NCBI GenBank assembly: GCA_016202435.1 | Contig: JACQOR010000089.1 | Location: forward strand, 1-62,568 | From: Chloroflexota bacterium | GTDB taxonomy: Bacteria; Chloroflexota; UBA6077; SHYK01 | Reading direction: 5' to 3' | DNA: 62,568 bases | Shown here: one piece after another, positions 1 through 62,568 of the stretch | Layout: every line of letters begins with the position of its first letter | How positions within the stretch are numbered: position 1 is the stretch's first letter | Notes under the pieces: model-generated | What the model was told of the DNA's origin: nothing | Databases searched by the model: none | The model's input: only the letters and a program-made list of their open reading frames with translations | Made by a program: the position numbers and the translations under genes

Positions 1-924
1 ACCGCCTCCACTACGTGCTCCCTCAGCGGCGTCACCGGCTCCGATAGCGTCTCTTGCTCCGCGGCCTCCTCCAGCTTCGCCAACGCGCTGGTCGGCAACG
101 CGAAGACCGTCACCGCCACCGGCATCACTTTGAGTGGCGCCGCGGCCACCAACTATTCGCTGACCAGTACCACCGCGACGGCCTCCGCCAACATCACGCC
201 GGCTTCGGTCACCGCCTCGGTTACCGCCGCCAACAAGGTCTACGACGGCACGACCGCTGCTACCATCGTCACCTGCAGCCTCTCAGGCATCATCGGGTCG
301 GATAGTGTGACCTGCGCCTCGGCATCGGCGACCTTCGCCGATGCCGAGGTCGGCAGCGACAAGACCGTCACCGCCAGCGGCATCAGCCTGAGTGGCACCG
401 CCGCCGGCAACTACGCTCTCGCCAGCACCACCGCCACGACCTCCGCAAATATCGTCGCCAGCTCAGAACCAGTCATGGGTGTGCTCGTCACGATGCCCGG
501 GCCCATCGCCCCCACCCTCTATACCGTTAGCAGCGCGCAGCCTGGCCAAACGTTCGAGGTCATCGCGGCCCTCCGGAACGACGCGGCGGTTGGATTTACC
601 TATACCCTATCGGTGGAGGCCGAGCCTGGCCAGTCCAGCATCCTGGACACCGATCCAATCACCGGTTTGCAGCTCGCCATCTATCGGTGCTCACCCAGCA
701 CCACGCTCTGCGACGTGCTCGTTTACTCGGGCCCAGCGATCGTTGTCAATCAACCCATGGGTGGCCCGCAAGCGGTCGGCACCGGGGGCGCTCAGCAGGG
801 CCTGGGCCCTGGCCAATTCGACTATGTGTCGATGCGGTTCACGCTTCCTGCCAGCGCAGGCAACGAGTTCCAGGGAGCGACCAGCGTGCTCAAGTTCGTT
901 TGGACCGCCGCCGAGGCCCTCTAA
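1..924 (+). CDS. 5'-truncated secreted/surface protein: YDG-type repeats plus C-terminal TasA/CalY-like domain
   Basis: Frame 1 is open from base 1. There is an 86-aa repeat (TCSLSG at nt 13 and 271) with 'NKVYDGTTAA' and 'GNAKTVTATGITLSG..A.NY' motifs. The C-terminus 'AQPGQTFEV...LPASAGNEFQGATSVLKFVWTA' resembles the TasA/camelysin fold. Confidence 0.7.
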   Translation, partial: TASTTCSLSGVTGSDSVSCSAASSSFANALVGNAKTVTATGITLSGAAATNYSLTSTTATASANITPASVTASVTAANKVYDGTTAATIVTCSLSGIIGSDSVTCASASATFADAEVGSDKTVTASGISLSGTAAGNYALASTTATTSANIVASSEPVMGVLVTMPGPIAPTLYTVSSAQPGQTFEVIAALRNDAAVGFTYTLSVEAEPGQSSILDTDPITGLQLAIYRCSPSTTLCDVLVYSGPAIVVNQPMGGPQAVGTGGAQQGLGPGQFDYVSMRFTLPASAGNEFQGATSVLKFVWTAAEAL

Positions 925-942
925 GCGGACCGGCCTCTCTGA

Positions 943-1000
943 CCCCTGCCTGAAATGCCCGCCCGAAACGCCTGGCGGAGGCATTCTTAAGCAGCAGGGG
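943..1000 (+). terminator. Nested GC-rich hairpin after the YDG-protein stop
   Basis: CCCCTGC/GCAGGGG, AATGCC/GGCATT and CCGCC/GGCGG arms; no U-tract. Confidence 0.35.
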
Positions 1001-1080
1001 CGAGGGTCCCTGCCCCAAAACGCTGGGCGGACGGGCCTTCCTTCCCGTATAGTTGGGCCTCTTCCCATGCTGGAGGCCTA

Positions 1081-2160
1081 ATGAATTTGCGCATTCCGGG
1101 CCCGACCCCTCTACCCCCGCAGGTGCGCGAGGCGCTGCAAGGGCAGATGATCAACCATCGGGGCCGGGAGTTCGGCCAGATGGTTCGCGCCATCGCCGAG
1201 CAACTGAAGCACTTTTTCCAGACCGAGAACGACCTCGTGATCCTGACTGGCTCGGGTACCGGCGCGATGGAAGCCGCCATAGTGAACACGTGCTCTTCCG
1301 GAGAAAAAGTCTTGGCGGTCTCCATCGGCAACTTTGGCGACCGCTTCGCCACCATTGCCCGTGCCTTCGGGTTGGACGTCACCAAGCTCGACTTTCCGGG
1401 CGGCCACGCTGCCGAACCGCAGGCTGTCGCCGATGCACTGGATCGCAACCCTGACATCACAACGGTGCTGATTACCCACAACGAAACGTCCACCGGTGTC
1501 ACGAACCCCCTGGCCGACCTCGCGCGTGTCGTGAAGGAGCGGAACAAGCTGCTCGTTGTCGATGGAATAAGCTCGGTAGCCTCCATAGATCTCAAGACCG
1601 ATGAATGGGGCTGCGACGTGGTTCTAAGCGGTTCCCAAAAGGGTTGGATGGTACCGCCCGGCCTGGCATTCGCTTCAATAAGCCCCTTCGCGTGGGAACG
1701 CCACGCCGCAGCCAGGCTACCGCGCGTCTACTGGGACTTTGCCGAGCACAAGAAGTATCTGGATCGTGGCGAAACGCCCTGGACGCCGGCCGTCAGCATT
1801 TTCTATGCCTTACGAGTGGCGCTGGACATGATGGAGCAAGAAGGCCGTGAAGAGATCTTTGCCCGTCACGAGCGGGTCGCACAGCGCTGCCGTGACCGCG
1901 CCGTCGCGGCCGGCATGAGTCTCTTCGCGGACCAGCGCTACGCTTCCAACACCGTCACTGCCTTCTACACTCCAGAAGGAATAGACTCGCGCTCGATCGC
2001 CACGGAGCTGGAAGATGAGTTTGACACCGTCGTAGCTCTCGGACAGGCTCAGTGGACCAACACCTCGTTGCGCATCGGCCACCTGGGATGGGTCAATGAA
2101 TCAGACATCGACCGGACGATGGATGCGCTAGAGAAGGTCCTCAGCCGGACCCAAGCATAG
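1081..2160 (+). CDS. Class V PLP aminotransferase (serine-pyruvate/alanine-glyoxylate type; likely SerC function next to serA)
   Basis: IPGPTP, GSGTGAMEA, HNETSTG, VDGISS and SGSQKG (PLP Lys) motifs; GGAGG RBS. Confidence 0.9.
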   Translation: MNLRIPGPTPLPPQVREALQGQMINHRGREFGQMVRAIAEQLKHFFQTENDLVILTGSGTGAMEAAIVNTCSSGEKVLAVSIGNFGDRFATIARAFGLDVTKLDFPGGHAAEPQAVADALDRNPDITTVLITHNETSTGVTNPLADLARVVKERNKLLVVDGISSVASIDLKTDEWGCDVVLSGSQKGWMVPPGLAFASISPFAWERHAAARLPRVYWDFAEHKKYLDRGETPWTPAVSIFYALRVALDMMEQEGREEIFARHERVAQRCRDRAVAAGMSLFADQRYASNTVTAFYTPEGIDSRSIATELEDEFDTVVALGQAQWTNTSLRIGHLGWVNESDIDRTMDALEKVLSRTQA

Positions 2161-2172
2161 AGAGTGCGGCCG

Positions 2173-3747
2173 ATGGCCATTCTCGTTGTTGACCCCATAG
2201 CCGAAGACGGCATCGATGTTCTCAGGAGTCATGCAGAGGTAGAAGTGCGCCTCGGGCTCAGCCCCAACGAACTGCTCCAGCTCGTGCCGAAGTACCAGGC
2301 GCTGGTGGTCCGCAGCGAGACGCGAGTAACAGCTGACGTCATCGCGGCTGGCAAGAACCTTCAGGTGATAGGCCGGGCGGGTGTGGGTGTCGACAATATT
2401 GACGTAGACGCTGCCACGGAGCGCGGCATCGTCGTGGTCAATGCTCCGGCCGCCATAACCATTACGACCGCCGAACACACGTTCGCTCTGATCATGGCCG
2501 CCGCCAGGAATATTCCTCAAGCCGCCCAATCGCTTCGTGAAGGGCGGTGGGACCGTTCCAAGTTCGTCGGTTCCGAGATACGCGGCAAGACGCTGGGCGT
2601 CTATGGAATGGGCCGCATCGGCAGCGCCGTCGCCAAGCGGGCTCTCGCCTTCGAGATGGACGTGATTGGATTCGACCCCTATTTGCCCGAAGACGCCTTT
2701 CAACGACTCGGGGTCGAGCTCGTCGACCTCGAGTCGTTACTTGCGCGGGCGGACTTCCTTACGCTCCACGTTCCCGCCACGGCAGATACCGAGAATCTCA
2801 TTGGCTCGGTGGAATTTGCCAAGATGAAGCCGACTGCATGGCTCATCAATTGTGCGCGCGGAGCGCTGGTCGACGAGGCAGCCCTCATCGACGCATTGGA
2901 TCGCGGTGTCATTGCCGGCGCTGCGCTCGATGTTTTCAAAGTCGAGCCGGCGGCCGACAATCCGCTGGTTCGGCATCCGAAAGTTGTCTCGACGCCCCAT
3001 CTTGCCGCCAGCACCCGCGAAGCCCAGGCCAGCGTGGGCGTGGAAACGGCCGAACAGATCATCGCGGTCCTGGAGGGCCGCCCAGCGCCTTTCGCCGTCA
3101 ACGCACCGATCGTCTCGGGCGAGACGGCTCGCGTCCTCGGCCCCTACGCACACCTGACCCAGATACTCGGAAATTTGTGCACCCAACTCGCCGAGGGCCG
3201 GATGCGGAGCGTTCAGCTCACTTACAGCGGTGATATCGCTGACTATGACACCACCGTGCTCCGGGCCTCTGCGATCCGCGGTCTCCTGGAGCGGGTATCC
3301 GGAGAGAACGTAAACCTCGTGAATGCCTCCATCGTAGCTCGCAACCGAGGACTCCGGATCACCGAGCGGACGACCAGTACCGCTCAACCGTACGCAAACC
3401 TCGTTCTGATCCATGTCGAGACTGACCGGGGTACGTCCTCCGTTGGCGGAACTGTCATCAATGGTGAGCCGCACATCGTCTGCATCGACGACTACTGGGT
3501 CACCGTAGTGCCAACAGACAGTCATCTACTCCTCATTCGACACACCGACCAGCCGGGAATGATCGGCAAGGTTGGCACGATCCTCGGCGAGGCGGACATC
3601 AATATCTCGTCGATGCAAGTCGGGCGTGAGCGCCCTCGGGGCCGCGCCCTGATGCTGCTCTCTCTCGATGATCCCGTCCCACCTGCCGTAGTCCGCCGAA
3701 TTTCCGACGTGACGAACCTGAACGACGTGAAATCGGTGCGAATCTAA
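2173..3747 (+). CDS. serA: D-3-phosphoglycerate dehydrogenase (long form with ASB and ACT domains)
   Basis: GRAGVGVDNID, GMGRIG, NCARG, TPHLAAST motifs; C-terminal ACT 'DQPGMIGKVG'. Confidence 0.95.
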   Translation: MAILVVDPIAEDGIDVLRSHAEVEVRLGLSPNELLQLVPKYQALVVRSETRVTADVIAAGKNLQVIGRAGVGVDNIDVDAATERGIVVVNAPAAITITTAEHTFALIMAAARNIPQAAQSLREGRWDRSKFVGSEIRGKTLGVYGMGRIGSAVAKRALAFEMDVIGFDPYLPEDAFQRLGVELVDLESLLARADFLTLHVPATADTENLIGSVEFAKMKPTAWLINCARGALVDEAALIDALDRGVIAGAALDVFKVEPAADNPLVRHPKVVSTPHLAASTREAQASVGVETAEQIIAVLEGRPAPFAVNAPIVSGETARVLGPYAHLTQILGNLCTQLAEGRMRSVQLTYSGDIADYDTTVLRASAIRGLLERVSGENVNLVNASIVARNRGLRITERTTSTAQPYANLVLIHVETDRGTSSVGGTVINGEPHIVCIDDYWVTVVPTDSHLLLIRHTDQPGMIGKVGTILGEADINISSMQVGRERPRGRALMLLSLDDPVPPAVVRRISDVTNLNDVKSVRI

Positions 3748-3959
3748 GGATTGGTTTCAGGCCGATCAAGCGCTTCCAACAGGCAATAACGCGCGCGAGA
3801 GAGCGTTTCACCAGATGGCGCAGGCGCCAGGGGCTGGCTGCGCCATCGACGGCCTGGCCACCCATCCTCCGTCAAGGCCTGAGCTGGTACGGCGGCCTCA
3901 GCGACCTTCGCGCTGGCACCCTCCACCTTGCAATCCTGTTCTTCGTTCTGTCCACGTGC

Positions 3960-4523
3960 ATGTACCTGCTCGGCGCGACCGCTCTGATGTCGCCCGTCCT
4001 CCAGAGCAACTTCACCCCTGGGCCGACGCTTGGGCCGCTCGATGTGGAGGAGGAATCTGAAGAAGCGGCTGCTCCTGTGGTGCCGACTATTGCGCCGACG
4101 GGTAAGCCGCTGCCAACCCTGGGGCCTCAACCACCGTTACCGCCGGTGACCACGCCAATCCCGACCCGGGTGACCCCAACTCTTGAGGCTACCCCGACTG
4201 ACACACCCACCCAGGAAGTCACCCCCACGTCGCCCTCGACCGTCTCCACCTCCCCGACATCGACGCCACCCTCTCCTTCTTCGACGGCTCAGCGAGGACC
4301 CACCTCAGAATCCGGCCCACCAACCGCAAGCCCCACTCACACCCCGAGCGTACCGCTAGCTCTCACAGCTGCGACCGCAGCTCCGTCGGAGACAACCCTC
4401 CCCATTTCGCAGCCCGCCGATCCGTCGGCGACGATGCCTGCCACTCCGCTGCCCACCATCCTGTCAGTCGCGCCCACGGCAGCTGCATCTCCGGCCACGA
4501 CCTCGACGGCCCTGCCTGGCTAA
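3960..4523 (+). CDS. Membrane-anchored Pro/Thr/Ser-rich hypothetical protein (true start probably upstream)
   Basis: Low-complexity P/T/S tail. An in-frame hydrophobic stretch ([19 protein letters not shown]) begins before the ATG at 3960. Confidence 0.55.
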
Positions 4524-4545
4524 AGGCCGCCATCCATCGTGCGGC

Positions 4546-4551
4546 TATACT
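4546..4551 (+). promoter_or_regulatory. -10 element TATACT, probable leaderless argF promoter
   Basis: TATACT lies 7 nt before the GTG at 4559; no SD sequence. Confidence 0.45.
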
Positions 4552-4558
4552 TCCACGC

Positions 4559-5497
4559 GTGCGCAGTAAGGACTTCCTTTCCATCGAACAGCTCGACCCG
4601 GAGGAACTGAGCGCCCTCATCGCCGAGGGGCGCGCCTTGAAAGCCGCGCCCCTCTCCCGGAACACACTCCTTGCGGGGCAGTCCGTTGCCCTCCTGTTTC
4701 AGAAGCCGTCACTCCGTACCCGGGTGTCGTTTGAAGTTGCCGCGTCCCAACTGGGCGCCCAGTGCCTGTACCTCTCTCCTCAGGAAGTGGGGCTGGGGGA
4801 GCGTGAGGACGTGGCAGATGTCGCTCGAGTCTTGAGCCGCTATGTCAACTGTATCGTTGCGCGCACCTTTTTTCACCAAGACATCGAAGCGCTCGCCCGC
4901 CACGCGAGCGTGCCCGTAATCAACGGGCTCTCGGACCAGAGTCACCCGTGCCAGATCCTTGGGGATTTGTTGACCATAGAAGAGCACTTCGGGAGGGTCC
5001 GGGGGCTCACCGTGACGTTTGTTGGCGACGGCAACAACGTCGCGCGCTCGCTCGTAGAGGCCGCCCCACGAGCTGGTTTCTCGCTCCGGATCGCGTGCCC
5101 CCCCGGATACGAGCCGGATCCAAGGGCCGTGGCGGCAGCTATCCGGCTCGATCCCGAATCGGTGAGCGTTGGCCACGACGCGGTTCTGGCGGCAACCAAC
5201 GCCGATGTCCTCTACACCGATGTATGGTTTAGCATGGGACAGGAGGCTGAGCGCGATCAGCGAGCCGCGGTATTCCCGCCCTATCGACTTAACGAAGACT
5301 TAGTCAGGCGCGCACATCCCGACACCATCGTCATGCACTGCCTTCCAGCGCATCGCGGCGAGGAGATCACCGACGAAGTCATGGAGAGCCCCGCCTCGGT
5401 GGTCTTCGATCAGGCCGAGAATCGCCTCCACGCACAAAAGGCACTGCTCGCTCACTTGCTCGAGCACCGCTCTGGCTCGGGTCACCTCGAGCGCTAG
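4559..5497 (+). CDS. argF: Ornithine carbamoyltransferase
   Basis: KPSLRTR, HPCQ, DVWFSMG, HCLP and AENRLH motifs. Confidence 0.95.
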
Positions 5498-5517
5498 AAA
5501 CAGCCGCGCGGTGATTG

Positions 5518-6390
5518 ATGTCAGAGCTCTTTGAAATCGCGCGTACGGCCCTCACCCGGTTCGATCTGAGGAATCTCGTCGACATCCTGGTCGTGGCAGC
5601 CATTGCCTACGGCTTGCTCACCCTCATCCAAGGCACGACGGGGATCGCTCTCCTCCGCGGCATCGTCGTCGTCTTTTTGGTGGGTTCGCTTGCGAGCAGT
5701 TGGTTTGGCCTGACCGTTCTCGGCTGGTTGTTGCGTAACGTTCTCCCCGCGCTCCTGATCGCTATCCCGATCGTCTTCCAACCCGAGTTGAGGCGCGCGT
5801 TCGAACATGTGGGAAGAGCCCAGCGTCTCATACTTTGGGGCGCTGGAACCGCGGTGAACCAGCGCGGCGTAGCCGTGGTTTCCGCGGCGGCGGCCGACCT
5901 TTCCCATCGCGGCTGGGGTGCCCTTATCGTGCTGGAAAGGGAGACCCTACTTGGGGAATACACCGCCTCGGGAACGAGGATTGATGCTGACCTGTCTGTC
6001 GAACTGCTCGTGTCGCTTTTTGCGCCCAGGTCACCACTCCACGACGGCGCCGTCGTCGTCCGCGGCGACCGAATCGTAGCTGCCGGTTGTGTCCTCCCAC
6101 TGCCCGAGACGGTCGACGACCAGCTCAGGCCCGCCGCCGTGCGGGGTGGCGCGCCGCGGGAGCTCGGGATGCGCCATCGCGCCGGCATCGGAATCACGGA
6201 GAAGACCGACGCGCTCAGCGTCATCGTGTCCGAGGAAACCGGACGCATCTCGCTCGCCAACAACGGACGAGTCGTCGGCGACCTGGATGATGATCGCCTT
6301 CGGCGGATCCTCAATATGCTCTATAAGCCCGGCCCGTTGGAGACTGGAACCTCGTTCGTCCGAAGCCGGGTATCCAACCGTCAGCCGTGA
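5518..6390 (+). CDS. cdaA: Membrane diadenylate cyclase CdaA/DacA
   Basis: Three N-terminal TM helices, 'FQPELRR', catalytic DGA (LHDGA) and RHR (MRHRA), VSEETG. Confidence 0.93.
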   Translation: MSELFEIARTALTRFDLRNLVDILVVAAIAYGLLTLIQGTTGIALLRGIVVVFLVGSLASSWFGLTVLGWLLRNVLPALLIAIPIVFQPELRRAFEHVGRAQRLILWGAGTAVNQRGVAVVSAAAADLSHRGWGALIVLERETLLGEYTASGTRIDADLSVELLVSLFAPRSPLHDGAVVVRGDRIVAAGCVLPLPETVDDQLRPAAVRGGAPRELGMRHRAGIGITEKTDALSVIVSEETGRISLANNGRVVGDLDDDRLRRILNMLYKPGPLETGTSFVRSRVSNRQP

Positions 6391-7640
6391 CCCGGCTTTT
6401 GCCCCACTTGGACGTGGGCCGTGCCGTGGTCGCTCTGGCGATCGCCCTGCTTCTCTATACCTACGTCCAAAACGAGACGAACCCCTCGGAGATCGGAGGC
6501 TTCGAAGTCCCCGTCGACTTCGTCGACATCCCGCCCGGCCTCCTGGCACAGGCCACGCAAGCTGTGCCGAGCGTGCATGTGCGGGTTAGCGCGCCGCGAG
6601 ACGCTCTCCTTGGCATCCGCTCGTCGAGCCTCCGCGCCTACGTCGACCTGCATCGCGGCAGGAGTGGGATCAACGAGTACCCCGTCGGAGTCGAGCTTCC
6701 CGATCCGCGCGTTCGGCTCCTTGAAGTCGTGCCCGCTGAGCTTCCGGTCCGTTTGGAAGAGATCAGTGAAAAACGAGTGCCCGTTCGGCCAAACCGCACA
6801 GGCGCTGTGCCTTTTGGCTATGAGGCCGGGCAGGTAGAGATCGACCCTCCGGAGATCTCGATCTCAGGCCCCAACTCACTTATCCAGCGAATCGCCAGCG
6901 CCTCTGTTGACATCAAGTTCGATGGCGCAACCGTGAACATGGACGCGTCCTATGCCCCGATCCTGCTTGACGCACAGGGTCATACCGTGGACCCGGACGG
7001 TCGAGCGGTGCGAGAGACGCCCGAGACCGTCCGGGTCCGGATCCCCATCACTCAGCAGATCAGCTACAAGACCGTACCAGTGCGCCCGACCATCACCGGG
7101 AACATCGACAGCGGATACCTCATCGAAGGCGTGGTGGTGGATCCCCCCGTAATCACTCTGGTCGCGCCCCCACAGGCGCTGCGCACTGCGGACCTGGTGG
7201 AAACCGCTCCCGTGGACGTGACTGATGCAGCCACGACCTTGACTCGCCAAGTGGCCTTCCGGATTCCTGAAGGCGTGTCTTTGCTAGGCGCCGATAACGT
7301 GCGTGTTACGGTCAGGGTCACGCCGCTCGTGGTTCTCCAACCGTTTTCTCTGCCGGTCGTCGCCGAGAACGTCTTGTCTGGCCTCCAGGTAGCCGGAGCG
7401 TTGCCCTTTGTGCAGGCGATCATGCGAGGGCCTTCCACCAGTCTGCGTGGGGCTGATCCCACTCAGGCGGGGGCGACCGTCGATTTGGCCGGGCTGGGGC
7501 CCGGCCTCTACGAGCTTCCCGTCAGGGTAAATGCCCCTCCGGACCTCGTCCTGCAGTCAGTCATTCCTTCCAGTGTGGCCGTACGACTCATTGCGCCAGA
7601 GACACCCCAGCCACCCGCGCCGCCCACAGCGGTCCCGTGA
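6387..7640 (+). CDS. cdaR: CdaR/YbbR-domain regulator of CdaA
   Basis: N-terminal TM followed by repeated beta-rich YbbR-like units; GTGA overlap with the cdaA stop. Confidence 0.85.
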   Translation: MTRLLPHLDVGRAVVALAIALLLYTYVQNETNPSEIGGFEVPVDFVDIPPGLLAQATQAVPSVHVRVSAPRDALLGIRSSSLRAYVDLHRGRSGINEYPVGVELPDPRVRLLEVVPAELPVRLEEISEKRVPVRPNRTGAVPFGYEAGQVEIDPPEISISGPNSLIQRIASASVDIKFDGATVNMDASYAPILLDAQGHTVDPDGRAVRETPETVRVRIPITQQISYKTVPVRPTITGNIDSGYLIEGVVVDPPVITLVAPPQALRTADLVETAPVDVTDAATTLTRQVAFRIPEGVSLLGADNVRVTVRVTPLVVLQPFSLPVVAENVLSGLQVAGALPFVQAIMRGPSTSLRGADPTQAGATVDLAGLGPGLYELPVRVNAPPDLVLQSVIPSSVAVRLIAPETPQPPAPPTAVP

Positions 7641-8956
7641 GCCGCGCTATCGTCGCGATTGTTGGCCGGCCGAATGTCGGCAAGTCAACCCTCTTCAATC
7701 GACTGGTTGGCGCCCCTCTGGCGGTCGTCCACGGCACCCCTGGAACAACGCGCGATCGGGTGTACGGTGCGGTCGACTGGGGCAACACCTCGTTCACGCT
7801 GGTCGATACGGGGGGTATAGGTCTCCAGAGGGCAGACTCGCTCAACGACGCGGTCATCGCACAGGTCGACCTCGCGATAGAGCAAGCGGACCTTATCCTT
7901 TTTCTTACCGACCTCCGCGAGGGACCCGTCGGGACCGACCTTGACGTCGCCAAGCGCCTTCGCAGAACCAACAAGCCTGTCCTGCTCGTGGCGAACAAGG
8001 GCGACAGTCCCCGGGACCGAATCCATGCGTCCGAGTTCTACGAGCTTGGTCTCGACGCCCCGATCGTTGTCTCGGCGATTCGTGGAACGGGAACCGGCGA
8101 TCTCCTTGACGCGGTCCTCCAGCGACTGCCTCCTGAATCGTTTGCCCCGGTGGAGGGTGATGAGGACCGCGTCTCCGTCGCCATCGTCGGCAGACCCAAC
8201 GTTGGCAAGAGTTCGCTGCTAAACGCGATCGCCGGAGAAACCCGCGCGGTGGTCGACGACCTGCCCGGCACGACCCGAGATGCGATTGACACCGACCTGG
8301 AATACGCGGGACGTCCGCTTCGTTTCATCGACACGGCCGGCATCCGCAAACGCGGTCATATCGAGCCGGGGGTCGAGTCATTCAGTGTGCTCAGGGCCAT
8401 GCGGGCCATTGACCGGGCGGACATTGCGGTCGTCATGCTCGACGCCCAAGACGCGGTGACCGCCCAAGACGCTCACGTCGCCGGATACATCCATGAGGCC
8501 GCCAAGGGCTGCGTTATCGCGCTCAACAAGTGGGATCTCGTGGAGCCATCTGCCGAGGCCGGTGGCCTCTATCTTGCCACGATCCGCAAGGGTCTGCACT
8601 TCCTCGACTATGCGCCAGCGGTGTTCACGTCGGCGAAAACCGGACTCCACGTCAACCGCGTCCTAGACGCGATTCTTGAGGTCGCCGACCAGCGCGACAG
8701 GAGAATTCCCACGGCGCAGGTGAACGAGTTCATTCACAAAGTCGCCACCACGCACCCCTTCACACGAAAAGGTAAAGCGCTCAAGATTCTTTATGCCACT
8801 CAGGCGTCCACCAGGCCGCCGACCTTTGTCTTTTTCGTCAACGAGCCCGAACTCGTCCATTTCGCTTACCGGCGCCACCTGGAGAACCAGATCCGTAGGG
8901 AGTTTGGCTTCCAGGGGACGGGCATCAGGCTCGTCTTCCGTCATCGCGGCGAGTGA
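7637..8956 (+). CDS. der: Ribosome biogenesis GTPase Der (EngA)
   Basis: Two GRPNVGKS G-domains, DTGG/DTAG, NKGD/NKWD, C-terminal KH-like 'PPTFVFFVN'. Confidence 0.97.
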   Translation: MSRAIVAIVGRPNVGKSTLFNRLVGAPLAVVHGTPGTTRDRVYGAVDWGNTSFTLVDTGGIGLQRADSLNDAVIAQVDLAIEQADLILFLTDLREGPVGTDLDVAKRLRRTNKPVLLVANKGDSPRDRIHASEFYELGLDAPIVVSAIRGTGTGDLLDAVLQRLPPESFAPVEGDEDRVSVAIVGRPNVGKSSLLNAIAGETRAVVDDLPGTTRDAIDTDLEYAGRPLRFIDTAGIRKRGHIEPGVESFSVLRAMRAIDRADIAVVMLDAQDAVTAQDAHVAGYIHEAAKGCVIALNKWDLVEPSAEAGGLYLATIRKGLHFLDYAPAVFTSAKTGLHVNRVLDAILEVADQRDRRIPTAQVNEFIHKVATTHPFTRKGKALKILYATQASTRPPTFVFFVNEPELVHFAYRRHLENQIRREFGFQGTGIRLVFRHRGE

Positions 8957-9061
8957 GGGCGCCGAAAAAGACGTTCGTCGCGATTGTGTCGAAGCACCGA
9001 AGCGGTTTGGGAGCCTCACCACAAACGGCTTGCCGCGTGGAACGAGCGTCTTTCAGCGCCC
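8957..9061. terminator. ~105-nt imperfect hairpin filling the convergent der/hypothetical intergenic space
   Basis: GGGCGC/GCGCCC, AAAGACGTTCGT/ACGAGCGTCTTT and AAGC.GTTTG/CAAAC.GCTT arms. Confidence 0.55.
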
Positions 9062-9063
9062 TG

Positions 9064-9498
9064 TTATTCCTCCGGCATCAGAGGGGGCCGTCCCAAGTAC
9101 CATCGGCGGTCGCCTTCCTTTAGTGGCACTCGCGGCGCCGCCTGCCAATGCGATCCCTCCGCCTGTGTGATGTCCAGGAAGATGGTGACGTTCCGTGGGC
9201 CGGAAGGCCCACCCGCCCAGCGTTCCAGCAGCGACGCTTGCTCGACAGCGACCCCAGTCACGCGGTACCGGTTCCCCAGCCCATTGAGCACGAACGCCTC
9301 CCCTCGGGATCGGTTCTCGGGAGCGATTTCGGCCAAAGCACCAGGACCGTCTGAAGCTTCCAGGGCGACGAAATAGCGCCGCACAGCCGGCTCTGGCCCT
9401 CTATCCCGTCCGACCGTCTCTCCGATAACACCCGTTGCGACCACCCCCGCGGCTAGCATCAGCAGCAGCATGGCGCTGCGGAACCCGTCACGCGCCAT
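9064..9498 (-). CDS. Hypothetical membrane-anchored/secreted protein (possible NTF2-like fold)
   Basis: N-terminal hydrophobic helix, then 'PEPAVRRYFVALEASD'. Confidence 0.65.
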   Translation of the reverse strand: MARDGFRSAMLLLMLAAGVVATGVIGETVGRDRGPEPAVRRYFVALEASDGPGALAEIAPENRSRGEAFVLNGLGNRYRVTGVAVEQASLLERWAGGPSGPRNVTIFLDITQAEGSHWQAAPRVPLKEGDRRWYLGRPPLMPEE

Positions 9499-9594
9499 GC
9501 GCCGCCCACCCCCGAGTTCCGGAATCGTCACTTGGGCCAACCTGCTTCCGCCCACTCAACTGACGTCGGCCGGTGCTTCGTTTCGCTCTCCGTG

Positions 9595-9623
9595 TTGACA
9601 AGACCTCAAGGTTAGCGTACTAT
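9595..9623 (+). promoter_or_regulatory. Near-consensus sigma70-type promoter
   Basis: TTGACA (9595-9600), 17 nt, TACTAT (9618-9623). Confidence 0.8.
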
Positions 9624-9627
9624 TCTT

Positions 9628-9642
9628 CTAACAAACTGTTAG
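9628..9642. promoter_or_regulatory. Palindromic operator candidate overlapping the predicted transcription start
   Basis: Perfect inverted repeat CTAACA-AAC-TGTTAG. Confidence 0.55.
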
Positions 9643-9685
9643 GTAGCCGAACGCTCTGCGATAATAACGATGGAGGCCTTCAACT

Positions 9686-10312
9686 ATGTACCAACCAGAA
9701 CGCATCGACCGCTGGACGGCGGCGCCCGTACGGACGATTGACATCGAGGGACGCCTCGCTCGCAGCCTCCGACCGGAAACGCTCGCCCACGTGTACCGAA
9801 CCGCGGAGTTGGCCCGCACCTTGGCCGAAAAGCACGGTGTGAACCCTGACCTCGCTGAGCTTGCCGCCTTGCTCCACAAGGTTGCCGACGGCTACAGCGA
9901 CCGAGAGCTGCTCAGGCTCGCCGAGTACTATGAAGTACCCATCGACGCCACCGAAGCCCGCGTACCTCGCCTTCTCCATGGAAAGATCGGTGCGGAGATC
10001 CTCCGTCACGAGTGGCGAATTATGGACCCTGACCTGCTGCGCGCGGTGCGGAACTACGTTTCCGGAGCGCCAAACATGCAAATCCTGGACAAGGTCCTCT
10101 TTCTGGCAGACAAACTCGAACCCGAGCGGGATCGATTCTACGGCGACCTCGATCCGGTGCGCGCCCTCGCGCTGGTCGATCCTGATGCGGCCATCCGCCG
10201 GCTTTCCGCCTGGACGGGCACGCGGCTCCTTACCGCTAATCGGTGCGGGGACGCCCTCGCTCCGACGCGAAACCGCCTCATCGAATTCACCCGCGCCACC
10301 TCGCTTTCGTAG
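9686..10312 (+). CDS. YqeK-like HD-domain protein with degenerate metal motif
   Basis: YqeK layout (H..., LLHG..GA, DK..ADK.EP.R) but HD is HK (His64-Lys65) and HTTG is YVSG. Confidence 0.75.
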   Translation: MYQPERIDRWTAAPVRTIDIEGRLARSLRPETLAHVYRTAELARTLAEKHGVNPDLAELAALLHKVADGYSDRELLRLAEYYEVPIDATEARVPRLLHGKIGAEILRHEWRIMDPDLLRAVRNYVSGAPNMQILDKVLFLADKLEPERDRFYGDLDPVRALALVDPDAAIRRLSAWTGTRLLTANRCGDALAPTRNRLIEFTRATSLS

Positions 10313-10463
10313 GAACCGGCCATCGTTACGAAGCGAAGGATCTCACGACCGGTATCCCGTGATGGCCAATCCGCCGATGGAGACCGTCCGCCTGCGGACG
10401 CCGTCGACTGGCGCACGGTCCTCCTTTGGAGACCGCGTGCGGGCCAGCCCTTCCCGCCCAGGC

Positions 10464-11126
10464 TCAGCAGCTCGGATCCTGAGCGCCCGCCACCGCGGCC
10501 AGCAGTTCCCTCCCTGCCGCCGCGACGTCAGCGGCCCGAAAGAGCGCGCTAACGACCGCCACCCCCGCCGCCCCCTGCTCCATGACCATGGCGGCTCGAT
10601 CTGCCGTGATTCCTCCGATCCCCACGACTGGCAGCGGCGAGACCCGACACGCCTGCGCCAGGAGATCAAGTCCCGCGAACTCTGCGTCCACCTTTGTCCC
10701 CGTGGGAAAGACGGCCCCAAAACCGATGTAGTCTGCCCCCACTCTGGCCGCCTCTGGCACTTCTTCCAGAAATGACGCGGAAACACCGACGACCCGTTGG
10801 TCCCCAGCGATCTCGCGACCCAGATCAACCGGTAGGTCATCTTGCCCGAGGTGCACGCCATCGGCATCCACCGCCACGGCCAAATCCACCCGGTCGTTCA
10901 CAATGAGCAGCCCGCCCCCCTGGTGCACTAGCTCGACAAGCCACCGACCTATCTGCAGCCGCTCCCGGTCGGCGTGGACTTTGTCGCGGAACTGAAACAG
11001 GCGCACCCCAACACCAAGCGCGCTCTCCACGGCTGCCCGCAGCCGGTCAGGCTCCAGAGCGTCGTCCGTCACCGCGTAGAGATGGGTGTCGCTCAGAAGC
11101 ACGGCAAACACTTCCCGCGCTGACAT
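10464..11126 (-). CDS. thiE: Thiamine-phosphate synthase
   Basis: LYAVTD, QFRDK, LIVNDRVD, GVHLGQDD, GADYIGFGAVFPTGTK, GIGGI. Confidence 0.95.
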   Translation of the reverse strand: MSAREVFAVLLSDTHLYAVTDDALEPDRLRAAVESALGVGVRLFQFRDKVHADRERLQIGRWLVELVHQGGGLLIVNDRVDLAVAVDADGVHLGQDDLPVDLGREIAGDQRVVGVSASFLEEVPEAARVGADYIGFGAVFPTGTKVDAEFAGLDLLAQACRVSPLPVVGIGGITADRAAMVMEQGAAGVAVVSALFRAADVAAAGRELLAAVAGAQDPSC

Positions 11127-11193
11127 GTTGGCCCGCATGGCCCATTGTGCGGCCTTTTGGGGGCTCGCATACAATCCCGGCGAGGCAAGCTTG

Positions 11194-12360
11194 ATGCACT
11201 ACGACGCCGCTCCAACCATCTTGCGCGAGCCACTGGTTCGCGCGCTCCTCTTCATGATCCTGGCAATCGCTGCCCTATCACTCACGCAGATGGTCTGGAG
11301 CATCGTGGTCCAGTTCGGCGATCTCATCCTACTCTTTGTCTTCGCCTGGGTCATCTCGTTTCTTCTCGAGCCACTCGTGGCGGGATTGACCCGTTGGATT
11401 CCACGTGCTGCCGCGATTCTGATCGTCTATGCGACTCTTCTAGTTGCGATCGTCAGTGGCATCATCCTTCTCATTCCGGTGCTCGTCTTCCAAACAGAGA
11501 CCGCTGCAGAGCGACTGCCTCAACTCGAGCATTCGTTCCGGGGCCTGACCGACGGTATTTCGGCGGTCCTCGCGTCCCGTGGCATTGCACTCGGCGACTA
11601 CACCGGGCAGCTCGTGAGCCCACTTGCCGCGATTGGTCCGTGGTTCGTTGCCAACGCGCTGACCGTCGCCACCGCCACGGCGTCCATCTTGACTCAGGTA
11701 ACCCTGACCCTGATTCTATCGCTCTATTTCATGTTCGACGGTGCTCGCCTGGGCCAACAGCTCGTGTCAGCTTTCCCGCGCAAGTATCGCGACGAAGTCG
11801 CCTATTTCATCGTCAGCGTTAACCGAGCTTTCGGTGCCTTCCTCCGTGGCCAAATCATCCAAGCGCTCGTCTACGGGCTCGGCATCGCGCTGATCATGAT
11901 AGGTGCCGGGCTCCCGTTTGCCGCGCTCACGAGTGTGCTCGGCGGAATATCTATCTTCATCCCGTTTATCGGTCCGGTCCTGGGTACCGCTGTGCCGATT
12001 GTCATCGCGTTGATCGCGGATCCGGGAAAGACCTGGCTGGTGGCCCTCCTCGCCATCGGCCTCAACACCGTTATCATCAACGTGCTTGCCCCAAAACTGA
12101 TGAGCCAGCAGATCGGCCTCAGCCCGGTCTACGTGCTCGCTGCTGTGATTATCGGCGCCCGCGTGGGGGGGCCGTGGGGCGCACTTTTTGGCATTCCAGT
12201 TGCCGCCGTGATCGCGGCGATGATCACTTTTTACCAGCTCACCGTCGCGGAGCGGGACCAGCAGGTGCTACAGATGATGCGTGCGCAAGATGTGAGTCCT
12301 GCCCCTGCCAATCCGGCCTCCACGCCAGAAGAGCCAGCTCCCGCGGAAGTCCCGGGCTAG
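11194..12360 (+). CDS. AI-2E family (PerM/TqsA-like) transporter
   Basis: Multi-TM; 'FLLEPLV', 'FLRGQ', 'IPFIGP', 'GGPWGALFGIPVAA' pattern. Confidence 0.88.
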   Translation: MHYDAAPTILREPLVRALLFMILAIAALSLTQMVWSIVVQFGDLILLFVFAWVISFLLEPLVAGLTRWIPRAAAILIVYATLLVAIVSGIILLIPVLVFQTETAAERLPQLEHSFRGLTDGISAVLASRGIALGDYTGQLVSPLAAIGPWFVANALTVATATASILTQVTLTLILSLYFMFDGARLGQQLVSAFPRKYRDEVAYFIVSVNRAFGAFLRGQIIQALVYGLGIALIMIGAGLPFAALTSVLGGISIFIPFIGPVLGTAVPIVIALIADPGKTWLVALLAIGLNTVIINVLAPKLMSQQIGLSPVYVLAAVIIGARVGGPWGALFGIPVAAVIAAMITFYQLTVAERDQQVLQMMRAQDVSPAPANPASTPEEPAPAEVPG

Positions 12361-12432
12361 GACCGTACCGTTTCAGCCAGGAGCCAGCGTTCTTCCGCCA
12401 GCCGTTTCGAGAAGCGCGAGGTCGCGGGGATC

Positions 12433-13845
12433 TTGACCACAACAGGATTGGTGGAGCAGCAAATCGCGACCAAGATGCGAGCCGCAGGCATTGCGGACGC
12501 GGGCATCACGGCGTTTCTCGCTGCCGTCCGCAAGGTCGCTGAGGGAGAGCGTGGCTGGCTGTCAGAAACAGCTATTGATCCGGTTGCTTCGCTCCCCCGG
12601 CTTGATGACGTACCGGAAGATGCTTTCACCGGCGCGAGCCTGCTCGAGCAGTTGGCGATCGTAAAGCTCAATGGTGGCCTCGGCACGAGCATGGGCCTCG
12701 AGACCGCCAAGTCGCTCCTCCCCGTGAAGGGGAAAGATTCATTCTTGGACTTCATCGCCCGCCAGGTCTTGCATTTGCGTGCCAGAACGGCTGGGCCCGA
12801 ACCTGCCTTCTACCTCATGGACAGCTTCAACACACAGGCCGATACACTTGCATATCTGCAGAGGTACCCGGAACTCGGCGTTGGCGAACCCCTCGATTTC
12901 TTGCAGAACAGGGTCCCTAAGCTCGAGGCGGATACGCTGGCGCCGGTCTCCTGGCCTCCCGATCCGGACCTCGAGTGGTGTCCGCCTGGACACGGTGACC
13001 TCTATCCCGCCTTGCTTGGCTCGGGCCTGCTCGATCTTCTGCTGCAGCGAGGCCTCAGGTTCATGTTCATATCCAACGCCGATAACCTCGGTGCAACCGT
13101 CGACCTCAGTCTCCTGCGGTACTTCGCCGACCAGGAGCTTTCGTTCTTGATGGAGGTCGCCGAGCGCACCCCCATGGATCGAAAGGGTGGCCATTTGGCG
13201 CACCGCCGAACCACCGGCCGCCTCCTGCTCCGCGAATCCGCGCAGTGCCCCTCCGGCGATCAGGAGTCCTTCCAAGACATACAACGCCATCGCTTTTTCA
13301 ACACTAACAATCTCTGGATCCGCCTTGATCACTTGCGGCGCGAACTCGGCCGCCACGGCGGAGCACTGCCGTTACCATTGATCACCAATGCCAGGGCAGT
13401 TGATCCGCGCGATCCCAGCTCACCACAAGTCCTCCAGCTGGAATCGGCCGTCGGCGCAGCCATCGAGTGTTTTGATGCGAGTGGCGCCCTCCTGGTACCA
13501 CGCACCCGCTTCGCGCCGGTGAAGACAACCTCTGACTTGCTGGTGCTACGGTCGGACGCGTGCCGGGTAACACCGGACCACCGGCTCATTCTGGACGAGC
13601 GACGGCGGGGCGAGCCCCCCCTTGTAGAACTCGATCCCCGGCACTACCAGCTCTTACCTGACTTCGATGAGTTCTTCCCGGACGGCCCGCCTTCGCTCGT
13701 CCTCTGCCGATCGCTCCGGGTCACGGGGCCAGTGCAGTTCGCCGCTGGGGTCGTCTGCGAGGGAGATGTCGAGTTTGCGAACGCGTCAACCCGGGCGAAG
13801 CTGGTAGCTTCCGGGACTTACCGGAACACACGCGTCCCGATGTAG
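12433..13845 (+). CDS. UTP--glucose-1-phosphate uridylyltransferase, eukaryote-like UDPGP family
   Basis: KLNGGLGTSMG, PPGHGD, SNADNLGA, KGG, FNTNNLW, RFAPVKTT. Confidence 0.92.
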   Translation: MTTTGLVEQQIATKMRAAGIADAGITAFLAAVRKVAEGERGWLSETAIDPVASLPRLDDVPEDAFTGASLLEQLAIVKLNGGLGTSMGLETAKSLLPVKGKDSFLDFIARQVLHLRARTAGPEPAFYLMDSFNTQADTLAYLQRYPELGVGEPLDFLQNRVPKLEADTLAPVSWPPDPDLEWCPPGHGDLYPALLGSGLLDLLLQRGLRFMFISNADNLGATVDLSLLRYFADQELSFLMEVAERTPMDRKGGHLAHRRTTGRLLLRESAQCPSGDQESFQDIQRHRFFNTNNLWIRLDHLRRELGRHGGALPLPLITNARAVDPRDPSSPQVLQLESAVGAAIECFDASGALLVPRTRFAPVKTTSDLLVLRSDACRVTPDHRLILDERRRGEPPLVELDPRHYQLLPDFDEFFPDGPPSLVLCRSLRVTGPVQFAAGVVCEGDVEFANASTRAKLVASGTYRNTRVPM

Positions 13846-13972
13846 CCAACGTGAGGAGAGCTCCTGGTCGAGACACGCACCTTCTCCGAATACGGGCACG
13901 CGGCAGGATCACCGGCAGTATACGTAGGGGCGGCCGCCGTACACGGAATGCGAGCGGGCCCTACCGCGCCGA

Positions 13973-14512
13973 TCAAGCGGCCTCAGGGATCTCGTGGCGC
14001 CGCAGACCGTAGAACTGATCGTTCTCTACTATTCGGCGGACCGTCTCGGGCGGTAGCAGCAGCCACTGGCACCTGCCCGTTGGACACCACTCCCGCAACT
14101 GGTCCCGAATGTGCTCGAGCGGCATGGGTTGGTTCCCGTTTGCAAGCAGAATCCTGAAAACCACTTCCAACACAGGCATGTCGGGTACGATGAATTGGCT
14201 CTTGCGAGCGCAGCAATCCCGGATGATGGAGACTGGACGTGATCCGTACTGGACTCGCCGCAGCTCGTAGGTCACCCGGCGAGTCTTGCGATCCACTACC
14301 GGATAACGCTCTTCGACCTCCTCGCCCACGCGGAGCTGACATTGGGGACACATCCGTTCCTGGACGACATCATTGAACGAGAGGCCCTGCCGCTCGTGCC
14401 AATCCGCATCGATGTAGAAGCGGTCTTCCGCGGGCTGCTCGCCTTCAACCAATTCGTCCGAGTCGTCGCCCGCGTCCTCAGCGAAGCTCTCGGGGCCATC
14501 AAGATCCACCAC
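13973..14512 (-). CDS. Hypothetical Cys-motif protein with acidic N-terminus and possible C-terminal winged helix
   Basis: GGAGG RBS; CPQC, CC and CPTGRC cysteines; 'LEVVFRILLANGNQPMPLEHI'. Confidence 0.75.
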   Translation of the reverse strand: MVDLDGPESFAEDAGDDSDELVEGEQPAEDRFYIDADWHERQGLSFNDVVQERMCPQCQLRVGEEVEERYPVVDRKTRRVTYELRRVQYGSRPVSIIRDCCARKSQFIVPDMPVLEVVFRILLANGNQPMPLEHIRDQLREWCPTGRCQWLLLPPETVRRIVENDQFYGLRRHEIPEAA

Positions 14513-14549
14513 TTGCCTCCTCGGTCATCCTGGCTAACCATTACTGCTA

Positions 14550-15131
14550 CTACCGTCTATCCAGAAACTCAAGCGCCGAGCGGATCAGTTCCTCCATCGG
14601 CGCGCTCGGCGGGCCGGCTTCGAGCGCTTGCCTTACGTCTACCACTGAATAGCCGAGCCCCACCAACGCTGTCAGCGCTGTGCCATACTGAGCATCGCCA
14701 TTCTCGACCATTGGCTCCATCTCGGCGAGCTTCGCCTGCAGCTCACTCACAATCCGACTAGCGACCCGAGGGCCAATACCAGGCGCTCGTGCCAGGGTAC
14801 GCTGGTCACCCGCAATGATAGCCCGTCTGGCCTCATCGGCATCCAGGACCGACAAGAGCCCCAGAGCCGCTCGGGGCCCAACACCCGACACGCGGATGAG
14901 ATGCTCGAACAGTTCCAGCGCCACTTCTGATTCAAATCCATAGAGGCTGACTTGTGACGAGCGCTGGTCGCCGTGGATCACGAAATGCGTATGGAGTTCA
15001 GTGACCACCCCAGGCCGCAGTCGATCAGCCGTCTGGGCAGGAACCAGCACTCGCAAATCGACCGGTCCCACATCAACAACTACCTCGTTCGCCCCGCTTC
15101 GCCGCACCCGTCCTCGCACAGCCGCGATCAG
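14550..15131 (-). CDS. ruvA: Holliday junction branch migration protein RuvA (probable CTG start at 15131)
   Basis: LYGF, 'VSGVGPRAAL', 'PGIGPRVASRIVSEL', 'ALVGLGYS'. The N-terminus (M)IAAVRG matches the family only from the CTG. Confidence 0.92.
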   Translation of the reverse strand: MIAAVRGRVRRSGANEVVVDVGPVDLRVLVPAQTADRLRPGVVTELHTHFVIHGDQRSSQVSLYGFESEVALELFEHLIRVSGVGPRAALGLLSVLDADEARRAIIAGDQRTLARAPGIGPRVASRIVSELQAKLAEMEPMVENGDAQYGTALTALVGLGYSVVDVRQALEAGPPSAPMEELIRSALEFLDRR

Positions 15132-15673
15132 AATGCGACCGTCCCTTCCGCCTGGACAATCCGCTCCAAATCAAGTCGTCGCGCGTGGCAGAGCGCGATC
15201 GCAAGCGCGTCGGCCGCGTCATCCGGCGAAGGAACCTGGGCCAAATTCAACATGAGGCGCACCATCTCCTGTACCTGGCGCTTCTTTGCTGCACCGGACC
15301 CCGTCACTGATTCCTTCACCGCGGTGGGCGCATATTCGTAGAAGCCGCTTCCGGTTGCCACAACCGACAGGACCGCCACCCCCCGAGCCTCACCGATGCC
15401 ACGCGCCGTGAGGCGGCGGGTATAGTACAGCGACTCCATCGCCACGTCCGTCACCGCGTAACGTTCCCGAAGAACGGTCAGCTGATCGAAGATCGTCCGG
15501 AGGCGATCCGGAAGCGAGGCTGTTGGCCGGGTGAGCACACACCCGTGGTCAAGGTGCTCGGGACCGCGGTCGGAAACCGCCACCAGCCCGTAGCCGAGGG
15601 TTGCCAGCCCAGGGTCGATTCCGAGAATGATTCGGTTAGGGGGCTGCGCGGCTTCGCCAGACTCGGGTTTCAC
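15128..15673 (-). CDS. ruvC: Crossover junction endodeoxyribonuclease RuvC
   Basis: ILGIDPG, E, 'YAPTAVKESVTGSGAAKK', 'DDAADALAIALCH'. Confidence 0.95.
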   Translation of the reverse strand: MKPESGEAAQPPNRIILGIDPGLATLGYGLVAVSDRGPEHLDHGCVLTRPTASLPDRLRTIFDQLTVLRERYAVTDVAMESLYYTRRLTARGIGEARGVAVLSVVATGSGFYEYAPTAVKESVTGSGAAKKRQVQEMVRLMLNLAQVPSPDDAADALAIALCHARRLDLERIVQAEGTVAF

Positions 15674-16422
15674 ACTCCCGCGTATGCTGCCACGGCCTCG
15701 TCTGAGATCTCGATGTTCGTGTAGACCTTCTGGACATCGTCCATATCCTCAAGCCTTTCCATGAGACGGAGGATCGAGACGGTACGATCTGCGTCCAGCG
15801 CAACAGTCGCCCTCGGAACCATGGCCACCTCAGCCGCGGTGATTTCCAGCTGTGAATCCACCAGTGCTGTGCGCACGTCATCTAGCTCGGCTGGATCCGT
15901 GTAAACCTCGATCACCCCCCCCTCTGTGCGCACATCCGTGGCACCAGCGTCGATCGCTCGAAGGCCGATCTCATCCGGATCCACTCCCGGAGCCTCGATC
16001 GTGAGTACACCCCGCTGCTCAAAAAGCCAGGCCACCGCGCCGGATTCCGCGAGACTGCCGCCCGCGCGAGTGAAGGCGCTCCGAACTTCTGCCACGGCAC
16101 GTTTCCGGTTGTCCGTCAGCACCTCGATAAGGAGAGCAGCGCCTCCGGGTCCGTACCCCTCGTAGACGATCTCGTCGAGGTTTCCCTCAGCTGCGGATCC
16201 GGCCGCGCGCTTGATTGCCCGTTCAATTGTATCGATAGGCATGTTGGCCAGCCGAGCCCGGTCAATGGCCAGACGCAGACGCGGGTTCACCTCGGGATTC
16301 GGGCCTCCGGCTCGCACGGCTACTGCGATCTCACGGCCAAGCTTGGTGAACATTTGCCCGCGCTTGGCGTCGGCTACGCCCTTTTGGCGTTTGATCTGTG
16401 ACCATTTGGAGTGTCCGGACAT
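15670..16422 (-). CDS. yebC: YebC/PmpR family protein
   Basis: MSGHSKW, YEGYGPGG, TDNRKR, DDVQKVYTN. Confidence 0.96.
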   Translation of the reverse strand: MSGHSKWSQIKRQKGVADAKRGQMFTKLGREIAVAVRAGGPNPEVNPRLRLAIDRARLANMPIDTIERAIKRAAGSAAEGNLDEIVYEGYGPGGAALLIEVLTDNRKRAVAEVRSAFTRAGGSLAESGAVAWLFEQRGVLTIEAPGVDPDEIGLRAIDAGATDVRTEGGVIEVYTDPAELDDVRTALVDSQLEITAAEVAMVPRATVALDADRTVSILRLMERLEDMDDVQKVYTNIEISDEAVAAYAGV

Positions 16423-16458
16423 CGGCACCAGCTCCCGTCAGAGGCGCCGGAAATTCTA

Positions 16459-17157
16459 TCACGCGATCCGGTGCCCAGCGGGTCTGTGGGGGCGGAACGC
16501 GAAGCCAAGGACAACACCAGCGATGAACCCTCCCACATGTGCCCACACCGCGACGCCGCTTGACTGAGCGGTTACTGCCTCCAAGGACGCAAGGCCGGAT
16601 AGAAGCTGTGAGAGGAACCAGATTCCGATTACGAACAGCGCCGAGACGCGCGTTACTGTAAGGAATGGGCCAAGGAGCAGGAGCGTTCTGATCCGGGCGT
16701 TGGGAAACATCAGCAAGTAGCCGCCCAGGATACCCGCGATCGCGCCACTGGCGCCAACGCTGGGAATCGTCGAATCGGGGTTGAAATAGATGTGCGTAAG
16801 CGAAGCAATGAGCCCCGAGACCAGATAGAAAGCGAGGAAGCGAGCATGTCCGAAGACGTCTTCTACGTTGTCCCCGAATACCCACAGGTACAACATATTG
16901 CTCCCCAGGTGAAGGAACCCCCCATGCACGAACATCGACGTCACAAGCGTGACATAAACTGGACCAGGCGCCGGCGGGGGCAGATCCTGACCGCGAAGAA
17001 TCTCAAAAGGAATGGTGCCAACCGACTGCGTCCATGAGTCAACCGCGCGACCAAGGCTCAGTTCGTAGGCGAATACCGCGACATTCGCGGCGAGCAACAG
17101 AAGCATCATCCATGGGGTGCGGTGCTGCCTGACCGGGCTATCACCGATCGGAATCAT
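16459..17157 (-). CDS. Rhomboid intramembrane serine protease
   Basis: SMFVHGG..H..N, GASGAIAG (Ser) and WAHVGGF (His). Confidence 0.92.
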   Translation of the reverse strand: MIPIGDSPVRQHRTPWMMLLLLAANVAVFAYELSLGRAVDSWTQSVGTIPFEILRGQDLPPPAPGPVYVTLVTSMFVHGGFLHLGSNMLYLWVFGDNVEDVFGHARFLAFYLVSGLIASLTHIYFNPDSTIPSVGASGAIAGILGGYLLMFPNARIRTLLLLGPFLTVTRVSALFVIGIWFLSQLLSGLASLEAVTAQSSGVAVWAHVGGFIAGVVLGFAFRPHRPAGHRIA

Positions 17158-17304
17158 CCCTACCCCTCAAGCTCAAAAGCGTCCGGAACCAGACGGTATA
17201 ATCGGTCACCGTTCGGCGCGCCGTCAAAAGGCTTCTCGTCGTAGCCGTTCCTCATGACCCGCCGGGCCGCGCTTCGAGCTTGCAGTATCGCGGAGTGCGT
17301 ATCC

Positions 17305-19350
17305 ATGAAGGCCTATTCTCCCGAGGCGATCCGCAATGTCGGCCTCTTCGGTCACGGCAGCGCCGGCAAGACCAGTCTGGCCGAGGCCATTCTGTTCCAT
17401 TCTGGCGCCATAGGCCGCCTCGGGAAGGTCGATGACGGCTCCACCACGACAGACCACGACCCCGATGAGATCCGCCACAAGATGACCATTTCGCTCGACC
17501 TGGCACCCGTGGAGTGGAACAACACCAAGATCAACCTCCTGGATGTTCCGGGGTACTCCGATTTCTTCGGCGAGGTCATCCAAGCGATGGGCGTCGTCGA
17601 GTGTGCGCTTCTAGTGCTGGAGAGTGTGGGCGGTGTCCAGGTAGGAACAGTGGCAGCATGGAACCGCGCGGTAGCCGACGGGGTCCCACGTATGGTCTTC
17701 GTCAACAAGATGGAGCGAGAAAACGCAGACTACAGCCGCGTCTTGAATCAGCTTCGCGAAAAATGGGGCACCGGCGTCGTGCCAGTCACGATCCCGATCG
17801 GCGCTGAGTCCCGTTTCAAGGGCATCGTCGATCTTCTCAGTGGACAAGCAATCCTTGACGAAAAGGCGCCGCCAAGCGCTCTCCCGGACGAGATCACCGC
17901 CGACGCGGCTCGCTATCGGGAAATGCTGATCGAGTCGGTCGCTGAGCTCGACGACGACCTTTTGACCAAGTATCTGGATGGTGAAGAAATCACCTCTGAA
18001 CAACTGGTCGCAACCCTCCGTCAGGGTGTGGCCGAAGGCAAGCTGGTCCCGACCCTAGCAGGTTCGGCCCTGCAGTGCCGGGGAATCACGAGCCTTCTGG
18101 ACGCCATAGTGAATCTGGCCCCGCCGGCCTCAGCCGCTCAGGTGAATGTGGAAGAGGGCAGCCTCGACGGGTCCACCGCCGCCCTTGTGTTCAAGACTGT
18201 GTCCGACCCATTCCTCGGCCGTGAGAGTTTTCTGCGGTCGTTTGCCGGCGAGATCAAATCCGACAGCCATCTTTGGAATCCCCGGCAGCGAAAAGAAGAG
18301 AGAATCGGTCAGCTCTCCTACCTGCGGGGCAAACAGCCGGAGCCAACGCCGGCCATTGGGCCGGGCGATATCGGAGTCGTGGCCAAACTAGCGGGAACCT
18401 TCACGGGAGACACGCTCACCGTCCGGGACAAACCGGTGATCTTGGAGACCCTTGCGTTCCCTGAACCCCTCTTCAGCGTGGCGATCGAGCCCAAGACCAA
18501 GAACGACGTTGAGAAGCTCAGTCCGGCACTGACCCGCATGGTGGAGGAGGATCCGACCCTTTCTGTGCACCACGAAAGTGCCACCGGCGAGACGATCCTG
18601 TCCGGCCTCGGCGAGTCTCACGTCGAAATCGCGTGCGAGCGGATGCAGCGAAAGTTCGGCGTCGCCGTCACCCACTCGACCCCTCGGGTTGCCTACCGCG
18701 AGACCGTTCACGGCTCTGCCAAGGCCGAGGGTCGCTATGTCCGCCAAACTGGTGGCCATGGTCAATACGGCGTCTGCTCCGTTGAAGTCGAGCCACTCCC
18801 GCGCGGCGCCGGCTACGAATTCGTCGACCGCATTGTGGGTGGTGTCGTGTCCCAGGGGTACCGGCCCGCAGTAGACAAAGGCATCAGAGAAGCCATGGAA
18901 GAAGGCATCCTGGCCGGTTACCCAATGGTGGACGTACGGGCCATCCTCTATGACGGCAAGGAGCATCCGGTCGACTCTTCTGAAATGGCGTTCAAGATTG
19001 CTGGTTCAATGGCGTTCAAGAAGGCCGCGACCGACGCTGGCGTCGAGCTCCTAGAGCCCATCGCTGAAGTAGAGATCCTCGTACCCGACACGTTCACGGG
19101 CGATGTCATGGGCGACCTTAATGGGAGGCGGGCCCATGTCCACGGAATGAATCCAGGGGGTGCCCTCACCACGATCACCGCTGAGGTACCCCAGGCTGAG
19201 CTCTTGCGCTACGCGACGGAGCTCCGCGCTATGACCCAGGGACAGGGCACCTTCAGAGCCCGGGTCTCCCACTACCAACCCGTACCTGCGCACCTCGCAG
19301 AGCGGCTGATCCAGAGGCTGAAAGCAGAACACGAGGCCCACCAGAAATAG
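17305..19350 (+). CDS. fusA: Elongation factor G, EF-G2-like paralog
   Basis: GHGSAGKTS, DVPGYSDF, NKME, QTGGHGQY, HPVDSSEMAF; divergent switch I; not in the str operon. Confidence 0.9.
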   Translation: MKAYSPEAIRNVGLFGHGSAGKTSLAEAILFHSGAIGRLGKVDDGSTTTDHDPDEIRHKMTISLDLAPVEWNNTKINLLDVPGYSDFFGEVIQAMGVVECALLVLESVGGVQVGTVAAWNRAVADGVPRMVFVNKMERENADYSRVLNQLREKWGTGVVPVTIPIGAESRFKGIVDLLSGQAILDEKAPPSALPDEITADAARYREMLIESVAELDDDLLTKYLDGEEITSEQLVATLRQGVAEGKLVPTLAGSALQCRGITSLLDAIVNLAPPASAAQVNVEEGSLDGSTAALVFKTVSDPFLGRESFLRSFAGEIKSDSHLWNPRQRKEERIGQLSYLRGKQPEPTPAIGPGDIGVVAKLAGTFTGDTLTVRDKPVILETLAFPEPLFSVAIEPKTKNDVEKLSPALTRMVEEDPTLSVHHESATGETILSGLGESHVEIACERMQRKFGVAVTHSTPRVAYRETVHGSAKAEGRYVRQTGGHGQYGVCSVEVEPLPRGAGYEFVDRIVGGVVSQGYRPAVDKGIREAMEEGILAGYPMVDVRAILYDGKEHPVDSSEMAFKIAGSMAFKKAATDAGVELLEPIAEVEILVPDTFTGDVMGDLNGRRAHVHGMNPGGALTTITAEVPQAELLRYATELRAMTQGQGTFRARVSHYQPVPAHLAERLIQRLKAEHEAHQK

Positions 19351-19409
19351 GTGCGCAGCCTAGTAGCGGGGCCCTTCCGCGTTGTTCTCAACTCTTCCTG
19401 GAGTCGCTT

Positions 19410-19643
19410 TCAGTAGGCTTGTCCACCGCCGCCACAACTGCAAGCGCCCCCACAAGCACACCCGCCGCCCAGGCTCATCGGCTCACCGCCATCGGTGCGA
19501 CCCATCGCCGAGAAAACCGAGAGTAGACGCATCGCTCCCTCATGTCCGGACGGGCAGATGGCGGGCTCATTGGACAAACTCATTGGACGCAGGCGTTCGA
19601 ACTTTGTTTCACAGGTCGGGCAGTAGTACTCGTACAGCGGCAT
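19410..19643 (-). CDS. FmdB-family zinc-ribbon protein
   Basis: MPLYEYYCPTC...CPSGH and a Cys/Gly tail. Confidence 0.85.
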   Translation of the reverse strand: MPLYEYYCPTCETKFERLRPMSLSNEPAICPSGHEGAMRLLSVFSAMGRTDGGEPMSLGGGCACGGACSCGGGGQAY

Positions 19644-19740
19644 ATCCCTCTCCTAGTAAATGCGATCATATGGCGCGAACGAATTCGCATCAATGCCGGT
19701 GAGTGATTTCACACCTCCGCCGGACTCTGTCATGCGGCCG

Positions 19741-20646
19741 CTATCGTTTGCCAGCGAGCTTTTTGGCCGTCTCCACATCCCGCTCGATCTCGGCCCGCAG
19801 CGCCTCCACTGACTCAAAGCGCGTCACCGGACGCAGGCGCTGGACAAAGCGTACCTCGATTACGGCGCCATAGAGCTCCGCCTGGAAGTCCAGGATATAC
19901 GTTTCCAGCAGCGGCTCGTCCTCGCCGAAAGTCGGCCGCGGACCCAAACTGGATACTCCGGCAAGAGATTGGCCACCTAGGCCCACCTCAACAAAATAAA
20001 TGCCGTCCGAAGGCAGGACCCGCCCAGAGGGAGGAATCAGGTTTGCTGTCGGAAAACCGAGTTCACGGCCTCTCCGGGCGCCACGAACGACTTCACCTCG
20101 GATAGCGTAATGCCTACCCAGCAACTGTCCGGCTCGCTGAACGTCGCCTTCCCGCAGCAACTCCCGGACCCAAGTGCTGCTTACCGGTCTACCGCCCTCC
20201 ATCAGCGGCTGCACACTATGCACATCGAAACCCAGGGCAGCACCGATGTCTTTGAGAGCATCAATGGTGCCGGCACGACCTTGCCCCAGTGCAAAATCCG
20301 TGCCGGCCCACAGCGCCTTCAGCCCATACTCGCTCCGAGCCCAGGACAGGAACTCATGCGCTGAGCGGCTAGCCACCTCACGAGTGAAAGGCAGAACGTC
20401 AACTCGGCTCACGCCAATTGACTTCAGCAAATCCAATCGCTCTGAGACGGACGTCAGCGCCAATGGGCTGCGCTCCGGATGTAGGACCTCGTCCGGATCC
20501 GGATCAAAGGTCAAGCAGACAGAAGTCAGACCGCCCCGAACCGATGCCGCTACCATCCGCCCGATCAGGTCCCGATGGCCTCGGTGCACCCCGTCGAAGA
20601 CCCCGATGGCGAGATTCACTCCCCTGCCGGCTGCCCCGCGAATCAC
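19741..20646 (-). CDS. ribF: Riboflavin kinase/FAD synthetase
   Basis: GVFDGVHRGH, VSSTWVR, GFPTAN, ETYILDF. Confidence 0.95.
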   Translation of the reverse strand: MIRGAAGRGVNLAIGVFDGVHRGHRDLIGRMVAASVRGGLTSVCLTFDPDPDEVLHPERSPLALTSVSERLDLLKSIGVSRVDVLPFTREVASRSAHEFLSWARSEYGLKALWAGTDFALGQGRAGTIDALKDIGAALGFDVHSVQPLMEGGRPVSSTWVRELLREGDVQRAGQLLGRHYAIRGEVVRGARRGRELGFPTANLIPPSGRVLPSDGIYFVEVGLGGQSLAGVSSLGPRPTFGEDEPLLETYILDFQAELYGAVIEVRFVQRLRPVTRFESVEALRAEIERDVETAKKLAGKR

Positions 20647-21539
20647 CCGCGCCCACCCAACACCACTGTGGGCTGCAGTCTGGCCCCATTTCGATCCGCC
20701 GCACCAAGCATCTCACCTTGCCGCGAATACACGCGCACCTGGACGGCTCCCGGAGTTGTGACAGACGCCTCCCATCCTCTCCCGTGCAAGAAATCTCGTT
20801 CTCGCTCTGGGGATACCACCACTGCATCACAGCCCAGCAGTGGCAGGTCCACGGGCCACACAACTTGCTCCCAGGCTCCCGCCGCCGCAACCTGGTCCAG
20901 TTGATCGTATGTGAGGGCATCTTCGATCCGAAAGAGACCGACCTGTAGGCGCACCAGTGCCGACAGATACGCTGGGCAACCCAGGTGTTCGCCGAGGTCT
21001 CTCGCCAGGGAGCGGACATACGTTCCGGATCCACACTCGACGCGGACAGAGAGGACCGGGGGAGCCCAAGACACAACTTTGAGATCATCCACTCGAACCC
21101 GACGCTCCCCCGCCAGCCGTGCTTTCCCTCGACGAGCCAGCGCATACGAACGGGTGCCGCCCAATCGCACCGCCGAATAGGCTGGAGGGCGCTGAGCTAT
21201 TTCACCGAAGAAGTGCGGGAGAGCGTCTTCGATCATGGGCAGATCGATTGCGCTCGGGTCGCCCAGAATTGTTACCCGGCCTTGAGCGTCGTCGGTGTCA
21301 GTCCCCATTCCAAACGTTACGTCTGCCCAGTAGGCCTTCTGGCTCCAACCGGGTGACATGGCGAAGCGCGTAGCCCCACCCACGGCAAGAGGAAGCACCC
21401 CCACTGCAGCGGGATCAAGGGTCCCTGCGTGGCCAACTCGTTTTTGCCCGGTCAGCCGACGGATCCGGCTCACCACTCCGTGTGATGTCTCCCCCGGAGC
21501 CTTGAAGACGTTCAGGTACCCGTTGAACTCGTGAGTCAC
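20643..21539 (-). CDS. truB: tRNA pseudouridine(55) synthase
   Basis: GHAGTLDP, PPAYSAV, CGSGTYVRSLARDLG. Confidence 0.96.
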   Translation of the reverse strand: MTHEFNGYLNVFKAPGETSHGVVSRIRRLTGQKRVGHAGTLDPAAVGVLPLAVGGATRFAMSPGWSQKAYWADVTFGMGTDTDDAQGRVTILGDPSAIDLPMIEDALPHFFGEIAQRPPAYSAVRLGGTRSYALARRGKARLAGERRVRVDDLKVVSWAPPVLSVRVECGSGTYVRSLARDLGEHLGCPAYLSALVRLQVGLFRIEDALTYDQLDQVAAAGAWEQVVWPVDLPLLGCDAVVVSPERERDFLHGRGWEASVTTPGAVQVRVYSRQGEMLGAADRNGARLQPTVVLGGRG

Positions 21540-21559
21540 CCAACGTCCTCCGCCGGGAG

Positions 21560-22597
21560 CTACCCCCGTCGCAACCCAGCCCGCACTTCTTCGCGCGCAA
21601 CCGGAATCATGACTTGCATTGCCCCCTGAGGGTCGGCGCCGATCGTGCAGCCTGACGCCCTCTGATGGCCACCGCCGCCAAAAACGCTGCAGATCCTCGT
21701 GGCGTCGACGCCCGGGACCGTCCGCACACTGACCTTGGTCTCGTCGCCCTGCTGCTTGAAGACGATGGCTGCCTTTGACTCCCGGGACGAAAGGAGGAAG
21801 TCGACAAGGCCCTCGGCCTCCTCAATCGTCGCGCCGGCTTCTTCGAGCATCTCGTCCGTCACACACGCCCAGACCACTCCGTCCTGGGCGCCCATCCGAT
21901 CCAGGGCCGCGCCCCAAAGGCGATGGCCTGACAGAGCACGAGAGCCGAATACAAGCCTTTGAACAGGATAGATTGGCGCTCCTGCCTGCCACAGACGGTG
22001 GGCCAACAGTAGGCTCCGAGGAGACGTGCTCTCGGTCCGGAAACATTGCGTGTCAGCAACCAACGCCGTCATGAGACAGGTCGCGGACTCCTCATCCACC
22101 CGCATGCTGCTCGCATCGAGGATGTCGCACAGCACCTCAGCCGTTGCAGCCGCGAGTGGGTCCACGAAATTGAATCTGCCAAAGGCCTGGTTTGTGTAGT
22201 GGTGATCAATGTTGATGATCACCGAGTCGGCCAGCAACTTTCGATGTGCGTCGTAGAACGCGCCCATCCGCGTCGCCACCGGGGTATCCATGACAATCAG
22301 CACGTCGCCCGGCGACATGATGGGGCGAAGCTGCTGCCGCCGGGCGGTCCGACTTGGGAAGGCGACGATTTTTTCGTTCCCTGGCAGTCCCGATGCAAAG
22401 GACGGGACCCGCCCCACGCAAATCGGCGTCGCATCCCAGCCTTCCCTCTGAAGAATTCGGGTGAGACCTAGCACACAGCCCAGTCCATCCGGATCCGGAT
22501 CAACGTGCGCGGTGAGGAACACGCGCTTGGCCCCGGCTAGTGCCCCCTGAAGCCGGGTCGAGGGCCGATAGCAGTAATCCCCGCGTTCCTCACGCAC
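21560..22597 (-). CDS. nrnA: DHH/DHHA1 phosphoesterase (NrnA-like)
   Basis: HVDPDPDG, IDHH, DTQCF, GGGGHQRASG. Confidence 0.88.
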   Translation of the reverse strand: MREERGDYCYRPSTRLQGALAGAKRVFLTAHVDPDPDGLGCVLGLTRILQREGWDATPICVGRVPSFASGLPGNEKIVAFPSRTARRQQLRPIMSPGDVLIVMDTPVATRMGAFYDAHRKLLADSVIINIDHHYTNQAFGRFNFVDPLAAATAEVLCDILDASSMRVDEESATCLMTALVADTQCFRTESTSPRSLLLAHRLWQAGAPIYPVQRLVFGSRALSGHRLWGAALDRMGAQDGVVWACVTDEMLEEAGATIEEAEGLVDFLLSSRESKAAIVFKQQGDETKVSVRTVPGVDATRICSVFGGGGHQRASGCTIGADPQGAMQVMIPVAREEVRAGLRRG

Positions 22598-22937
22598 CCT
22601 CGATTTCCCTCAGCAGCACATTGATACGCGCTCCCTCCGCGATGGACCGGTCCAAACGGAAGTCGATATCTGGGGTATGCCGGAGGTCAAGCCTCGCTGC
22701 GAGTTCGCGACGGAAAAAAGATGCGGCGCGCCGCATCTGTTTGAGCGCTTCTTCTGCTTCGCTCTCCTCACCGAAGACGCTGATAAACACCTTGCACTGA
22801 CTCAGATCAGGCGCCGTTTCGACGCTGGTGACACTGATCAGGCCGTGAAGCCGGTCATCCCGGATTTGGTGCATGAGGAGATGGGCAATCTCGTCCCGAA
22901 TCAGTTCGTTGAGTCGCTGTATGCGTCGCGTTGGCAT
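22590..22937 (-). CDS. rbfA: Ribosome-binding factor A
   Basis: 'RRIQRLNELIRDEI', 'LRHTPDIDFRLD.S'. Confidence 0.95.
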   Translation of the reverse strand: MPTRRIQRLNELIRDEIAHLLMHQIRDDRLHGLISVTSVETAPDLSQCKVFISVFGEESEAEEALKQMRRAASFFRRELAARLDLRHTPDIDFRLDRSIAEGARINVLLREIEGA

Positions 22938-24839
22938 TCACGCAGGCCCAACGGGACTCACGAGCTCCCGACTCAGGGTTTCTATGACATCGCCTTCTTC
23001 GAAGCCAGCGAACCCATCAATACCGATGCCGCATTCATAGCCGGTCTGGACCTCGCGAACGTCATCCTTGAAGCGTTTGAGACTCGAAATGCGTCCCGCG
23101 AAGATGCTCTGCCCCTTGCGAACGACCCGTGCCTCGGAGTTCCGGATGACGGATCCGGTCGTCACATAGCAACCCGCAGCCTGGTTGCGTCCCACCTTGA
23201 ATACCTGGCGGACCTCGGCTTGCCCATCGATCACCTCTCGGTACTCCGGGGCCAACAGGCCGCGCATCAGGCGCTCCAGGTCATCTATCAGGTGGTAGAT
23301 GACTCCATACAGGCGAATGTCGACCCCCTGGCTGTCAGCTGCGCGCCGTGCACCCGGCTCTACACGCACATTGAAGGCGACGATGCGGCCTTCCGCTGCC
23401 GCGGCCAGCATGACATCCGACTCGGTCACATTACCCGTGTCCGCCCGAACGATCTTCGTGCGGACCTCCTCCTGAATTTGGGACTGGCTGGAAAGATTCT
23501 GGATCGACGCCAGCACCGCCTCAAGGGACCCCCGCACATCCGCTTTGAGGATGAGATTCAGATCTGTCGTCGGGGCAGGGACGCCTCCCACAAGATCGCT
23601 CGTTTGCGCGGGCCGTGCCCCCACGGCCCGCGATTCCACGATTCGCCGAGCGCCTTGCGCCACGAGGCGGGCGGTCCGCTCATCCGCAAAGGTCTGGAAA
23701 CGATCCCCAGCCTCAGGGACCTCGTCCAGTCCCAGAAGCTCCACCGGAGTGGCTGGCTCCGCCGCCGGAATTCGCCTGCCTTTGTCGTTGAACAGCGCTT
23801 TAATGCGACCGGAGGCCACACCCGCAGCCACGACATCACCCACGTGAAGCGTCCCGTTCTGGACCAGAACGGTCGCCACAGGACCGCGCGCTTTGTCCAG
23901 CCTTGCCTCAATCACGGCACCAGTTGCAGCGCGATTCGGATTCGCCCGCGGATTTCCCATCTCGGCAACCACTAGGATCATGTCCAGCAGCGTATCGAGA
24001 CCCTCGCCGGTTCGCGCAGATACCGGCACACATACCGTATCGCCGCCGAACTCCTCGATCACCAGACCGATGTCCACGAGCTGCTGCTTCACTCGATCGA
24101 GATTCAGGCCCGGCCGATCGATCTTGTTGAGCGCTACCACGATCGGAACGCCCGCTGCCTTCGCATGGTCAGCCGCCTCACGCGTCGTCGCCATGACACC
24201 ATCATCCGCCGCCACGACGAGGATCGCGACGTCTGTGACACTGGCACCCCTTGCACGCATGGCGGTGAAGGCTTCGTGGCCCGGAGTGTCTAGAAACGTA
24301 ATCTTCTGATCGTGCACCTCGACCTGGTAGGCTCCGATGTGCTGCGTGATGCCGCCGGCCTCGCCCGAGACCACGTTGGTTCGGCGAATGGCATCCAGCA
24401 GGCTCGTCTTTCCATGGTCCACGTGGCCCATGACGGTGACTACGGCAGGACGCGGGACGAGGGTCTCATCGGTTCCTTCCTCGGCCCCGGGCTCCGCGAG
24501 GCTAGCAAGATCCATCTCCCTCGCCTCGAATCCCAAATCCCCCGCTACGATTGCCGCGGTGTCGAAGTCGATGGTCTGATTGATGCTGGCTATCACGCCG
24601 TTTTGTAGGAGGTCCCGAATGACACTCGCCGGGCTTACGTTCAGCCGCTCTGCCAGCTCTTTGACCGTCAGAGCAGGGGGAATCGTGACCGGACCGACCG
24701 CAATCGCGGTAACCGGGCTCCGATCACGAACCTCCACCGATGGGCCCTCGCGCACGTCTATGGACGACCTCGCGGCGGCCGGCCCTTTCGCGGGCGCCCG
24801 GTTCGCGCGGCTAGGTCTGTTGGGTGGCCGATTTCTCAC
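22938..24839 (-). CDS. infB: Translation initiation factor IF-2 (short N-terminus)
   Basis: GHVDHGKTSLL, GEAGGITQHIG, DTPGHEAF, NKID, LKRFKDDV. Confidence 0.97.
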   Translation of the reverse strand: MRNRPPNRPSRANRAPAKGPAAARSSIDVREGPSVEVRDRSPVTAIAVGPVTIPPALTVKELAERLNVSPASVIRDLLQNGVIASINQTIDFDTAAIVAGDLGFEAREMDLASLAEPGAEEGTDETLVPRPAVVTVMGHVDHGKTSLLDAIRRTNVVSGEAGGITQHIGAYQVEVHDQKITFLDTPGHEAFTAMRARGASVTDVAILVVAADDGVMATTREAADHAKAAGVPIVVALNKIDRPGLNLDRVKQQLVDIGLVIEEFGGDTVCVPVSARTGEGLDTLLDMILVVAEMGNPRANPNRAATGAVIEARLDKARGPVATVLVQNGTLHVGDVVAAGVASGRIKALFNDKGRRIPAAEPATPVELLGLDEVPEAGDRFQTFADERTARLVAQGARRIVESRAVGARPAQTSDLVGGVPAPTTDLNLILKADVRGSLEAVLASIQNLSSQSQIQEEVRTKIVRADTGNVTESDVMLAAAAEGRIVAFNVRVEPGARRAADSQGVDIRLYGVIYHLIDDLERLMRGLLAPEYREVIDGQAEVRQVFKVGRNQAAGCYVTTGSVIRNSEARVVRKGQSIFAGRISSLKRFKDDVREVQTGYECGIGIDGFAGFEEGDVIETLSRELVSPVGPA

Positions 24840-24901
24840 CTTTCAACTCCAGGTGGCCCGATCCGGCCCCTACTCTCCGGGAGTGGCCGGCCTCAGACCG
24901 A

Positions 24902-25180
24902 TCAGACGGTGGACGCGAGCTGTTCCCAAGCCCGGTCGAGCCCAGCCCGGTCGGCCGGTGCAATGCTGATTTTCAGCGCGCGGGCGAGTGAACCAGTTTG
25001 CAGCGCCTGCTCCCAACACTCTGTTTTGGGACAGAGATAGGTCCCCCGTCCGTTAATCTTCCCCGTCTGATCGATCGCAACTGTGCCGCTGAAGTCGCGC
25101 ACGACGCGCACCATCTCACGTTTGGGGCGCACTTCCCTGCAACCCGCGCAGGTGCGGATCGGGATATGGCGCGGTCTCAT
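24902..25180 (-). CDS. ylxR: YlxR/RnpM RNA-binding protein
   Basis: RTCAGC, GRGTYLC, CW; canonical position between nusA and infB. Confidence 0.9.
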   Translation of the reverse strand: MRPRHIPIRTCAGCREVRPKREMVRVVRDFSGTVAIDQTGKINGRGTYLCPKTECWEQALQTGSLARALKISIAPADRAGLDRAWEQLASTV

Positions 25181-26511
25181 TCCTGCTCCAGCCCCGCCGG
25201 CACCGTCCCGTCGAGATCAGTATCTTCCCCCGCTCCGGGGACATTCGCGGGAAGCCCTCCCGCTGCCCCCCCTTGGGCCTCGGACGGTCCGGAGTGGCCC
25301 GGTGCTTTCACTGTCTTAGGCGCCACGCGCGCCTCATCAGTTGATCCGGAGGAGTGATGAGTCCCATCCTCGGCAGCCAACTCACCTGATTCTCCAGCCG
25401 AGCCCTGAGCTTCCACTCCCTCGCGACGACCCGCCGCCGCCTGCGCTACAGTCGCGGGGTCACCGGTCCAAATGCCAGCGTTTGCAGCCACTACGTCTGA
25501 CTTTATGTCTATTCTCCAGCCAGTCAGACGGGCTGCGAGCCGCGCATTCTGTCCCTCACGCCCAATCGCGAGTGACAGCTGGCGCTCGGGGACTACCACA
25601 GTTGCGGTCTTTTCTTCCTCATCGATCGTCACCTGGAGCACTTGTGCCGGACTCAGCGCCGCCGCCACAAAAACTGCCGGGTCCTGGTCCCAGGGGATTA
25701 CGTCTATTTTCTCCCCGCTCAACTCGTTCACGATGTTCTGAATCCGAACGCCACGCATGCCGACGCACGAACCTACGGGGTCAATCCCTTCCTGACGTGC
25801 GGCTACGGCGACCTTCGACCGCGCGCCCGGTTCTCTTGCGATACCCTTGATCTCCACACTGCCGCTGAAGATTTCTGGCACCTCCTGCTCGAGGAGCCGC
25901 TTGACCATTAGCTTGTGGGCCCGCGAAACCAGGAGCTGCGGTCCCTTGTGCGTCTCAACCACGTCCACGAGATAGACCCGGAGCCGCTGCCCAGCGTAGT
26001 AGCGCTCGGTAGGCAGTTGCTCCGGTGGGGGCATGACGGCTTCCGTTTTTCCCAACTCCAGCACTACCGTACGCTGCTCGATGCGCTGTACCAGCGCGTG
26101 CATCATCTCGCCAGTTCGCTCGGCGAACTCGTCGTACACCCGTTTGCGCTCGGCCTCGCGCAATTTTTGTGCGATGTGTTGTTTGACGCCCTGCGCGGCG
26201 ATCCGTCCCAGCGCGCCGGGCGGCATTTCTTGCCACACGGTTCCGCCCACAACGGCGTCTGCGTCGATCGCCCGCGCGGCATCGAGGCTGATTTCATCCG
26301 CGCCCACAGGGGCGTCGACCACGACCTTCCCCACACGTACCCTGGCTTCCCCGGTTCCGGGATCAATGTGCGCCTCGACTTCCGTCGTCTCGCCTGCATT
26401 TCGCTTGTATGCCGCCACTAGCGCGCTTTCGAGCGCCTCCACGACCACGTCCGCGGACACGCCACGCTCGGTCGAAAGCAGTTTTATGGCCGCCAAGAAC
26501 TCAGCTTTCAT
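25177..26511 (-). CDS. nusA: Transcription termination factor NusA
   Basis: S1 and KH domains; AREPGARSK, GSCVG.RG, AIGREGQNARLA. Confidence 0.97.
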   Translation of the reverse strand: MKAEFLAAIKLLSTERGVSADVVVEALESALVAAYKRNAGETTEVEAHIDPGTGEARVRVGKVVVDAPVGADEISLDAARAIDADAVVGGTVWQEMPPGALGRIAAQGVKQHIAQKLREAERKRVYDEFAERTGEMMHALVQRIEQRTVVLELGKTEAVMPPPEQLPTERYYAGQRLRVYLVDVVETHKGPQLLVSRAHKLMVKRLLEQEVPEIFSGSVEIKGIAREPGARSKVAVAARQEGIDPVGSCVGMRGVRIQNIVNELSGEKIDVIPWDQDPAVFVAAALSPAQVLQVTIDEEEKTATVVVPERQLSLAIGREGQNARLAARLTGWRIDIKSDVVAANAGIWTGDPATVAQAAAGRREGVEAQGSAGESGELAAEDGTHHSSGSTDEARVAPKTVKAPGHSGPSEAQGGAAGGLPANVPGAGEDTDLDGTVPAGLEQE

Positions 26512-26545
26512 CTCAGCAATCCGCGCCTACGTCACACTTCCAATG

Positions 26546-26575
26546 CAATAAAAAAGTGGGGGTTCATTCCCACTT
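26546..26575 (-). terminator. Intrinsic terminator/attenuator in the nusA 5' leader
   Basis: AAGTGGG-8 nt-CCCACTT followed by TTTTATTG, located between the promoter and the nusA start. Confidence 0.7.
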
Positions 26576-26600
26576 CCAAGTGCGCAGTTCAATTCTCCCG

Positions 26601-26609
26601 ATTATACCA
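26601..26609 (-). promoter_or_regulatory. Extended -10 promoter of the nusA operon
   Basis: TGG-TATAAT on the minus strand. Confidence 0.65.
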
Positions 26610-26707
26610 GCCCTTCTTCCTGCGGTCCCAGCCGGAGCGCAGTAGGGAGTCCGCCAGACGAACGCCGCAGATGGCCCCTGGGCCGCTGCGCAGCCCCTAC
26701 CTCCGTT

Positions 26708-27778
26708 CTATCTGGCTCCCCAATCTATGCCCGGCAGCGGCTCCACCACGTCGTAGAAAGAGATCACAACCATGAGCGAGATCAGCAGCACAAGGCCCGC
26801 CGCATGGATTACTCCCTCCCGTTCCGGAGAGATTCGCCGGCCCCGTATCGCCTCGACCAGCACGAAGAAGAGCCGGCCGCCGTCCAAGGCAGGAAGCGGC
26901 AGTAAATTGGCCACCGCCAACCCAGCGCTAAACACTCCAGCAAGCATGAGCACCGGAAAGAGCCACCCAGTTTGGACAACGGCCACGGCTGCGTCACCGG
27001 CGAGTTGGGTCATGCCCGGCAGGCCGATCGGTCGTACCATGTCCAAAGGCAGCTCGCCCCGAATCGCCATGGCAGGCGCAGCCAGAGTGAGGCCGACGAT
27101 CTGCAACGCCTGGCTGACGCCGAACGCTAAGGAACTCAGTGGGTCATGCTGCGAGGGGAGGGCTCGGGCCTCCAAGCGGACACCGAGCGGTCCCTGACCT
27201 TCAGGCGGGTCAGCTCGAGGCGTAAGCGTCAAGCTTCGCTCGCCGCCGCCGTCACGCTGGACAACGAGTTGGATTGGCTGCCCCGGACGGCTCTGAGTGC
27301 GCTGGCGGATGTCCTCCGGTCTTCGAACCGGCACCCCATCGACTTCTCGGACGACATCGCCAACTGCAATCCCGCTACTTGCGGCCGGAGAGCCAGCCGC
27401 GATTTCGGCTACGCGGATCTCCAGATTCGACCGATCTGGCCAGCCGGTTCCGTAGGCCAGCGCAAAAGCACCAATAGCGAGCAAGAAGTTCACGCCAGAG
27501 CCCGCGGCGAGCACCAACGCCCGCGCCTTCTTGGACTGCCCGGCAAAGCTACCCCGAGCCGATGGGTCTTCCTCCCCCAGCAAGCGGACGTAGGCGCCAA
27601 ATGGGATCAAGTTCAGAGAGTACCGGACCCCCCTCCGGACCGTGCTCCATAACCGAGGGGGGAAACCTAAGGCGAACTCCTCCACGACAATGCCAACCAT
27701 GCGCGCCATCGCGAAATGACCCAACTCGTGGGCAATGATCAGCACGCCAAGGATCGGAATGATCGCTAGGCGTTCCAC
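26708..27778 (-). CDS. rseP: RIP metalloprotease RseP (M50, PDZ)
   Basis: HELGH, PDZ segment, NLLPLPALDGGR. Confidence 0.93.
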   Translation of the reverse strand: MERLAIIPILGVLIIAHELGHFAMARMVGIVVEEFALGFPPRLWSTVRRGVRYSLNLIPFGAYVRLLGEEDPSARGSFAGQSKKARALVLAAGSGVNFLLAIGAFALAYGTGWPDRSNLEIRVAEIAAGSPAASSGIAVGDVVREVDGVPVRRPEDIRQRTQSRPGQPIQLVVQRDGGGERSLTLTPRADPPEGQGPLGVRLEARALPSQHDPLSSLAFGVSQALQIVGLTLAAPAMAIRGELPLDMVRPIGLPGMTQLAGDAAVAVVQTGWLFPVLMLAGVFSAGLAVANLLPLPALDGGRLFFVLVEAIRGRRISPEREGVIHAAGLVLLISLMVVISFYDVVEPLPGIDWGAR

Positions 27779-27779
27779 C

Positions 27780-28970
27780 CTAGTTACCGCTTTCCGAGCG
27801 CCCTGACGTCCTCGAGGCCCACCTGCTCACAGCCGCGCGAACCCGACGCGCCGTGAGCAGGTGGGCCTCCTCCCGCGCCCAGCGGTCCGCGGCCAGCACA
27901 GAATCAAGATCACAGCCACCATCGGAATCATGGCGGCCTAGCACCTCTTTCACCAGCGCTACCACATCCGTGAAGCGGATCGCTCCCGCGAGGAACAGCT
28001 CTACCGCGATTTCATTCGCTGCGTTCAAAACCGCCGGATAGGTCCCGCCCGCTCCAGCAGCTTGCCTTGCGAGCGCCACTGACGGGTACCGGGCCTCGTC
28101 CACCGGCTCAAAGGTCAACGATCCCAAAGAGAATAGGTCCAGTCGTGGGAGGTTGACTGACTGCCGTTCCGGGTAGCTTAGTCCATAGAGAATCGCGAGG
28201 CGCATGTCGGGCACTGACATCTGTGCCTTGATCGATCCATCCACAAACTCCGCTAGCGCGTGCACGATGCTCTGCCGGTGAACCACCACCGACACTCGCG
28301 ATGTCGGCACTCCGAACAGCCAACTGGCCTCAATGATCTCGAGCCCCTTGTTCATTAGCGTGGCCGAGTCAATAGTGATCTTAGGGCCCATATTCCAGGT
28401 GGGATGGTGCAGCGCCTGCTCCGGCGACGCGGACAGGAGCTCCCACAGGGGAACGTCGCGCAGGGCGCCGCCCGACGATGTGAGGTAGAGGTGCTGCAAG
28501 GTGCTGCTTCGCTCTCCCCGGAGGCACTGCCAAATGCCACTATGCTCAGAATCAATCGGGACGATCGTCCCACCGTGTGCGCGAACCGTCTCGCTGACCG
28601 TGGCGCCCGCGCTCACCAGCGTCTCTTTGTTCGCAAGCAGCACCCGCGCCGCCTGGCGTAGCGCCGTCATGCAGGCCGGCAGGCCGGCCATGCCCGGCGT
28701 TCCCAGGACCACGACGTCGGCACCGAGATCCCGCACCATTTGCTCCAGCGCGCCTGGCCCGCGGATCACCGTGGCGTCGCTCGGAGCTCCTTCGGGGGAG
28801 CCCACCGCAGTCAGCTCAGGGTGCCAGTGCTCCACCTGCTGAGCGAGAGCCGGCGACCAGTGGCCTGCCCCCAGACCGGCGACACAAAACGCATCGCGGA
28901 GGCGCCCGATGAGATCCAGAGTCTGAGTCCCAATAGAGCCCGTGCTGCCGAGTATGACCACTCGCTTCAT
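27780..28970 (-). CDS. dxr: 1-deoxy-D-xylulose 5-phosphate reductoisomerase
   Basis: ILGSTGSIG, ANKETL, PIDSEH, HPTWNMG.KITIDSA, NKGLE. Confidence 0.97.
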   Translation of the reverse strand: MKRVVILGSTGSIGTQTLDLIGRLRDAFCVAGLGAGHWSPALAQQVEHWHPELTAVGSPEGAPSDATVIRGPGALEQMVRDLGADVVVLGTPGMAGLPACMTALRQAARVLLANKETLVSAGATVSETVRAHGGTIVPIDSEHSGIWQCLRGERSSTLQHLYLTSSGGALRDVPLWELLSASPEQALHHPTWNMGPKITIDSATLMNKGLEIIEASWLFGVPTSRVSVVVHRQSIVHALAEFVDGSIKAQMSVPDMRLAILYGLSYPERQSVNLPRLDLFSLGSLTFEPVDEARYPSVALARQAAGAGGTYPAVLNAANEIAVELFLAGAIRFTDVVALVKEVLGRHDSDGGCDLDSVLAADRWAREEAHLLTARRVRAAVSRWASRTSGRSESGN

Positions 28971-29054
28971 CTTGCTGTCCGGGCGCAAAAGTGGACTTGA
29001 ACTATGCGCCGATCCACTACGTGCAAGAGTTGAGCCACCCGAGACCATGGCTGG

Positions 29055-29921
29055 TCAAGGCATGACCGTCACGTAGAGGTACCCGAACAACGCCGCCAGA
29101 ATCTGGCCATCGATGCGATCGAGAATTCCCCCGTGTCCGGGGAGGATCCAACCGGCGTCCTTGACACCGAGGCACCGCTTCACCACCGATTCCACCAGAT
29201 CGCCCGCTACGGTGCTCAAGCCCACTACCACCCCTAGGCCCGCAAGCTTCAGCGCAAGCGCAGGGAAGACCAGTCCGCCACCTAGCCCCACAACGACTGC
29301 CGCCGCCACTCCAGCGATGGTCCCTTCCACCGTTTTCTGTGGACTGATCGAAAGGGCGAGGCGCCGCTTTCCCCATCGGCGGCCCACGACAAAAGCCATG
29401 GTGTCACATGCCCAGGTCCCCAGGATGATGATTAGCACCCAGGCGAGCCCGTTCTCGCCGGCCCGCAGCCCGATCGTCGGAGCAAGCAGGGCCCCCACGT
29501 AAATACTGCCCACGACCGCCACGGCACCGCTGCTGAGAGATTCTTTCATGTCTACCTTGCTGGAGAGCATCGCGACGCCAAGTGAGATCGTGACACCCAG
29601 TACTGCCGGCGCAACCATCGGCTGACCCATCGCTGCAGAAACCGGAAAAGCCAGCCCGGCCGCTACACCGAACGCACGTAACGATCGCCCCCCCTCTTGC
29701 AAGGCGCTCCACTCCCAAGCTGCGATCCCAGTGACCAGCAAGATCAAACCGGCGAACCACCAGCCGCCGACGATTGCGCACGCCAGCACAATCGGCCCAG
29801 TAACGGCTGCCGCGAACAGCCGTGGACCCAAGCTCGAATCGCTGACCTTGGAAGCCCCTACCCGGCCGAACTGGTCCGGAAGTTCCCCAGGACGATCGGC
29901 AACTCCTGCCAACAGAATCAC
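29055..29921 (-). CDS. cdsA: Phosphatidate cytidylyltransferase (start uncertain)
   Basis: SPQKTVEG, GDLVES..KR..GVKD, PGHGGILDRID. Confidence 0.93.
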   Translation of the reverse strand: MILLAGVADRPGELPDQFGRVGASKVSDSSLGPRLFAAAVTGPIVLACAIVGGWWFAGLILLVTGIAAWEWSALQEGGRSLRAFGVAAGLAFPVSAAMGQPMVAPAVLGVTISLGVAMLSSKVDMKESLSSGAVAVVGSIYVGALLAPTIGLRAGENGLAWVLIIILGTWACDTMAFVVGRRWGKRRLALSISPQKTVEGTIAGVAAAVVVGLGGGLVFPALALKLAGLGVVVGLSTVAGDLVESVVKRCLGVKDAGWILPGHGGILDRIDGQILAALFGYLYVTVMP

Positions 29922-29927
29922 CTGGCG

Positions 29928-30677
29928 CTATGTCGCCGCAGTGGGCGCGGGCAACCCGCCGAAGCGCCTCTGCCGTCGCATGTAGTCCTTGAGCGCAGTG
30001 CGGAACAGGGCAGGGGTCAGGTCGGGCCAGTAGACCTCGGTGCACCAGTACTCTGCATAGGCTGCCTGCCAGAGCAAGAAGTTGCTGAGCCGCATCTCGC
30101 CGGCGGTCCGAATGATTAGATCAGGGTCGGCGAGCCCCGCGGTGAAAAGGTTGGCGGAGATCATCGCTTCGCTTACCTTGGACGCGTCGATGCCATCGGC
30201 CACGATCCGCTTGACAGCACCGACGATCTCAGCTCGAGAGCCGTAGTTGAAAGCGATGTTCAGCACCAGCCGGTCGTTGTTTTGAGTGGCTTGCACCGCA
30301 TAGCGAACTCGCTCCGCCAATGATTCAGGAACTCCGTCCAGGCTCCCAAGGTGACGGACGCGAACACCAACTCGACGAAGCTCGTCGGTCTCTCGATCGA
30401 TGACGTCGCTCAGAATCGCAAAAAGCGCGTCGATCTCTTCGCGCGGCCTCAACCAGTTTTCAGTAGAGAACGCATAGAGAGTGAGTACCTCGACGTCCGC
30501 CTCGAGGCACGCCTCGATAATGCCCCGGACGTTCTCTGTGCCGGCGCGATGTCCCTCTGCACGGGGAAGGCCCCGCTCGGCAGCCCAGCGGCCATTGCCG
30601 TCCATTATGATGGCGACATGGCGGGGAAACGCCGGCTCCCTCTCACCAGGGATCGAATCATCGTCCGCAGATTTCAC
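29928..30677 (-). CDS. uppS: Isoprenyl transferase UppS
   Basis: HVAIIMDGNGRWA, FSTENW, NYGSR, RTAGEMRLSNFLLWQ. Confidence 0.97.
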   Translation of the reverse strand: MKSADDDSIPGEREPAFPRHVAIIMDGNGRWAAERGLPRAEGHRAGTENVRGIIEACLEADVEVLTLYAFSTENWLRPREEIDALFAILSDVIDRETDELRRVGVRVRHLGSLDGVPESLAERVRYAVQATQNNDRLVLNIAFNYGSRAEIVGAVKRIVADGIDASKVSEAMISANLFTAGLADPDLIIRTAGEMRLSNFLLWQAAYAEYWCTEVYWPDLTPALFRTALKDYMRRQRRFGGLPAPTAAT

Positions 30678-31234
30678 GGCTCCATGATCTCGCGTTCCTT
30701 CTCCCGCCCCATCTCATCCACCTGCCCAACGTAGCGATCCGTCACCTTTTGCAGCGCGTCTTGGCCGCGCCGAAGTTCGTCCTCCGAGATCGCCTTCTCC
30801 TTTTCCTCCTTGCGCAGAACTTCCAGCCCATCGCGGCGACAATTTCGCACTGCCACTCTGGCTTCCTCAAGCCGCTTCTGCACCCTCTTCACCAGATCCC
30901 GCCTGCGATCATCTGTAAGCTGGGGAATCACCAAGCGAATCGTCGTGCCATCGTTATTCGGCGTGAGCCCCAAATCCGATTTCTGGATGGCGCGCTCGAT
31001 GGCGGACATTGCCTGACGATCATACGGCTGAATAGTAAGAAGGCGTGGCTCGGGCGCCGCGATCGCTGCGAGCGCCTGAACGGGCGTTGGCGCCCCATAG
31101 TAATCCACGACAACACGGTCCAGGATTGCAGGCGTTGCGCGCCCGGTGCGGATGCTGCCTAGATCATGCTTCAGCGACTCGATCGATTTCCGCATCCGCT
31201 CTTCGGTGCTGGACTGGACCGAGGCTATCGACAT
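30674..31234 (-). CDS. frr: Ribosome recycling factor
   Basis: IRTGRA, DLGLTP.NDG, RVAVRNCRRD. Confidence 0.97.
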   Translation of the reverse strand: MSIASVQSSTEERMRKSIESLKHDLGSIRTGRATPAILDRVVVDYYGAPTPVQALAAIAAPEPRLLTIQPYDRQAMSAIERAIQKSDLGLTPNNDGTTIRLVIPQLTDDRRRDLVKRVQKRLEEARVAVRNCRRDGLEVLRKEEKEKAISEDELRRGQDALQKVTDRYVGQVDEMGREKEREIMEP

Positions 31235-31246
31235 GTAGCGCCTCCG

Positions 31247-31972
31247 CTATTCGATCAGCGTTCCGACCATTTCGCCCCGGATGATCTTTGTCAGGTTCTC
31301 GGGATTGGTCAAGTCGAAAACGACGATTCGCAAGTTATTGTCCATGCACAAAGATAACGCCGTCACATCCATCACACCTAGTCCTTGCGATAGAGCATCC
31401 ATGAAACTCAGACGATCGTACCGCTGGGCAGCTGGATCAACGAGGGGGTCCGCCGTGTAGACACCATCTACTCGGTTCTTGGCCATGAGCAGCACATCGG
31501 CACCGATCTCCAGCGCGCGGAGAGCGCCCGCCGTGTCTGTGGTGAAAAACGGATTGCCGGTCCCAGCGGCAAAGATCACTACGCGGCCTTTTTCTAGATG
31601 ATCGATGGCCAACTGCCGGATATAGCCCTCAGCTACCTGCGGCATGGAAATCGCCGACTGGACGCGCGTCTCGACGTTGCGGACCTCGAGCGCTCCCTTG
31701 AGTGCGAGCGCGTTGAACACCGTGGCGAGCATCCCCATGTAGTCGGCTGTAGCCCGGTCGATGCCGCTGGTAGCGGCCTGCTCCTCACCCCGCCAGATGT
31801 TGCCGCCGCCAACGGCAACTGCCACCTCCACTCCCAAGCCATGCACATTCTCGATTTGACCTGCCACGTGATTTAGGGTCGCCTTGTCGATGCCGTAGCC
31901 GGCGGGCCCCTGCAGAGCCTGCCCGCTCAACTTCAAGAGGATTCTTCGGTAAGGGGGACCGTTACCACCCAA
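31247..31972 (-). CDS. pyrH: UMP kinase
   Basis: [30 protein letters not shown]. Confidence 0.97.
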
Positions 31973-32085
31973 CTCACGGGCCTCCCGGTTGTGGTGGCGT
32001 CGCTAGCCGGCCATTCGCCCTGAAGCTCTCGAGGGGACCCTGGCGGGGGACGTCCCCGAACCGGATCGATTGGCGGAGAGCGGCG

Positions 32086-32589
32086 TCAAGCTCCCAGCTC
32101 GAAGCGGGCAAACCGTCGCAGTACGATGTTCTCTCGCGTTGTCGTGGCCACGTCCCGAATGAGGTCCGACACAGTCCGGGCTGGATCTTTGATGAACGGC
32201 TGCTCCAAGAGAGGCAAGTCCTCCGGATCGGCGCTGTTGCTCACCGTCTCCTCTTCATTTCCGACAGACGACGGGTTCGTCGCTGCCACCTGGAGTGCGA
32301 TGTCGTGAGCCAGTGCCCGGAAGTCCGGAGTGCGCGCGACAAAATCTGTCTCACAGTTCAACTCGACGAGTACACCTATCCGGCCGTCGCCGTGAATGTA
32401 CGCTTCTACGAGACCTTGACCCACGTGGCGATCTGAGCGTCTTGCAATCTGTGAGAGGCCCAGTTCTTTCAGAAGCCCCAGTGCCTCCTCAAGATCTCCT
32501 CCAGTCTCGACCAGCGCGCGTTTGCACTCCATGACCCCGGCACCGCTCAGCTCGCGCAACTCTTTCACGAGAGTCGCAGAGATATCCAA
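32086..32589 (-). CDS. tsf: Elongation factor Ts, short 167-aa form (TTG start)
   Basis: AAGGAG RBS; 'VKELRELSGAGVMECK', ELNCETDFVAR, ENIVLRRFARF. Confidence 0.93.
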   Translation of the reverse strand: MDISATLVKELRELSGAGVMECKRALVETGGDLEEALGLLKELGLSQIARRSDRHVGQGLVEAYIHGDGRIGVLVELNCETDFVARTPDFRALAHDIALQVAATNPSSVGNEEETVSNSADPEDLPLLEQPFIKDPARTVSDLIRDVATTTRENIVLRRFARFELGA

Positions 32590-32617
32590 CCCGTTGCTCC
32601 TTGGCGGCCCATTTCGG

Positions 32618-33508
32618 TTATTCGCTAGATGACGCGGCGACAGGTTCGGCAGAGTCCGGCTCGTCGGAGCCGTCTTCGCCGGAACCGACTGGCTCGGTGC
32701 CGAGGAACGCCTGCTCAGCCACCGCGGTGATCTCGGCAGCCAGCACACCCATGCTCTCAGGGAACTCCTCCTCACCCAAGTCGGTCGCCTCGAACTCGAA
32801 GCTGCCGGAAGCACTTTCGCGAACGGCCCGGCCATCGACCGCCGCGTCGGCCATTCGCCCAGTGATAAGGCGGATCGCCCGAATAGCATCATCATTGGCG
32901 GGCACCGGGTAGGCAACGACCGTGGGATCACAATTCGTGTCTACCATCGCGACGATCGGGATCTGCATACGCTGAGCCTCGGTGACAGCGATGTGTTCGC
33001 GGTCGGGATCGACCACGAACATGGCATCGGGGAGTCGCTTCATGCCGCGGATGCCGCCCAGCAGTCGGATCAGCCGTTGCAGCTTGTCCTCGAACTTGAT
33101 GGCCTCCTTCTTTGGCAGATGCTCGAACTCGCCCCGGTCCCGGCGCGCTTCGAGTTCCTCAATGTAGCGGACGCGGGTCTGAATCGTCTGGAAGTTGGTC
33201 AAGGTCCCACCAAGCCAGCGTTCGTTGACGTAGGGCATATCGGCGCGAGCCGCTTCTTCAGCAATCGCTTCTTGAGCCTGCTTTTTTGTACCCACGAACA
33301 GCAGCGTACCGCCGTCGGCGACGATCTGCTTGACCCAATCAACGGCTTCGTCCAGGCGGCGCACCGTCTGCTGGAGGTCGAGGATGTGAATGCCATTGCG
33401 CTCAGTGAAGATGAAGGGGCGCATCTTCGGGTTCCAACGTCGGGTCTGGTGCCCGAAATGGACCCCCGACTCAAGGAGCAACTTCATCGAGACTGTCGGC
33501 ACGGCCAC
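32618..33508 (-). CDS. rpsB: 30S ribosomal protein S2 (start may be the GTG at 33502)
   Basis: [35 protein letters not shown]. Confidence 0.98.
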
Positions 33509-33544
33509 TCCATTTCTAACGTTCCCAGGGGATGACGTGGCCCG

Positions 33545-33553
33545 ATTATATCA
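33545..33553 (-). promoter_or_regulatory. Extended -10 promoter of rpsB-tsf
   Basis: TGA-TATAAT on the minus strand, ~35 nt upstream of rpsB. Confidence 0.65.
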
Positions 33554-33623
33554 CCCGAATTTTCGCCGGCTCGGCCCGTCGCCGGGTCGATGCGCCTGTG
33601 ATCGCCGCTCAGGTCCGCTCGCA

Positions 33624-34631
33624 TTACCGTCCGACGCGCGCCACATTTGCCCGGTGGTCGCTCAGGTTCGTTGCAAATAGATGGGTGCCGTCGCCCTTGG
33701 CGACGAAGTAGAGCCACGGCCCAGGCTCGGGGTTAGCAGCCGCCTCGAGCGCTGCAAGGCCAGGACTGCAGATCGGGCCAGGTGGCAGGCCGGAGTTCAA
33801 GTACGTGTTGTAGGGCGAAGCGAGACGAAGATCAGAAGTGGCAAGTTCGGCCGTCCAGTAGCCACCCGGCGGGGAGAGCAATCCGAACCGCGTGAGGGCG
33901 TATTGCACCGTCGGGTCCGCCTCCAGATTCATTCCCTGCGCAAGACGGTTGTGGAACACCGCCGCTATTCGCGGGCGCTCCCGGGGCTCCACCGCCTCTC
34001 GCTCAATGATCGACGCAACAGTCACTAGTTCGTGTATCGAGAGCCCCCGAGCGGCAGCCTGTTCGCGCACGCGACCGTCGACGCGCGCCTCGAACCGGTT
34101 CACGAGCTGCCGCACCACGTCCTCTGGCCTCGCGTCCAGAGGAAACTCGTAGGAATCCGGAAACAGATAGCCTTCGAAGGATGTAGCGCCCGAGGGCAGG
34201 GACACGCCGTCTTGCCTACCCGCGACCACTGCCATGAAACCGGCCGCCGGCACGACGCTATGGGCCTCTAGCGCAAGCGCCACCTCCTCCGCCCGCCAGC
34301 CTTCGGCGATCGTGACCAGCTTCGGCCGCCGAGCAGTCCCACTCGTCAATCCATCCAAGACCTCTCGCGCAGTCATGTTGCGCCGCAGCTCGAAATTCCC
34401 CGCCTGCAGCTTCCTGTCCAGACCGGTCACTTCCGCGAGCGCGCGAAACCGGACGGTCGATGCTATGAGTCCGGCCCGCCGGAGATCGTCAGCCACCTGC
34501 TGGGCCGTGGCTCCGGGCCGAACCGCGAAGTAGACTGGGCGCGGGTCATCGCTGACGGGACCCTCGTCTCCAATGTCACGAACTGCCCCAGCGAGCGGGT
34601 CCGCCAAGCCGGTCCAGAACCAGATGGCCAA
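33624..34631 (-). CDS. mltG: Endolytic transglycosylase MltG (N-terminus probably longer)
   Basis: TIAEG, FEGYLFPDSY, ASIIERE, NRL..GM.LEADPT, SPYNTY..GLPPGPI. Confidence 0.93.
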   Translation of the reverse strand: MAIWFWTGLADPLAGAVRDIGDEGPVSDDPRPVYFAVRPGATAQQVADDLRRAGLIASTVRFRALAEVTGLDRKLQAGNFELRRNMTAREVLDGLTSGTARRPKLVTIAEGWRAEEVALALEAHSVVPAAGFMAVVAGRQDGVSLPSGATSFEGYLFPDSYEFPLDARPEDVVRQLVNRFEARVDGRVREQAAARGLSIHELVTVASIIEREAVEPRERPRIAAVFHNRLAQGMNLEADPTVQYALTRFGLLSPPGGYWTAELATSDLRLASPYNTYLNSGLPPGPICSPGLAALEAAANPEPGPWLYFVAKGDGTHLFATNLSDHRANVARVGR

Positions 34632-34675
34632 GCCAGAAAACGCTGAAGTAGCGACGAACAGACCAATGAGGAACG

Positions 34676-35089
34676 CTAGGAGCGCCCTCGATGGTCCAGA
34701 TACCCCTGGAGGATAAAGGCCGCGGCCACCGCGTCTCGTCTGCCCGCCTCCCGCGTCTTCGAATCGCTGCCGGTAACCGCGCCGGCCATGGCCGTCGTCA
34801 TTCGTTCATCCCACAGCTCAACCGGAACGGCTAACTCATCGGCCAGGAATTTGCCAAAGCGTTCGGCGCGACGGGTCTCCGCGGTAGGGGCGCCGGAGAG
34901 CCCGATTGGGCATCCGACGATGACCCGCTCCGACTCAGTCTCCGCCACGATCGCCTCTACCGCCGCTAGGTCCTGGCGCAGGGTGTCACGATGAATGGCG
35001 CCTCGGGGCGTTGCGAGCACGCCCATCTCGTCGCTGACCGCCACCCCGATGCGTCGGGACCCAACATCAAGCGCGATTATGCGTGCCAG
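34676..35089 (-). CDS. ruvX: YqgF/RuvX pre-16S rRNA nuclease (probable CTG start at 35089)
   Basis: The RIIALDVGSRRIGVAVSD motif lies upstream of the first canonical start; also VGCP, DERMTT, DAVAA..ILQ.YL. Confidence 0.9.
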   Translation of the reverse strand: MARIIALDVGSRRIGVAVSDEMGVLATPRGAIHRDTLRQDLAAVEAIVAETESERVIVGCPIGLSGAPTAETRRAERFGKFLADELAVPVELWDERMTTAMAGAVTGSDSKTREAGRRDAVAAAFILQGYLDHRGRS

Positions 35090-35215
35090 CGCCTACCCTG
35101 CCCGTCCTGGGTGCTTCGCGGGCTGCCCGAGAGCGAGCGGCAAAGACGGCGCCTCACACCCCTCCAAGCGGCAGACCCTGCCGACACGTGTTCCAAGAAA
35201 GCGCGGGTCGCCGAT

Positions 35216-37882
35216 TTAGTCGCCCGACATTGCTTCGCGCACGATTTCGCTCGCTCTGCTGATCGCAAGGTCCAGCTTTGATGCGTCCCGTCCGCCGGCG
35301 CGAGCCAGCTCGGGGCGCCCACCGCCTCCACCTCCTGTCAAGGCTGATGCTTCTTTCACGAGCCGCACGGCGTCCAATCCCGGACGGATCACCGCCTTGC
35401 TGACACTGGCGACGAACTGGGGCGCGCCGTCTATTACCGCACCGAGTACGATGACGCCACCCTTGAGGGTCTCTTCTATCGCATCTTTTACCTGCAGCAG
35501 CGCGTCCATCGAGCCGACCTCGACGCGTCCGGTCACCACGGCCACCCCGCCAATGACCTGCGCCCCTGAAAGGAGCCCGGCCGCCTGGGATCTGCTCATC
35601 ATCGATTCGAGGCGATTCACGACTCGCCGGGCCTCCCTTAGCTCCTCGAGCAGTCCCTGGACTCGCTCGTCGATTTGCTCGGGTGCCGTGCCCAACAGGG
35701 CAGCTATCGACTCGACTTGTCGACTCCTCGCCCGAGCCAGCTCCTGGGCACGGCGCCCCGCTACGACTTCGACTCGGCGCATCCCACTCCCAATCCCGTA
35801 TTCCGCCGCCACATAAGCTGCGCCCAGCTCCCCAGTCGTGCGCACATGCGTGCCCCCGCACAGCTCCTTGCTGAAATCGTCCATAGAGACCACACGGACC
35901 CGGTCGCCATACTTCTCTCCGAAAAACGCGAGCGCCCCCTCACTAATAGCCTCCTGGAACGGCAGCTCGCGCGCAATCACCGGAATGTCAGAGCGAATCT
36001 GGTGGTTGATGACATCCTCGATGGCCTCCAGTTGGTCGGCGGTCACCGCAGAGTCACTAGGGAAGTCGAACCGGGCCACGTGTGGGGCAACCAACGAGCC
36101 CGCTTGGACGGCTTGCGGGCCCAGGGTCAGGTGGAGCGCGCTGTGGAGAAGATGAGTCACGGAATGGTGACGCATGATGTCGCGCCGGCGTTCCCCATCT
36201 ACCCGGGCATCAGCGAAGTCTCCCACGGCAATCTCGCCGTAGAGGACGCGCCCCACGTGCAGGATGTGCCCGGCCTCGTCTCGCCGCGTATCCTCGACGA
36301 GAAAAGTCCCCCGATTCGTCGCTATCTCGCCGGTGTCTCCTACCTGCCCGCCACCCTCCGGGTAAAAAGGAGATTCGGCCAACACGATAGTCCCCTGCTC
36401 GCCCTCACGAAGGTTTGAGATCCCGCGGCCGTCGGTGTCCAGCGCCAGCACGCCGGCACCCCATTTCAGCCCATCGTAGCCCCGAAAAACCGTCGGCGGC
36501 TGGCCGGAAACTTGGACGCTTTCTCCCGACAAGGACCCCACCAGAAAGCGCGCCGCTCCCCGGCTGCGCTCTCTTTGTGCCTCCAACGCCTGCTCGTACT
36601 CGCCGGCCGCCACGGTCATCCCGGCTTCCGACATGATCTCTTCGCTCAACTCACGAGGGAAGCCGTATGTGTCGTACAGGCGAAACACCTGGTCGCCCGA
36701 CAGCTCGGCCCGCCCTTCGGCCTTCGCTTCTTCGATCCAGCGCTCAAGGACTGATAGTCCGGTCTGTAGGGTGGAGAGGAAACGCTGCTCCTCGGTGCGC
36801 ACGATTGACTGCAGATCGCCGCGCACCGACCCGAGAGCCGGATAACGCAGCGTCATCCGTTCGGCCACGGCTTCGACCAGGCTGCCCAGAAACGGCCGCT
36901 CGATACCAAGTCGGCGGCCGTACCGCACGGCGCGACGGACGATGCGCCTTAGTACATAGCCTCGACCCTCGTTACTCGGTACGACGCCGTCACCCACGAG
37001 AAACGTCATCGCTCGGCCGTGGTCGGCGAGCACCCGCAGCGCCTGGTCCGTGTGCTCGGAGGCACCGTAGGCGACTCCCGCGAGCTGTTCGGCGCAACGA
37101 ATGATCGGCAGAAACAGATCCGTCTCGTAGGAGGACCCTGCCTTTTGCTGGATCCGGGTCACGCGCTCCAGGCCGGACCCCGTGTCGATGTTCTTCCGGG
37201 CGAGTGGCGTGCGGCTTCCAGCAACGTCCTGGAAGAACTGCATGAAGACCAGGTTCCAGAACTCCAAGAACCGATCGCAGTCACAGCCCGGAAAGCACTC
37301 CTGCCGGCCGCAGCACCGAGCGTCTCCGCAGCCTTCGCGCCCCCAGTCGTAGTACAGCTCCGTGTCCGGTCCGCACGGCCCCGAAGACCCCGCCGGTCCC
37401 CAGAAATTGCTCTCATCAGTAACAATACGTTCACTCGGCAGTCCTGCTGCTTTCCAGAGGCGGCCAGCCTCTTCATCCGTGGGATGGATCGTCACCCAGA
37501 GCCGATCTTGCGGAATCCCATATCCCTCTGTGACCAGCTCCAACGCCCAGGAAATCATCTGATCCTTGAAATAGTCGCCCACAGAAAAGTTGCCAAGCAT
37601 CTCAAAAAACGTATGGTGGTTGCGATCACCCACGTCGCTGATGTCGGTAGTCCGGAAGCATTTCTGAAGCGAGCACAAACGGGGTGACGGGGGTTCCCGG
37701 CGGCCCACAAAGTACGGCGCGAACTGCTGCATTCCGGCGGTCGTCAGGAGGACCGTGGGGTCGTCCTCAGGAACCAGGCTCGAGCTAGGCACCAGCAGAT
37801 GCCCGCGAGCCCGAAAGAACCCAAGGAAGGTACTGGCCACCTCATCGCTGGTCCATGTCCGGGACGCCATGGCCTCAGTCAT
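35216..37882 (-). CDS. alaS: Alanine--tRNA ligase
   Basis: TAGMQQF, HHTFFEMLGNFS, IDTGSGLER, HSVTH, ELCGGTH, GGGGGRP. Confidence 0.98.
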   Translation of the reverse strand: MTEAMASRTWTSDEVASTFLGFFRARGHLLVPSSSLVPEDDPTVLLTTAGMQQFAPYFVGRREPPSPRLCSLQKCFRTTDISDVGDRNHHTFFEMLGNFSVGDYFKDQMISWALELVTEGYGIPQDRLWVTIHPTDEEAGRLWKAAGLPSERIVTDESNFWGPAGSSGPCGPDTELYYDWGREGCGDARCCGRQECFPGCDCDRFLEFWNLVFMQFFQDVAGSRTPLARKNIDTGSGLERVTRIQQKAGSSYETDLFLPIIRCAEQLAGVAYGASEHTDQALRVLADHGRAMTFLVGDGVVPSNEGRGYVLRRIVRRAVRYGRRLGIERPFLGSLVEAVAERMTLRYPALGSVRGDLQSIVRTEEQRFLSTLQTGLSVLERWIEEAKAEGRAELSGDQVFRLYDTYGFPRELSEEIMSEAGMTVAAGEYEQALEAQRERSRGAARFLVGSLSGESVQVSGQPPTVFRGYDGLKWGAGVLALDTDGRGISNLREGEQGTIVLAESPFYPEGGGQVGDTGEIATNRGTFLVEDTRRDEAGHILHVGRVLYGEIAVGDFADARVDGERRRDIMRHHSVTHLLHSALHLTLGPQAVQAGSLVAPHVARFDFPSDSAVTADQLEAIEDVINHQIRSDIPVIARELPFQEAISEGALAFFGEKYGDRVRVVSMDDFSKELCGGTHVRTTGELGAAYVAAEYGIGSGMRRVEVVAGRRAQELARARSRQVESIAALLGTAPEQIDERVQGLLEELREARRVVNRLESMMSRSQAAGLLSGAQVIGGVAVVTGRVEVGSMDALLQVKDAIEETLKGGVIVLGAVIDGAPQFVASVSKAVIRPGLDAVRLVKEASALTGGGGGGRPELARAGGRDASKLDLAISRASEIVREAMSGD

Positions 37883-37914
37883 TCGATTCTGTCACCCTGC
37901 TTGTGAGGTTCGGG

Positions 37915-38544
37915 TCAGGCGGAGGCGACGGCGCTGGTGGATCCGGACCGCTCTAGCGCACCCCATTCGGTTCTGGCGGCGGCCCACTCACCTTCCCAAA
38001 CCGGCTCCAGCTCGGCGTAACGATCGACGGAGACGGCCATCTCAATGCTGTCGCACCACGCGCCGTTCACGTAGGCAATGTTCCGCCGCACGCTCTCGAC
38101 CTCAAATCCACACTTCCTGTAGGATGCCATCGCGCGGCTGTTGAAGTCGTACACGCTGAGCTGCACCTTCTTCATGCCCACGTCTCGGAAGAAAAAACGC
38201 AGGACCAGGCGCATGGCATCAGTACCGTAGCCACGTCCCCGGTACTCGTCCGAGCCGATGCCAATGAAAAGCCGACATGTGCCGATGTCCTTGTAGAGCC
38301 GGTCGAAACCCAGCATTCCGATGGACCGTTTCTCGAGCGTGCAGATGATGAAGAGCCCACTGGTTGGATCGGTGCGGTACTGCTGGAAGCGCCTCCGGAC
38401 CTCGTCCATGGACATACGCTTTTGCGGGTCGGCATTGAGGTACAGCCCCATCTCGGAGTTGTTCTCCCATTCCCAGACCTGCTGGAGATCATCCACCAGT
38501 ACCTCGCGCATCACGACCAGTCTTCCGACGACGGTTGGCAGCAT
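37915..38544 (-). CDS. GNAT acetyltransferase (RimJ/RimL-like)
   Basis: 'YRGRGYGTDAM', 'V..FN..A..SYRKCGF'. Confidence 0.88.
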   Translation of the reverse strand: MLPTVVGRLVVMREVLVDDLQQVWEWENNSEMGLYLNADPQKRMSMDEVRRRFQQYRTDPTSGLFIICTLEKRSIGMLGFDRLYKDIGTCRLFIGIGSDEYRGRGYGTDAMRLVLRFFFRDVGMKKVQLSVYDFNSRAMASYRKCGFEVESVRRNIAYVNGAWCDSIEMAVSVDRYAELEPVWEGEWAAARTEWGALERSGSTSAVASA

Positions 38545-38628
38545 CGCAAGAAATCCTCGTCCATAAGGCTGAACGCCAATGGGAGCTTATAGTATAGATT
38601 CCAGCCCGAAAGCCGGAGGGCGCGACAC

Positions 38629-38724
38629 TTGAACCAGAGGTTTCCTCGGGTAGTTTTCGTCATCATCGCCGCGCTAGTCATCGCCACCGTCGTGCTGTCC
38701 CTGGTCCCTATCGGTGTCCGCTAA
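38629..38724 (+). CDS. Unannotated 31-aa single-pass membrane protein [31 protein letters not shown]
   Basis: GGAGG at 38615-38619, TTG start 9 nt later, positive N-terminus and ~20-aa hydrophobic core, TAA at 38722-38724. Confidence 0.7.
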   Translation: MNQRFPRVVFVIIAALVIATVVLSLVPIGVR

Positions 38725-39124
38725 GGTGGTTGGCGGACTAAGAGCCCGACCCAGCCGTCGACGCGGGGTTCGTTGTAGCCGCTGGAGGTTTCAGCAGCTG
38801 GTTTCTCGCGCCTATGCGCAGCTTCCGAGCCAGGTGCAGGCAACTTTGGCGAACATCGCCGTCACAGTAGAAGACCTCCCCTCCGATGACGGGTCTGAGA
38901 CGCAAGGGCGGGGTGACGGCCCACTCGGCCTGTACCGGGGGACTCCACTGGGCGAACGTGGGAGCGGCTACTCTCTGGTCTTGCCAGACAAGGTGACCGT
39001 ATATCGGCTGCCGCTGCTCCACGCCTGCCATAGCCTCCGTGACCTCGAAGAGGAAATCACCCTCACCCTCCTTCACGAGATCGGCCACCACATCGGACTC
39101 AGCGACGACGACCTTCCCTTCTAA
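38714..39124 (+). CDS. Zincin-like metallopeptidase (DUF1025-type)
   Basis: [24 protein letters not shown] (HExxH). Confidence 0.85.
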
Positions 39125-39137
39125 TCCGCGCTCCTCA

Positions 39138-39854
39138 ATGCGGATTGACATCCTCACTCTCTTTCCGGGCATGTTCATGGGGCCATTTTCAGAGAGCATC
39201 CTGGGCCGGGCCGTCGCTGCGCGGCTGGTCGACTTCCAGATCCACGACCTCCGCGCCTGGGCACATGACAGGCACCGAACGGCCGACGACGTGCCATTTG
39301 GTGGAGGGCCCGGAATGGTGCTGAAACCGGAACCAATCTTCGAAGCCGTGGACGACATTGCGGAAGCCGGCGCCGAAATCGTCCTTCTCTCTCCCAACGG
39401 TGAACTGCTCAAGCAGGAGCTCGTCGAGCAGCTCGCCATCCAAACCCATCTAGTCCTGATTTGCGGGCACTATGAAGGAGTAGACGAGCGGGTGGCCGAT
39501 CACCTCGCGACTCGCCAGATTTCAGTCGGCGACTACGTGCTGAGCGGCGGCGAGATCCCTGCCATGGTGGTTGCTGACGCCGTGGTCCGGCTGATTCCCG
39601 GGGCTCTGGGGTGCGCGGACTCAACTCGCGAGGAGGCGCACTCGACAGGCCTGCTCGAATATCCACAGTACACTCGCCCTGCGGTCTACCGGGGAATTGA
39701 GGTACCAGCGATCGTGCGCTCCGGCGACCACCAGGAGCTCGCCCGCTGGAAACGCCGACAGGCGCTCCAGCGTACCCGCGAGCGGCGCCCCGACTTGCTC
39801 CGGCCCGAACACCTGGAGGAGATGCGGCAGCTCGGCATCGATTTATCCTCCTAG
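39138..39854 (+). CDS. trmD: tRNA (guanine37-N1)-methyltransferase
   Basis: [47 protein letters not shown]. Confidence 0.97.
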
Positions 39855-39964
39855 GAGGCGCGACGCCGAAGGCTCTCCCGCCGAGGGGCCTTCGCGGCCC
39901 ATCGAAACGAACCCATCGCCGCTCGGAATGACAGGAACGTACACTCCGGTGCCTGAAAAGCGCA

Positions 39965-39993
39965 TTGCCTGGGCCATGTGGGGCATCTAGAAT
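39965..39993 (+). promoter_or_regulatory. sigma70-type promoter for the GT2 gene
   Basis: TTGCCT, 17 nt, TAGAAT. Confidence 0.6.
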
Positions 39994-40058
39994 GGGGCAT
40001 CCCCCTTCGCAGAGCTGAGCGGTAGGCGCGCCCTCGGCGAGGCCGTGAGGAGCGACGA

Positions 40059-40796
40059 GTGATAGCTTCAATCGTCATTCGTGCCAAGAATGAGGCGCGA
40101 GATATCGGCACCTCCCTGACCCAGGTTTTCGCACAACAGGGGGTTCCGAGCTTCGAGGTAATCGTAGTCGACTCTGGGTCGACCGATGCCACCCTCGACA
40201 TCGCCCGACAGTTTCCGACCCGAATCATCCAAATCCCTCCCGAGACCTTCACCTACGGGCGCGCCCTCAACATCGGCGTACAGGCCGCGACGGGAGACTT
40301 TGCGGTGAGCCTCGCGGCCCACGCCCTTCCCTCTCACCACCGCTGGCTGGCAAACCTGCTCGCGCCCTTCGCCGATCCCACGATCGGCGGCGTCTATGGC
40401 CGGGAACTGCCGCGAGCCAACGTGACTCTTTTTGAGCTCTTCGGCATGTGGCTCTCTGGGGTCACGAGTACGAGACCCCGCCGCCAAGAGCGGGACATGA
40501 TGTTCTCGAATCGCAACGGCGCCTTCAGACGGGGACTCGTGCTCGAGCACCCCTTCGACGAGCAGATCCCCGGAGCCGAAGACCTCGCCTGGGCTGACTG
40601 GATCCAGCGCCACGGCTGGGCCGTCTACTACGAGCCTACTGCGCCCGTATACCACTCGCACGGGGAGTCGCTCCCGCGCCTCCTTCGCCGCATGGCCAAC
40701 GACCAGCCCACCATCATCGGACTCAAGCTCGGTATTCTCGCTCGCCGCCGTGCAGCCGCCGCAGGCCTGTCTGCCAAACTGAGCGTGAAGCACTAG
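40059..40796 (+). CDS. Glycosyltransferase family 2 (rhamnosyltransferase-like)
   Basis: SIVIRAKNE, VVDSGSTD, FTYGRALN, AEDLAW, VYHSH. Confidence 0.88.
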   Translation: MIASIVIRAKNEARDIGTSLTQVFAQQGVPSFEVIVVDSGSTDATLDIARQFPTRIIQIPPETFTYGRALNIGVQAATGDFAVSLAAHALPSHHRWLANLLAPFADPTIGGVYGRELPRANVTLFELFGMWLSGVTSTRPRRQERDMMFSNRNGAFRRGLVLEHPFDEQIPGAEDLAWADWIQRHGWAVYYEPTAPVYHSHGESLPRLLRRMANDQPTIIGLKLGILARRRAAAAGLSAKLSVKH

Positions 40797-40882
40797 GGCT
40801 CAGGACCTCCGCCCCCGGGCCGGGGAAGTTCTGAGCGCGGCCGGAATTGCCTGCGAAGCTCCCGGGGCGGCAGGCAGGCTGT

Positions 40883-41455
40883 CTAGCCAGAACCCAGCAG
40901 TGGGGTCCCGAGAGCGGCGAGCGCCCAAAAACGGATGGTCTTCCCCAGGAAGCAGGCCCCTAAGAATACCAACAACGGCGTTCTTGTGGCTCCGGCCATG
41001 AGGCCAATGGCATCGAACAAAGGATTCGGAAGCACGGACGCCGCGAATAGCACCGGAAACCCGTAGCGACGCATCGCGCCTTCGAGGCCGTTCGTCCACC
41101 ACGTGTGGGGGACGAACGTGCGGCCTGCGAAGCCCGCGCCATAACCCGTCAACTCCCCGACAGCCGAAGCGACTCCCGCGACCACGGCCACCAGGAAGGG
41201 ATTCAAATACGACCCCGCTACGATGATTGCCGCGACGTAGGGCACCGGCACCACCACCGCGGCGGTCGCTAGCAAGGTAACCGCGAAAACGCCGAGATAA
41301 CCGTATTCGCCCAACTGGCGGTAGGGTACCGGCACGACTGCGACCATCAACGTCAGCCCTGCCGCCGCCACGATGCCAGCAGTGGCTATGGCATAGGCAC
41401 GCCTGCCAAACAGGGCGTACCGATATCGCTTCTCTGGGGCAAACTCTCCGGTCAA
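40883..41455 (-). CDS. VTT/DedA (SNARE-associated) membrane protein
   Basis: 'GYLGVF', 'GELTGYGAG', 'LPNPLFDAIG', 'GKTIR'. Confidence 0.82.
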   Translation of the reverse strand: MTGEFAPEKRYRYALFGRRAYAIATAGIVAAAGLTLMVAVVPVPYRQLGEYGYLGVFAVTLLATAAVVVPVPYVAAIIVAGSYLNPFLVAVVAGVASAVGELTGYGAGFAGRTFVPHTWWTNGLEGAMRRYGFPVLFAASVLPNPLFDAIGLMAGATRTPLLVFLGACFLGKTIRFWALAALGTPLLGSG

Positions 41456-41534
41456 CGGTCTCCCAGTCCCTCGTCAAGAGGCAGGAACCATGTCAGAATA
41501 GGCCCCGCCCGTGCGTCGCACGCTGAGGTGAGCC

Positions 41535-43019
41535 GTGTCCCAAGTCCGCTCTCGGTCATCCTACGCAACTCGCGATCTGACCCAGGGAAGCATTCCTCGC
41601 AACCTCTGGTTTCTCGGCTGGCCCCAGATCGTCTCGGGCGCGGTCAGCGCCGTCGACGAAATGGTTGACCTGTTCTGGTCTGGCTTCATCAGCTCCCGAG
41701 CCATGGCGAGCGTTGGTGTCGGCCAGACCTGGATCATGCTCTTCAACAGCGCGCGCATGGGGCTGGATACATCGGCCCGAGCGATGGTCTCGCGGGCCGT
41801 GGGGGCCGCAGACCTCCCCCTAGCAAACCATATCGCCTATCAAAGCATTCTTATCAACACGGGCCTGACTCTGCTGATCTTGGGCTCCGGCATTGCCTGG
41901 GCCGATCTCCTCTGGAAGATACTCGGCGTTACGGACACTCTCTCTGAAGATGGCCTCGCCTACCAGCGGCTGCGCTTCCTGGCCTCGATCTTTTTCGGCG
42001 CGAACAACGTCTGTGGATCCCTGCTGACCGCGGGCGGCGACAGCCTCACGCCCATGAAGGCGCAGCTGTTGGCTCGCGGTCTTCACATCGTACTCACGCC
42101 GCTGTTCATGTTTGGCTTCGGTCCCCTTCCGGGCATGGGAATACTGGGCGGGCCGGTCGCGCATGCCATCGGCCACGCCGCCGGCGGGATCATGAACTTC
42201 CGGGCGCTCATTATCGGATCATCGCGTTTGCACCTCAGGTACGAAGGTCTGAAAGTCGACCCCGAGTTGGCCGTTCGCCAACTGAGGATTGGCGCCCCCG
42301 CCTCCGTGACCAGCGCGGAGCGCGCGCTCTCGAACCTGGTCCTCGTGGGAATTGTGGCACCTTTCGGCGCGACGGCCATAGCCGTATATTCGGTGACCCA
42401 GCGGCTCCAGCAGCTGACCAGCTTCGCAGGACAGGGCCTCGCACAGGCCTCAGGAGTCATCGTCGGCCAGAGCTTAGGAGCACGGCAGACGCAGCGGGCC
42501 CGCGCCACTGTCTGGTGGGCACTAGCATACGTAGGCGGCCTACAGGTAGTCCTCTGCGTCGTCATGTTCCTGTTTCCGGAGGCTTTCATCTTCGCCTTCA
42601 GCCGCGAGCCCGAGGTGATCGAGGTGGCTTCCCAGTTCCTCCGAATAGGCGTCCTCGGGATCCTCCTGCTCGGAGCCGCGAACGTACTGGCCCTCGCCTT
42701 CAATACCGCGGGTGACACGGGAGTCGCGATGTGGAGCAATCTCGGGACCCTGTGGCTGATCCAGCAGCCGGCGGCCGTTGCGCTCACCGGGGCATCGTCA
42801 CGGTGGCAGCCTTTTGGTCTCCAGGTACTCTTGCCCGAAGCGTGGAACGTCGGCTTTGTTGGCGTTGCTTGGGCGATTGTCATCGCCTCGGTGGTGCGCT
42901 TCCTCTCGATGTTTCTCTACTTCCTCTGGGGACCCTGGTGGAACAAACAGGTGCTCGTGCGGTCTGCCGTCGCTGGCGAAGGGCGGCAAGACCCGGTACA
43001 GGCGCCCGCCAGGTCCTGA
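41535..43019 (+). CDS. MATE family efflux transporter
   Basis: 'DLTQGSI', 12-TM two-repeat layout, 'GDSLTPM', 'VGQSLGA', 'AGDT'. Confidence 0.9.
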   Translation: MSQVRSRSSYATRDLTQGSIPRNLWFLGWPQIVSGAVSAVDEMVDLFWSGFISSRAMASVGVGQTWIMLFNSARMGLDTSARAMVSRAVGAADLPLANHIAYQSILINTGLTLLILGSGIAWADLLWKILGVTDTLSEDGLAYQRLRFLASIFFGANNVCGSLLTAGGDSLTPMKAQLLARGLHIVLTPLFMFGFGPLPGMGILGGPVAHAIGHAAGGIMNFRALIIGSSRLHLRYEGLKVDPELAVRQLRIGAPASVTSAERALSNLVLVGIVAPFGATAIAVYSVTQRLQQLTSFAGQGLAQASGVIVGQSLGARQTQRARATVWWALAYVGGLQVVLCVVMFLFPEAFIFAFSREPEVIEVASQFLRIGVLGILLLGAANVLALAFNTAGDTGVAMWSNLGTLWLIQQPAAVALTGASSRWQPFGLQVLLPEAWNVGFVGVAWAIVIASVVRFLSMFLYFLWGPWWNKQVLVRSAVAGEGRQDPVQAPARS

Positions 43020-43027
43020 GCCATCAG

Positions 43028-44476
43028 ATGAGCCGCATGGGGCGCTGGCTTATTTCCGCATTCCGCACGCTCGCTCCGCATCTCATACTGGCGCTAAGCG
43101 CAGCCCTTCTCTTCTTCCGGATCCGCGGCTGGGGCGAACAAATACCGGCTCCGGCGCTCAACGTCTTGGAAACGTCCGGATCAGCCGGCGGGCAAACCGG
43201 CCCGCTTCTCCCCGTTCTTCTCGCCCTCACCACCATCGTTTTCGCGACCCGGCTGGTTGGGGCAGCGGCACGCTATTTCCAGCAGCCTGCCGTGATGGGA
43301 GAAGTCATCGCAGGCCTGATGTTGGGGCCATCTCTCTTGGGATGGATGGCGCCTGAAGCTCTGACATTTCTCTTGCCACAGCCTGTCATGCCCGTCATCG
43401 GTGCGCTCGCCCAGCTTGGTGTGATTCTCTACATGTTTCTGGTTGGGACCGAGCTGGATCTCGCGATGCCCGGCTCCCGGGGCCGAGCCATCGTCTCGAT
43501 CTCTCAGGCTGGCATCATCGTCCCGTTTCTGCTTGGCTCGCTGCTCGCCCTTGGCCTGTACCAGCCGCTGGCACAGGCTGGCGTCTCGTTCACCAGCTTC
43601 GCGTTGTTCGTCGGCGTGGCCATGTGCGTCACGGCCTTCCCCGTCCTCGCCCGCATCCTCAGGGACGAAGGAGTGCATCGGACCGAGATGGGCAATGTCG
43701 CCCTGACTTGCGCGGCCATCGGTGACGCAACCGCCTGGTGCCTGCTGAGTCTCGCAGTCAGCGTCTCCAAACAGGAGCCAGGTAGCGCCCTGGCCACGAT
43801 CCTGCTCACGATCGTTTTCGTCGCCCTCATGCTGACGCTCGGCCGTCCTTTGATGGAAGCTCTCGCCCGCTCGGTCGAGCGGAGACGAGCTACGCCTGAT
43901 AGCGAGCTGGCCGGGGTGCTGGTAGCGGTACTCATTTCGGCGCTCGCAACCGAGATGATTGGCATTCACGCGTTGTTCGGAGCGTTTCTGCTCGGGGCGG
44001 TGCTTCCGCATCGGAGCCGACTGGCGTCAGATCTCGGGCAGCGGATCACCGGCGTCGTGCAGGTCCTCCTGCTGCCGGCGTTTTTCGCCTTCACCGGACT
44101 CCGCACCGAGATCCGCCTGCTGGACACGGTTGACGAGTGGCTGCTGTGTTTCGCCATCATTCTGATTGCTACGATGGGAAAGTTCGGCGGCGTGCTCGTC
44201 GCGGGACGCCTGAACGGCATTCAGTGGCGGGATGCGACGGCGCTCGGGGCCCTCATGAACAGCCGCGGACTGGTGGAGCTGATCGTGCTGAACATCGGAC
44301 TCGACCTCAGAGTCATCTCTCCCACCCTATTCACGATGCTGGTTGTCATGGCGCTCACCACGACGTTGATGACCACGCCACTGTTCCGCCTGATTACCCG
44401 TCGTCACCCCTGGAGCAACGCTCCTGATGCGCTCACGAGGGCGTCCGACATCTCATCTCCGGGTTGGGCACGCTGA
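43028..44476 (+). CDS. Cation:proton antiporter (CPA2/Kef-like, no regulatory C-domain)
   Basis: 'QPAVMGEVIAGLMLGPS', 'TAFPVLARIL', 'AAIGDA', 'MNSRGLVELIVLNIG'. Confidence 0.9.
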   Translation: MSRMGRWLISAFRTLAPHLILALSAALLFFRIRGWGEQIPAPALNVLETSGSAGGQTGPLLPVLLALTTIVFATRLVGAAARYFQQPAVMGEVIAGLMLGPSLLGWMAPEALTFLLPQPVMPVIGALAQLGVILYMFLVGTELDLAMPGSRGRAIVSISQAGIIVPFLLGSLLALGLYQPLAQAGVSFTSFALFVGVAMCVTAFPVLARILRDEGVHRTEMGNVALTCAAIGDATAWCLLSLAVSVSKQEPGSALATILLTIVFVALMLTLGRPLMEALARSVERRRATPDSELAGVLVAVLISALATEMIGIHALFGAFLLGAVLPHRSRLASDLGQRITGVVQVLLLPAFFAFTGLRTEIRLLDTVDEWLLCFAIILIATMGKFGGVLVAGRLNGIQWRDATALGALMNSRGLVELIVLNIGLDLRVISPTLFTMLVVMALTTTLMTTPLFRLITRRHPWSNAPDALTRASDISSPGWAR

Positions 44477-44697
44477 TGCGGATGCCGGATATATGGGCGG
44501 CGATCAAGCGGAAAGAAGCCGCACTCGGCCACACGGTCGTGGCTACTTTCGATGATGGGGATGCAACTGTGGAGCACTACGATGAGAACCTCAAGCGTGA
44601 GTGGCACCGCTTCAGCGCTCGCGAGCGGATGACGGCCCACTATCCCGCTGAGCCTATCGAAGCCTGGCTTCGCCAACTCCACGGAGACGGTACCTAG
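44476..44697 (+). CDS. 73-aa hypothetical protein coupled to the antiporter
   Basis: TGATG stop/start overlap; soluble composition. Confidence 0.5.
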   Translation: MRMPDIWAAIKRKEAALGHTVVATFDDGDATVEHYDENLKREWHRFSARERMTAHYPAEPIEAWLRQLHGDGT

Positions 44698-44805
44698 CAG
44701 GCGCTGCGGCCCCGCCCTCTCCAGGCTCGTTGAGAGGCCGCACTGGCCCGAACGTGTCGCAAGGGGAGAGGAATCCGAGCCGTTCTAGCGGCCAGATCAC
44801 GCCAA

Positions 44806-44833
44806 GAGGACGGGGAGATTTCTCCCCGTCCTC
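44806..44833. terminator. Perfect hairpin between convergent units
   Basis: GAGGACGGGGAGA-TT-TCTCCCCGTCCTC. Confidence 0.7.
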
Positions 44834-44914
44834 CTGCTTTTCGCTCTGTCCGCGTGGCCAGCAGGGGCGCCCCGCCTCGCCGGGACCCGCTCCAATCGGC
44901 CACCTCCAATTAGA

Positions 44915-46657
44915 TCAGTTCTTATCCAGATCGTGCCACCAATCCTGGTCGGTTCCCCACTTATAGACGCCGGTCGTTCCTTTGGACACCACCCAGGGGA
45001 TCGGCTCGTAGTAGAACGGCCAGAACGCCACCTCCCCCATGATCTTGTCCAGGAACTGCCTGCCGAGGGCCCTCATATCGGTGTCCAGCACCGCCATCTC
45101 GGTCCGCTCGATCAACCGGTCCATCTCCGGTTCGTTGTACCGGCCCCGGTTGTTGCCTCCGGTCCAGTTGTTGGCTTCCGTCGCAACCTGCGACCCATGG
45201 AACCGTCGGTTCCCGATCTTCGGCCCCGCCGTGATGTTAGATGCTCCCGTCTTCAACGAGATGAACTTGTTGTCGTTCTGCTCGGAGGCGGTGAGCACGT
45301 GGATCTGCAGGTTGATCCCCACCGCCTTCAGGTCCTGCTGGATGATCGAGTTCAGCTTCTCCCAGTCCGTACCCCGCCGGATCTGCACCTGGTAGTCAAA
45401 CCGCTCCCCGCTGGGCTGGTGCACCCGCACCCCGTCCGGGCCCATCATCCAGCCCGCTTGCTCCAGCAGCTGCACCGCCTTCCGCTGGTCGTACGGGTAG
45501 ATGTAGGGGAAGTCCGGCGCCTCGATCCAGTCCTTCAGCAGCATGTAGGGCTCATCGGTGGGAGCGTCGTTGACCCGCGCCGCCTTGAGCTGCCCCAGCG
45601 TCATGATGTTGGCCAGCTCCTCCCGATTGATCGCGATCAGCCCGGCCTGCCGCACTAACGGATTGACGAAATTGATCGGACGCGCATAGGTCAGGTCGCG
45701 CTGCAGCTCGTACTGGTTGGTCCCGTCCCGCTGACCGATGATCACCTCGTGCCCGGTCCCCTCTCGCTGGAACCGGTTGCGGAGTTCTTCGGCCAGCTCC
45801 ATCCCGATTGCCGGCGGCAGCAGCACGTCCGCCGCTCCGGCCAGGAACGTCGCCGTCATCGTATTGGGGTCGAAGACCGTCCTCAGGATGATCCGGTGGA
45901 CCTTCGCCGGCCCCATGTAGTATTCGTCAAATCGCCGGAACTCGACGTGCGACGCCGGCTCGAAGTTCACCAGCTTGAACGGCCCCGCCCCCACGTACTT
46001 GCTCGAGTTCAAATCGGAGAACTGCAGCTGGCTCGGGTCCTGCAGGTAGAGCGGCTCCCACAGGTGCTTCGGGAGCGGCGTCAGCCCCTCCCCGTTCCGA
46101 CCCAGGATCGAGAGCCGATTCCAGTGGGTCGTGAACGTGTACGGGTCCTGCACCGTGATGTTCGAGATGTACTGGATTCCGCCCCCCAGCGTTTGCTGCT
46201 TCACCGCAGGATCGTTCTTGATCTTGACCGTGAAGGCGATGTCTTCGGCGGTGAGCGGCGTGCCGTCGTGCCACTTGGCGCTGGGCACGATCTTCCAGGT
46301 CATGTCCATCGTGCCGTCCGGCTTGATGACCCACTTCCCGTTCTGCTGCGTCGGGATCTCGGCCGCCAGGCGGCGCTCCTGAGGTCCGCCCGGAATGCGG
46401 TTCGGCGCCGTCAACGGCTCCTCGGAGAACCCGGTCCAGTGCCGCCACGCCGCGCTCCCCTGCGCGCCGCTGATCACCTCGTCGAAGGTGGCAATCTCTC
46501 GCGCAATGAGGATGGTGACGATCTTCTCTTTCTCCGGCTCTCCGGAAATCCCCGGGGCCCCCGGAGTCGTCGGGGCTTGGCCCGGAGCGCACGCTGTCAG
46601 CACCAGAAACCCGATCATCCCTATCGACATCGACAGACGCAAATGCTTCCGCTGCAT
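44915..46657 (-). CDS. ABC family-5 solute-binding lipoprotein, paralog 1
   Basis: Lipobox LTAC, 'A.WHDG.PLTAEDI.FT', 'VGAGPFKL', 'RQAGLIAINR'. Confidence 0.92.
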   Translation of the reverse strand: MQRKHLRLSMSIGMIGFLVLTACAPGQAPTTPGAPGISGEPEKEKIVTILIAREIATFDEVISGAQGSAAWRHWTGFSEEPLTAPNRIPGGPQERRLAAEIPTQQNGKWVIKPDGTMDMTWKIVPSAKWHDGTPLTAEDIAFTVKIKNDPAVKQQTLGGGIQYISNITVQDPYTFTTHWNRLSILGRNGEGLTPLPKHLWEPLYLQDPSQLQFSDLNSSKYVGAGPFKLVNFEPASHVEFRRFDEYYMGPAKVHRIILRTVFDPNTMTATFLAGAADVLLPPAIGMELAEELRNRFQREGTGHEVIIGQRDGTNQYELQRDLTYARPINFVNPLVRQAGLIAINREELANIMTLGQLKAARVNDAPTDEPYMLLKDWIEAPDFPYIYPYDQRKAVQLLEQAGWMMGPDGVRVHQPSGERFDYQVQIRRGTDWEKLNSIIQQDLKAVGINLQIHVLTASEQNDNKFISLKTGASNITAGPKIGNRRFHGSQVATEANNWTGGNNRGRYNEPEMDRLIERTEMAVLDTDMRALGRQFLDKIMGEVAFWPFYYEPIPWVVSKGTTGVYKWGTDQDWWHDLDKN

Positions 46658-46840
46658 CCTTTACCTCTTTCTGTGGAATCACCCCCCGGTTCGGAATGAC
46701 CCGGGGATGACCTTCCTATGTCAGATGTCCCGCATGGTCTCTAGTGAAATCCGATGTTGTCTGCACCCTCCTCATTCAGTCGCGCAGTTCACCGACCGGA
46801 CGGCCCGGACCACTGGCGTGGATGATGGCGACCGGCTGAT

Positions 46841-46880
46841 TCAGCCCTAATCTTACCGCCCCTCGCCAGGGGAATGTCCA
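46841..46880 (-). promoter_or_regulatory. Cassette-type promoter (TAAGAT -10) for SBP paralog 1
   Basis: GGCGAGGGGCGG-TAAGAT, similar to the UbiD upstream GGCGAGGGGG-TAAGAT. Confidence 0.5.
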
Positions 46881-46982
46881 GGTTTCCTACAGACTTCTTA
46901 AGGGACGCGGGCGCCCGGCGGCCAGATAGGCGGTCAGCCCGGTCCGGCCCGGGACGTTCCCGGCGGATTTCCTGCCTGAGAT

Positions 46983-47058
46983 TGGCACCCCCGGGCGGAT
47001 TCGAACCGCCGACCAACGGATTAGAAGTCCGATGCTCTGTCCACTGAGCTACGGGGGC
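46983..47058 (-). tRNA. tRNA-Arg (anticodon TCT)
   Basis: 76-nt cloverleaf GCCCCCG...CGGGGGT-G-CCA, anticodon loop CTTCTAA, GGTTCGAATCC T-arm. Confidence 0.97.
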
Positions 47059-47176
47059 AGATAGCCACAGGCCCCCACATTGTATGCTCGCCCCATCCTG
47101 AGTTGGCATACGCCCACGGGTGCGCCAGGGAGGGATGAGAACGGGCCTGAGGCCGAATATTTTCAGAGCAGGAACC

Positions 47177-48346
47177 TCAACCGGCTCGTTTCAGGACCCG
47201 AAGGAGCATGGCCAGGGCTTCGATCGCGGCGCGTCGACTGAGGTCGGCCCGACCGCGACTCCAGCTGGTCGTGACGGTGTCGGAAACGTCGTTGACGGAC
47301 ACGGCGGAGCTGGCCACCGGCTCTTCCCCCCGGACCAGGATCGCGATCCCCGCTTCCGAAGCCGTCTTCGCCCGGGCCGCCAGGGCCATTTCCGGAGCGC
47401 TCGCCCCATCCAGTCCGAACGGATCGCCGGCCTCTCCCATCACGAGACCCCCACGAAAATATGGGGCCAGCGCAGGATCTCCGGCGATCTCCGCCACAAG
47501 CACCCCGCCGGTCCCGCTTTCGGCTGAGGCAAGCCTCCACCCGATGCGCCGCAGTTGGGCCCCGACCAGGGCTCCGGGCGATTCATCACCGCCGCCGAAG
47601 ACGTTCTCACCAAAAAGGTTCCGCACCTCCCGGACTAACGGCGAGAGAAGTTCACGCGCCGCAGCTTCGTCCGCCCCCTTGGCTGAGATCCGCACCTGTA
47701 CGCCGTCAGGTTTAGCATAGGTGGCAACGGTCGGATTCGTCCCGCGGACAAGCGAGCCCAACCGTTCCTCCACTCCGCTTTCGCCGATCCCCAGGATTCG
47801 GAGGGTGCTGGTAACCAGTACGCTCGCGCCGGCCCTCTCACGCAGCACCGGCCGCACCTGCTCGGTCCACATGAGCCGCATTTCCGCCGGCACCCCGGGC
47901 ATCGCGGCAATCGCGTGCCCGTTTCGCTCGACGAGCCATCCGGGCGCAGTACCAATCGGATTGGACAACGCCTTCGCTGATGGAATCAGGGTTGCCTGCT
48001 TCACGCCGCGCTCAGGCATCGGCCGCCCGCGGCGAGCGAAGTTTTCACGGAGCTGACGCTCCAGCTCCGCGTCCACCACCATGGTCTCGCCCATGAGCTC
48101 CGCGATGGCCTCCCGAGTTAGGTCATCCTCGGTAGGCCCCAGCCCGCCCGTGACGATCACCGCGTCGGAGCGGCTAAAGGCGCGGTCCAGGACCTCGACT
48201 ACTCGGGGGAGGTTATCGCCGACCTGGCTGATCCAATAGACGTCGACGCCGATGTCCGCCAACTGCTGAGTCAGGTACTGCGCATTCGTGTCGGTGATCA
48301 TTCCGAGCAGAAGCTCGGTGCCGACCGACACGATCTCAGCCCTCAT
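47177..48346 (-). CDS. cinA: CinA-like protein (MoCF-type N-domain, degenerate PncC C-domain)
   Basis: MRAEIVSVGTELLLG, DTNA, VGDN, TGGLGPTEDD.T, PGVP.EM; C-domain AESGTGG. Confidence 0.9.
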   Translation of the reverse strand: MRAEIVSVGTELLLGMITDTNAQYLTQQLADIGVDVYWISQVGDNLPRVVEVLDRAFSRSDAVIVTGGLGPTEDDLTREAIAELMGETMVVDAELERQLRENFARRGRPMPERGVKQATLIPSAKALSNPIGTAPGWLVERNGHAIAAMPGVPAEMRLMWTEQVRPVLRERAGASVLVTSTLRILGIGESGVEERLGSLVRGTNPTVATYAKPDGVQVRISAKGADEAAARELLSPLVREVRNLFGENVFGGGDESPGALVGAQLRRIGWRLASAESGTGGVLVAEIAGDPALAPYFRGGLVMGEAGDPFGLDGASAPEMALAARAKTASEAGIAILVRGEEPVASSAVSVNDVSDTVTTSWSRGRADLSRRAAIEALAMLLRVLKRAG

Positions 48347-48469
48347 CTCTCCCCGTCCTCCGCGCCACGATTCTCCTGCCTCCGGAACAGTCAGGACCCG
48401 AAGGTGGGATTGCCTCGGCAGTACCAGCCGCCCGCCTTCCTGCGCCCCGCCGTCCAACCCTTGGTTCGG

Positions 48470-48928
48470 TCATTCAAGCCCGTCCTGCGAGTCGCGGTTC
48501 AGGCCATCTTCACTTGGCTTACCTCTGGTCGCCGACGGCTCCCAAAGCTCGATGAGCACGCCCCGCATCCCCCGAGGCCGGACGAAGGCGATACGGCCGC
48601 CTTCCGCATCCCGCGGCTCCCGGTCGAGCAGCTCGGCACCTCGCGCCAGTAGTGTCCTCATCGCCATTTCGATGTCGTCCACCTCAAACCCGATGTGGTA
48701 AAGTGCGCTTCCCCGTTGCTGGAGAAAACGCCCCACGGGCGTCACGTCGTCAGTAGGCTGGATCAGGGCCAGCGCCGTCTCCCCAGCTCTCAGATGGGCC
48801 ATTCGCAGCGCATGATGCGGATCCCCGATTTCGGTATCCAGCCGGAGCCCCAGCGCATCCCGGAAGAAGGCCAGGGCCTCATCCAACTCCGGTACCGCGA
48901 CGCTGACCAGCCGAAGCCTGCGGATCAT
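48470..48928 (-). CDS. VOC-family, methylmalonyl-CoA epimerase-like (degenerate; start may extend to 48997)
   Basis: 'YHIGFEVDDIE', 'GVLIELWE', 'FLQQRG' pattern of the MCE family. Confidence 0.75.
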   Translation of the reverse strand: MIRRLRLVSVAVPELDEALAFFRDALGLRLDTEIGDPHHALRMAHLRAGETALALIQPTDDVTPVGRFLQQRGSALYHIGFEVDDIEMAMRTLLARGAELLDREPRDAEGGRIAFVRPRGMRGVLIELWEPSATRGKPSEDGLNRDSQDGLE

Positions 48929-49029
48929 TTCCGGAAACTCCATCCTGTCGTCCGGGACGAAGTCAAGAATCTGTCTCTCATGCAGAGGTGTGGACACCTC
49001 GCTGTGCTCAGCATGACGGCTCCACCCAC

Positions 49030-49617
49030 CTAGTAGTCAATGCCCTGCCGAGCGACGATCCCCCTGGCGTACGGGTGTTTCTTCTGCCCGAGCATCGTCA
49101 CGTAGTCGGCACGCTCCATCAGCGCCAGCGGCGCGTATCGGCCGGTCAAGACGAGCTCTACGCCAGTCGGCTTCTCCGTAATCAGGCTGACCACATCTTC
49201 CAGGGGAGCCAGCTTCCACGCCACGACGACGTTGATCTCATCCAGGATAACGACCTCGTAGCTGCGGCTGGCCATCGCCTGTCGCGCAGCCGCTATCCCG
49301 CGAGCGGCTTCGGCCTTGTCCTCGGTTGATGGATGGTGCATGTCGACAAGCCCGCCCGTTCCGAAGCGCTGGAGCGTGAAATTTGGCAGGAACTGCACCG
49401 AGAGAAACTCCCCGTAGCGTTCGTCGCCCTTCATGAACTGCGCGGCAAAGACCCGTAGCCCGTGCCCCACTGCCCGAAGGCCCAGCCCGAAGGCGGCGCT
49501 CGTCTTCCCCTTGCCGTTTCCGGTGATGACGTGCACGAGGCCGAGCGTGAAGAATGAAGGGTCCTGGAGCTGCGGCGGCTTCGTCGGGTCGGACTGAAAC
49601 GGATGTCTCCCTTGCAT
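49030..49617 (-). CDS. cobO: Cob(I)alamin adenosyltransferase CobO/BtuR
   Basis: TGNGKGKTSAAFG, QFMKG, ILDEI, ELVLTGR, KHPY..GI.AR.GIDY. Confidence 0.93.
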   Translation of the reverse strand: MQGRHPFQSDPTKPPQLQDPSFFTLGLVHVITGNGKGKTSAAFGLGLRAVGHGLRVFAAQFMKGDERYGEFLSVQFLPNFTLQRFGTGGLVDMHHPSTEDKAEAARGIAAARQAMASRSYEVVILDEINVVVAWKLAPLEDVVSLITEKPTGVELVLTGRYAPLALMERADYVTMLGQKKHPYARGIVARQGIDY

Positions 49618-49667
49618 CTTGACGGATGCTACATCAGAATCGGGCCCGGAATCCGGAGGAGGGTGAA

Positions 49668-50420
49668 ATGCCGCTCTACGGACCCCTCATGGGCGAGACG
49701 ACAGGGATCCACGGCCACAATGCGGACCTGATCGACGCGTACTTAGCACGGCCTCTCGGCGATGGCCCCTACCCGGGAGTACTCCTCCTACACCACATGC
49801 CGGGCTGGGATGAGTGGAGCATCGAGGCGACCCGATACTTCGCCCACCACGGCTATATCGCGATCTGCCCGAACCTGCACCATCGAGCCGGCCCTGGCAC
49901 CGCAGATGAGATGGCAGCGGCGACCCGAGAGCGAGGCGGCGTACCCGACGAACAGTGCATGGGCGACGCGGCCGGCGCTGTTGCCTATCTGCGCGCCATG
50001 CCGTCAAACAACGGCAAGGTCGGCGTGATCGGATTCTGCTCAGGTGGGCGCCAGGCCTACCTCGCTGCCTGCGAGCTCCACGGTGTTGACGCCGCCGTCG
50101 ACTGTTGGGGCGGCCGCGTCTACGTTCCAGAGGAAGAGCGCCAGGGGCGAGGGCAGCCGCTGGATCTCACTCCCAAAATGCACGTCCCGCTGCTCGGAAT
50201 CTTCGGGAACGACGACACCAACCCGTCGCCCGAACACGTTGACCGCATCGAGGCAGCTTTGAAGGACGCCGGCAAGCCCTATGAGTTTCACCGCTATGAC
50301 GGGGCCGGCCATGGATTCTTTGCGACCGGCCGCCCGGGCTACCGCCCGGTGCAGGCCACCGACGGCTGGAAAAAGGTCTTCTCCTGGTTCGAGACGTACC
50401 TCCAGCCAGCCAGAACGTAA
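49668..50420 (+). CDS. Dienelactone hydrolase family protein
   Basis: GFCSGG nucleophile, FG.DD.NP, YDGAGHGF; GGAGG RBS. Confidence 0.92.
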   Translation: MPLYGPLMGETTGIHGHNADLIDAYLARPLGDGPYPGVLLLHHMPGWDEWSIEATRYFAHHGYIAICPNLHHRAGPGTADEMAAATRERGGVPDEQCMGDAAGAVAYLRAMPSNNGKVGVIGFCSGGRQAYLAACELHGVDAAVDCWGGRVYVPEEERQGRGQPLDLTPKMHVPLLGIFGNDDTNPSPEHVDRIEAALKDAGKPYEFHRYDGAGHGFFATGRPGYRPVQATDGWKKVFSWFETYLQPART

Positions 50421-50442
50421 GAAGGGAAGGGAGCTCGAAGCT

Positions 50443-50754
50443 ATGTGCACGTGGATCCTTCACCGCGCAGATATCCGAGGCAGTGGCAAGGGACAGGCCG
50501 GCTGGTTCCCTATTCAGCAGGCGAACGTCGCTTTCGACCACCCCGCCGATGCGCCCCTCGACCACGCGGTCCTCATTGACTTCGTGAACGAGGCGATGGG
50601 CCCCAGCGCGAGGGTCGCCGTCGAGCTGAGCGCCACCTCGGCACGGGCGTTGGTCGAGGCGATTCAGAGCGCGCTCGAGGACGGCGACAAGCAGCACGTC
50701 GCCAACCATGAGGATGTCGTGACGTTGTCCGTCCATTCGACGTACTTGAACTGA
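50443..50754 (+). CDS. Small conserved protein resembling DUF6295
   Basis: 'MCT.I...GSGKG..GWF', 'DHP..APLDHA..IDF', 'RVAVELS..SAR.L'. Confidence 0.7.
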   Translation: MCTWILHRADIRGSGKGQAGWFPIQQANVAFDHPADAPLDHAVLIDFVNEAMGPSARVAVELSATSARALVEAIQSALEDGDKQHVANHEDVVTLSVHSTYLN

Positions 50755-51085
50755 CGGCCGTAGTGTCTCCGCGGGAAGTTATGGATCCGTGGCTCTCGGG
50801 GGCCCGAGGTCCTCTCCTTCACACATCGTGGCCGACAAGGGCGGGCTCCGGATTGGGAGCGAGCCTTCCTACTTCCGACTCGATTTGGCCCGCAGACTTC
50901 GGCAGCATTCCCTGGAAGTTTAGGGCACCCCTGCCGGGGAAACCCCGCAAAAAGTCAGGGTTCCGCTGAGGGATTCCCCTATTAACTTTTCCGGTGCCCA
51001 GAAGGTCTCTGGCCAACGCAACCGACCAGATTGCTGCCATGGCCGGGACAAATGAGTATTCGTCTTGCCACGCAAAGGGGGATCA

Positions 51086-51406
51086 ATGGGAATCCATGCC
51101 GTCAATCAGCGCGATGTCGAGGCGGAGAAGACTAACCGGGGTTATACGAAGTTCTTGCACATGCAGGCGGGCGACCCACAGATCATGATTCGTATCTGGG
51201 GCACCGAGTCCGGGCACGGGGTCAACAGCCACCCGTTCAACCAGATGTTCTATGTGCTCGAGGGTGAGATAGAGATGGGGGACGCGATCTACACCTCTGG
51301 GACGTGCATCTTCATGCCGAAAGACACCGACTACGGCCCCATCAAGGTACCCAAGGCGGCCAAAATCCTCCGCTACGCAGAGCACGACACCAGTCGGGAT
51401 GCGTAG
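51086..51406 (+). CDS. Cupin-domain protein
   Basis: 'HGVNSHPFNQMFYVLEGEI', 'GTCIFMPKDTDYGP'. Confidence 0.8.
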   Translation: MGIHAVNQRDVEAEKTNRGYTKFLHMQAGDPQIMIRIWGTESGHGVNSHPFNQMFYVLEGEIEMGDAIYTSGTCIFMPKDTDYGPIKVPKAAKILRYAEHDTSRDA

Positions 51407-51417
51407 CCTCGACCAGG

Positions 51418-52926
51418 CTACGGCTCCCCTCGCAGCGGCGGCGTGGCGCCTGGCGGCCTCCGATATCCCGTTGCCTGCTCATAAGCATACGCGAGCTTGA
51501 TCATGAGACCCTCGCTATAGGGCCGGCCCATAAAGGTGATCCCCACCGGAAGGTCGTCGGTGGTGAAGCCCGCGGGAACTGAGATCGCCGGAACGTAGAC
51601 CAGGTACGTGTTGAGCTGAGTGGCCCCCTTGCCGCTCGCTCCCGCAGTGATGAGCGTGGGCTGGTGCTCCACGGTCTTGTGGACGATGGCGTCGAGGTTG
51701 TGATCCGCCATGACCTTGGCGATATTGATCGTCAGCTCTTCGCGGGCGGCAAGATACTCTGGATAGCCGGGTGGGTGTCCCGGCGGCCGTCCCTCGGGGC
51801 TGGCGGCGCCTCGAGCCCCGCGCACCTTGCTGTAGTCTGGGGATCGCAGCATCTCCTCCCGCGACTTGAACGGCGGGTTCCCACCTCTAGCGAAGTACAC
51901 GTCGAACGCCGCGTGGTCGTCGACTCCGCTTCGCTTGGCCAGCAGCGGAAGCAGATTGGGGATGACGATGGGATCGATGATCGTAGCGCCGGCATCCGTG
52001 AGCTCTTCAACTGCTCGATCGAAGACCGCGGCGACCTTCGCAAAATCCTCCGAGTCCGGCTCGGAGTTGCGCGCCATGGTTTCCCGCAGGACACCGATAC
52101 GAGCCCCCTTTAGCCCGTCAGCGTCGAGATACGCGGCGTAGGAGGGAGGAACGTGGCCGACTCCGAGCGCCGTGATGGGGTCCTCCGGGTCGTAGCCCAC
52201 CATCACCTCCAGCAGCAAGGCCGCATCGCGGACGGTCCTGGTCAGGGGGCCGAGCGACCCATTGGTCGTGGGCCACCCAGCGTACACGCCGCCGCGGCTC
52301 ACCAGTCCCGCCGTGGGCCGCATGCCCACGATCCCATTCCATGCCGCAGGTCGTCGGATGGAGGCGACGCCTTCCTGCCCGATGGCAACAGCAGCCAGGT
52401 TTGCCGAGACCGCCGCGCCCGGTCCTCCGGACGACCCTCCCACCGTGCGCTGGGGATCGAACGGGTTGCGCGTCGAGCCGAACAATGAGCCGTGGGTGTC
52501 GCCGCCGCCCAACTCTCCCAGCGTCGCCTTGGCCAGGATGATCGCCCCCGCCCGCCTGAGTCGCTCTACGACGAACGAATCCCTGGCGGGGAAGTAGTTC
52601 CGGAACAGTACCGAGCCAAGGGTCGTAGGCGTTCCCACCGCATCGATCTGATCTTTCAGCACGATCGGGACGCCGTGCAGGGGGCCGACCGGTCCCGACG
52701 ACCTCAGCGCCTCATCCAGCCGCTCCGCCTGGGTCAAGGCGTCGGGAGCAATGGTGATGATCGAGTTGATATGGGACCCGCCGCGGTCGTAGGCCTCGAT
52801 GCGATCGAGATAGAGCTGCGTCAACTGGCGCGCCGACGCGATCCGCGTGCCGTATGCCCGCTGAATGTCGTCGATGGTGGCTTCCAACAGGTGAAAGGTG
52901 TCAACTCCGCTCGCCGACTGCGTCAC
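51418..52926 (-). CDS. Amidase-signature family protein, paralog A
   Basis: GPLHGVPIVLKD, GGSSGG, variant GQEGVASIRRPA. Confidence 0.92.
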   Translation of the reverse strand: MTQSASGVDTFHLLEATIDDIQRAYGTRIASARQLTQLYLDRIEAYDRGGSHINSIITIAPDALTQAERLDEALRSSGPVGPLHGVPIVLKDQIDAVGTPTTLGSVLFRNYFPARDSFVVERLRRAGAIILAKATLGELGGGDTHGSLFGSTRNPFDPQRTVGGSSGGPGAAVSANLAAVAIGQEGVASIRRPAAWNGIVGMRPTAGLVSRGGVYAGWPTTNGSLGPLTRTVRDAALLLEVMVGYDPEDPITALGVGHVPPSYAAYLDADGLKGARIGVLRETMARNSEPDSEDFAKVAAVFDRAVEELTDAGATIIDPIVIPNLLPLLAKRSGVDDHAAFDVYFARGGNPPFKSREEMLRSPDYSKVRGARGAASPEGRPPGHPPGYPEYLAAREELTINIAKVMADHNLDAIVHKTVEHQPTLITAGASGKGATQLNTYLVYVPAISVPAGFTTDDLPVGITFMGRPYSEGLMIKLAYAYEQATGYRRPPGATPPLRGEP

Positions 52927-53055
52927 TCGTGGCCCCCAATCTCATTGACGTGCAGCACTGTGAATTTCCGTCGCCCGCTTTTCAGCCGATGGGACCACAA
53001 CCTCGTGGTGAGCCGAGGACAGACGGCCACCGGTTTGGTTGCGAGCCCTGCGCGC

Positions 53056-54567
53056 TTACGGCTCGCCCGGCAGCGGCGGCACCGTGCTGGGCGGCTTCCG
53101 ATGCCCCGTGGCCTGCTCGTATGCGTAGGCCAGCCTGATCATCGTGTCATCGCTGTAGGCTCGGCCCAAGAACGTGATGCCCACCGGGAGCCCGTCGGCC
53201 GTGAAACCCGCGGGCACGGAGATCGACGGGACGTAGACTAGATAGGTATTGAGGTGCGTCGCGCCCTTCTGGTTCGAATAGGGCGGGTTGACTCCCTCTC
53301 TGATCAACGTCGGCTGGTGCTCCACGGTCTTGTGGACGATGGCGTCGAGGTTGTGGTCCGCCATGACCTTGGCGATGTTGATGGTCAGCTCTTCCCGGGC
53401 GGCGAGGTACTCCGGATACGTCGCCCCGCCGCCGATTGGCGTCCCGCCACCCCGCTGTCGAAACACCTTCGAATAGTCGGGTGCCGCGAGCATTTCCTCC
53501 CGCGACTGGAACGGCGGATTTCCACCCCGTCCGTAGTACACGTCAAAAGCCTCTTCCTCGCCGGAGTTGCTTCGCTTTGCGAGCAGGCGAACCAGGTCCG
53601 GAATGACGATGGGATCGACAACCGTAGCCCCAGCATCTTCGAGCTCGCTGACGGCCTGATCGAACACCCGGGTCCCGTTCGTGAAATCCTCGGAGTCGGG
53701 TTCCGAGTTGCGCCCCATCGGCTCGCGCAAGATGCCGATTCGGGCTCCCTTAAGGCCGTCCGCAGCCAGTGCCGCCGAATACGGGACGGGAACGCGACCC
53801 ACCCCCAGCGCGGTGGCGGGATCCTCCGGATCGTAGCCCACCATGACCTCCAGGAGCACCGCCAGATCTCGGACGGTCCTGGCCATGGGGCCGAGCGATC
53901 CGTTCAGCATCGGCCAGCCATGGTACACGCCGGCTCGGCTGACCAGCCCCTGCGTGGGCCGCATGCCGACAACAGAATTCCATGCCGCTGGCCGACGGAT
54001 GGAGGCAAACCCCTCCTGCCCAATCCCAACCGTTCCAAAGTTGGCCGCCATCGCGGCTCCCGGACCTCCGGAGGACCCGCCGACGGTCCGCTCCAGGTCG
54101 TAGGGGTTCTTCGTCGAGCCAAATAGAGACCCGTGAGTATCGCCCCCGCCCAGCTCGCCGAGCGTCGCTTTGGCCAGGATGATCGCGCCCGCCTTCCGCA
54201 GCTTCTCTACCGCGAACGCGTCTCGGCTGGGGAAGTAGTCTTTGAACAGCACCGAGCCAAGAGTCGTGGGCGTTCCCACTGCGTCGATCTGGTCCTTCAG
54301 AATCACGGGAACGCCGTGCAGTGGCCCCACCGGACGAGGGGTCCGCAGCGCCTCGTCCGCCCGCTCGGCCTCGCTCAGCGCTTCCGGGTTGACCGTGATG
54401 ATCGAGTTGATCTTGGGACCGGCCTGATCATAGGCCGCGATGCGATCCAGATAGAGCTGCGTCAGCTCTCGGGCGGACACGACCCGGGCCGCGTACGCCG
54501 CCTGGATATCATCGATGGTAGCTTCCAACAGGCGAAACGTCCTCGCTTCACTCGGGGACTGCGTCAT
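53056..54567 (-). CDS. Amidase-signature family protein, paralog B
   Basis: GPLHGVPVILKD, GGSSGG, variant GQEGFASIRRPA; GAGGAGG RBS. Confidence 0.92.
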   Translation of the reverse strand: MTQSPSEARTFRLLEATIDDIQAAYAARVVSARELTQLYLDRIAAYDQAGPKINSIITVNPEALSEAERADEALRTPRPVGPLHGVPVILKDQIDAVGTPTTLGSVLFKDYFPSRDAFAVEKLRKAGAIILAKATLGELGGGDTHGSLFGSTKNPYDLERTVGGSSGGPGAAMAANFGTVGIGQEGFASIRRPAAWNSVVGMRPTQGLVSRAGVYHGWPMLNGSLGPMARTVRDLAVLLEVMVGYDPEDPATALGVGRVPVPYSAALAADGLKGARIGILREPMGRNSEPDSEDFTNGTRVFDQAVSELEDAGATVVDPIVIPDLVRLLAKRSNSGEEEAFDVYYGRGGNPPFQSREEMLAAPDYSKVFRQRGGGTPIGGGATYPEYLAAREELTINIAKVMADHNLDAIVHKTVEHQPTLIREGVNPPYSNQKGATHLNTYLVYVPSISVPAGFTADGLPVGITFLGRAYSDDTMIRLAYAYEQATGHRKPPSTVPPLPGEP

Positions 54568-54596
54568 TTGTCCTCCTCTTTTCGAGCCGACCCCGA

Positions 54597-54640
54597 CCGG
54601 CACCCATGTTAGCGCCTCGCCGCTGCCAATGCGCAAAGCA
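54597..54640 (-). promoter_or_regulatory. Cassette-type promoter for amidase B
   Basis: GGCGAGGCGC-TAACAT-GGGTGCC, homologous to the UbiD promoter. Confidence 0.55.
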
Positions 54641-54670
54641 CGGGGCCCGGGAACAATCTCCCGGGCCCCG
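54641..54670 (-). terminator. Hairpin downstream of SBP paralog 2
   Basis: CGGGGCCCGGGA-6 nt-TCCCGGGCCCCG. Confidence 0.7.
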
Positions 54671-54746
54671 GCAGCTGCCAGGTACCCTCAGTTCGCCTCT
54701 CCCGCCACATCAGGAGAGGGACACTTCGACTGAGGTTCAGCGAAGC

Positions 54747-56465
54747 TTAATTCTTATCCAGCTCCCACCACCACCCCTGATTGCCTCCGGCCGGGAAGAC
54801 TCCGGTCACTCCCTTCACCATCATCCAGGGGATGGGCTCATAGTAGAACGGCCAGAATGCCACCTCCCCCATGATCCGGTCCAGGAACTGCCTGCCGAGA
54901 TCCCGGAGCTCGGTATCGAGGACCGCCTTCTCGGTGGCCTCGATCAGCCGGTCCATGGCTGGGTCGTTGTAGCGACCTCGGTTGTTGCCGCCGGTCCAGT
55001 TGTTCGCCTCGGTCGCGATGTTGGAGGAGTGGAACCGCCGGGCGCCGATCTTGGGTCCGGCGGTCACGTTCGTCGCTCCGGTCTTGGTTGAGACGAACTT
55101 GTTGTCGTTCTCCTCGGTAGCGGTGAACACATGAAGCTGCAGGTTGATCCCAACTGCCTTGAGGTCCTGCTGAATGATCGAGTTCTGTTTCAGGAAGGCG
55201 GTGCCGGGGCGGATCTGTACCTCGTAGTCGAATCGCTCCCCGCTCGGCTGGTGCACCCGAACCCCGTCCGGACCGGGCATCCACCCCGCCTGCTCCAGCA
55301 GCTGTACCGCTTTTCGCGGGTCATACGGGTAAATGTAGGGGAAATCCGGCGCCTCGATCCAGTCCTTCAGCAGCTTGTAGTAGTCATCCGTGGGATGGTC
55401 GTTGACCCTCGCCGCCTTGCCCTGCCCGAGCGTCATTTCCGCCGCCAGCTCCTCGCGGTTGATGGCGATGAGCCCGGCCTGCCGCACCAGCGGGTTGACG
55501 AAATTGACCGGACGGGCGTACGTCAGGTCCCGCTGGAGCTCATACTGGTTGGCGCCAGTCCGCTGTCCCACCATCACCTGAGCCCCCCGCCCGCCGAGCT
55601 CCGCAGCCTCCTCCATACCGATGGCAGGCGGAAGCAGCACGTCGGCGGCGCCGGCCAGCAGATTGGCGGCCATTGCGTTGGCATCGTAGATCGTCTTCAA
55701 GAAGACGCGGTGGACCTTGGCCGGCCCCTTGTAGTACTCGTCGAACCGCCGAAACTCGATGTACTGGGCCGGCTCGTAGGACGCGAGCTTGAACGGCCCG
55801 GCCCCGACGTAGTCGCGCGAGTTCAGCGTAGAGTACTGGAGTTGGCTCGGGTCCTCCTTGTAGACCGGTTCCCACAGGTGCTTCGGCAGCGGATCAAGGC
55901 CGGTGCCATTCCGGCCCAGGGTCGAGGGCTGCTTCCAGTGGGTCGTAAACGTGTACGGGTCCAGTACGGTGACGTCGGAGATGTACTGAATCCCGCCCCC
56001 GAGAGTTTGCCGCTTCACGGCGGGGTCATTCCGCAGCCTGACCGTGAACGCGATGTCCTCGGCGGTGACCGGAGTGCCATCGTGCCACCGGGCGTTTGGC
56101 ACGATCTTCCAGGTCATGTCCATCGTGCCGTCTGGACGAATCACCCACTTCCCGTTTTGTTGAGTGGGAATCTCAGCCGCCAGGCGTAGCTCCTCAGGTC
56201 CACCCGGAACGCGATTGGCTACCGTCAGCGGCTCATGAGCAAACTCGACCCAGTGCCGCCAGGCAGCATTGCCCTGAGCGCCGCTGATGACCTCGTCAAA
56301 AGTGGTCATCTCGCGATTCATGACGACCGTGACGGTCTTCTCTTTCTCAGGAGCCGCCACTCTGCCGGTAGTCTCCCCGATTTGGGCCGGCTGGCCCGGC
56401 GCACACGCTGTCAAGACGACGAGTCCGAGCGTCAAGACCGATAGGATCGAGTGTTTCCGCTGCAT
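54747..56465 (-). CDS. ABC family-5 solute-binding lipoprotein, paralog 2
   Basis: Lipobox LTAC; closely similar to paralog 1 throughout. Confidence 0.92.
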   Translation of the reverse strand: MQRKHSILSVLTLGLVVLTACAPGQPAQIGETTGRVAAPEKEKTVTVVMNREMTTFDEVISGAQGNAAWRHWVEFAHEPLTVANRVPGGPEELRLAAEIPTQQNGKWVIRPDGTMDMTWKIVPNARWHDGTPVTAEDIAFTVRLRNDPAVKRQTLGGGIQYISDVTVLDPYTFTTHWKQPSTLGRNGTGLDPLPKHLWEPVYKEDPSQLQYSTLNSRDYVGAGPFKLASYEPAQYIEFRRFDEYYKGPAKVHRVFLKTIYDANAMAANLLAGAADVLLPPAIGMEEAAELGGRGAQVMVGQRTGANQYELQRDLTYARPVNFVNPLVRQAGLIAINREELAAEMTLGQGKAARVNDHPTDDYYKLLKDWIEAPDFPYIYPYDPRKAVQLLEQAGWMPGPDGVRVHQPSGERFDYEVQIRPGTAFLKQNSIIQQDLKAVGINLQLHVFTATEENDNKFVSTKTGATNVTAGPKIGARRFHSSNIATEANNWTGGNNRGRYNDPAMDRLIEATEKAVLDTELRDLGRQFLDRIMGEVAFWPFYYEPIPWMMVKGVTGVFPAGGNQGWWWELDKN

Positions 56466-56529
56466 TGCAGCCTCCCTGGGGCAGTTCTGCGGTCGCACGG
56501 CTATCCGCAAAGCTCATGTGCCCGTTTTT

Positions 56530-56575
56530 CAGGCACTCATCTTACTCCGTCTGCTTTACCAAACGCTCAAACGAG
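56530..56575 (-). promoter_or_regulatory. Cassette-type promoter for SBP paralog 2
   Basis: GGAG-TAAGAT-GAGTGCCTG. Confidence 0.55.
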
Positions 56576-56612
56576 AATGAGAGCCCGGAGGCGATCCCTC
56601 CGGGCCCTCATT
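56576..56612 (-). terminator. Hairpin downstream of SBP paralog 3
   Basis: AATGA..GCCCGGAGG / CCTCCGGGC..TCATT. Confidence 0.7.
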
Positions 56613-56631
56613 CTGGACACTGGCTGGAACG

Positions 56632-58428
56632 TCAGGTCTTGTCCCAGTACCAGATGTTGCCGGTCGAGTAGCCCGCCTCGCCCGGGCCCGTCACCCCCTT
56701 CAGCATCAGGATCGGCAAGGGCTCCCAGTAGAACGGGTGGTAGACCACGAGCGAGCCCGCGTAGTCGATATACCCTTTGTACGCTGCCTTCAGCTGCTGC
56801 TCGTCGACTGTGACCTCGATCTTCTCGATGAGGCGATCCGTCTCCGGGCTATACCAGCGGCCCCGGTTGTTCCCACCGATCCAGTTGTTCGCCTCGGACG
56901 CCAGCCCCGAAGAGTGCAATCGCCGGCCCTTGGCTCCGGAGGTGATCATAGCCGCGCCCGGCTTCTGACCAATGAACCGCTGATCCAGCTGCTCTGTCTG
57001 CGTGAGGACGTGCACGTCCAAATCCACCCCGACCGCCTTCCAGTACTGCTGGATGATCACCCCCACCTTGAAGGGCCCGCTGCCCTGGCGGACCAGCGCC
57101 TGGTACGTGAACCGCTCTTCGCCCGCGGCCGGCAGGTCGTAGGGAAAACTGCCGGTCGGACTACTGGCTGTCGGTCCACTGGCTGGATGCACCAGGATGC
57201 CATCAGGGCCCCTGGTCCAGCCGGCGGACGTCAGCAGCTCCTGGGCCTTGCGTGGATCGTAGGGGTATCTCCAGGGGTAGGTCGGCGACTCGACGTACTC
57301 CTTGATGTACGGGTAATTCTCGTCGTCGTTCGGAGACCAGAAGCTCGTCGCGATCTTTGAGTATCCCTGGGTCATGAGCTGCGTCAGCTCCTGTCGATCG
57401 ATGGCCTGGAGGAGCGCCTGCCGCACCGGTTGCTGGGTCATCCCGTAGACCGGTTTGGCAAACATCGGGTCCACCATCAGCTCGAAATTGAGCGCGTCCA
57501 GCCGATCCCCCATCACCAGCCGGTGTCCGCTTCCCTCCTTCGTCCAGCGCTCCTGCAGCTCCAGGGCCAGCTCCAGCTCGATCCCCTGAGGCAGCACCAC
57601 GTCGACCGCTTCCGCCAGGAGGTTGGCCGCCATCGTGTTCGCGTCGGGAACGATCCGCATGGTGACGCGGTCCAGTTTGGCCGGCCCCTTGTGGTACTCG
57701 TCGAAGCGATCGAAGGTCATGTGCGACCCCACGAGCCATTCGGTCAGCTTGAACGGCCCGGCGCCGATGAACTCGTCGAAGAAGTACCGCAGCTCCCCCA
57801 TGGTGGACTTGTTGGGGCCCAGGTACGCCGACTCCAGGATGTGCTTGGGCAGAGGATTGAGTCCGCCGCCCGCGGCGCCCAGGTTGGTCGTGGTTTTCCA
57901 GTGGGTCACGAACGTGTAGGGGTCCGGCGCTTCGACGCTCGTCACGTACTCTACGCCGCTACCCTTGAGACCCTGTTTCGCGACCTCTTTGTCCGTCCGT
58001 ACCGTGTAGGCGAACACGAAGTCCGCGCTCGTGACCGGAGCGCCGTCATGCCACTTGGCGTTCCGCACCAGCTTCCAGGTCATGTCCATCCTGCCGTCCG
58101 GGTATACCGCCCAGGTCCCCTTGGTCGTGCTGGGCAGCTCAGCCGCCAGCCGCAGGTCGCGGACGCCGTTGATGACCGGCCCGGTCAGGCCCTCATCCGC
58201 GATGGGCTTGCCGTGCAGATAGGCGGCGCCGCCGGCCGCTCCGCTGACGACGTCATCGAAACTGGCCTGATCCCGCTGCTGGACGAAGATGAGGGTTTTT
58301 TTTGCAGCCGGTGCCCCGGCGGCAGCTTGTTCCGCGCGCCCAGCCGCGGGCTGACTTGGCGCGCACGCACTCACAAGCAACAATCCGATCATCATCACAA
58401 CTGACAAACTCGTGTACTTTCGCTGCAT
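56632..58428 (-). CDS. ABC family-5 solute-binding lipoprotein, paralog 3
   Basis: Lipobox VSAC; WHDGAPVTSADF, IGAGPFKL, RQALLQAIDR. Confidence 0.92.
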   Translation of the reverse strand: MQRKYTSLSVVMMIGLLLVSACAPSQPAAGRAEQAAAGAPAAKKTLIFVQQRDQASFDDVVSGAAGGAAYLHGKPIADEGLTGPVINGVRDLRLAAELPSTTKGTWAVYPDGRMDMTWKLVRNAKWHDGAPVTSADFVFAYTVRTDKEVAKQGLKGSGVEYVTSVEAPDPYTFVTHWKTTTNLGAAGGGLNPLPKHILESAYLGPNKSTMGELRYFFDEFIGAGPFKLTEWLVGSHMTFDRFDEYHKGPAKLDRVTMRIVPDANTMAANLLAEAVDVVLPQGIELELALELQERWTKEGSGHRLVMGDRLDALNFELMVDPMFAKPVYGMTQQPVRQALLQAIDRQELTQLMTQGYSKIATSFWSPNDDENYPYIKEYVESPTYPWRYPYDPRKAQELLTSAGWTRGPDGILVHPASGPTASSPTGSFPYDLPAAGEERFTYQALVRQGSGPFKVGVIIQQYWKAVGVDLDVHVLTQTEQLDQRFIGQKPGAAMITSGAKGRRLHSSGLASEANNWIGGNNRGRWYSPETDRLIEKIEVTVDEQQLKAAYKGYIDYAGSLVVYHPFYWEPLPILMLKGVTGPGEAGYSTGNIWYWDKT

Positions 58429-58585
58429 CGCTACTCCCTTCTGGAAGAAGGACACCGGGTCGAGACGACCCGCGAATGGCGAAACTCCGACGTTCAGCTG
58501 GTCACTGATCGAAAACGGCTCCCCTGGCTCCTCCTTGCTCGGGCGTTAGCGCCCGCCTCCACGAGTATGGTCAGGAACTCGACAG
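58429..58585 (-). promoter_or_regulatory. Structured 5' leader of SBP3 (candidate cis-regulatory RNA)
   Basis: Homologous to 62143-62320, with paired substitutions in stems and an SD-sequestering hairpin. Confidence 0.55.
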
Positions 58586-58620
58586 GCGACCATCTTACTC
58601 CGACCGGAAGGCTGCTTCAA
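58583..58620 (-). promoter_or_regulatory. Cassette-type promoter for SBP paralog 3
   Basis: TTGAAG, 17 nt, TAAGAT-GGTCGCCTG. Confidence 0.65.
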
Positions 58621-58625
58621 TAAGT

Positions 58626-58658
58626 GAGGGCCCGATGGAGCGTATCCATCGGGCCCTC
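58626..58658 (-). terminator. Hairpin downstream of the UbiD gene
   Basis: GAGGGCCCGATGGA-5 nt-TCCATCGGGCCCTC. Confidence 0.72.
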
Positions 58659-58687
58659 CTGGTGGCTGCCTAGCGGCTAGATCAGGC

Positions 58688-60169
58688 CTACATCGTGTCG
58701 CCGCGCGCCACGGCGGCCGCTCCTCGCCCGTCGCCGCGCTGGGGCTCCTCCGTAAGATACTCGCCCCACTTGTCCATGATGCGCTTGCGGTAGGCCGGCG
58801 AGACGTCGTTCACCGGATTGAACTGCTCCTTCCAGGCGAACGGCTTGCAAGCGTCGATCAGCACGCATCCCACCGTGAGGCCATGCTCCAGCGGGATCTC
58901 CTCCTGCTCCGGCGTAAACCTCGGGCTGACCGCCGACGCCCAGTTGTTTCGGTAGATGTGAACCGACTCCTGCGGGTCCGTCCGGGAGGTGATCGCCCAG
59001 AAGACGTCTTTGGGGTCGTGGATGTCGACATCCTCGTCGACGATGACCAGGTACTTGGGCGGGCGGTTCCTGAGGCCGGTCATCACAAAGTCGGCGACCC
59101 GCTTGGCGTGCCCGGCGTACATCTGGTGAATTCCCACCACTAGGAACGGGCCGGCGTTGCTGATGCCGACGACGTCGTGGAAACCGGCATCCCTGATCAT
59201 CTTCATCAGCTGGACTTCGTTGCCCGGAAGGTATGAGCCGCGCCCGACCACGCGCTTGTAGGGTGGCTCTCCGCAGATGATCGGATCGTTCCGGTAGTAG
59301 ATGGTATCGATCCGGACCACCGGAGCCGGCACGCTATTGGCGTAGTGTCCCCCCCCTTCTCCGAACATTCCCTCGTTCCGCATCGGCTCATGATCCGGAT
59401 GCATGATGTAGCCTTCGAGCACCATCTCGGAGGACGCGGGGATCGGGATACCGGTCTTGCCTTTGACGACTTGCACCGGCGCGCCTCGCAGGAAACCGCA
59501 CATGTCCAGCTCTGAGACACCCCAGTTCTCGTTCTCCGCGGTCGCGACGAGCAGAGAGGGCTCCTGCCCGAGGGAGAGCACTGTGGGGCAGTCGAGGCCC
59601 TGCTCGAAGTAGTGGTCGCGGATCACCTGCCCGTGATGACCGTGCGCGGTATGCAGTCCCGTGTGGTTCCGGTCGTACACCTGGCTGCGGTACGATCCGA
59701 TGTTCACCCACCCCTCGTAGGGATCCAGCTCGAAACAGGCGCTGGACGTGCCAATGTAAGGACCGGCGTCCAGCTCGTGCCACAGCGGAGCGGGGAACTT
59801 GTACAGATCAACGTCATCCCCTTCCACGACGTTTTCGAGGATCGGGCCCGACGTGACCCATTCGGGCGGAACCGGCTTCTTCTCTTCCAGCCGCTTCGAG
59901 AGGAACGCCTCGAGATCCTTGCCTTCGAGGTCGAGCGGGATATTCGCTGCGAGTCGGCCTCGCTTCTTGGAGGAAAGGACGTTCGTGGCGACACGATGGC
60001 CCTTCGGGTACCCGGGGATCTCGTCAAACAGAAACAGCTTCGCGTTTTGCTTCTCGCCGTTGATCGCGTAGATCCCGCCGATCTCATCCAGAGCAGCACC
60101 ATTGATTTGTTCGAACTCCCCGAGTTCCTGAGCCTTGGCGATGAACTCCCGCAGATCGTCGAACTTCAT
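58688..60169 (-). CDS. UbiD-family (prFMN-dependent) decarboxylase
   Basis: MKFDDLREFI, NIGSYR (Arg), EGMFGE (E-x4-E), 'VIVDEDVD', 'V.WAI.SR.DP', 'IDACKP'. Confidence 0.93.
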   Translation of the reverse strand: MKFDDLREFIAKAQELGEFEQINGAALDEIGGIYAINGEKQNAKLFLFDEIPGYPKGHRVATNVLSSKKRGRLAANIPLDLEGKDLEAFLSKRLEEKKPVPPEWVTSGPILENVVEGDDVDLYKFPAPLWHELDAGPYIGTSSACFELDPYEGWVNIGSYRSQVYDRNHTGLHTAHGHHGQVIRDHYFEQGLDCPTVLSLGQEPSLLVATAENENWGVSELDMCGFLRGAPVQVVKGKTGIPIPASSEMVLEGYIMHPDHEPMRNEGMFGEGGGHYANSVPAPVVRIDTIYYRNDPIICGEPPYKRVVGRGSYLPGNEVQLMKMIRDAGFHDVVGISNAGPFLVVGIHQMYAGHAKRVADFVMTGLRNRPPKYLVIVDEDVDIHDPKDVFWAITSRTDPQESVHIYRNNWASAVSPRFTPEQEEIPLEHGLTVGCVLIDACKPFAWKEQFNPVNDVSPAYRKRIMDKWGEYLTEEPQRGDGRGAAAVARGDTM

Positions 60170-60258
60170 TGCTGGTTCCCCCCTTTTCTTGCTATTGGTT
60201 CGGGACCCTCACTCAAGCGCCGGTCGTTTCTTGCCCACTCGCCCATTCTCGTGACTGA

Positions 60259-60300
60259 CAGGCACCCATCTTACCCCCTCGCCTCAGGAAATTGCACACA
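60259..60300 (-). promoter_or_regulatory. Cassette-type promoter for the UbiD gene
   Basis: GGCGAGGGGG-TAAGAT-GGGTGCCTG. Confidence 0.55.
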
Positions 60301-60306
60301 ATCAAA

Positions 60307-60338
60307 GGAGCCCGATGGAGAGATCTCCATCGGGCTCC
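60307..60338 (-). terminator. Hairpin downstream of SBP paralog 4
   Basis: GGAGCCCGATGGAG-4 nt-CTCCATCGGGCTCC followed by TTTGATTG on the minus strand. Confidence 0.75.
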
Positions 60339-60357
60339 CGCAGTGGCTAGCCTGAAC

Positions 60358-62142
60358 TTAGTTCTTGTCCCACTCCCAGACGTTATTGGTCGCCGTCGAT
60401 CCCGAGAAGACGTTGGGCCCGGTCACCCCCTTCAGCATCAAGACCGGCAGGGGCTCCCAGTAGAACGGATGGTAGACCACCAGTGACCACGCGTGGTCGA
60501 TATACGCCTTGTACGCCGCCTTCAGCTCCTGCTCATTGATCGTGACCTCGATCTTCTCAATGAGGGCGTCCGTCGTTGGGCTGTACCAGCGGCCTCGGTT
60601 GTTGCCACCGATCCAGTTGTTCGCCTCGGTCGCCAGACCGGAGGAGTGCAGCCGACGGCCCTTGGCCCCCGAGGTGACCATCGCCGCGCCCGACTTCCGG
60701 CCGACGAACGCCTGGTCCAGCTGTTCGGACTGGGTGAGGACGTGCACGTCCAGGTCCACCCCAACCGTCTTCCAGTACTGCTGAATGATCACTCCCGTCT
60801 TCAGCGGCCCACTGCCCTGGCGAACCAGAGCCTGATAGTTGAACCGCTCTTCCGCAGCGCTCGGTAGATCGTAGGGGAAGTTGCTCGTCGGTCCGCTGGC
60901 CTGGTGTACCAGGATCCCATCGGCCCCCTTGGTCCAGCCCGCCGACGTCAGCAGCTCCTGGGCCTTGCGCGGATCGTAGGGGTATCTCCAGGGATACGTA
61001 GGTGACGTGACGTAGTCCTTGATGTAGGGCCAGGCCTCATTGTCGGAAGGCCATAGGCTCGTCGCGACCTGCGAATACCCCTGGGTCATGATCTGCATGA
61101 GTTCTTCGCGATCGATAGCCTGCAGCAGGGCCTGCCGCACCGGTTGCTGGGTCATTCCGTAGATCGGTCGGGCGAACAGCGGGTCCACCATGAGCTCGAA
61201 ATTGAGCGCGTCCCCGCGACTCCCGACGATCAGCTGGTGCCCGGTCCCTTCCCGCTGCCAGCGTTCTTTGAGCTCGAGCGCCAGCTCCAGCTCGATGCCC
61301 TGAGGCAGCGCCGCGTCCACTGCCTCCGCCAGGAGATTGGCCGCCATCGTGTTGGCATCAGGAACGATCCGCAGAGTGAGTCGGTCCAGCTTGGCCGGCC
61401 CCTTGTAGTACTCGTCGAAGCGGTCGAACGTCATGTGGGAGCCCACCTGCCAGTCCACCAGCTTGAACGGGCCCGTCCCGACGAACTCGTCGAAGAAATA
61501 ACGAAGCTCGCCCATGGTGGCTTTATTGGGACCCAAATAGGCCGGCTCCAGGATGTGCTTCGGCAGCGGGTGAAGCCCCTCCCCGTAAGCCGGGATGAAG
61601 GTGGTCGTGGGGAAGTGGGCTACGAACGTGTACGGGTCCAGCGTATCGATGCGGGTGATGCGATCCGCTCCGCCGTCCGTATTGCGCTGTTTGGCGACCT
61701 CCTTGTCGCTTCGCACCATCCAGGCAAACTGGAAATCCGCGCTGGTGACGGGCGTGCCGTCATGCCACTTGGCGTTGCGCACGATCTTCCAGGTCAGCTC
61801 CATGCTGCCGTCCGGCTTGACGACCCAGGTGCCTTTCGTGTCACTCGGAAACTCGGCCGCCAGGCGCAGGTCCCGCCCGCGTTCCCCCAACGACATGCTG
61901 AGGCCATCCCACACGACGTTTACGCCGTGCCGATAGGCGGAACCACCGGAGGCTCCGCTCACCACGTCGTCGAAACTGGCCTGGTCCCGCTGCATGACCG
62001 CGATGAGGGTCTTCTTGGCGGCAGGTTGCCCGGGGCCGGCTGCTTCCGAGGGCCTGCTCACGCTCGGGCTCGGCGCGCACGCGCTCACCACCAGGAATCC
62101 GATCATCATCACAGCTGACAGACTCCTGTGCTTTCGCTGCAT
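60358..62142 (-). CDS. ABC family-5 solute-binding lipoprotein, paralog 4
   Basis: Lipobox VSAC; closely similar to paralog 3. Confidence 0.92.
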   Translation of the reverse strand: MQRKHRSLSAVMMIGFLVVSACAPSPSVSRPSEAAGPGQPAAKKTLIAVMQRDQASFDDVVSGASGGSAYRHGVNVVWDGLSMSLGERGRDLRLAAEFPSDTKGTWVVKPDGSMELTWKIVRNAKWHDGTPVTSADFQFAWMVRSDKEVAKQRNTDGGADRITRIDTLDPYTFVAHFPTTTFIPAYGEGLHPLPKHILEPAYLGPNKATMGELRYFFDEFVGTGPFKLVDWQVGSHMTFDRFDEYYKGPAKLDRLTLRIVPDANTMAANLLAEAVDAALPQGIELELALELKERWQREGTGHQLIVGSRGDALNFELMVDPLFARPIYGMTQQPVRQALLQAIDREELMQIMTQGYSQVATSLWPSDNEAWPYIKDYVTSPTYPWRYPYDPRKAQELLTSAGWTKGADGILVHQASGPTSNFPYDLPSAAEERFNYQALVRQGSGPLKTGVIIQQYWKTVGVDLDVHVLTQSEQLDQAFVGRKSGAAMVTSGAKGRRLHSSGLATEANNWIGGNNRGRWYSPTTDALIEKIEVTINEQELKAAYKAYIDHAWSLVVYHPFYWEPLPVLMLKGVTGPNVFSGSTATNNVWEWDKN

Positions 62143-62320
62143 CGCTATCTCCTTCTCGGGGAAGGGACACCGGGCCTAAACGACCCGCGAATTGCGGCAC
62201 TCCGGCGCTTCGAGCTGACCACTCCCGGAAAAGCGAATCTCCTCATTCCCTCCTTACTCGGCGGGTGGCGTCTCCCAGCTCAGCGCTCCGTCCGACGCCA
62301 CGCCGAGGGCACATCGACAG
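62143..62320 (-). promoter_or_regulatory. Structured 5' leader of SBP4 (candidate cis-regulatory RNA)
   Basis: Homologous to the SBP3 leader; long 5' hairpin closed by CTCG/CGAG, then TAAGGAGG. Confidence 0.55.
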
Positions 62321-62360
62321 GGGCCCATCATACTTCGTTTGGCTGGCAAATGCTCGCAGA
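62318..62360 (-). promoter_or_regulatory. Cassette-type promoter for SBP paralog 4
   Basis: GAAG-TATGAT-GGGCCCCTG. Confidence 0.5.
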
Positions 62361-62363
62361 AGT

Positions 62364-62399
62364 GAGAAGCCCGATGGTGAGTTCGCCATCGGGCTTCTC
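62364..62399 (-). terminator. Hairpin downstream of SBP paralog 5
   Basis: GAGAAGCCCGATGG / CCATCGGGCTTCTC. Confidence 0.72.
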
Positions 62400-62423
62400 G
62401 ACTACGCTGCCGCTCGGGTCAGG

Positions 62424-62568
62424 TCAGTTCTTGTCCAGGCCGTGCCACCACTCCTGCTGCCCTCCAGCCGCGTAGACTCCGGTCGTTCCCTTGCTCACGA
62501 CCCAGGGAATCGGCTCGTAGTAGAACGGCCAGAACGCCACCTCCCCCATGATCCGATCCAGGAACTGC
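62424..62568 (-). CDS. 3' end of ABC family-5 solute-binding protein, paralog 5 (truncated by the window)
   Basis: QFLDRIMGEVAFWPFYYEPIPWVVSKG...WWHGLDKN*, matching the C-termini of paralogs 1 and 2. Confidence 0.88.
   Translation of the reverse strand, partial: QFLDRIMGEVAFWPFYYEPIPWVVSKGTTGVYAAGGQQEWWHGLDKN

Follow-up and report, generated by a model that had tools for sequence, protein, structure and literature searches.

A PhdA-clade UbiD gene among receptor and amidase genes in an uncultured Chloroflexota genome: probably a mosaic rather than a dedicated pathway

Do genes for uptake, amide cleavage and decarboxylation that lie side by side on one contig belong to one pathway? The DNA analysed here, a stretch of 62,568 nt that we call the window, comes from the metagenome-assembled genome (MAG) of an uncultured Chloroflexota bacterium (1.76 Mb in 105 contigs, 77% complete). 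The initial annotation listed solute-binding proteins (SBPs), two amidases, an intact UbiD, a cupin and a lactone hydrolase inside 13 kb, and all of these genes are indeed present. It read them as one route in which the SBPs import a (hetero)aromatic carboxamide, the acid freed by the amidases Ami1 and Ami2 is decarboxylated by UbiD, and ring processing falls to the cupin and lactone hydrolase. The genes concerned are as follows.

44915–46657, minus strand: SBP_A, family-5 lipoprotein (PF00496, E 3.5e-44), outside the coordinates first annotated
49626–50420, plus strand: dienelactone hydrolase (DLH) family protein, cytoplasmic (PF01738, E 6.8e-43)
50443–50754, plus strand: DUF6295 small protein (PF19812, E 2e-35)
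51086–51406, plus strand: small single-domain cupin of 106 aa (Cupin_2, E 0.002, sub-threshold)
51418–52926, minus strand: Ami1, amidase-signature family, Pam-like (PF01425, E 5e-87)
53056–54567, minus strand: Ami2, tandem paralogue of Ami1 (PF01425, E about 1e-86)
54747–56510, minus strand: SBP_B, family-5 solute-binding lipoprotein (PF00496, E 2e-49)
56632–58455, minus strand: SBP_C, family-5 solute-binding lipoprotein with lipobox (PF00496, E 1e-57)
58688–60169, minus strand: UbiD-family prFMN-dependent decarboxylase, PhdA clade (PF01977 and PF20696)
60358–62142, minus strand: SBP_D, family-5 solute-binding lipoprotein (PF00496, E 1e-57)
62427–62568, minus strand: 47 C-terminal residues of another SBP5 gene, truncated at the end of the contig (found by tblastn)

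The DLH gene is real and carries the Cys-type nucleophile motif GFCSGG, but it begins at 49626, the start first given (49668) being an internal Met. The DUF6295 gene was missing from the original list. Among the window ORFs scanned there is no classical catabolic regulator, which upholds the earlier statement to that effect as far as a non-exhaustive scan can. Elsewhere in the window, positions 15670–16428 encode a YebC/TACO1 protein.

The arrangement of these genes is not that of a single operon. DLH, DUF6295 and cupin lie on the strand opposite to the amidases, SBPs and UbiD, and gene order is not kept in the relatives G003, G005 and G006. Moreover, a strong hairpin (-35 to -39.5 kcal/mol) is found 3' of five of the six minus-strand genes, in gaps of 111–233 nt:

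54641–54670, minus strand: terminator-like hairpin after SBP_B, 12-nt perfect arms (-38.5 kcal/mol, z = -4.0)
56574–56614, minus strand: terminator-like hairpin after SBP_C, 18-nt arms (-39.5 kcal/mol, z = -6.0)
58626–58658, minus strand: terminator-like hairpin after UbiD, core CCCGATGG...CCATCGGG (-35.5 kcal/mol, z = -5.0)
60307–60338, minus strand: terminator-like hairpin after SBP_D, 15-nt perfect arms and a U-rich tail (-36 kcal/mol, z = -7.0)
62364–62399, minus strand: terminator-like hairpin after the cut SBP gene (-36.4 kcal/mol, z = -7.2)

The core of the UbiD hairpin has just three occurrences in the genome, all of them within the window. Most of the hairpins have no U-tract, and they could serve as attenuators or RNA-stability elements instead of terminators. 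No hairpin separates Ami2 from Ami1; their 130-nt spacer has no significant structure (fold z = +0.46), so a shared amidase transcript is possible, and among the minus-strand genes only these two could be co-transcribed. On the plus strand DUF6295 starts 22 nt past the DLH stop, and the two probably share a transcript.

We next consider the amidases. Ami1 and Ami2, 74–76% identical to one another, combine PF01425 with a Lys-cisSer-Ser triad and GGSSGG, and K91, S165/S166 and S189 are invariant in an alignment of six sequences. Orthologues exist in two sister genera (76% in G003, 72% in G005), where no UbiD was found inside 10 kb; VOC, CobB, Rieske, bicupin and SBP5 genes surround them, and in G003 a DLH orthologue (53% identity) lies 8.4 kb away. 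Conversely, none of 20 UbiD loci in the sister genera G003 and G006 contains this amidase, DLH or cupin, and amidase–UbiD proximity within the genome is not significant. The proposal of one co-conserved, co-transcribed pathway from amidase through UbiD to cupin and DLH is thus not supported by strands, hairpins, gene order or conservation. A weaker form of it, in which the genes are a regulon despite their separate transcripts, can point to their closeness and to a third amidase paralogue that begins 5.8 kb from the UbiD of contig C59, which may reflect a loose amidase–UbiD link. Amide/UbiD operons are also known from other genomes: in a Xanthobacteraceae locus (L070) HpaB, an NMT1-type SBP, UbiD, an ABC ATPase, a permease and an amidase are packed into one operon, with an orthologue of Ami1/2 (59% identity) at a distance of 7 kb, and amidases lie near PhdA-clade UbiD at 3 of 80 loci. 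Set against the separation just described, these points leave the amide route, in our judgement, unlikely.

Together with the nearby DLH/DUF6295 and cupin genes, the two Pam-like amidases would instead form a block apart from UbiD; sister genera appear to keep it without UbiD, in the company of genes for Rieske oxygenases, a cupin and a VOC protein. This block probably cleaves an imported amide or an amide arising from ring cleavage. Its cupin, convergent with Ami1, is a putative member of the superfamily: it matches Pfam only below threshold (Cupin_2, 18 bits against a cut-off of 27), its His motif is incomplete, since motif 1 reads S-H-P-F and so has one His only, and just two homologues were found among 5.8 billion proteins (76% and 52% identical, both with PF07883). 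A second DLH-like gene lies upstream of an SBP5 gene on contig C42.

Turning to the decarboxylase, the window UbiD scores well above threshold on both of its domains (PF01977, 166.5 bits against 23.3; PF20696, 70.2 bits against 24.2). In an alignment of 14 sequences R161 and E266-x4-E271 are invariant, as is N156, and E220 is nearly so; from the HMMER alignment we take R161/E266/E271 to be the equivalents of Fdc1 R173/E277/E282. Judged by these residues the enzyme is catalytically intact, as had been claimed. Its best structural match is PhdA (7PDA; E 3e-93, 316 bits, the runner-up structure reaching 119 bits), and this proximity in sequence would be consistent with a PhdA-type phenazine-1-carboxylate decarboxylase. 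The sole copy of ubiX found in the genome is indeed outside the window, at C38:7580-8170 (262 bits on NF004685, cut-off 188), from where it would supply prFMN in trans.

Might this UbiD simply be a housekeeping ubiquinone/menaquinone decarboxylase whose transport neighbours are incidental? Family membership and a UbiA-family prenyltransferase on contig C11 speak for this, whereas the enzyme falls below the NCBIfam equivalog cut-offs for VdcC (200 against 650), phenylphosphate carboxylase, the menaquinone SCO4490 type (150 against 496) and E. coli UbiD (PRK10922, 113 against 788), and reaches 205 on TIGR00148 (cut-off 244.85). With six paralogues here, 14–49 UbiD genes per relative, and its place in the PhdA clade, we consider a quinone role highly improbable. 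In the UbiD tree the six copies of the genome form one clade (support 100), whose sister is a group of G028 and G023 copies directly 3' of CoxM/S/L-like genes; next out come an Acidiferrales locus (L028: UbiD, MoCoBD, MBL, NicX-like) and a Syntrophobacter locus (L029: UbiD, MoCoBD). Its place in the clade of a heteroaromatic-acid decarboxylase supports that part of the first reading; the amide link has no such support, the nearest relatives pairing with Mo-hydroxylases, not amidases.

The same pairing recurs around the other copies. On C101 UbiD, NicX-like, MoCoBD and SBP5 genes run in the same direction, separated by 100, 112 and 42 nt; C70 has NicX-like, MoCoBD, UbiD and MoCoBD genes plus two SBP5, C59 has MoCoBD then UbiD, C100 has MBL, UbiD and SBP5 in turn, and C38 has MoCoBD, NicX-like and MBL followed by UbiX. 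Four of six UbiD genes have an SBP5 within 5 kb (background 6.3%) and 4 of 12 MoCoBD genes have a UbiD within 5 kb (background 1.5%), enrichments whose p-values are overstated because paralogues are not independent. In a set of 80 PhdA-clade loci spanning many phyla, the most frequent partner is MoCoBD (18/80), and an Acidobacteriota MAG has a counterpart of the UbiD/Mo-hydroxylase/NicX-like/SBP5 arrangement. Against the PDB the NicX-like protein matches 7CN3 alone (E 9e-6 as a single sequence, 9e-9 as a profile), over residues 80-280 only, with the ligand region outside the alignment; its Atlas neighbours carry PF26233, and as it keeps the M29-type GE..G.N motif it is possibly a hydrolase, not a dioxygenase.

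SBP_D, UbiD, SBP_C and SBP_B are thus probably a reduced copy of a module present at least six times in the genome, the window UbiD having SBP5 neighbours only, without Mo-hydroxylase and NicX/M29-like partners. The fuller module would comprise an SBP5 receptor, the large subunit of a xanthine-dehydrogenase-family Mo-hydroxylase, a NicX/M29-like metalloenzyme and a PhdA-clade UbiD, sometimes with a metallo-beta-lactamase-fold hydrolase. Lipoprotein receptors would bind N-heteroaromatic carboxylic acids and pass them to a common OppBC-type permease; in the cytoplasm the Mo enzyme would hydroxylate the ring next to N and UbiD decarboxylate it, with the ring opened afterwards. To this scheme, prFMN would come from the single UbiX on C38, and the window copy would contribute receptors and decarboxylase only. 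We infer that the module likely serves the scavenging and breakdown of N-heteroaromatic carboxylates.

SBP5 receptors classically bind peptides or nickel. The receptors here show PF00496 and N-termini of the form MQRK...(A/S)C, a lipobox; SBP_C and SBP_D are 74-76% identical, while SBP_B (likely start near 56465) is 75% identical to SBP_A, to whose C-terminus the cut gene is 85% identical by tblastn, making it of the SBP_A/B type. No BPD_transp_1 permease match was found in the window, and the receptors have no adjacent permease or ATPase genes; the sole OppB/OppC-like pair of the genome is on C11, without an SBP alongside. Could these proteins be Opp-type oligopeptide receptors, with the amidases stripping C-terminal amides and UbiD an unrelated neighbour? 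The amidases' closest solved structure is peptide amidase Pam (5AC3/1M21, E 1e-67, full-length), the SBPs score best against Opp4A and AppA, and the one permease pair that fits is of OppB/OppC type. The SBP matches, however, are remote (82 bits, partial; NCBIfam scores of 91–109 against cut-offs of 650), and SBP5 paralogues adjoin UbiD, Mo-hydroxylase, DLH and Rieske genes, with no peptidase next to those examined. Furthermore, Pam is a periplasmic enzyme, while Ami1 and Ami2 have no signal peptide at their N-termini. We therefore doubt that peptide scavenging explains the locus.

Our conclusion is that the 49.6-62.6 kb region is, rather more probably than otherwise, a mosaic whose genes are transcribed independently and belong to families amplified in this lineage, without a single operon or dedicated pathway. 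The pathway claim is weak, and the label of an amide-dismantling operon is unwarranted for this stretch. What proves useful is the architecture of the genome, with its UbiD-rich relatives, SBP5 expansions and repeated module. Across the genome specificity genes are numerous and common parts few: by profile counts there are 32 SBP_bac_5 matches to one OppB/OppC-type permease pair, six UbiD to one UbiX, and 12 Mo-hydroxylase large subunits (MoCoBD) to two small (Fer2_2) and two FAD subunits, although with 105 contigs and 77% completeness the single-copy partners are possibly undercounted. The paralogue-rich contigs are short. Of four sister genera tested, three have at least 98 SBP5 matches. Two observations weigh against our reading: the SBP5 and UbiD expansions are uncoupled between genomes (38-49 UbiD and 12 SBP5 in G021, 24 SBP5 and no UbiD in G007), and UbiD-adjacent SBPs do not cluster inside their clade.

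A bolder reading, which we offer tentatively and think doubtful as a whole, is that amplification in this uncultured Chloroflexota family was confined to those parts of a catabolic system that set its specificity (SBP5 receptors, UbiD and Mo-hydroxylase large subunits), while the OppBC permease, UbiX, and Fe-S and FAD subunits stayed at one or two copies. SBP5 would then have been put to a new use, the capture of N-heteroaromatic or polycarboxylated aromatic acids of soil and subsurface organic matter, and SBP_C/SBP_D would pair with the window UbiD as cognate receptor and enzyme. PhdA-clade UbiD enzymes are sought after as reversible (de)carboxylation catalysts; the lineage is a natural library of diverged members, whose possible matching receptors could reveal substrates. 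The architecture points to use of N-heterocyclic carboxylates by subsurface and soil Chloroflexota, a route of which our literature search found no description in this phylum.

Several known systems invite comparison. PhdA/PhdB of Mycolicibacterium fortuitum pairs a phenazine-1-carboxylic acid decarboxylase (PDB 7PDA) with its UbiX partner; the window UbiD matches it over its full length, keeps the R-E-x4-E set and would share its dependence on a UbiX-type prenyltransferase, but has no adjacent ubiX, belongs to a set of six paralogues, has SBP5 lipoprotein genes on either side, and has nearest relatives that accompany Mo-hydroxylases. The nic pathway of Pseudomonas putida, with the Mo-hydroxylase NicAB and the 2,5-dihydroxypyridine dioxygenase NicX (PDB 7CN3), likewise joins a Mo-hydroxylase to a NicX-fold protein, the module's counterparts being a xanthine-dehydrogenase-family large subunit and a putative NicX-fold protein, and the common logic would be hydroxylation next to N, then ring opening. 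It differs in that decarboxylation falls to the flavin monooxygenase NicC rather than to UbiD, that the module's NicX-like protein is remote and may be a hydrolase, and that both partners lie outside the window. Ami1 and Ami2 share the amidase-signature fold and Lys-cisSer-Ser triad of Pam from Stenotrophomonas maltophilia (1M21, 5AC3); they show no signal peptide, are tandem-duplicated, and lie near aromatic-catabolism-type genes in relatives. Finally, orphan receptors that use common transporters are known from Bug/TctC of Bordetella and from MppA, which uses OppBCDF in E. coli, and the many Chloroflexota SBP5 genes without adjacent permease genes resemble these; here, however, the receptors are SBP_bac_5 lipoproteins of a monoderm, and the many-to-few pattern extends to UbiD and UbiX and to the large and small subunits of the Mo-hydroxylases.

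The stretch from 49.6 to 62.6 kb of the window (contig C65) does contain the genes that the initial annotation had listed there, namely a dienelactone hydrolase family gene (DLH), a cupin, two tandem amidases (Ami1 and Ami2), binding-protein genes and a UbiD with its catalytic residues. The map below was drawn from an ORF listing together with Pfam/NCBIfam scans; SBP5 denotes an SBP_bac_5 family-5 binding lipoprotein.

Genes of the 49.6-62.6 kb stretch, with one SBP5 gene outside it
49626-50420, plus strand, DLH
50443-50754, plus strand, DUF6295 gene, starting 22 nt past the DLH stop
51086-51406, plus strand, cupin-like ORF of 106 aa
62427-62568, minus strand, cut SBP5 gene, first of the minus-strand genes in transcription order
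60358-62142, minus strand, SBP_D, second in transcription order
58688-60169, minus strand, UbiD, third in transcription order
56632-58455, minus strand, SBP_C, fourth in transcription order
54747-56510, minus strand, SBP_B, fifth in transcription order
53056-54567, minus strand, Ami2, sixth in transcription order
51418-52926, minus strand, Ami1, last in transcription order
44915-46657, outside the stretch, SBP_A, the fifth SBP5 gene

Genes for CinA, a VOC protein and a corrinoid adenosyltransferase separate SBP_A from the stretch, and G+C content is 62-66% over the whole window. The UbiD retains R161 and E266-x4-E271, both amidases retain K91/S165/S189, and taken singly the window genes are ordinary members of their families. 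The cupin scores under Pfam thresholds and belongs to a very rare family, with only two homologues (76% and 52% identical, both with PF07883) in 5.8 billion proteins; it and the NicX-like proteins discussed below were assigned from sequence and profile evidence alone.

Intergenic gaps on the minus strand are 111-233 nt, and a hairpin lies 18-77 nt past the stop of each of five genes (cut SBP, SBP_D, UbiD, SBP_C and SBP_B). These hairpins have perfect or near-perfect arms of 12-18 nt and folding energies of -35.5 to -39.5 kcal/mol (z = -4 to -7 against shuffles). Only that of SBP_D has a U-rich tail, and it alone passes the U-tail terminator rule; a scan for sigma-70 promoters gave no match. 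Given these per-gene hairpins, the gaps and the use of both strands, we conclude that the stretch is not a single operon. Between Ami2 and Ami1 the spacer shows no significant folding (z = +0.46), and therefore only the amidase pair may share a transcript. Three hairpins (58626-58658, 60307-60338 and 62364-62399) have a common core, CCCGATGG...CCATCGGG, whose only three occurrences in the 1.76 Mb assembly are these window sites, which suggests local duplication of gene 3' ends together with their terminators. Where Ami1 and the cupin gene converge, a weaker hairpin overlaps their stop codons.

The assembly (G000) is a MAG of 105 contigs with 76.65% completeness and 0.36% contamination, and we take its source to be an uncultured Chloroflexota bacterium. 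In a FastTree phylogeny of 129 UbiD sequences its six UbiDs are monophyletic (support 100). Their sister group consists of copies from two relatives, G028 and G023, that lie directly 3' of CoxM/S/L-like genes, and the next branches come from two loci, one in Acidiferrales with UbiD, MoCoBD, MBL and NicX-like genes and one in Syntrophobacter with UbiD and MoCoBD; here MoCoBD is a Mo-hydroxylase large subunit and MBL a metallo-beta-lactamase-fold hydrolase. A quinone-biosynthesis role for the window UbiD was considered and rejected, since it is one of six paralogues, groups with PhdA and scores well under the quinone-type equivalog cut-offs (150 against 496 for the menaquinone SCO4490 type, 113 against 788 for PRK10922). 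Searching for related loci with a single UbiD as query returned none; an alignment-based search returned 80 loci from many phyla, all at ≤40% identity, within the clade of PhdA, the phenazine-1-carboxylate decarboxylase. Partners in these loci were MoCoBD (18), CoA-transferase III (6) and UbiX (6), more rarely amidase (3), SBP5 (2) and DLH (1), and never the cupin. Among 20 UbiD loci of the sister genera G003 and G006, SBP5 occurs in 12, MoCoBD in five and UbiX in two, with no amidase, DLH or cupin in any.

Within G000 the same partners recur on several contigs.

Module copies and partial copies in G000
C101: UbiD, NicX-like, MoCoBD, SBP5, co-directional, with gaps of 100, 112 and 42 nt
C70: NicX-like, MoCoBD, UbiD, MoCoBD, then two SBP5
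C59: MoCoBD then UbiD, gap 37 nt
C100: MBL-fold hydrolase, UbiD, SBP5
C38: MoCoBD, NicX-like, MBL, then UbiX
C37: MoCoBD and two SBP5
C58: four SBP5 and a NicX-like gene

SBP5 genes lie within 5 kb of four of the six UbiD genes, against 6.3% of all ORFs, and UbiD lies within 5 kb of four of the 12 MoCoBD genes, against a background of 1.5%, paralogues and short contigs making the significance of both tests optimistic. Amidase-UbiD proximity within 5 kb was not significant. All seven UbiD-linked SBPs fall inside one 16-member clade, within which the UbiD-linked label is unclustered (6 changes; mean after shuffling, 6.4) and does not mark a subclade of its own; co-duplication of SBP and UbiD is thus not demonstrated. 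The C100 UbiD (C100:2093-3562) carries a single in-frame TAG, which may reflect a pseudogene, a sequencing error or readthrough.

Many specificity genes are set against few shared parts. G000 has 32 SBP_bac_5 matches against one Opp-type permease pair (OppB/OppC-like, C11), six UbiD paralogues (62-77% identical) against one UbiX, and 12 Mo-hydroxylase large subunits (nine mutually 65-74% identical) against two 2Fe-2S and two FAD subunits; it also has five NicX/M29-like paralogues. The nine related MoCoBD genes, on C59, C70, C101, C37, C43, C97, C34 and C38, have no 2Fe-2S or FAD subunit gene beside them, these being on C42/C28 and C10/C28, respectively. Likewise, the sole permease pair (C11:3641-5848) has neither an SBP5 nor an Opp-type ATPase gene beside it, its neighbours being a UbiA-family prenyltransferase and an HlyD/ABC export pair. 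The ubiX gene, whose whereabouts the initial annotation had left to be established, is on C38, where it adjoins ribBA and a HAD/riboflavin-kinase fusion, with the module copy a few kb off (C38:1-9600); this arrangement links prFMN supply to flavin synthesis.

Six of the seven sister genera have 14-36 UbiD genes per genome, and two other families of the same order have 24-49; several further families of the order and both other class members tested have 0-2. SBP5 matches number 98 in one sister genus, at least 105 in two others, 24 in G007 and 12 in G021, and the two expansions are therefore uncoupled at the genome level. First-look SBP_bac_5 candidates in G003 and G006, both of the same family as G000, number 379 and 200, with at least 105 scored matches, and each genome may in fact carry well over 100 copies. 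G021 and G023, both of the same order, are probably the Chloroflexota soil MAGs SMAG_U9903 and CP_BM_ER_18, respectively. A further, unpublished genome, G037, was counted only in the UbiD tally and the amidase orthologue search, and no claim depends on it.

The amidases keep different company. Close orthologues occur in G003 (76%) and in G005 (72%), a genome of the same family named 'Chloroflexi bacterium Dino_bin42', whose contig C77 is apparently WHTR01000016.1 and which was recovered from fossil bone by metagenomics and described as a novel lineage (PMC8067395). Neither orthologue has a UbiD within ~10 kb. That of G003 neighbours a VOC protein (13-nt gap), CobB, MFS transporters, a LigXa-like Rieske oxygenase and SBP5 genes, with a DLH orthologue (53%) 8.4 kb away and no DUF6295 copy found near the latter; that of G005 neighbours a bicupin, a Rieske ring-hydroxylating alpha subunit and SBP genes. 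From these neighbourhoods we conclude that a loose amidase-DLH-SBP5 association recurs. On C42 of G000, a DLH-like gene lies directly 5' of an SBP5 gene, ~9 kb from an amidase fragment.

We infer the following mechanism, from receptor capture to ring opening. SBP5 receptors would bind N-heteroaromatic or other aromatic carboxylates and dock on a common OppBC-type translocator. Cytoplasmic Mo-hydroxylase large subunits would hydroxylate the ring next to N using common Fe-S and FAD subunits, a PhdA-clade UbiD would decarboxylate the acid with prFMN supplied by the single UbiX, and NicX/M29-like and MBL-fold enzymes would open the ring or hydrolyse it. The window would then hold a reduced module, receptors plus decarboxylase, beside an unrelated amidase/DLH/cupin block. 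We lean towards this mosaic-and-module reading of the stretch, and are less confident of the module's specific chemistry. The initial annotation had proposed uptake of an aromatic or heteroaromatic amide, from which an amidase would release an acid for UbiD. Its heteroaromatic part gains support, since no solved structure is closer than PhdA and the genes conserved beside UbiD encode Mo-hydroxylases and a NicX-fold protein; the order of amidase first, then UbiD, gains none at this locus.

Our literature searches found nothing relevant on UbiD expansions (Chloroflexota and SAR202 included), nor any description of the repeated module or of a many-to-few architecture. The nearest solved structure to Ami1 and Ami2 is peptide amidase, from which the window enzymes differ in having no signal peptide, and a periplasmic Pam-type role was rejected on this ground. 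In general, the amide-then-UbiD idea is not absurd, given that a third amidase paralogue begins 5.8 kb from the C59 UbiD and that a Xanthobacteraceae MAG (JAQGJU010000063.1; locus L070:7146-21254) has a tight operon of HpaB-type hydroxylase, NMT1-type SBP, UbiD, ABC ATPase, permease, amidase and TPP enzyme. Nearby is a 59% orthologue of Ami1/2 flanked by orphan TctC receptors; the locus parallels, in a proteobacterium, the SBP-plus-enzyme pattern.

Follow-up and report, generated by a model that had tools for sequence, protein, structure and literature searches.

Putative terminators and promoters without a -35 element, closely packed in the spacers of a Chloroflexota uptake and catabolism gene array

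Are the recurring spacers of a solute-binding protein (SBP), UbiD and amidase gene array copies of a single regulatory cassette, or do they hold separate signals that lie side by side? The window (the whole stretch of DNA that was analysed, 62,568 nt from a Chloroflexota bacterium) has an array in which all genes are on the minus strand and the gaps between them are short.

Stop codon at 62425-62423, minus strand: partial SBP gene, 5'-most of the array, with hairpin T1 behind it
60358..62142, minus strand: SBPa, family-5 solute-binding protein (Pfam SBP_bac_5, E=1.2e-57)
58688..60169, minus strand: UbiD-family decarboxylase gene (Pfam UbiD and UbiD_C)
56632..58428, minus strand: SBPb, family-5 solute-binding protein (Pfam, E=1.3e-57)
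54747..56465, minus strand: SBPc, family-5 solute-binding protein (Pfam, E=2e-49)
53056..54567, minus strand: amidase B (Pfam Amidase)
51418-52926, minus strand: amidase A, downstream of amidase B (Pfam Amidase)
44915-46657, minus strand: SBPd, the gene behind predicted promoter block P6

SBPa and SBPb are 75.7% identical, SBPc is 46-48% identical to each of them, and there are five UbiD paralogues elsewhere in the genome. Five consecutive intergenic regions each have a GC-rich hairpin of 12-18 bp followed, 28-38 nt on, by a block of the form G-TA(A/T)(G/C)AT-GGGYGCCTGTCG. We consider it probable, though well short of certain, that each gap holds two separate ordinary signals, an intrinsic terminator and a promoter, closely packed and present in paralogous copies. 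The terminator, a long stem rich in GC whose tail is moderately U-rich, would serve the gene on its 5' side, and the sigma-A-type promoter without a -35 element would start the next gene. The array spacers are, on this account, neat but ordinary biology.

The hairpins recur in sequence as well as in position. An earlier note on this DNA had described a related hairpin in all five gaps, three of them with GCCCGATGG...CCATCGGGC, and on the minus strand these coordinates hold. The inverted pair is at 62369-62394, 60310-60335 and 58630-58654; the remaining two hairpins use GGGCCCGGAGG/CCTCCGGGC (56574-56614) and GGGGCCCGGGA/TCCCGGGCCCC (54641-54670). A 9-mer of the repeated arm had 7 matches in the window versus 1.5 expected, and none of 100 shuffles reached 7.

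62364..62399, minus strand: hairpin T1 behind the partial SBP gene, arms GAGAAGCCCGATGGCGA/TCACCATCGGGCTTCTC; 17-nt inverted repeat with 94% complementarity; -29.7 kcal/mol; covariation
60307..60338, minus strand: hairpin T2 behind SBPa; 15-bp perfect stem, tail TTTGATTGTGTG; -31.7 kcal/mol
58626..58658, minus strand: hairpin T3 behind UbiD; 14-bp perfect stem; -31.1 kcal/mol
56574..56614, minus strand: hairpin T4 behind SBPb; 18-bp stem AGAATGAGGGCCCGGAGG/CCTCCGGGCTCTCATTCT; -36.8 kcal/mol
54641..54670, minus strand: hairpin T5 behind SBPc; 12-bp perfect stem; -33.1 kcal/mol
54686..54735, minus strand: second, imperfect hairpin in the SBPc/amidase B gap, containing CCTCTCC...GGAGAGG; -27.2 kcal/mol

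The CCTCTCC...GGAGAGG unit belongs to a small genome-wide family (24-30 copies versus 5 for a control).

The five hairpins are best read as intrinsic (Rho-independent) terminators. Their folding energies are -30 to -37 kcal/mol, and they start 17-29 nt past the stop codon, with the exception of IGR5 (76 nt); hairpins in co-directional gaps genome-wide are a median of 31 nt from the stop. The tails have 4-7 T per 12 nt, whereas T makes up 18% of the genome. For hairpins of 11 bp or more, the genome-wide density was 0.80 per kb where genes converge, 0.44 in co-directional gaps and 0.15 in divergent ones, and intergenic hairpins were approximately five-fold denser behind gene ends than in divergent gaps, the distribution by gap type that is expected of terminators. 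Many of the genome's intergenic hairpins have A-run/T-run flanks, and the array hairpins agree with the others in form and placement. They resemble known intrinsic terminators, including the A-tract/U-tract 'bidirectional' form, in having a GC-rich stem-loop soon past the stop codon and then a U-enriched tail, outer pairs rich in A in the 5' arm and in U in the 3' arm, and compensatory changes that maintain pairing. They differ in that the U-tracts are interrupted and the stems unusually long, with an identical 9-bp core in three copies. The U-tails are imperfect, and T2 alone among the array hairpins passed a strict terminator scan.

Pairing in the stems is conserved. Nine of 20 stem pairs had compensatory changes in which both sides were altered, 84.8% of stem cells were paired versus 37-58% with the partner slid by 1-3 columns, and the stem covariation score was reached by none of 500 shuffles. 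The compensatory changes, along with a form and position like those of the other terminator-like hairpins, bear out the proposal of the earlier note that these are RNA hairpins rather than protein sites. The identity of the nine central stem pairs in three copies is more than structure alone demands.

The conserved block is found in six copies in the window and in one further copy, on contig C101 ahead of a UbiD paralogue, and nowhere else in the assembly.

62315..62333, minus strand: predicted promoter block P1 before SBPa, GTATGATGGGCCCCTGTCG; -10-like hexamer TATGAT at 62332-62327; nhmmer E=7.5e-5
60256..60274, minus strand: predicted promoter block P2 before UbiD, GTAAGATGGGTGCCTGTCA; TAAGAT at 60273-60268; best nhmmer and CM match
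58580..58598, minus strand: predicted promoter block P3 before SBPb, GTAAGATGGTCGCCTGTCG; TAAGAT at 58597-58592; motif and nhmmer
56527..56545, minus strand: predicted promoter block P4 before SBPc, GTAAGATGAGTGCCTGAAA; TAAGAT at 56544-56539; motif and nhmmer
54594..54612, minus strand: predicted promoter block P5 before amidase B, CTAACATGGGTGCCGGTCG; TAACAT at 54611-54606; 23/27 nt as in P2
46837..46869, minus strand: predicted promoter block P6 before SBPd, GGCGAGGGGCGGTAAGATTAGGGCTGAATCAG; TAAGAT at 46855-46850; E=0.077

All of the -10 hexamers claimed previously (54606, 56539, 58592, 60268, 62327 and the related 46850) are present, and the claimed distance of about 30 nt from hairpin to hexamer came to 30-38 nt from the conserved arm and, with the base of the full stem as reference, 28-33 nt. 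The degenerate motif TAWSATGRNNNCC had 8 matches in the whole 1.76-Mb assembly, 5 of them within this 8-kb stretch. With a 23-nt weight matrix, the five copies scored 25.7-33.3 bits and the next-best genome match 20.6 bits. The block is thus restricted to this locus and C101; it is not a genome-wide or housekeeping consensus, in agreement with the earlier expectation that it would not be common before housekeeping genes. P2 is homologous to P5, to P6 (none of 500 shuffles in local alignment) and to the C101 UbiD promoter region, the last match also being significant.

Hairpin and block do not always occur together. P6 has no hairpin before it (the gene upstream is a tRNA gene that carries a promoter-like TACAAT), and the C101 copy has no hairpin and a divergent neighbour gene. 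Therefore the two elements look separable, packed together by happenstance, and the idea that they form one indivisible cassette finds no support.

For the block, the best reading is a housekeeping-sigma-type promoter without a -35 element. Such a promoter would comprise the -10 hexamer TA(A/T)(G/C)AT, followed by GGG as a G-rich discriminator and by a start-site region (GCCTG). As the earlier note had it, SBP, UbiD and amidase B genes share this frame: a plausible -10 lies 40-185 nt before their start codons, which have Shine-Dalgarno sites. Enrichment in upstream regions genome-wide was 14-fold for TATAAT, 12-fold for TATACT, 11-fold for TAGAAT and 9-fold for TACAAT; for the array hexamers it was 5.6-fold (TAACAT), 5.2-fold (TATGAT) and 4.6-fold (TAAGAT), which places TAAGAT outside the genome's strongest -10 variants. 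A -35 signal was nearly absent genome-wide, which makes promoters with a -10 alone the norm in this genome; a strict scan of the array for canonical -35/-10 promoters found none. Promoters of the -10-only kind exist in high-GC Gram-positive bacteria. To our knowledge, there is no studied example of an RNA polymerase from this Chloroflexota lineage.

The nearest known relatives are -35-independent promoters with a G-rich discriminator. GGGA directly behind the -10 is a known basal promoter element: sigma region 1.2 reads it, and it was described for Thermus RNA polymerase at -35-independent sigma-A/sigma-70 promoters (PMC3526302). The array block similarly has TAnnnT and then GGG at once, with neither a recognisable -35 nor a TG extension, in a genome with a strong -10 signal. 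Unlike the Thermus element, the array block has T or C as the fourth discriminator base instead of A, and is conserved to about +3 (GCCTGTCG) and for approximately 10 nt 5' of the hexamer, an extent that exceeds what the basal element explains. The 5' part is a purine-rich stretch, GGCGAGG in three copies, at positions whose sequence normally matters little to RNA polymerase. In this genome, -10 hexamers are not generally followed by GCCTGTCG (z<1), and to take it for a plain polymerase contact is therefore an assumption; a regulator bound there fits equally well.

This conservation on both sides of the -10, with a downstream box that is no general promoter feature here, raises the possibility that the 19-27 nt block is mainly a dedicated transcription-factor site overlapping a weak promoter, and that the SBP, UbiD and amidase genes form one substrate-switched regulon. 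That the block stands only before uptake and catabolic genes with linked functions, among them the C101 UbiD paralogue, points the same way. We nevertheless consider such a regulon unlikely: the copies as read have no dyad or direct-repeat symmetry, there is no regulator gene near the array in the window or beside the C101 copy, the block is missing before approximately 23 further SBP paralogues and four further UbiD paralogues in the genome, and matches in seven family relatives were not above control.

We also considered that the motif might hold the first codons of a small upstream ORF, as GGAG-N4-ATG occurs inside it (peptides MGAC/MVAC/MGPC) and four copies have, 4-7 nt 5' of the ATG in TAAGATG, an SD-like GGAG, GGGGG or GAGG. 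This candidate is disfavoured and we give it almost no credence: the frame in IGR4 has 3 codons (ATG AGT GCC TGA), the 46850 copy has ATT, the C101 copy has no Shine-Dalgarno site, frame lengths and sequences differ between copies, and third codon positions show no excess of variation.

The succession of stem and AU-rich patch could also belong to one long transcript, with the hairpins as 3' protective or processing stops and GUAAGAU as an RNase E/Y-type cleavage site that releases stable mRNAs. An AU-rich single-stranded patch right after a strong stem, here in a 64% GC genome, resembles known processing sites of other bacteria, and the location of all genes on one strand, with short gaps, and the absence of a -35 element are compatible with processing. 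Against this, the C101 block has neither a same-strand gene nor a hairpin before it, the neighbour of the 46850 block is the tRNA gene with its own promoter-like sequence, TAnnnT hexamers behave like -10 elements genome-wide, the sequence after the block has no conserved structure (z about 0), and no Rfam family matched. We regard processing as very unlikely.

Similarity between copies is confined to islands. The stem arms of T1-T3 are 100% identical among one another and the block is 63-84% identical. Identity in the loops and both flanks is at shuffle level; in the spacer it is near that level, with a few pairs above. At four-fold degenerate sites, the closest gene pair is 54% identical versus 37.6% by chance, that is, neutral sites are about three-quarters randomised. 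The similarity of arms and block is best explained by selection rather than mere recency, and selection would have preserved the pairing of the stems and the block contacted by polymerase, with the remainder left to drift.

The alternative, that the repeats are mere residue of recent duplication or gene conversion, with one or both elements having no function beyond that of any GC-rich palindrome or AT-rich patch, strikes us as quite improbable. Every strong copy does lie within 16 kb of one contig, SBPa and SBPb are clearly duplicated along with their leaders, and relatives conserve nothing comparable. However, residue does not account for islands of identity beside largely randomised neutral sites, gene conversion would even out contiguous tracts including the loops, compensatory stem changes require selection for pairing, and the block is kept between UbiD paralogues that are just 62% identical.

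Duplication probably accounts for some of the similarity. SBPa and SBPb share promoter, 5' leader and flanking terminators, as tandem-duplicated paralogues do, and other SBP subfamilies of this genome have their own shared promoter block (CCTTACAAT...). We infer that copies are alike because they are paralogous, having arisen by local duplication together with or beside SBP genes. Unlike such leaders, the array block also stands before the unrelated UbiD and amidase B genes, so simple whole-unit duplication does not explain it; the promoter block would have come to stand before non-homologous genes as well. The earlier proposal of a duplicated shell with swapped cargo survives in this part, as the 23/27 nt shared by P2 and P5 before non-homologous genes support it; the SBPa/SBPb part appears to be simple paralogy.

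A unit of approximately 100 nt repeated in five gaps, and a paralogous SBP-UbiD pair on contig C100 with a 47-nt gap and no unit, look like the presence and absence of a small mobile or REP/MITE-like intergenic element with an outward promoter. REP/BIME, ERIC and Neisseria Correia elements are likewise short palindromic intergenic units able to terminate, some with outward promoters, but those families have defined ends and number tens to hundreds of dispersed copies. The array unit is in one array, its ends are undefined and its halves occur separately, with only the bare block of C101 outside the locus. Neither terminal inverted repeats nor target duplications are evident, conservation is absent from the upstream flank and the loops and weak in the spacer, and a metagenome scan gave no match apart from a single chance hit. 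We find a mobile element highly improbable.

With ordinary terminators and promoters as the preferred reading, each uptake or enzyme gene is probably transcribed on its own, because each gap has a stop and a start signal. The array would consist mostly of one-gene units: SBPx, SBPa, UbiD, SBPb, SBPc, and amidase B with amidase A. The sequence upstream of amidase A, in the gap to amidase B, has neither hairpin nor block, and the two amidase genes are therefore probably co-transcribed.

The earlier note anticipated that neighbouring genomes would keep the shell with other cargo; among the seven family relatives, the outcome was negative or at best weak. Five of six weak block look-alikes in these relatives sit 20-100 nt before start codons.

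Five gaps in the gene array had one layout. The assembly that holds the window amounts to 1.76 Mb in 105 contigs and is about 77% complete; its alanyl-tRNA synthetase was nearest to those of Chloroflexota metagenome-assembled genomes, at 55% identity. Every gene in the array region is on the minus strand, so the plus-strand coordinates of the earlier note are the reverse complement of the functional strand. The following genes were assigned with Pfam.

Stop codon 62425-62423, minus strand, SBPx, a partial family-5 solute-binding protein (SBP)
60358-62142, minus strand, SBPa
58688-60169, minus strand, UbiD-family decarboxylase
56632-58428, minus strand, SBPb
54747-56465, minus strand, SBPc
53056-54567, minus strand, amidase B
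51418-52926, minus strand, amidase A

On the minus strand, each gap had a GC-rich inverted repeat and then a conserved block (P1 to P5, before SBPa, UbiD, SBPb, SBPc and amidase B), with hexamers exactly where the earlier note had put them (62327, 60268, 58592, 56539 and 54606). That observation was accurate and far from a chance pattern; its interpretation was for the most part sensible. The inverted repeats form hairpins T1 to T5.

62364-62399, minus strand, T1, hairpin after SBPx
60307-60338, minus strand, T2, hairpin after SBPa
58626-58658, minus strand, T3, hairpin after UbiD
56574-56614, minus strand, T4, hairpin after SBPb
54641-54670, minus strand, T5, hairpin after SBPc

The block, G-TA(A/T)(G/C)AT-GGGYGCCTGTCG, was 30-38 nt past the conserved arm and 28-33 nt past the base of the full stem. 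Three hairpins had the same 9-nt arms (GCCCGATGG/CCATCGGGC), as had been noticed before; the 9-mer matched the window 7 times, compared to 1.5 matches expected.

The five array hairpins fit a class of hairpins found throughout the genome and are, judged from their form and position, likely intrinsic terminators. They had stems of 12-18 bp, folded at -29.7 to -36.8 kcal/mol and started 17, 18-19, 23, 29 and 76 nt past the stop codon, the 76-nt case being the last gap, which additionally holds a second, weaker hairpin (54686-54735). The outer pairs were rich in A in the 5' arm and in U in the 3' arm, and the 12 nt past the stem had 4-7 T in a genome with 18% T; a strict terminator scan (at least 5 T in 8) was passed by T2 only. 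Genome-wide, intergenic sequence contained 118 hairpins whose stems were 10 bp or longer, many of them of the form AAAAA-stem-TTTTT. For stems of 11 bp or more, hairpin density was 0.80 per kb in convergent gaps, 0.44 in co-directional gaps and 0.15 in divergent gaps, and such hairpins in co-directional gaps were a median of 31 nt from the upstream stop versus 103 nt from the next start.

Covariation indicated that the hairpins are RNA stem-loops. In an alignment made up only of the five related hairpin sequences, changes had occurred on both sides in 9 of the 20 pairs of the common helix, a score reached by none of 500 shuffles, and 84.8% of the cells were paired, falling to 37-58% when the partner was slid. 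Covariation of the stems argues for selection for pairing, and hence favours a stem-loop over a protein site. The earlier note had preferred RNA hairpins because the loops vary; the preference holds, and covariation is the better ground for it. In Rfam searches, tRNA alone matched at the gathering score, and between 54400 and 62568 there was nothing better than E=0.13, even at a permissive E-value.

Some other hairpins were seen along the way. The weaker hairpin of the last gap contains a CCTCTCC-loop-GGAGAGG unit (54697-54718) whose family has 24-30 copies genome-wide, mostly intergenic (CTCTCC..GGAGAG 24 and CCTCTC..GAGAGG 30, versus 5 in a composition-matched control); GGAGAGG and CCTCTCC were enriched about 2.7-fold in upstream regions, and the family may be a REP-like repeat. 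Contig C101 has two terminator-like hairpins (1323-1364 and 9441-9473) with the stem GGCCCGAGCC/GGCTCGGGCC in common and different loops and flanks, a further local pair of similar-looking terminators close to SBP and UbiD genes. The first 142 nt of contig C18 (1-142) are a perfect palindrome with 69-nt arms, the core of which recurs at C28:78-117; this is probably an assembly artefact of contig ends.

The hairpin arms and the block were conserved as two islands. The proteins of the closest gene pair, SBPa and SBPb, were 75.7% identical, and their four-fold sites were 54% identical versus 37.6% expected by chance, indicating that neutral sites are about three-quarters randomised. Across the gaps, the arms of T1 to T3 were 100% identical to each other and 67-78% identical to those of T4 and T5, and the blocks were 63-84% identical, most pairs being beyond all 300 shuffles. 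Identity was no higher than in shuffled sequence in the loops, in the 5' flank and over the 30 nt past the block, and barely higher in the spacer. Two conserved islands in otherwise random sequence point to purifying selection and not to gene conversion, which would homogenise contiguous tracts. These islands and the covariation contradict the view that hairpin and block are a functionless residue of duplication, which we consider quite improbable. That they belong to a mobile repeat of the REP or MITE type is highly improbable: there were no dispersed copies and none outside the array, the upstream flank was at shuffle level with the spacer close to it, and clustering of hairpins gave no dispersed family for GCCCGATGG. 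Terminal inverted repeats, in which the upstream flank would pair with the block, were considered and rejected, as the folds differed among copies with no common outer helix.

The block is probably a promoter, based on its hexamer and its position relative to the genes. To our knowledge, the rules of promoters and terminators in Chloroflexota have barely been charted. In this genome, a home-made caller gave 1649 genes, and 959 upstream regions were analysed. TATAAT was enriched 14-fold in upstream regions, TATACT 12-fold, TAGAAT 11-fold and TACAAT 9-fold. All block copies had a TAnnnT hexamer, which was TAAGAT in four window copies and in a copy on contig C101, with TATGAT and TAACAT also occurring; upstream of genes these were enriched 4.6-fold (TAAGAT), 5.2-fold (TATGAT) and 5.6-fold (TAACAT). 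The block hexamers are thus acceptable, not optimal, -10 elements. The distance from block to start codon was 40-185 nt, and the start codons had good Shine-Dalgarno sites.

A consensus scan of the gaps for -35 TTGACA at 16-18 nt gave no promoter; only the third gap had TTGAAG, at 17 nt. Genome-wide, a -35 signal was nearly absent and the discriminator was not conserved, indicating that a promoter without a -35 element is normal in this genome. An extended -10 (TGn) was absent, the bases before the hexamer being GAG, GGG, AAG, GCG, CGG and GCT. The discriminators of the seven copies (GGGT, GGGC, GGTC, GAGT, GGGT, TAGG and GGCC) were G-rich and never exactly GGGA. GGGA at -6 to -3 is a basal promoter motif that is read by sigma region 1.2 and strengthens -10 promoters for Thermus polymerase (PMC3526302), and the GGG directly 3' of the array hexamers recalls this element. 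Elsewhere in the genome, neither positional frequencies past 260 -10-like hexamers nor 4-mer enrichment past 347 hexamers had a preference for GGG or GCCTG; an association of GCCTG with TAnnnT was rejected as a promoter feature since it reflects only the AT-richness of gaps. SigB/SigF-like or ECF-type -35/-10 pairs were likewise rejected, by eye, as their spacing and sequence were not common to the copies. Predicted transcripts had no unusual 5'-terminal stem-loop (z of -0.5 to +0.8).

An upstream reading frame would account for the ATG inside TAAGATG, which is preceded by GGAG, but one copy has a frame of just 3 codons, the copy at 46850 has ATT in place of ATG, and the C101 copy has no ribosome site, so that this reading is scarcely credible. 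Two sequences nearby resemble the part of the array box past the -10: TACAATgtGGGGGCCTGTGG at 47060-47090 on the minus strand, before the tRNA gene at 46986-47058, and TACACTccGGTGCCTGAAAAgc at about 39935-39960 on the plus strand, before the glycosyltransferase gene at 40059. The tRNA alignment was not significant (42 of 500 shuffles).

The block is neither the general promoter consensus of the genome nor the mark of a dispersed regulon. The degenerate motif of the earlier note had 8 matches in the whole assembly, five of them in the array. With a weight matrix on both strands of the genome, the five copies scored 25.7-33.3 bits and everything else at most 20.6 bits; a scan of upstream regions only, at 9 bits or more, gave 22 forward versus 18 reverse matches. 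The matrix, the upstream scan, nhmmer and a sequence-only covariance model found six window copies, the C101 copy, a weak match at C38:24958 and nothing further. The sixth window copy, P6 at 46850 before another SBP gene (SBPd, 44915-46657), is real: GGCGAGGGG(C)GGTAAGAT occurs in both P6 and the UbiD copy (0 of 500 shuffles), and P6 has no hairpin before it. The C101 copy precedes a UbiD paralogue (TTAAGATGGCCGTGCCTCAGTGTCAC against GTAAGATGGGTGCCTGTCAGTCAC). Such stand-alone copies contradict processing of one long transcript at the hairpins and blocks, which is very unlikely.

The arrangement was not found conserved in relatives, the earlier note having asked whether neighbouring genomes keep the same regulatory frame with other genes behind it. 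A DNA search of 40 relatives found nothing, and the 19-mer with up to 3 mismatches did no better in relatives than a reversed control. GTAWGATGGG had a weak excess in seven relatives (36 matches versus 22 in the control), and a sequence model of the block gave weak matches in the seven family relatives, five of six being 20-100 nt before the starts of catabolic genes. A loose pattern searched in genome_contigs had only chance matches, in unrelated phyla, and a strict pattern in metagenome_contigs had a single chance match, before an OmpA-like gene. One family relative (G004, L258, G004:C121) has a tandem repeat of a gene 3' end and the following gap (3700-3830 and 5200-5330), each copy with GTATGATGGG(C/G)CGTTGTCG; the first (GTATGATGGGCCGTTGTCG) precedes a periplasmic binding protein of another family than the family-5 SBPs. 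The match of the repeated sequence to P1, 17 of 19, is a weak lead and within chance expectation for that search.

Homologous blocks were found in front of non-homologous genes. The UbiD and amidase B promoters had 23 of 27 nt in common (GGCGAGGGGGTAAGATGGGTGCCTGTC against GGCGAGGCGCTAACATGGGTGCCGGTC), and those of SBPd and the C101 UbiD paralogue aligned significantly to the UbiD copy. This supports the part of the earlier proposal in which one frame serves different genes. Some of the resemblance is plain paralogy, as with SBPa and SBPb, which have promoter, leader and flanking terminators in common. A single indivisible cassette is disfavoured: at 46850 and on C101 the block stands without the hairpin, and on C100 both are missing from the 47-nt gap of a paralogous SBP-UbiD pair. 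Hairpin and block are therefore better seen as two modules.

We considered whether a dedicated regulator binds the block. Binding would agree with the conservation of extra bases. Against it, the block shows no dyad or symmetry, there was no regulator gene in the neighbourhoods read (in a genome 77% complete), and most paralogues lack the block, which occurs at this locus and on C101 only; we judge such a regulator unlikely. A broader reading is that the 27-nt block, perhaps with the hairpin, is a portable regulatory module that the lineage grafted before SBP, UbiD and amidase genes; each gene would then be an insulated unit under identical control, and the block would be read by a lineage-specific factor or through a special preference of the polymerase. 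We put this forward tentatively, as rather doubtful. If true, cargo could be swapped without rewiring control. If the elements are terminators and promoters as predicted, the array would offer one promoter in seven natural variants and one terminator in five, all from an uncultured Chloroflexota lineage, and it would show how a gene family of dozens of copies keeps each copy independent and insulated.

The array is a tandem series of ordinary paralogous elements, predicted to be terminators and promoters, and these repeats reveal no new mechanism; one predicted promoter block serving unrelated genes is a mildly interesting twist. We propose that RNA polymerase ending one gene would terminate at the hairpin and that a new round would start about 35-45 nt further on, from the -10/GGG promoter. 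A terminator followed by a fresh start would insulate every gene for a binding protein or enzyme as a separate unit, except that amidases B and A probably share a transcript. Insulation would let copy-specific expression evolve in an SBP family of about 30 copies here. The T-rich terminator tail, which falls near positions -35 to -45 relative to the next promoter, might conceivably double as an UP-like element. The elements could help to annotate transcription units in such metagenome-assembled genomes, and expression in high-GC hosts could draw on them as a small collection of candidate parts.

The SBP family is large in this lineage. There were about 30 family-5 paralogues in the 1.76-Mb assembly and at least 32 matches in six of the seven family relatives, with 19 in the seventh (28 to 406 candidates per genome at first look). 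In 33 genomes of the same order or class but other families, nothing matched at E<=1e-40; genome_contigs had no close SBP homologues, and no permease or ATPase genes were seen within the window. Another SBP subfamily (C24 11947-17427, C37 2840-4597 and C7 4052-5806) has a different common block, (G)GGAC(N)CCTTACAAT(G/A)T..GTCCAC, which is promoter-like and in part bordered, around the -10, by the inverted repeat GGGAC../..GTCC. It seems that every SBP subfamily has a paralogous promoter of its own.

The genome has six UbiD paralogues, involving contigs C101, C70, C59, C100 and C2. The three on C59, C70 and C101 adjoin or are near a gene of about 790 aa, judged by eye to be the large subunit of a xanthine-dehydrogenase-type molybdenum hydroxylase, and C70 and C101 additionally have a conserved gene of about 350 aa. 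Several UbiD paralogues adjoin SBP genes, and these neighbourhoods suggest repeated uptake-plus-catabolism clusters.

Follow-up and report, generated by a model that had tools for sequence, protein, structure and literature searches.

The add adenine riboswitch of Vibrio vulnificus is a translational ON riboswitch in which the 3' strand of helix P1 can instead hide the SD. RNA thermometers of the ROSE and fourU types place pyrimidines opposite the SD in a short hairpin. Leaders of the oppA/dppA type are classical targets of sRNAs (GcvB), and CsrA acts on leaders with multiple GGA motifs. Leader elements acting on mRNA stability include the STAB-SD of cry3A (Agaisse and Lereclus 1996, a study cited by PMC7509114 and PMC2358910) and the polypurine 5' mRNA stabilisers of PMC2358910. 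Here, a leader with likenesses to each of these systems was analyzed in a window of 62,568 nucleotides, the whole stretch of DNA under study, from contig JACQOR010000089.1 of the Chloroflexota bacterium assembly GCA_016202435.1.

The leader belongs to SBP3, a gene for an SBP_bac_5 lipoprotein within a run of minus-strand genes called by ORF and Pfam analysis (Table 1). Every SBP in the window is an SBP_bac_5 protein with a lipoprotein signal peptide (MQRK...TACAP), and the ATG of SBP3 was confirmed by its signal peptide, MQRK...SACAP, together with the Pfam SBP_bac_5 match. The five SBP_bac_5 lipoprotein paralogs are orphans, permease and ATPase genes not being adjacent, and two amidase genes and the gene for a UbiD decarboxylase are interleaved with them. 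The closest protein homologs come from Chloroflexota MAGs. In related contigs such SBP genes stand beside isochorismatase, NicX, xanthine-dehydrogenase-type, LigAB and CoA-transferase genes, a pairing that suggests uptake for aromatic or N-heterocycle catabolism. Elsewhere in the window, a plus-strand DUF6295 gene (50281-50754) is followed by about 300 nt (50760-51060) that received no protein-family assignment and then by a weak cupin-like ORF (51065-51406).

Table 1. Positions of genes and leader features; coordinates are those of the window, except for the last three rows, which refer to other contigs.
Feature	Position	Strand	Detail
SBP5	>62430	-	SBP gene truncated by the window end
SBP4	60358-62142	-	SBP_bac_5
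UbiD-family decarboxylase	58688-60169	-	
SBP3	56632-58428	-	SBP_bac_5; ATG 58428-58426
SBP2	54747-56465	-	SBP_bac_5
Two amidases		-	part of the same gene run as SBP2-SBP5
SBP1	44915-46657	-	more remote than the rest of the cluster
Terminator-like hairpin 3' of UbiD gene	58626..58657	-	GAGGGCCCGAUGGA-N-UCCAUCGGGCCCUC
Promoter-like site of SBP3	58583..58620	-	TTGAAG 58620-58615, 17-nt spacer, TAAGAT 58597-58592, then GG-N3-CCUG
Promoter-like motif sites	56530-56544, 58583-58597, 60259-60273, 62318-62332	-	
SBP3 leader	58429-58587	-	
Upstream SD-like box, SBP3	58528..58536	-	AAGGAGGAG; AAGGAGG 58536-58530; no start codon after it; 5' strand of proposed P1 (58536-58529)
Stem (a), SBP3	58491..58517	-	CGUU..CAG/CUG..AACG, around island AGUGACCA 58506-58499
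Stem (a), SBP4	62235-62206	-	CGCUU..GAG/CUC..AAGCG
Conserved core, SBP3	58456..58488	-	GGAGU 58488-58484, GCCAUUCG, hairpin CGGGUCG-UCU-CGACCCG 58472-58456
Anti-SD and SD-occluding hairpin, SBP3	58437..58452	-	anti-SD UCCUUCUU 58452-58445; CCUUCU/AGAAGG, 58451-58446 with 58442-58437, loop UCC
SD, SBP3	58438-58434	-	GGGAG
SBP4 leader	62143..62321	-	AAGGAGGGA 62255-62247; hairpin CGGGUC-GUUUA-GGCCCG 62187-62171; CCUUC 62165-62161 and GAAGG 62155-62151, loop CCCGA; -10-like TATGAT 62332-62327
SBP1 leader	46658..46850	-	more distant; GAGGAGGG 46773-46766; hairpin CGGGUC-AUUCC-GAACCG 46703-46687; no anti-SD
L168 leader	1745-1867		upstream of the SBP gene following the UbiD gene, as in the window
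L169 leader	739-863		ERZ27254836
L005 leader (L005b)	about 13760-13836		directly before another SBP ATG

A terminator-like hairpin behind the UbiD gene and a promoter-like motif before the leader indicate that SBP3 is its own transcription unit. Transcription is predicted from the letters of the motif to start at about 58587-58584, and its position thus gives SBP3 a predicted 5' UTR of about 155-160 nt; that of SBP4 is predicted at about 180 nt. The range 58429-58585, which the first-pass annotation had singled out as a candidate riboswitch-like leader, is exactly the stretch from the SBP3 ATG to the predicted transcription start. Each gene of the cluster has such a pair, a terminator-like hairpin and a promoter-like motif, in front of it. 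The motif TAnnATG-N4-YCTG has four matches in the window against 0.25 expected, and these sites precede SBP2, SBP3, UbiD and SBP4. It recurs in related contigs, once in L167 (2030-2044) and twice in L171 (420-434 and 2051-2065), and TA(A/T/C)NATGG-N3-YCTGTC(G/A) precedes SBP and UbiD genes across three assemblies. The conserved CCTGTCGA directly downstream of the -10 may represent an operator, or else conservation of the initially transcribed sequence. SBP2, the product of which shares 76% identity with SBP1, likewise has this -10 motif, and its leader of only about 70 nt (56466-56544, minus strand) is without the core described below, so the leader element is patchy among close paralogs.

Further repeats were observed around these transcription signals. 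The terminator-like hairpins after SBP5, SBP4 and UbiD have identical arms, CCCGATGG/CCATCGGG, and differing loops; hairpins with these arms occur at three sites of the cluster (58631-58653, 60311-60334 and 62370-62393) where none is expected, and one resembling them lies at about 56575-56610. Such shared-arm hairpins are either part of a duplicated terminator-promoter-gene cassette or a REP-like element. A tRNA-Arg (TCT) gene (46983-47058, minus strand) lies directly upstream of the promoter and leader region of SBP1. The sequence CCTTAAGAA...CCTGGAC is found upstream of the SBP1 leader (about 46870-46905, minus strand) and of the L005b leader (L005 13700-13725), in two genomes, and could be a regulator site or a chance match.

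Six homologous leaders were found in three assemblies, namely those of SBP1, SBP3 and SBP4 in the window, L168 and L005 in GCA_038913475.1, and L169 in ERZ27254836. They represent about three independent lineages and six of the 14 related SBP genes with readable upstream DNA; the element is found neither before the other eight nor before the neighbouring enzyme genes. The L005 copy was matched at E = 0.003 by a covariance model trained without it. Wider searches of genome and metagenome collections returned SBPs of at most 36% identity and no credible model match (best E = 0.28-0.35), and a covariance-model scan of about 160 distant SBP loci gave none either. Viral contigs yielded two chance pattern matches and no SBP relatives, and a search based on UbiD synteny led to L171 and L172, both of which are devoid of SBP genes.

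All six leaders contain AAUY-N(1-2)-CGGGUC-N5-GRMCYG, ending 23-28 nt before the ATG. In four of them the 24-nt block GGAGUGCCGCAAUYCGCGGGUCGU is almost invariant; between SBP4 and L168 it is identical at 23 of 24 positions, whereas identity is about 53% for the SBPs, 0.54 at third codon positions and 63% for the syntenic UbiD proteins. Upstream and within the core, conserved islands follow each other in the same order and with similar spacing: GGAGG, AGUGACCA and YCGAWG, then GGAGU, AAUYCG and CGGGUCGU. The core motif CGGGTCRTNNNRNNCYG has three matches in the window, each in an SBP leader, against 0.14 expected. Selection on the core and restriction of the element to SBP leaders of this lineage together indicate a real cis element; the leader element is real and previously undescribed.

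These data bear on whether the likeness of the leaders could be nothing more than residual similarity after a recent gene duplication, devoid of function. For the core this is refuted by its near-identity across genomes and by the exclusive occurrence of the motif in SBP leaders, which leaves duplication a highly improbable account of the element as a whole. Duplication is, for all that, the best account of stem (a) and of most of the distal similarity. Between SBP3 and SBP4, whose proteins are 75% identical, leader identity is 0.74 and third-codon-position identity 0.64; outside the core, leader identity falls within the range of coding DNA. The first-pass annotation had compared these two leaders and read covariation in stem (a). 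The stem is present in both, on the minus strand, but the covariation did not withstand resampling. RNAalifold applied to the pair returned 41 base pairs with six compensatory ones and a consensus energy z-score of -0.72, and column-shuffled alignments gave on average 4.8 compensatory pairs (p = 0.34), which places the observed six at chance level.

The other leaders do not extend this architecture. No helix exists in the register of stem (a) in L168, L169 or SBP1; the island AGUGACCA that it encloses is itself conserved in sequence. Consensus folding of four or five leaders kept no helix beyond the core hairpin, the fold energies of multi-leader alignments are marginal (z about -1.6 to -1.8), and single leaders fold no more stably than shuffled sequences (z from -1.4 to +0.6), so that an unusually stable fold was ruled out. 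The enclosed multi-stem domain proposed earlier is therefore not demonstrated, since stem (a) is confined to SBP3 and SBP4, the one consensus hairpin lacks double-sided covariation and three of the six leaders lack the anti-SD.

That hairpin was found as the first-pass annotation had drawn it in SBP3 and SBP4 (Table 1). Across the six leaders its 5' arm does not vary, nor does the RU that comes next, and the 3' arm varies among GACCCG, GGCCCG, AACCUG and GAACCG. Paired cells amount to 85.7%, with three wobble-compatible single changes and two disruptions; double-sided covariation is absent in these six leaders, a set of about three independent lineages that gives no power for statistics of the R-scape type. 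On DNA the same letters form a 6-5-6 inverted repeat, CGGGTC-N5-GACCCG, which could be the target of a transcription factor acting on the SBP genes as a repressor or road-block. Its fixed half-site spacing of 5 bp in six of six copies, the conservation of sequence rather than pairing, and its regulon-like occurrence before several paralogous genes would all suit an operator. The repeat lies, however, 115-135 bp downstream of the promoter-like motif, and neither the neighbouring genes, at 47-62 kb, nor the related loci contain a regulator domain that would identify a nearby transcription factor; on these two grounds an operator is disfavoured and we regard it as quite unlikely. The invariance of the left half and its flank with a drifting right half is also unlike a symmetric dimer site, and of the five changes in the right arm, three are compatible with wobble pairing on the mRNA strand alone, a weak point given that they are also plain transitions. 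The active form of the element is presumably RNA rather than DNA. Two other identities for the hairpin were rejected: a small conserved ORF across the core has no start codon, the likeness of its peptides merely reflecting the invariant CGGGUC, and an attenuator or intrinsic terminator would have a U tract, whereas the hairpin is followed by GUGUCCUUCUUCC in SBP3 and AUGUCCGUAAAG in L168, and the terminator scan was empty there.

Downstream of the core, a CCUUCU/AGAAGG hairpin overlaps the SD of SBP3 and is part of the MFE structure. This hairpin, which had been noted in both SBP3 and SBP4, is indeed found in each (CCUUC/GAAGG in SBP4), and an independent copy in L169 (CCUUU/AAAGG) differs by a compensatory C-G to U-A change, bringing the leaders with an SD-hiding hairpin to three of six. 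L168, SBP1 and L005b have no anti-SD and all three retain the core. Further upstream, the SBP3 leader contains AAGGAGG, which had been remarked on for having no start codon behind it; the next 20 nt are indeed free of AUG, GUG and UUG. Its GGAGG is kept in five of the six leaders (SBP3, SBP4, L168, L169 and SBP1), about 100-115 nt before the ATG. In SBP4, a uORF of 33 codons (62145-62246, minus strand) starts 2 nt after AAGGAGGGA and ends with a UAG 2 nt before the ATG. It is probably fortuitous, given a frameshift in SBP3 and its absence elsewhere, and a uORF behind AAGGAGG was rejected, L168, L169 and SBP1 having no consistent start.

In the three leaders with an anti-SD, this strand can pair instead with the upstream box in a helix, P1. 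Read by hand, P1 comprises 8 bp in SBP3 (AAGGAGGA:UCCUUCUU), 7 bp in SBP4 (GGAGGGA:UCCCUUC) and 9 bp in L169 (GAGGAGGGC:GCCUUUCUU); its register matches the alignment in SBP3 and L169, and in SBP4 it needs a shift of 1 nt relative to MAFFT, owing to an extra linker C. At two positions flanking the SD-like core, A-U pairs are replaced by G-C and by C-G. Flanking positions are paired in 9 of 12 cases (binomial p about 0.012, for a register picked after viewing the sequences). Constrained folding of SBP3, SBP4 and L169 gave the OFF state as MFE and placed the ON state 0.5-4.3 kcal/mol above it. In L169 no upstream sequence pairs better with the anti-SD than the conserved GGAGG box; in SBP3 and SBP4, purine-rich partners elsewhere in the leader pair with it equally well or better. 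Both pairings are thus feasible in these leaders. The mutually exclusive ON and OFF pairings proposed at first are supported by their recurrence in L169 with compensatory changes; L168, SBP1 and L005b, which lack an anti-SD, have no such switch.

The reading we consider best, with a probability of roughly 0.45, is that these sequences are a lineage-specific family of 5' UTR leaders with a cis-acting RNA element that sets the translation of SBP mRNAs through the choice between SD occlusion and a long-range helix. By default the lowest-energy fold would pair CCUUCU, just past the conserved hairpin, with the first half of the SD, which would be partly hidden. In the alternative fold, CCUUCU would pair with AAGGAGG about 85 nt upstream, closing a domain of about 85 nt that contains the core and freeing the SD. 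The core, GGAGU-N6-AAUYCG plus the CGGGUC-N5-GACCCG hairpin, whose spacing to the ATG is fixed, would be the likely recognition site tipping the balance, and a small molecule, an RNA-binding protein, an sRNA or the 30S subunit are candidate effectors acting there. The switching itself is what we infer from the two competing pairings.

If the effector were a metabolite, AAGGAGG and CCUUC would flank an aptamer of roughly 85 nt, whose ligand stabilises P1, frees the SD and turns SBP translation on. The layout fits translational ON switches, with a P1 that competes with an SD-sequestering helix and two nearly isoenergetic states, as in the add riboswitch, where the 3' strand of P1 alternatively pairs with the SD and the two states are similar in energy. 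The ordered islands described above and the nature of the genes, which encode substrate-uptake proteins adjoining catabolic enzymes, would suit such a switch as well. So would the outcome of Rfam searches, which agrees with the first-pass annotation in that no known family was recognised: tRNA was the sole family reaching the gathering thresholds of Rfam 15 in the whole window, and the SBP3, SBP4, SBP1, L168 and L169 leaders, searched at E values up to 10, gave scattered chance matches to miRNA, snoRNA and CRISPR families, none common to the homologs. Unlike the add riboswitch, however, these leaders present no defined aptamer fold, covarying helices or ligand; a covarying multi-stem architecture cannot be derived from them, and stem (a) is not conserved beyond two copies. 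A riboswitch fits poorly because the element precedes SBP paralogs that are 45-75% identical and probably bind different substrates, because many sister genes do not have it, and because half of the homologs are without the expression platform. We consider a metabolite-binding riboswitch unlikely and the label premature for these leaders. The more specific proposal of a new riboswitch class from an uncultured Chloroflexota lineage, in which a GGAGG:CCUUC-closed aptamer would turn on translation of the orphan lipoproteins in response to a shared metabolite or signal connected with aromatic or amide catabolism, is likewise doubtful.

L168 and SBP1 keep GGAGG without having an anti-SD for it to compete for, which requires a different or further role for GGAGG. 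A STAB-SD-like stabiliser explains this conservation: the leader would be a module for mRNA stability without sensing, in which GGAGG binds the 30S subunit without initiation and blocks 5'-to-3' decay, and the hairpin is a 5' stabiliser that may become the 5' end by cleavage in the conserved single-stranded AAUU before it. As in the STAB-SD, a strong SD-like GGAGG stands about 100 nt before the start codon, has none behind it and is conserved independently of initiation; it also fits the anti-SD better than the real SDs do. Besides cry3A STAB-SD, the polypurine stabilisers of PMC2358910 are a precedent. In all six leaders the distance from hairpin to ATG is fixed at 23-28 nt, and GGAG occurs 2.7 times as often as expected across the leaders (25 versus 9.2); conserved copies stand near -130, -105, -58 and -10. 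Against these points, GGAGG is not at the predicted 5' end, as it would be in a STAB-SD, but about 50 nt from it; in three copies it is complementary to a downstream anti-SD, and the leaders have a separate hairpin core. A stabiliser also fails to explain why the hairpin's 5' arm and its flank do not vary, or why P1 and the SD hairpin show compensatory changes. It is, in our assessment, somewhat unlikely.

As an observation in its own right, SBP3, SBP4 and L168 have six to seven GGAG per leader against 2-3 expected from first-order Markov resampling. Such repeats call to mind RNAs that a GGA-recognising protein, or 30S subunits, would occupy at several sites, and a protein- or sRNA-binding site common to an uptake regulon is an alternative to the switch of SD occlusion and long-range helix. 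The leaders share with the SBP_bac_5 leaders targeted by GcvB or CsrA the gene family and a conserved single-stranded patch near the SD across paralogs, and with CsrA-type leaders the repeated GGA(G) motifs, one of them at the SD. They differ from both in that a C/A-rich enhancer of the GcvB type is absent and no sRNA or CsrA gene occurs in the DNA examined. An sRNA partner encoded nearby was rejected, a complementary copy of the core not being found in the window. The likeness to ROSE and fourU thermometers consists in a short hairpin that places pyrimidines on the SD. The leader hairpin is, by contrast, a perfect helix of 5-6 bp without the characteristic bulges, Rfam gave no ROSE or fourU matches, and the leaders possess a conserved upstream core that is not part of a thermometer.

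The genomes concerned contain many orphan SBP_bac_5 paralogs beside catabolic genes of the amidase, UbiD, isochorismatase and xanthine-dehydrogenase types. If merely a stabiliser or a protein site, the element would be an ordinary leader motif of local interest. If regulatory, it would define a post-transcriptional regulon of uptake proteins in poorly known, uncultured Chloroflexota, controlled by a compact SD-occlusion switch, and, if a ligand exists, it would offer a handle on the substrates that these transporters import.
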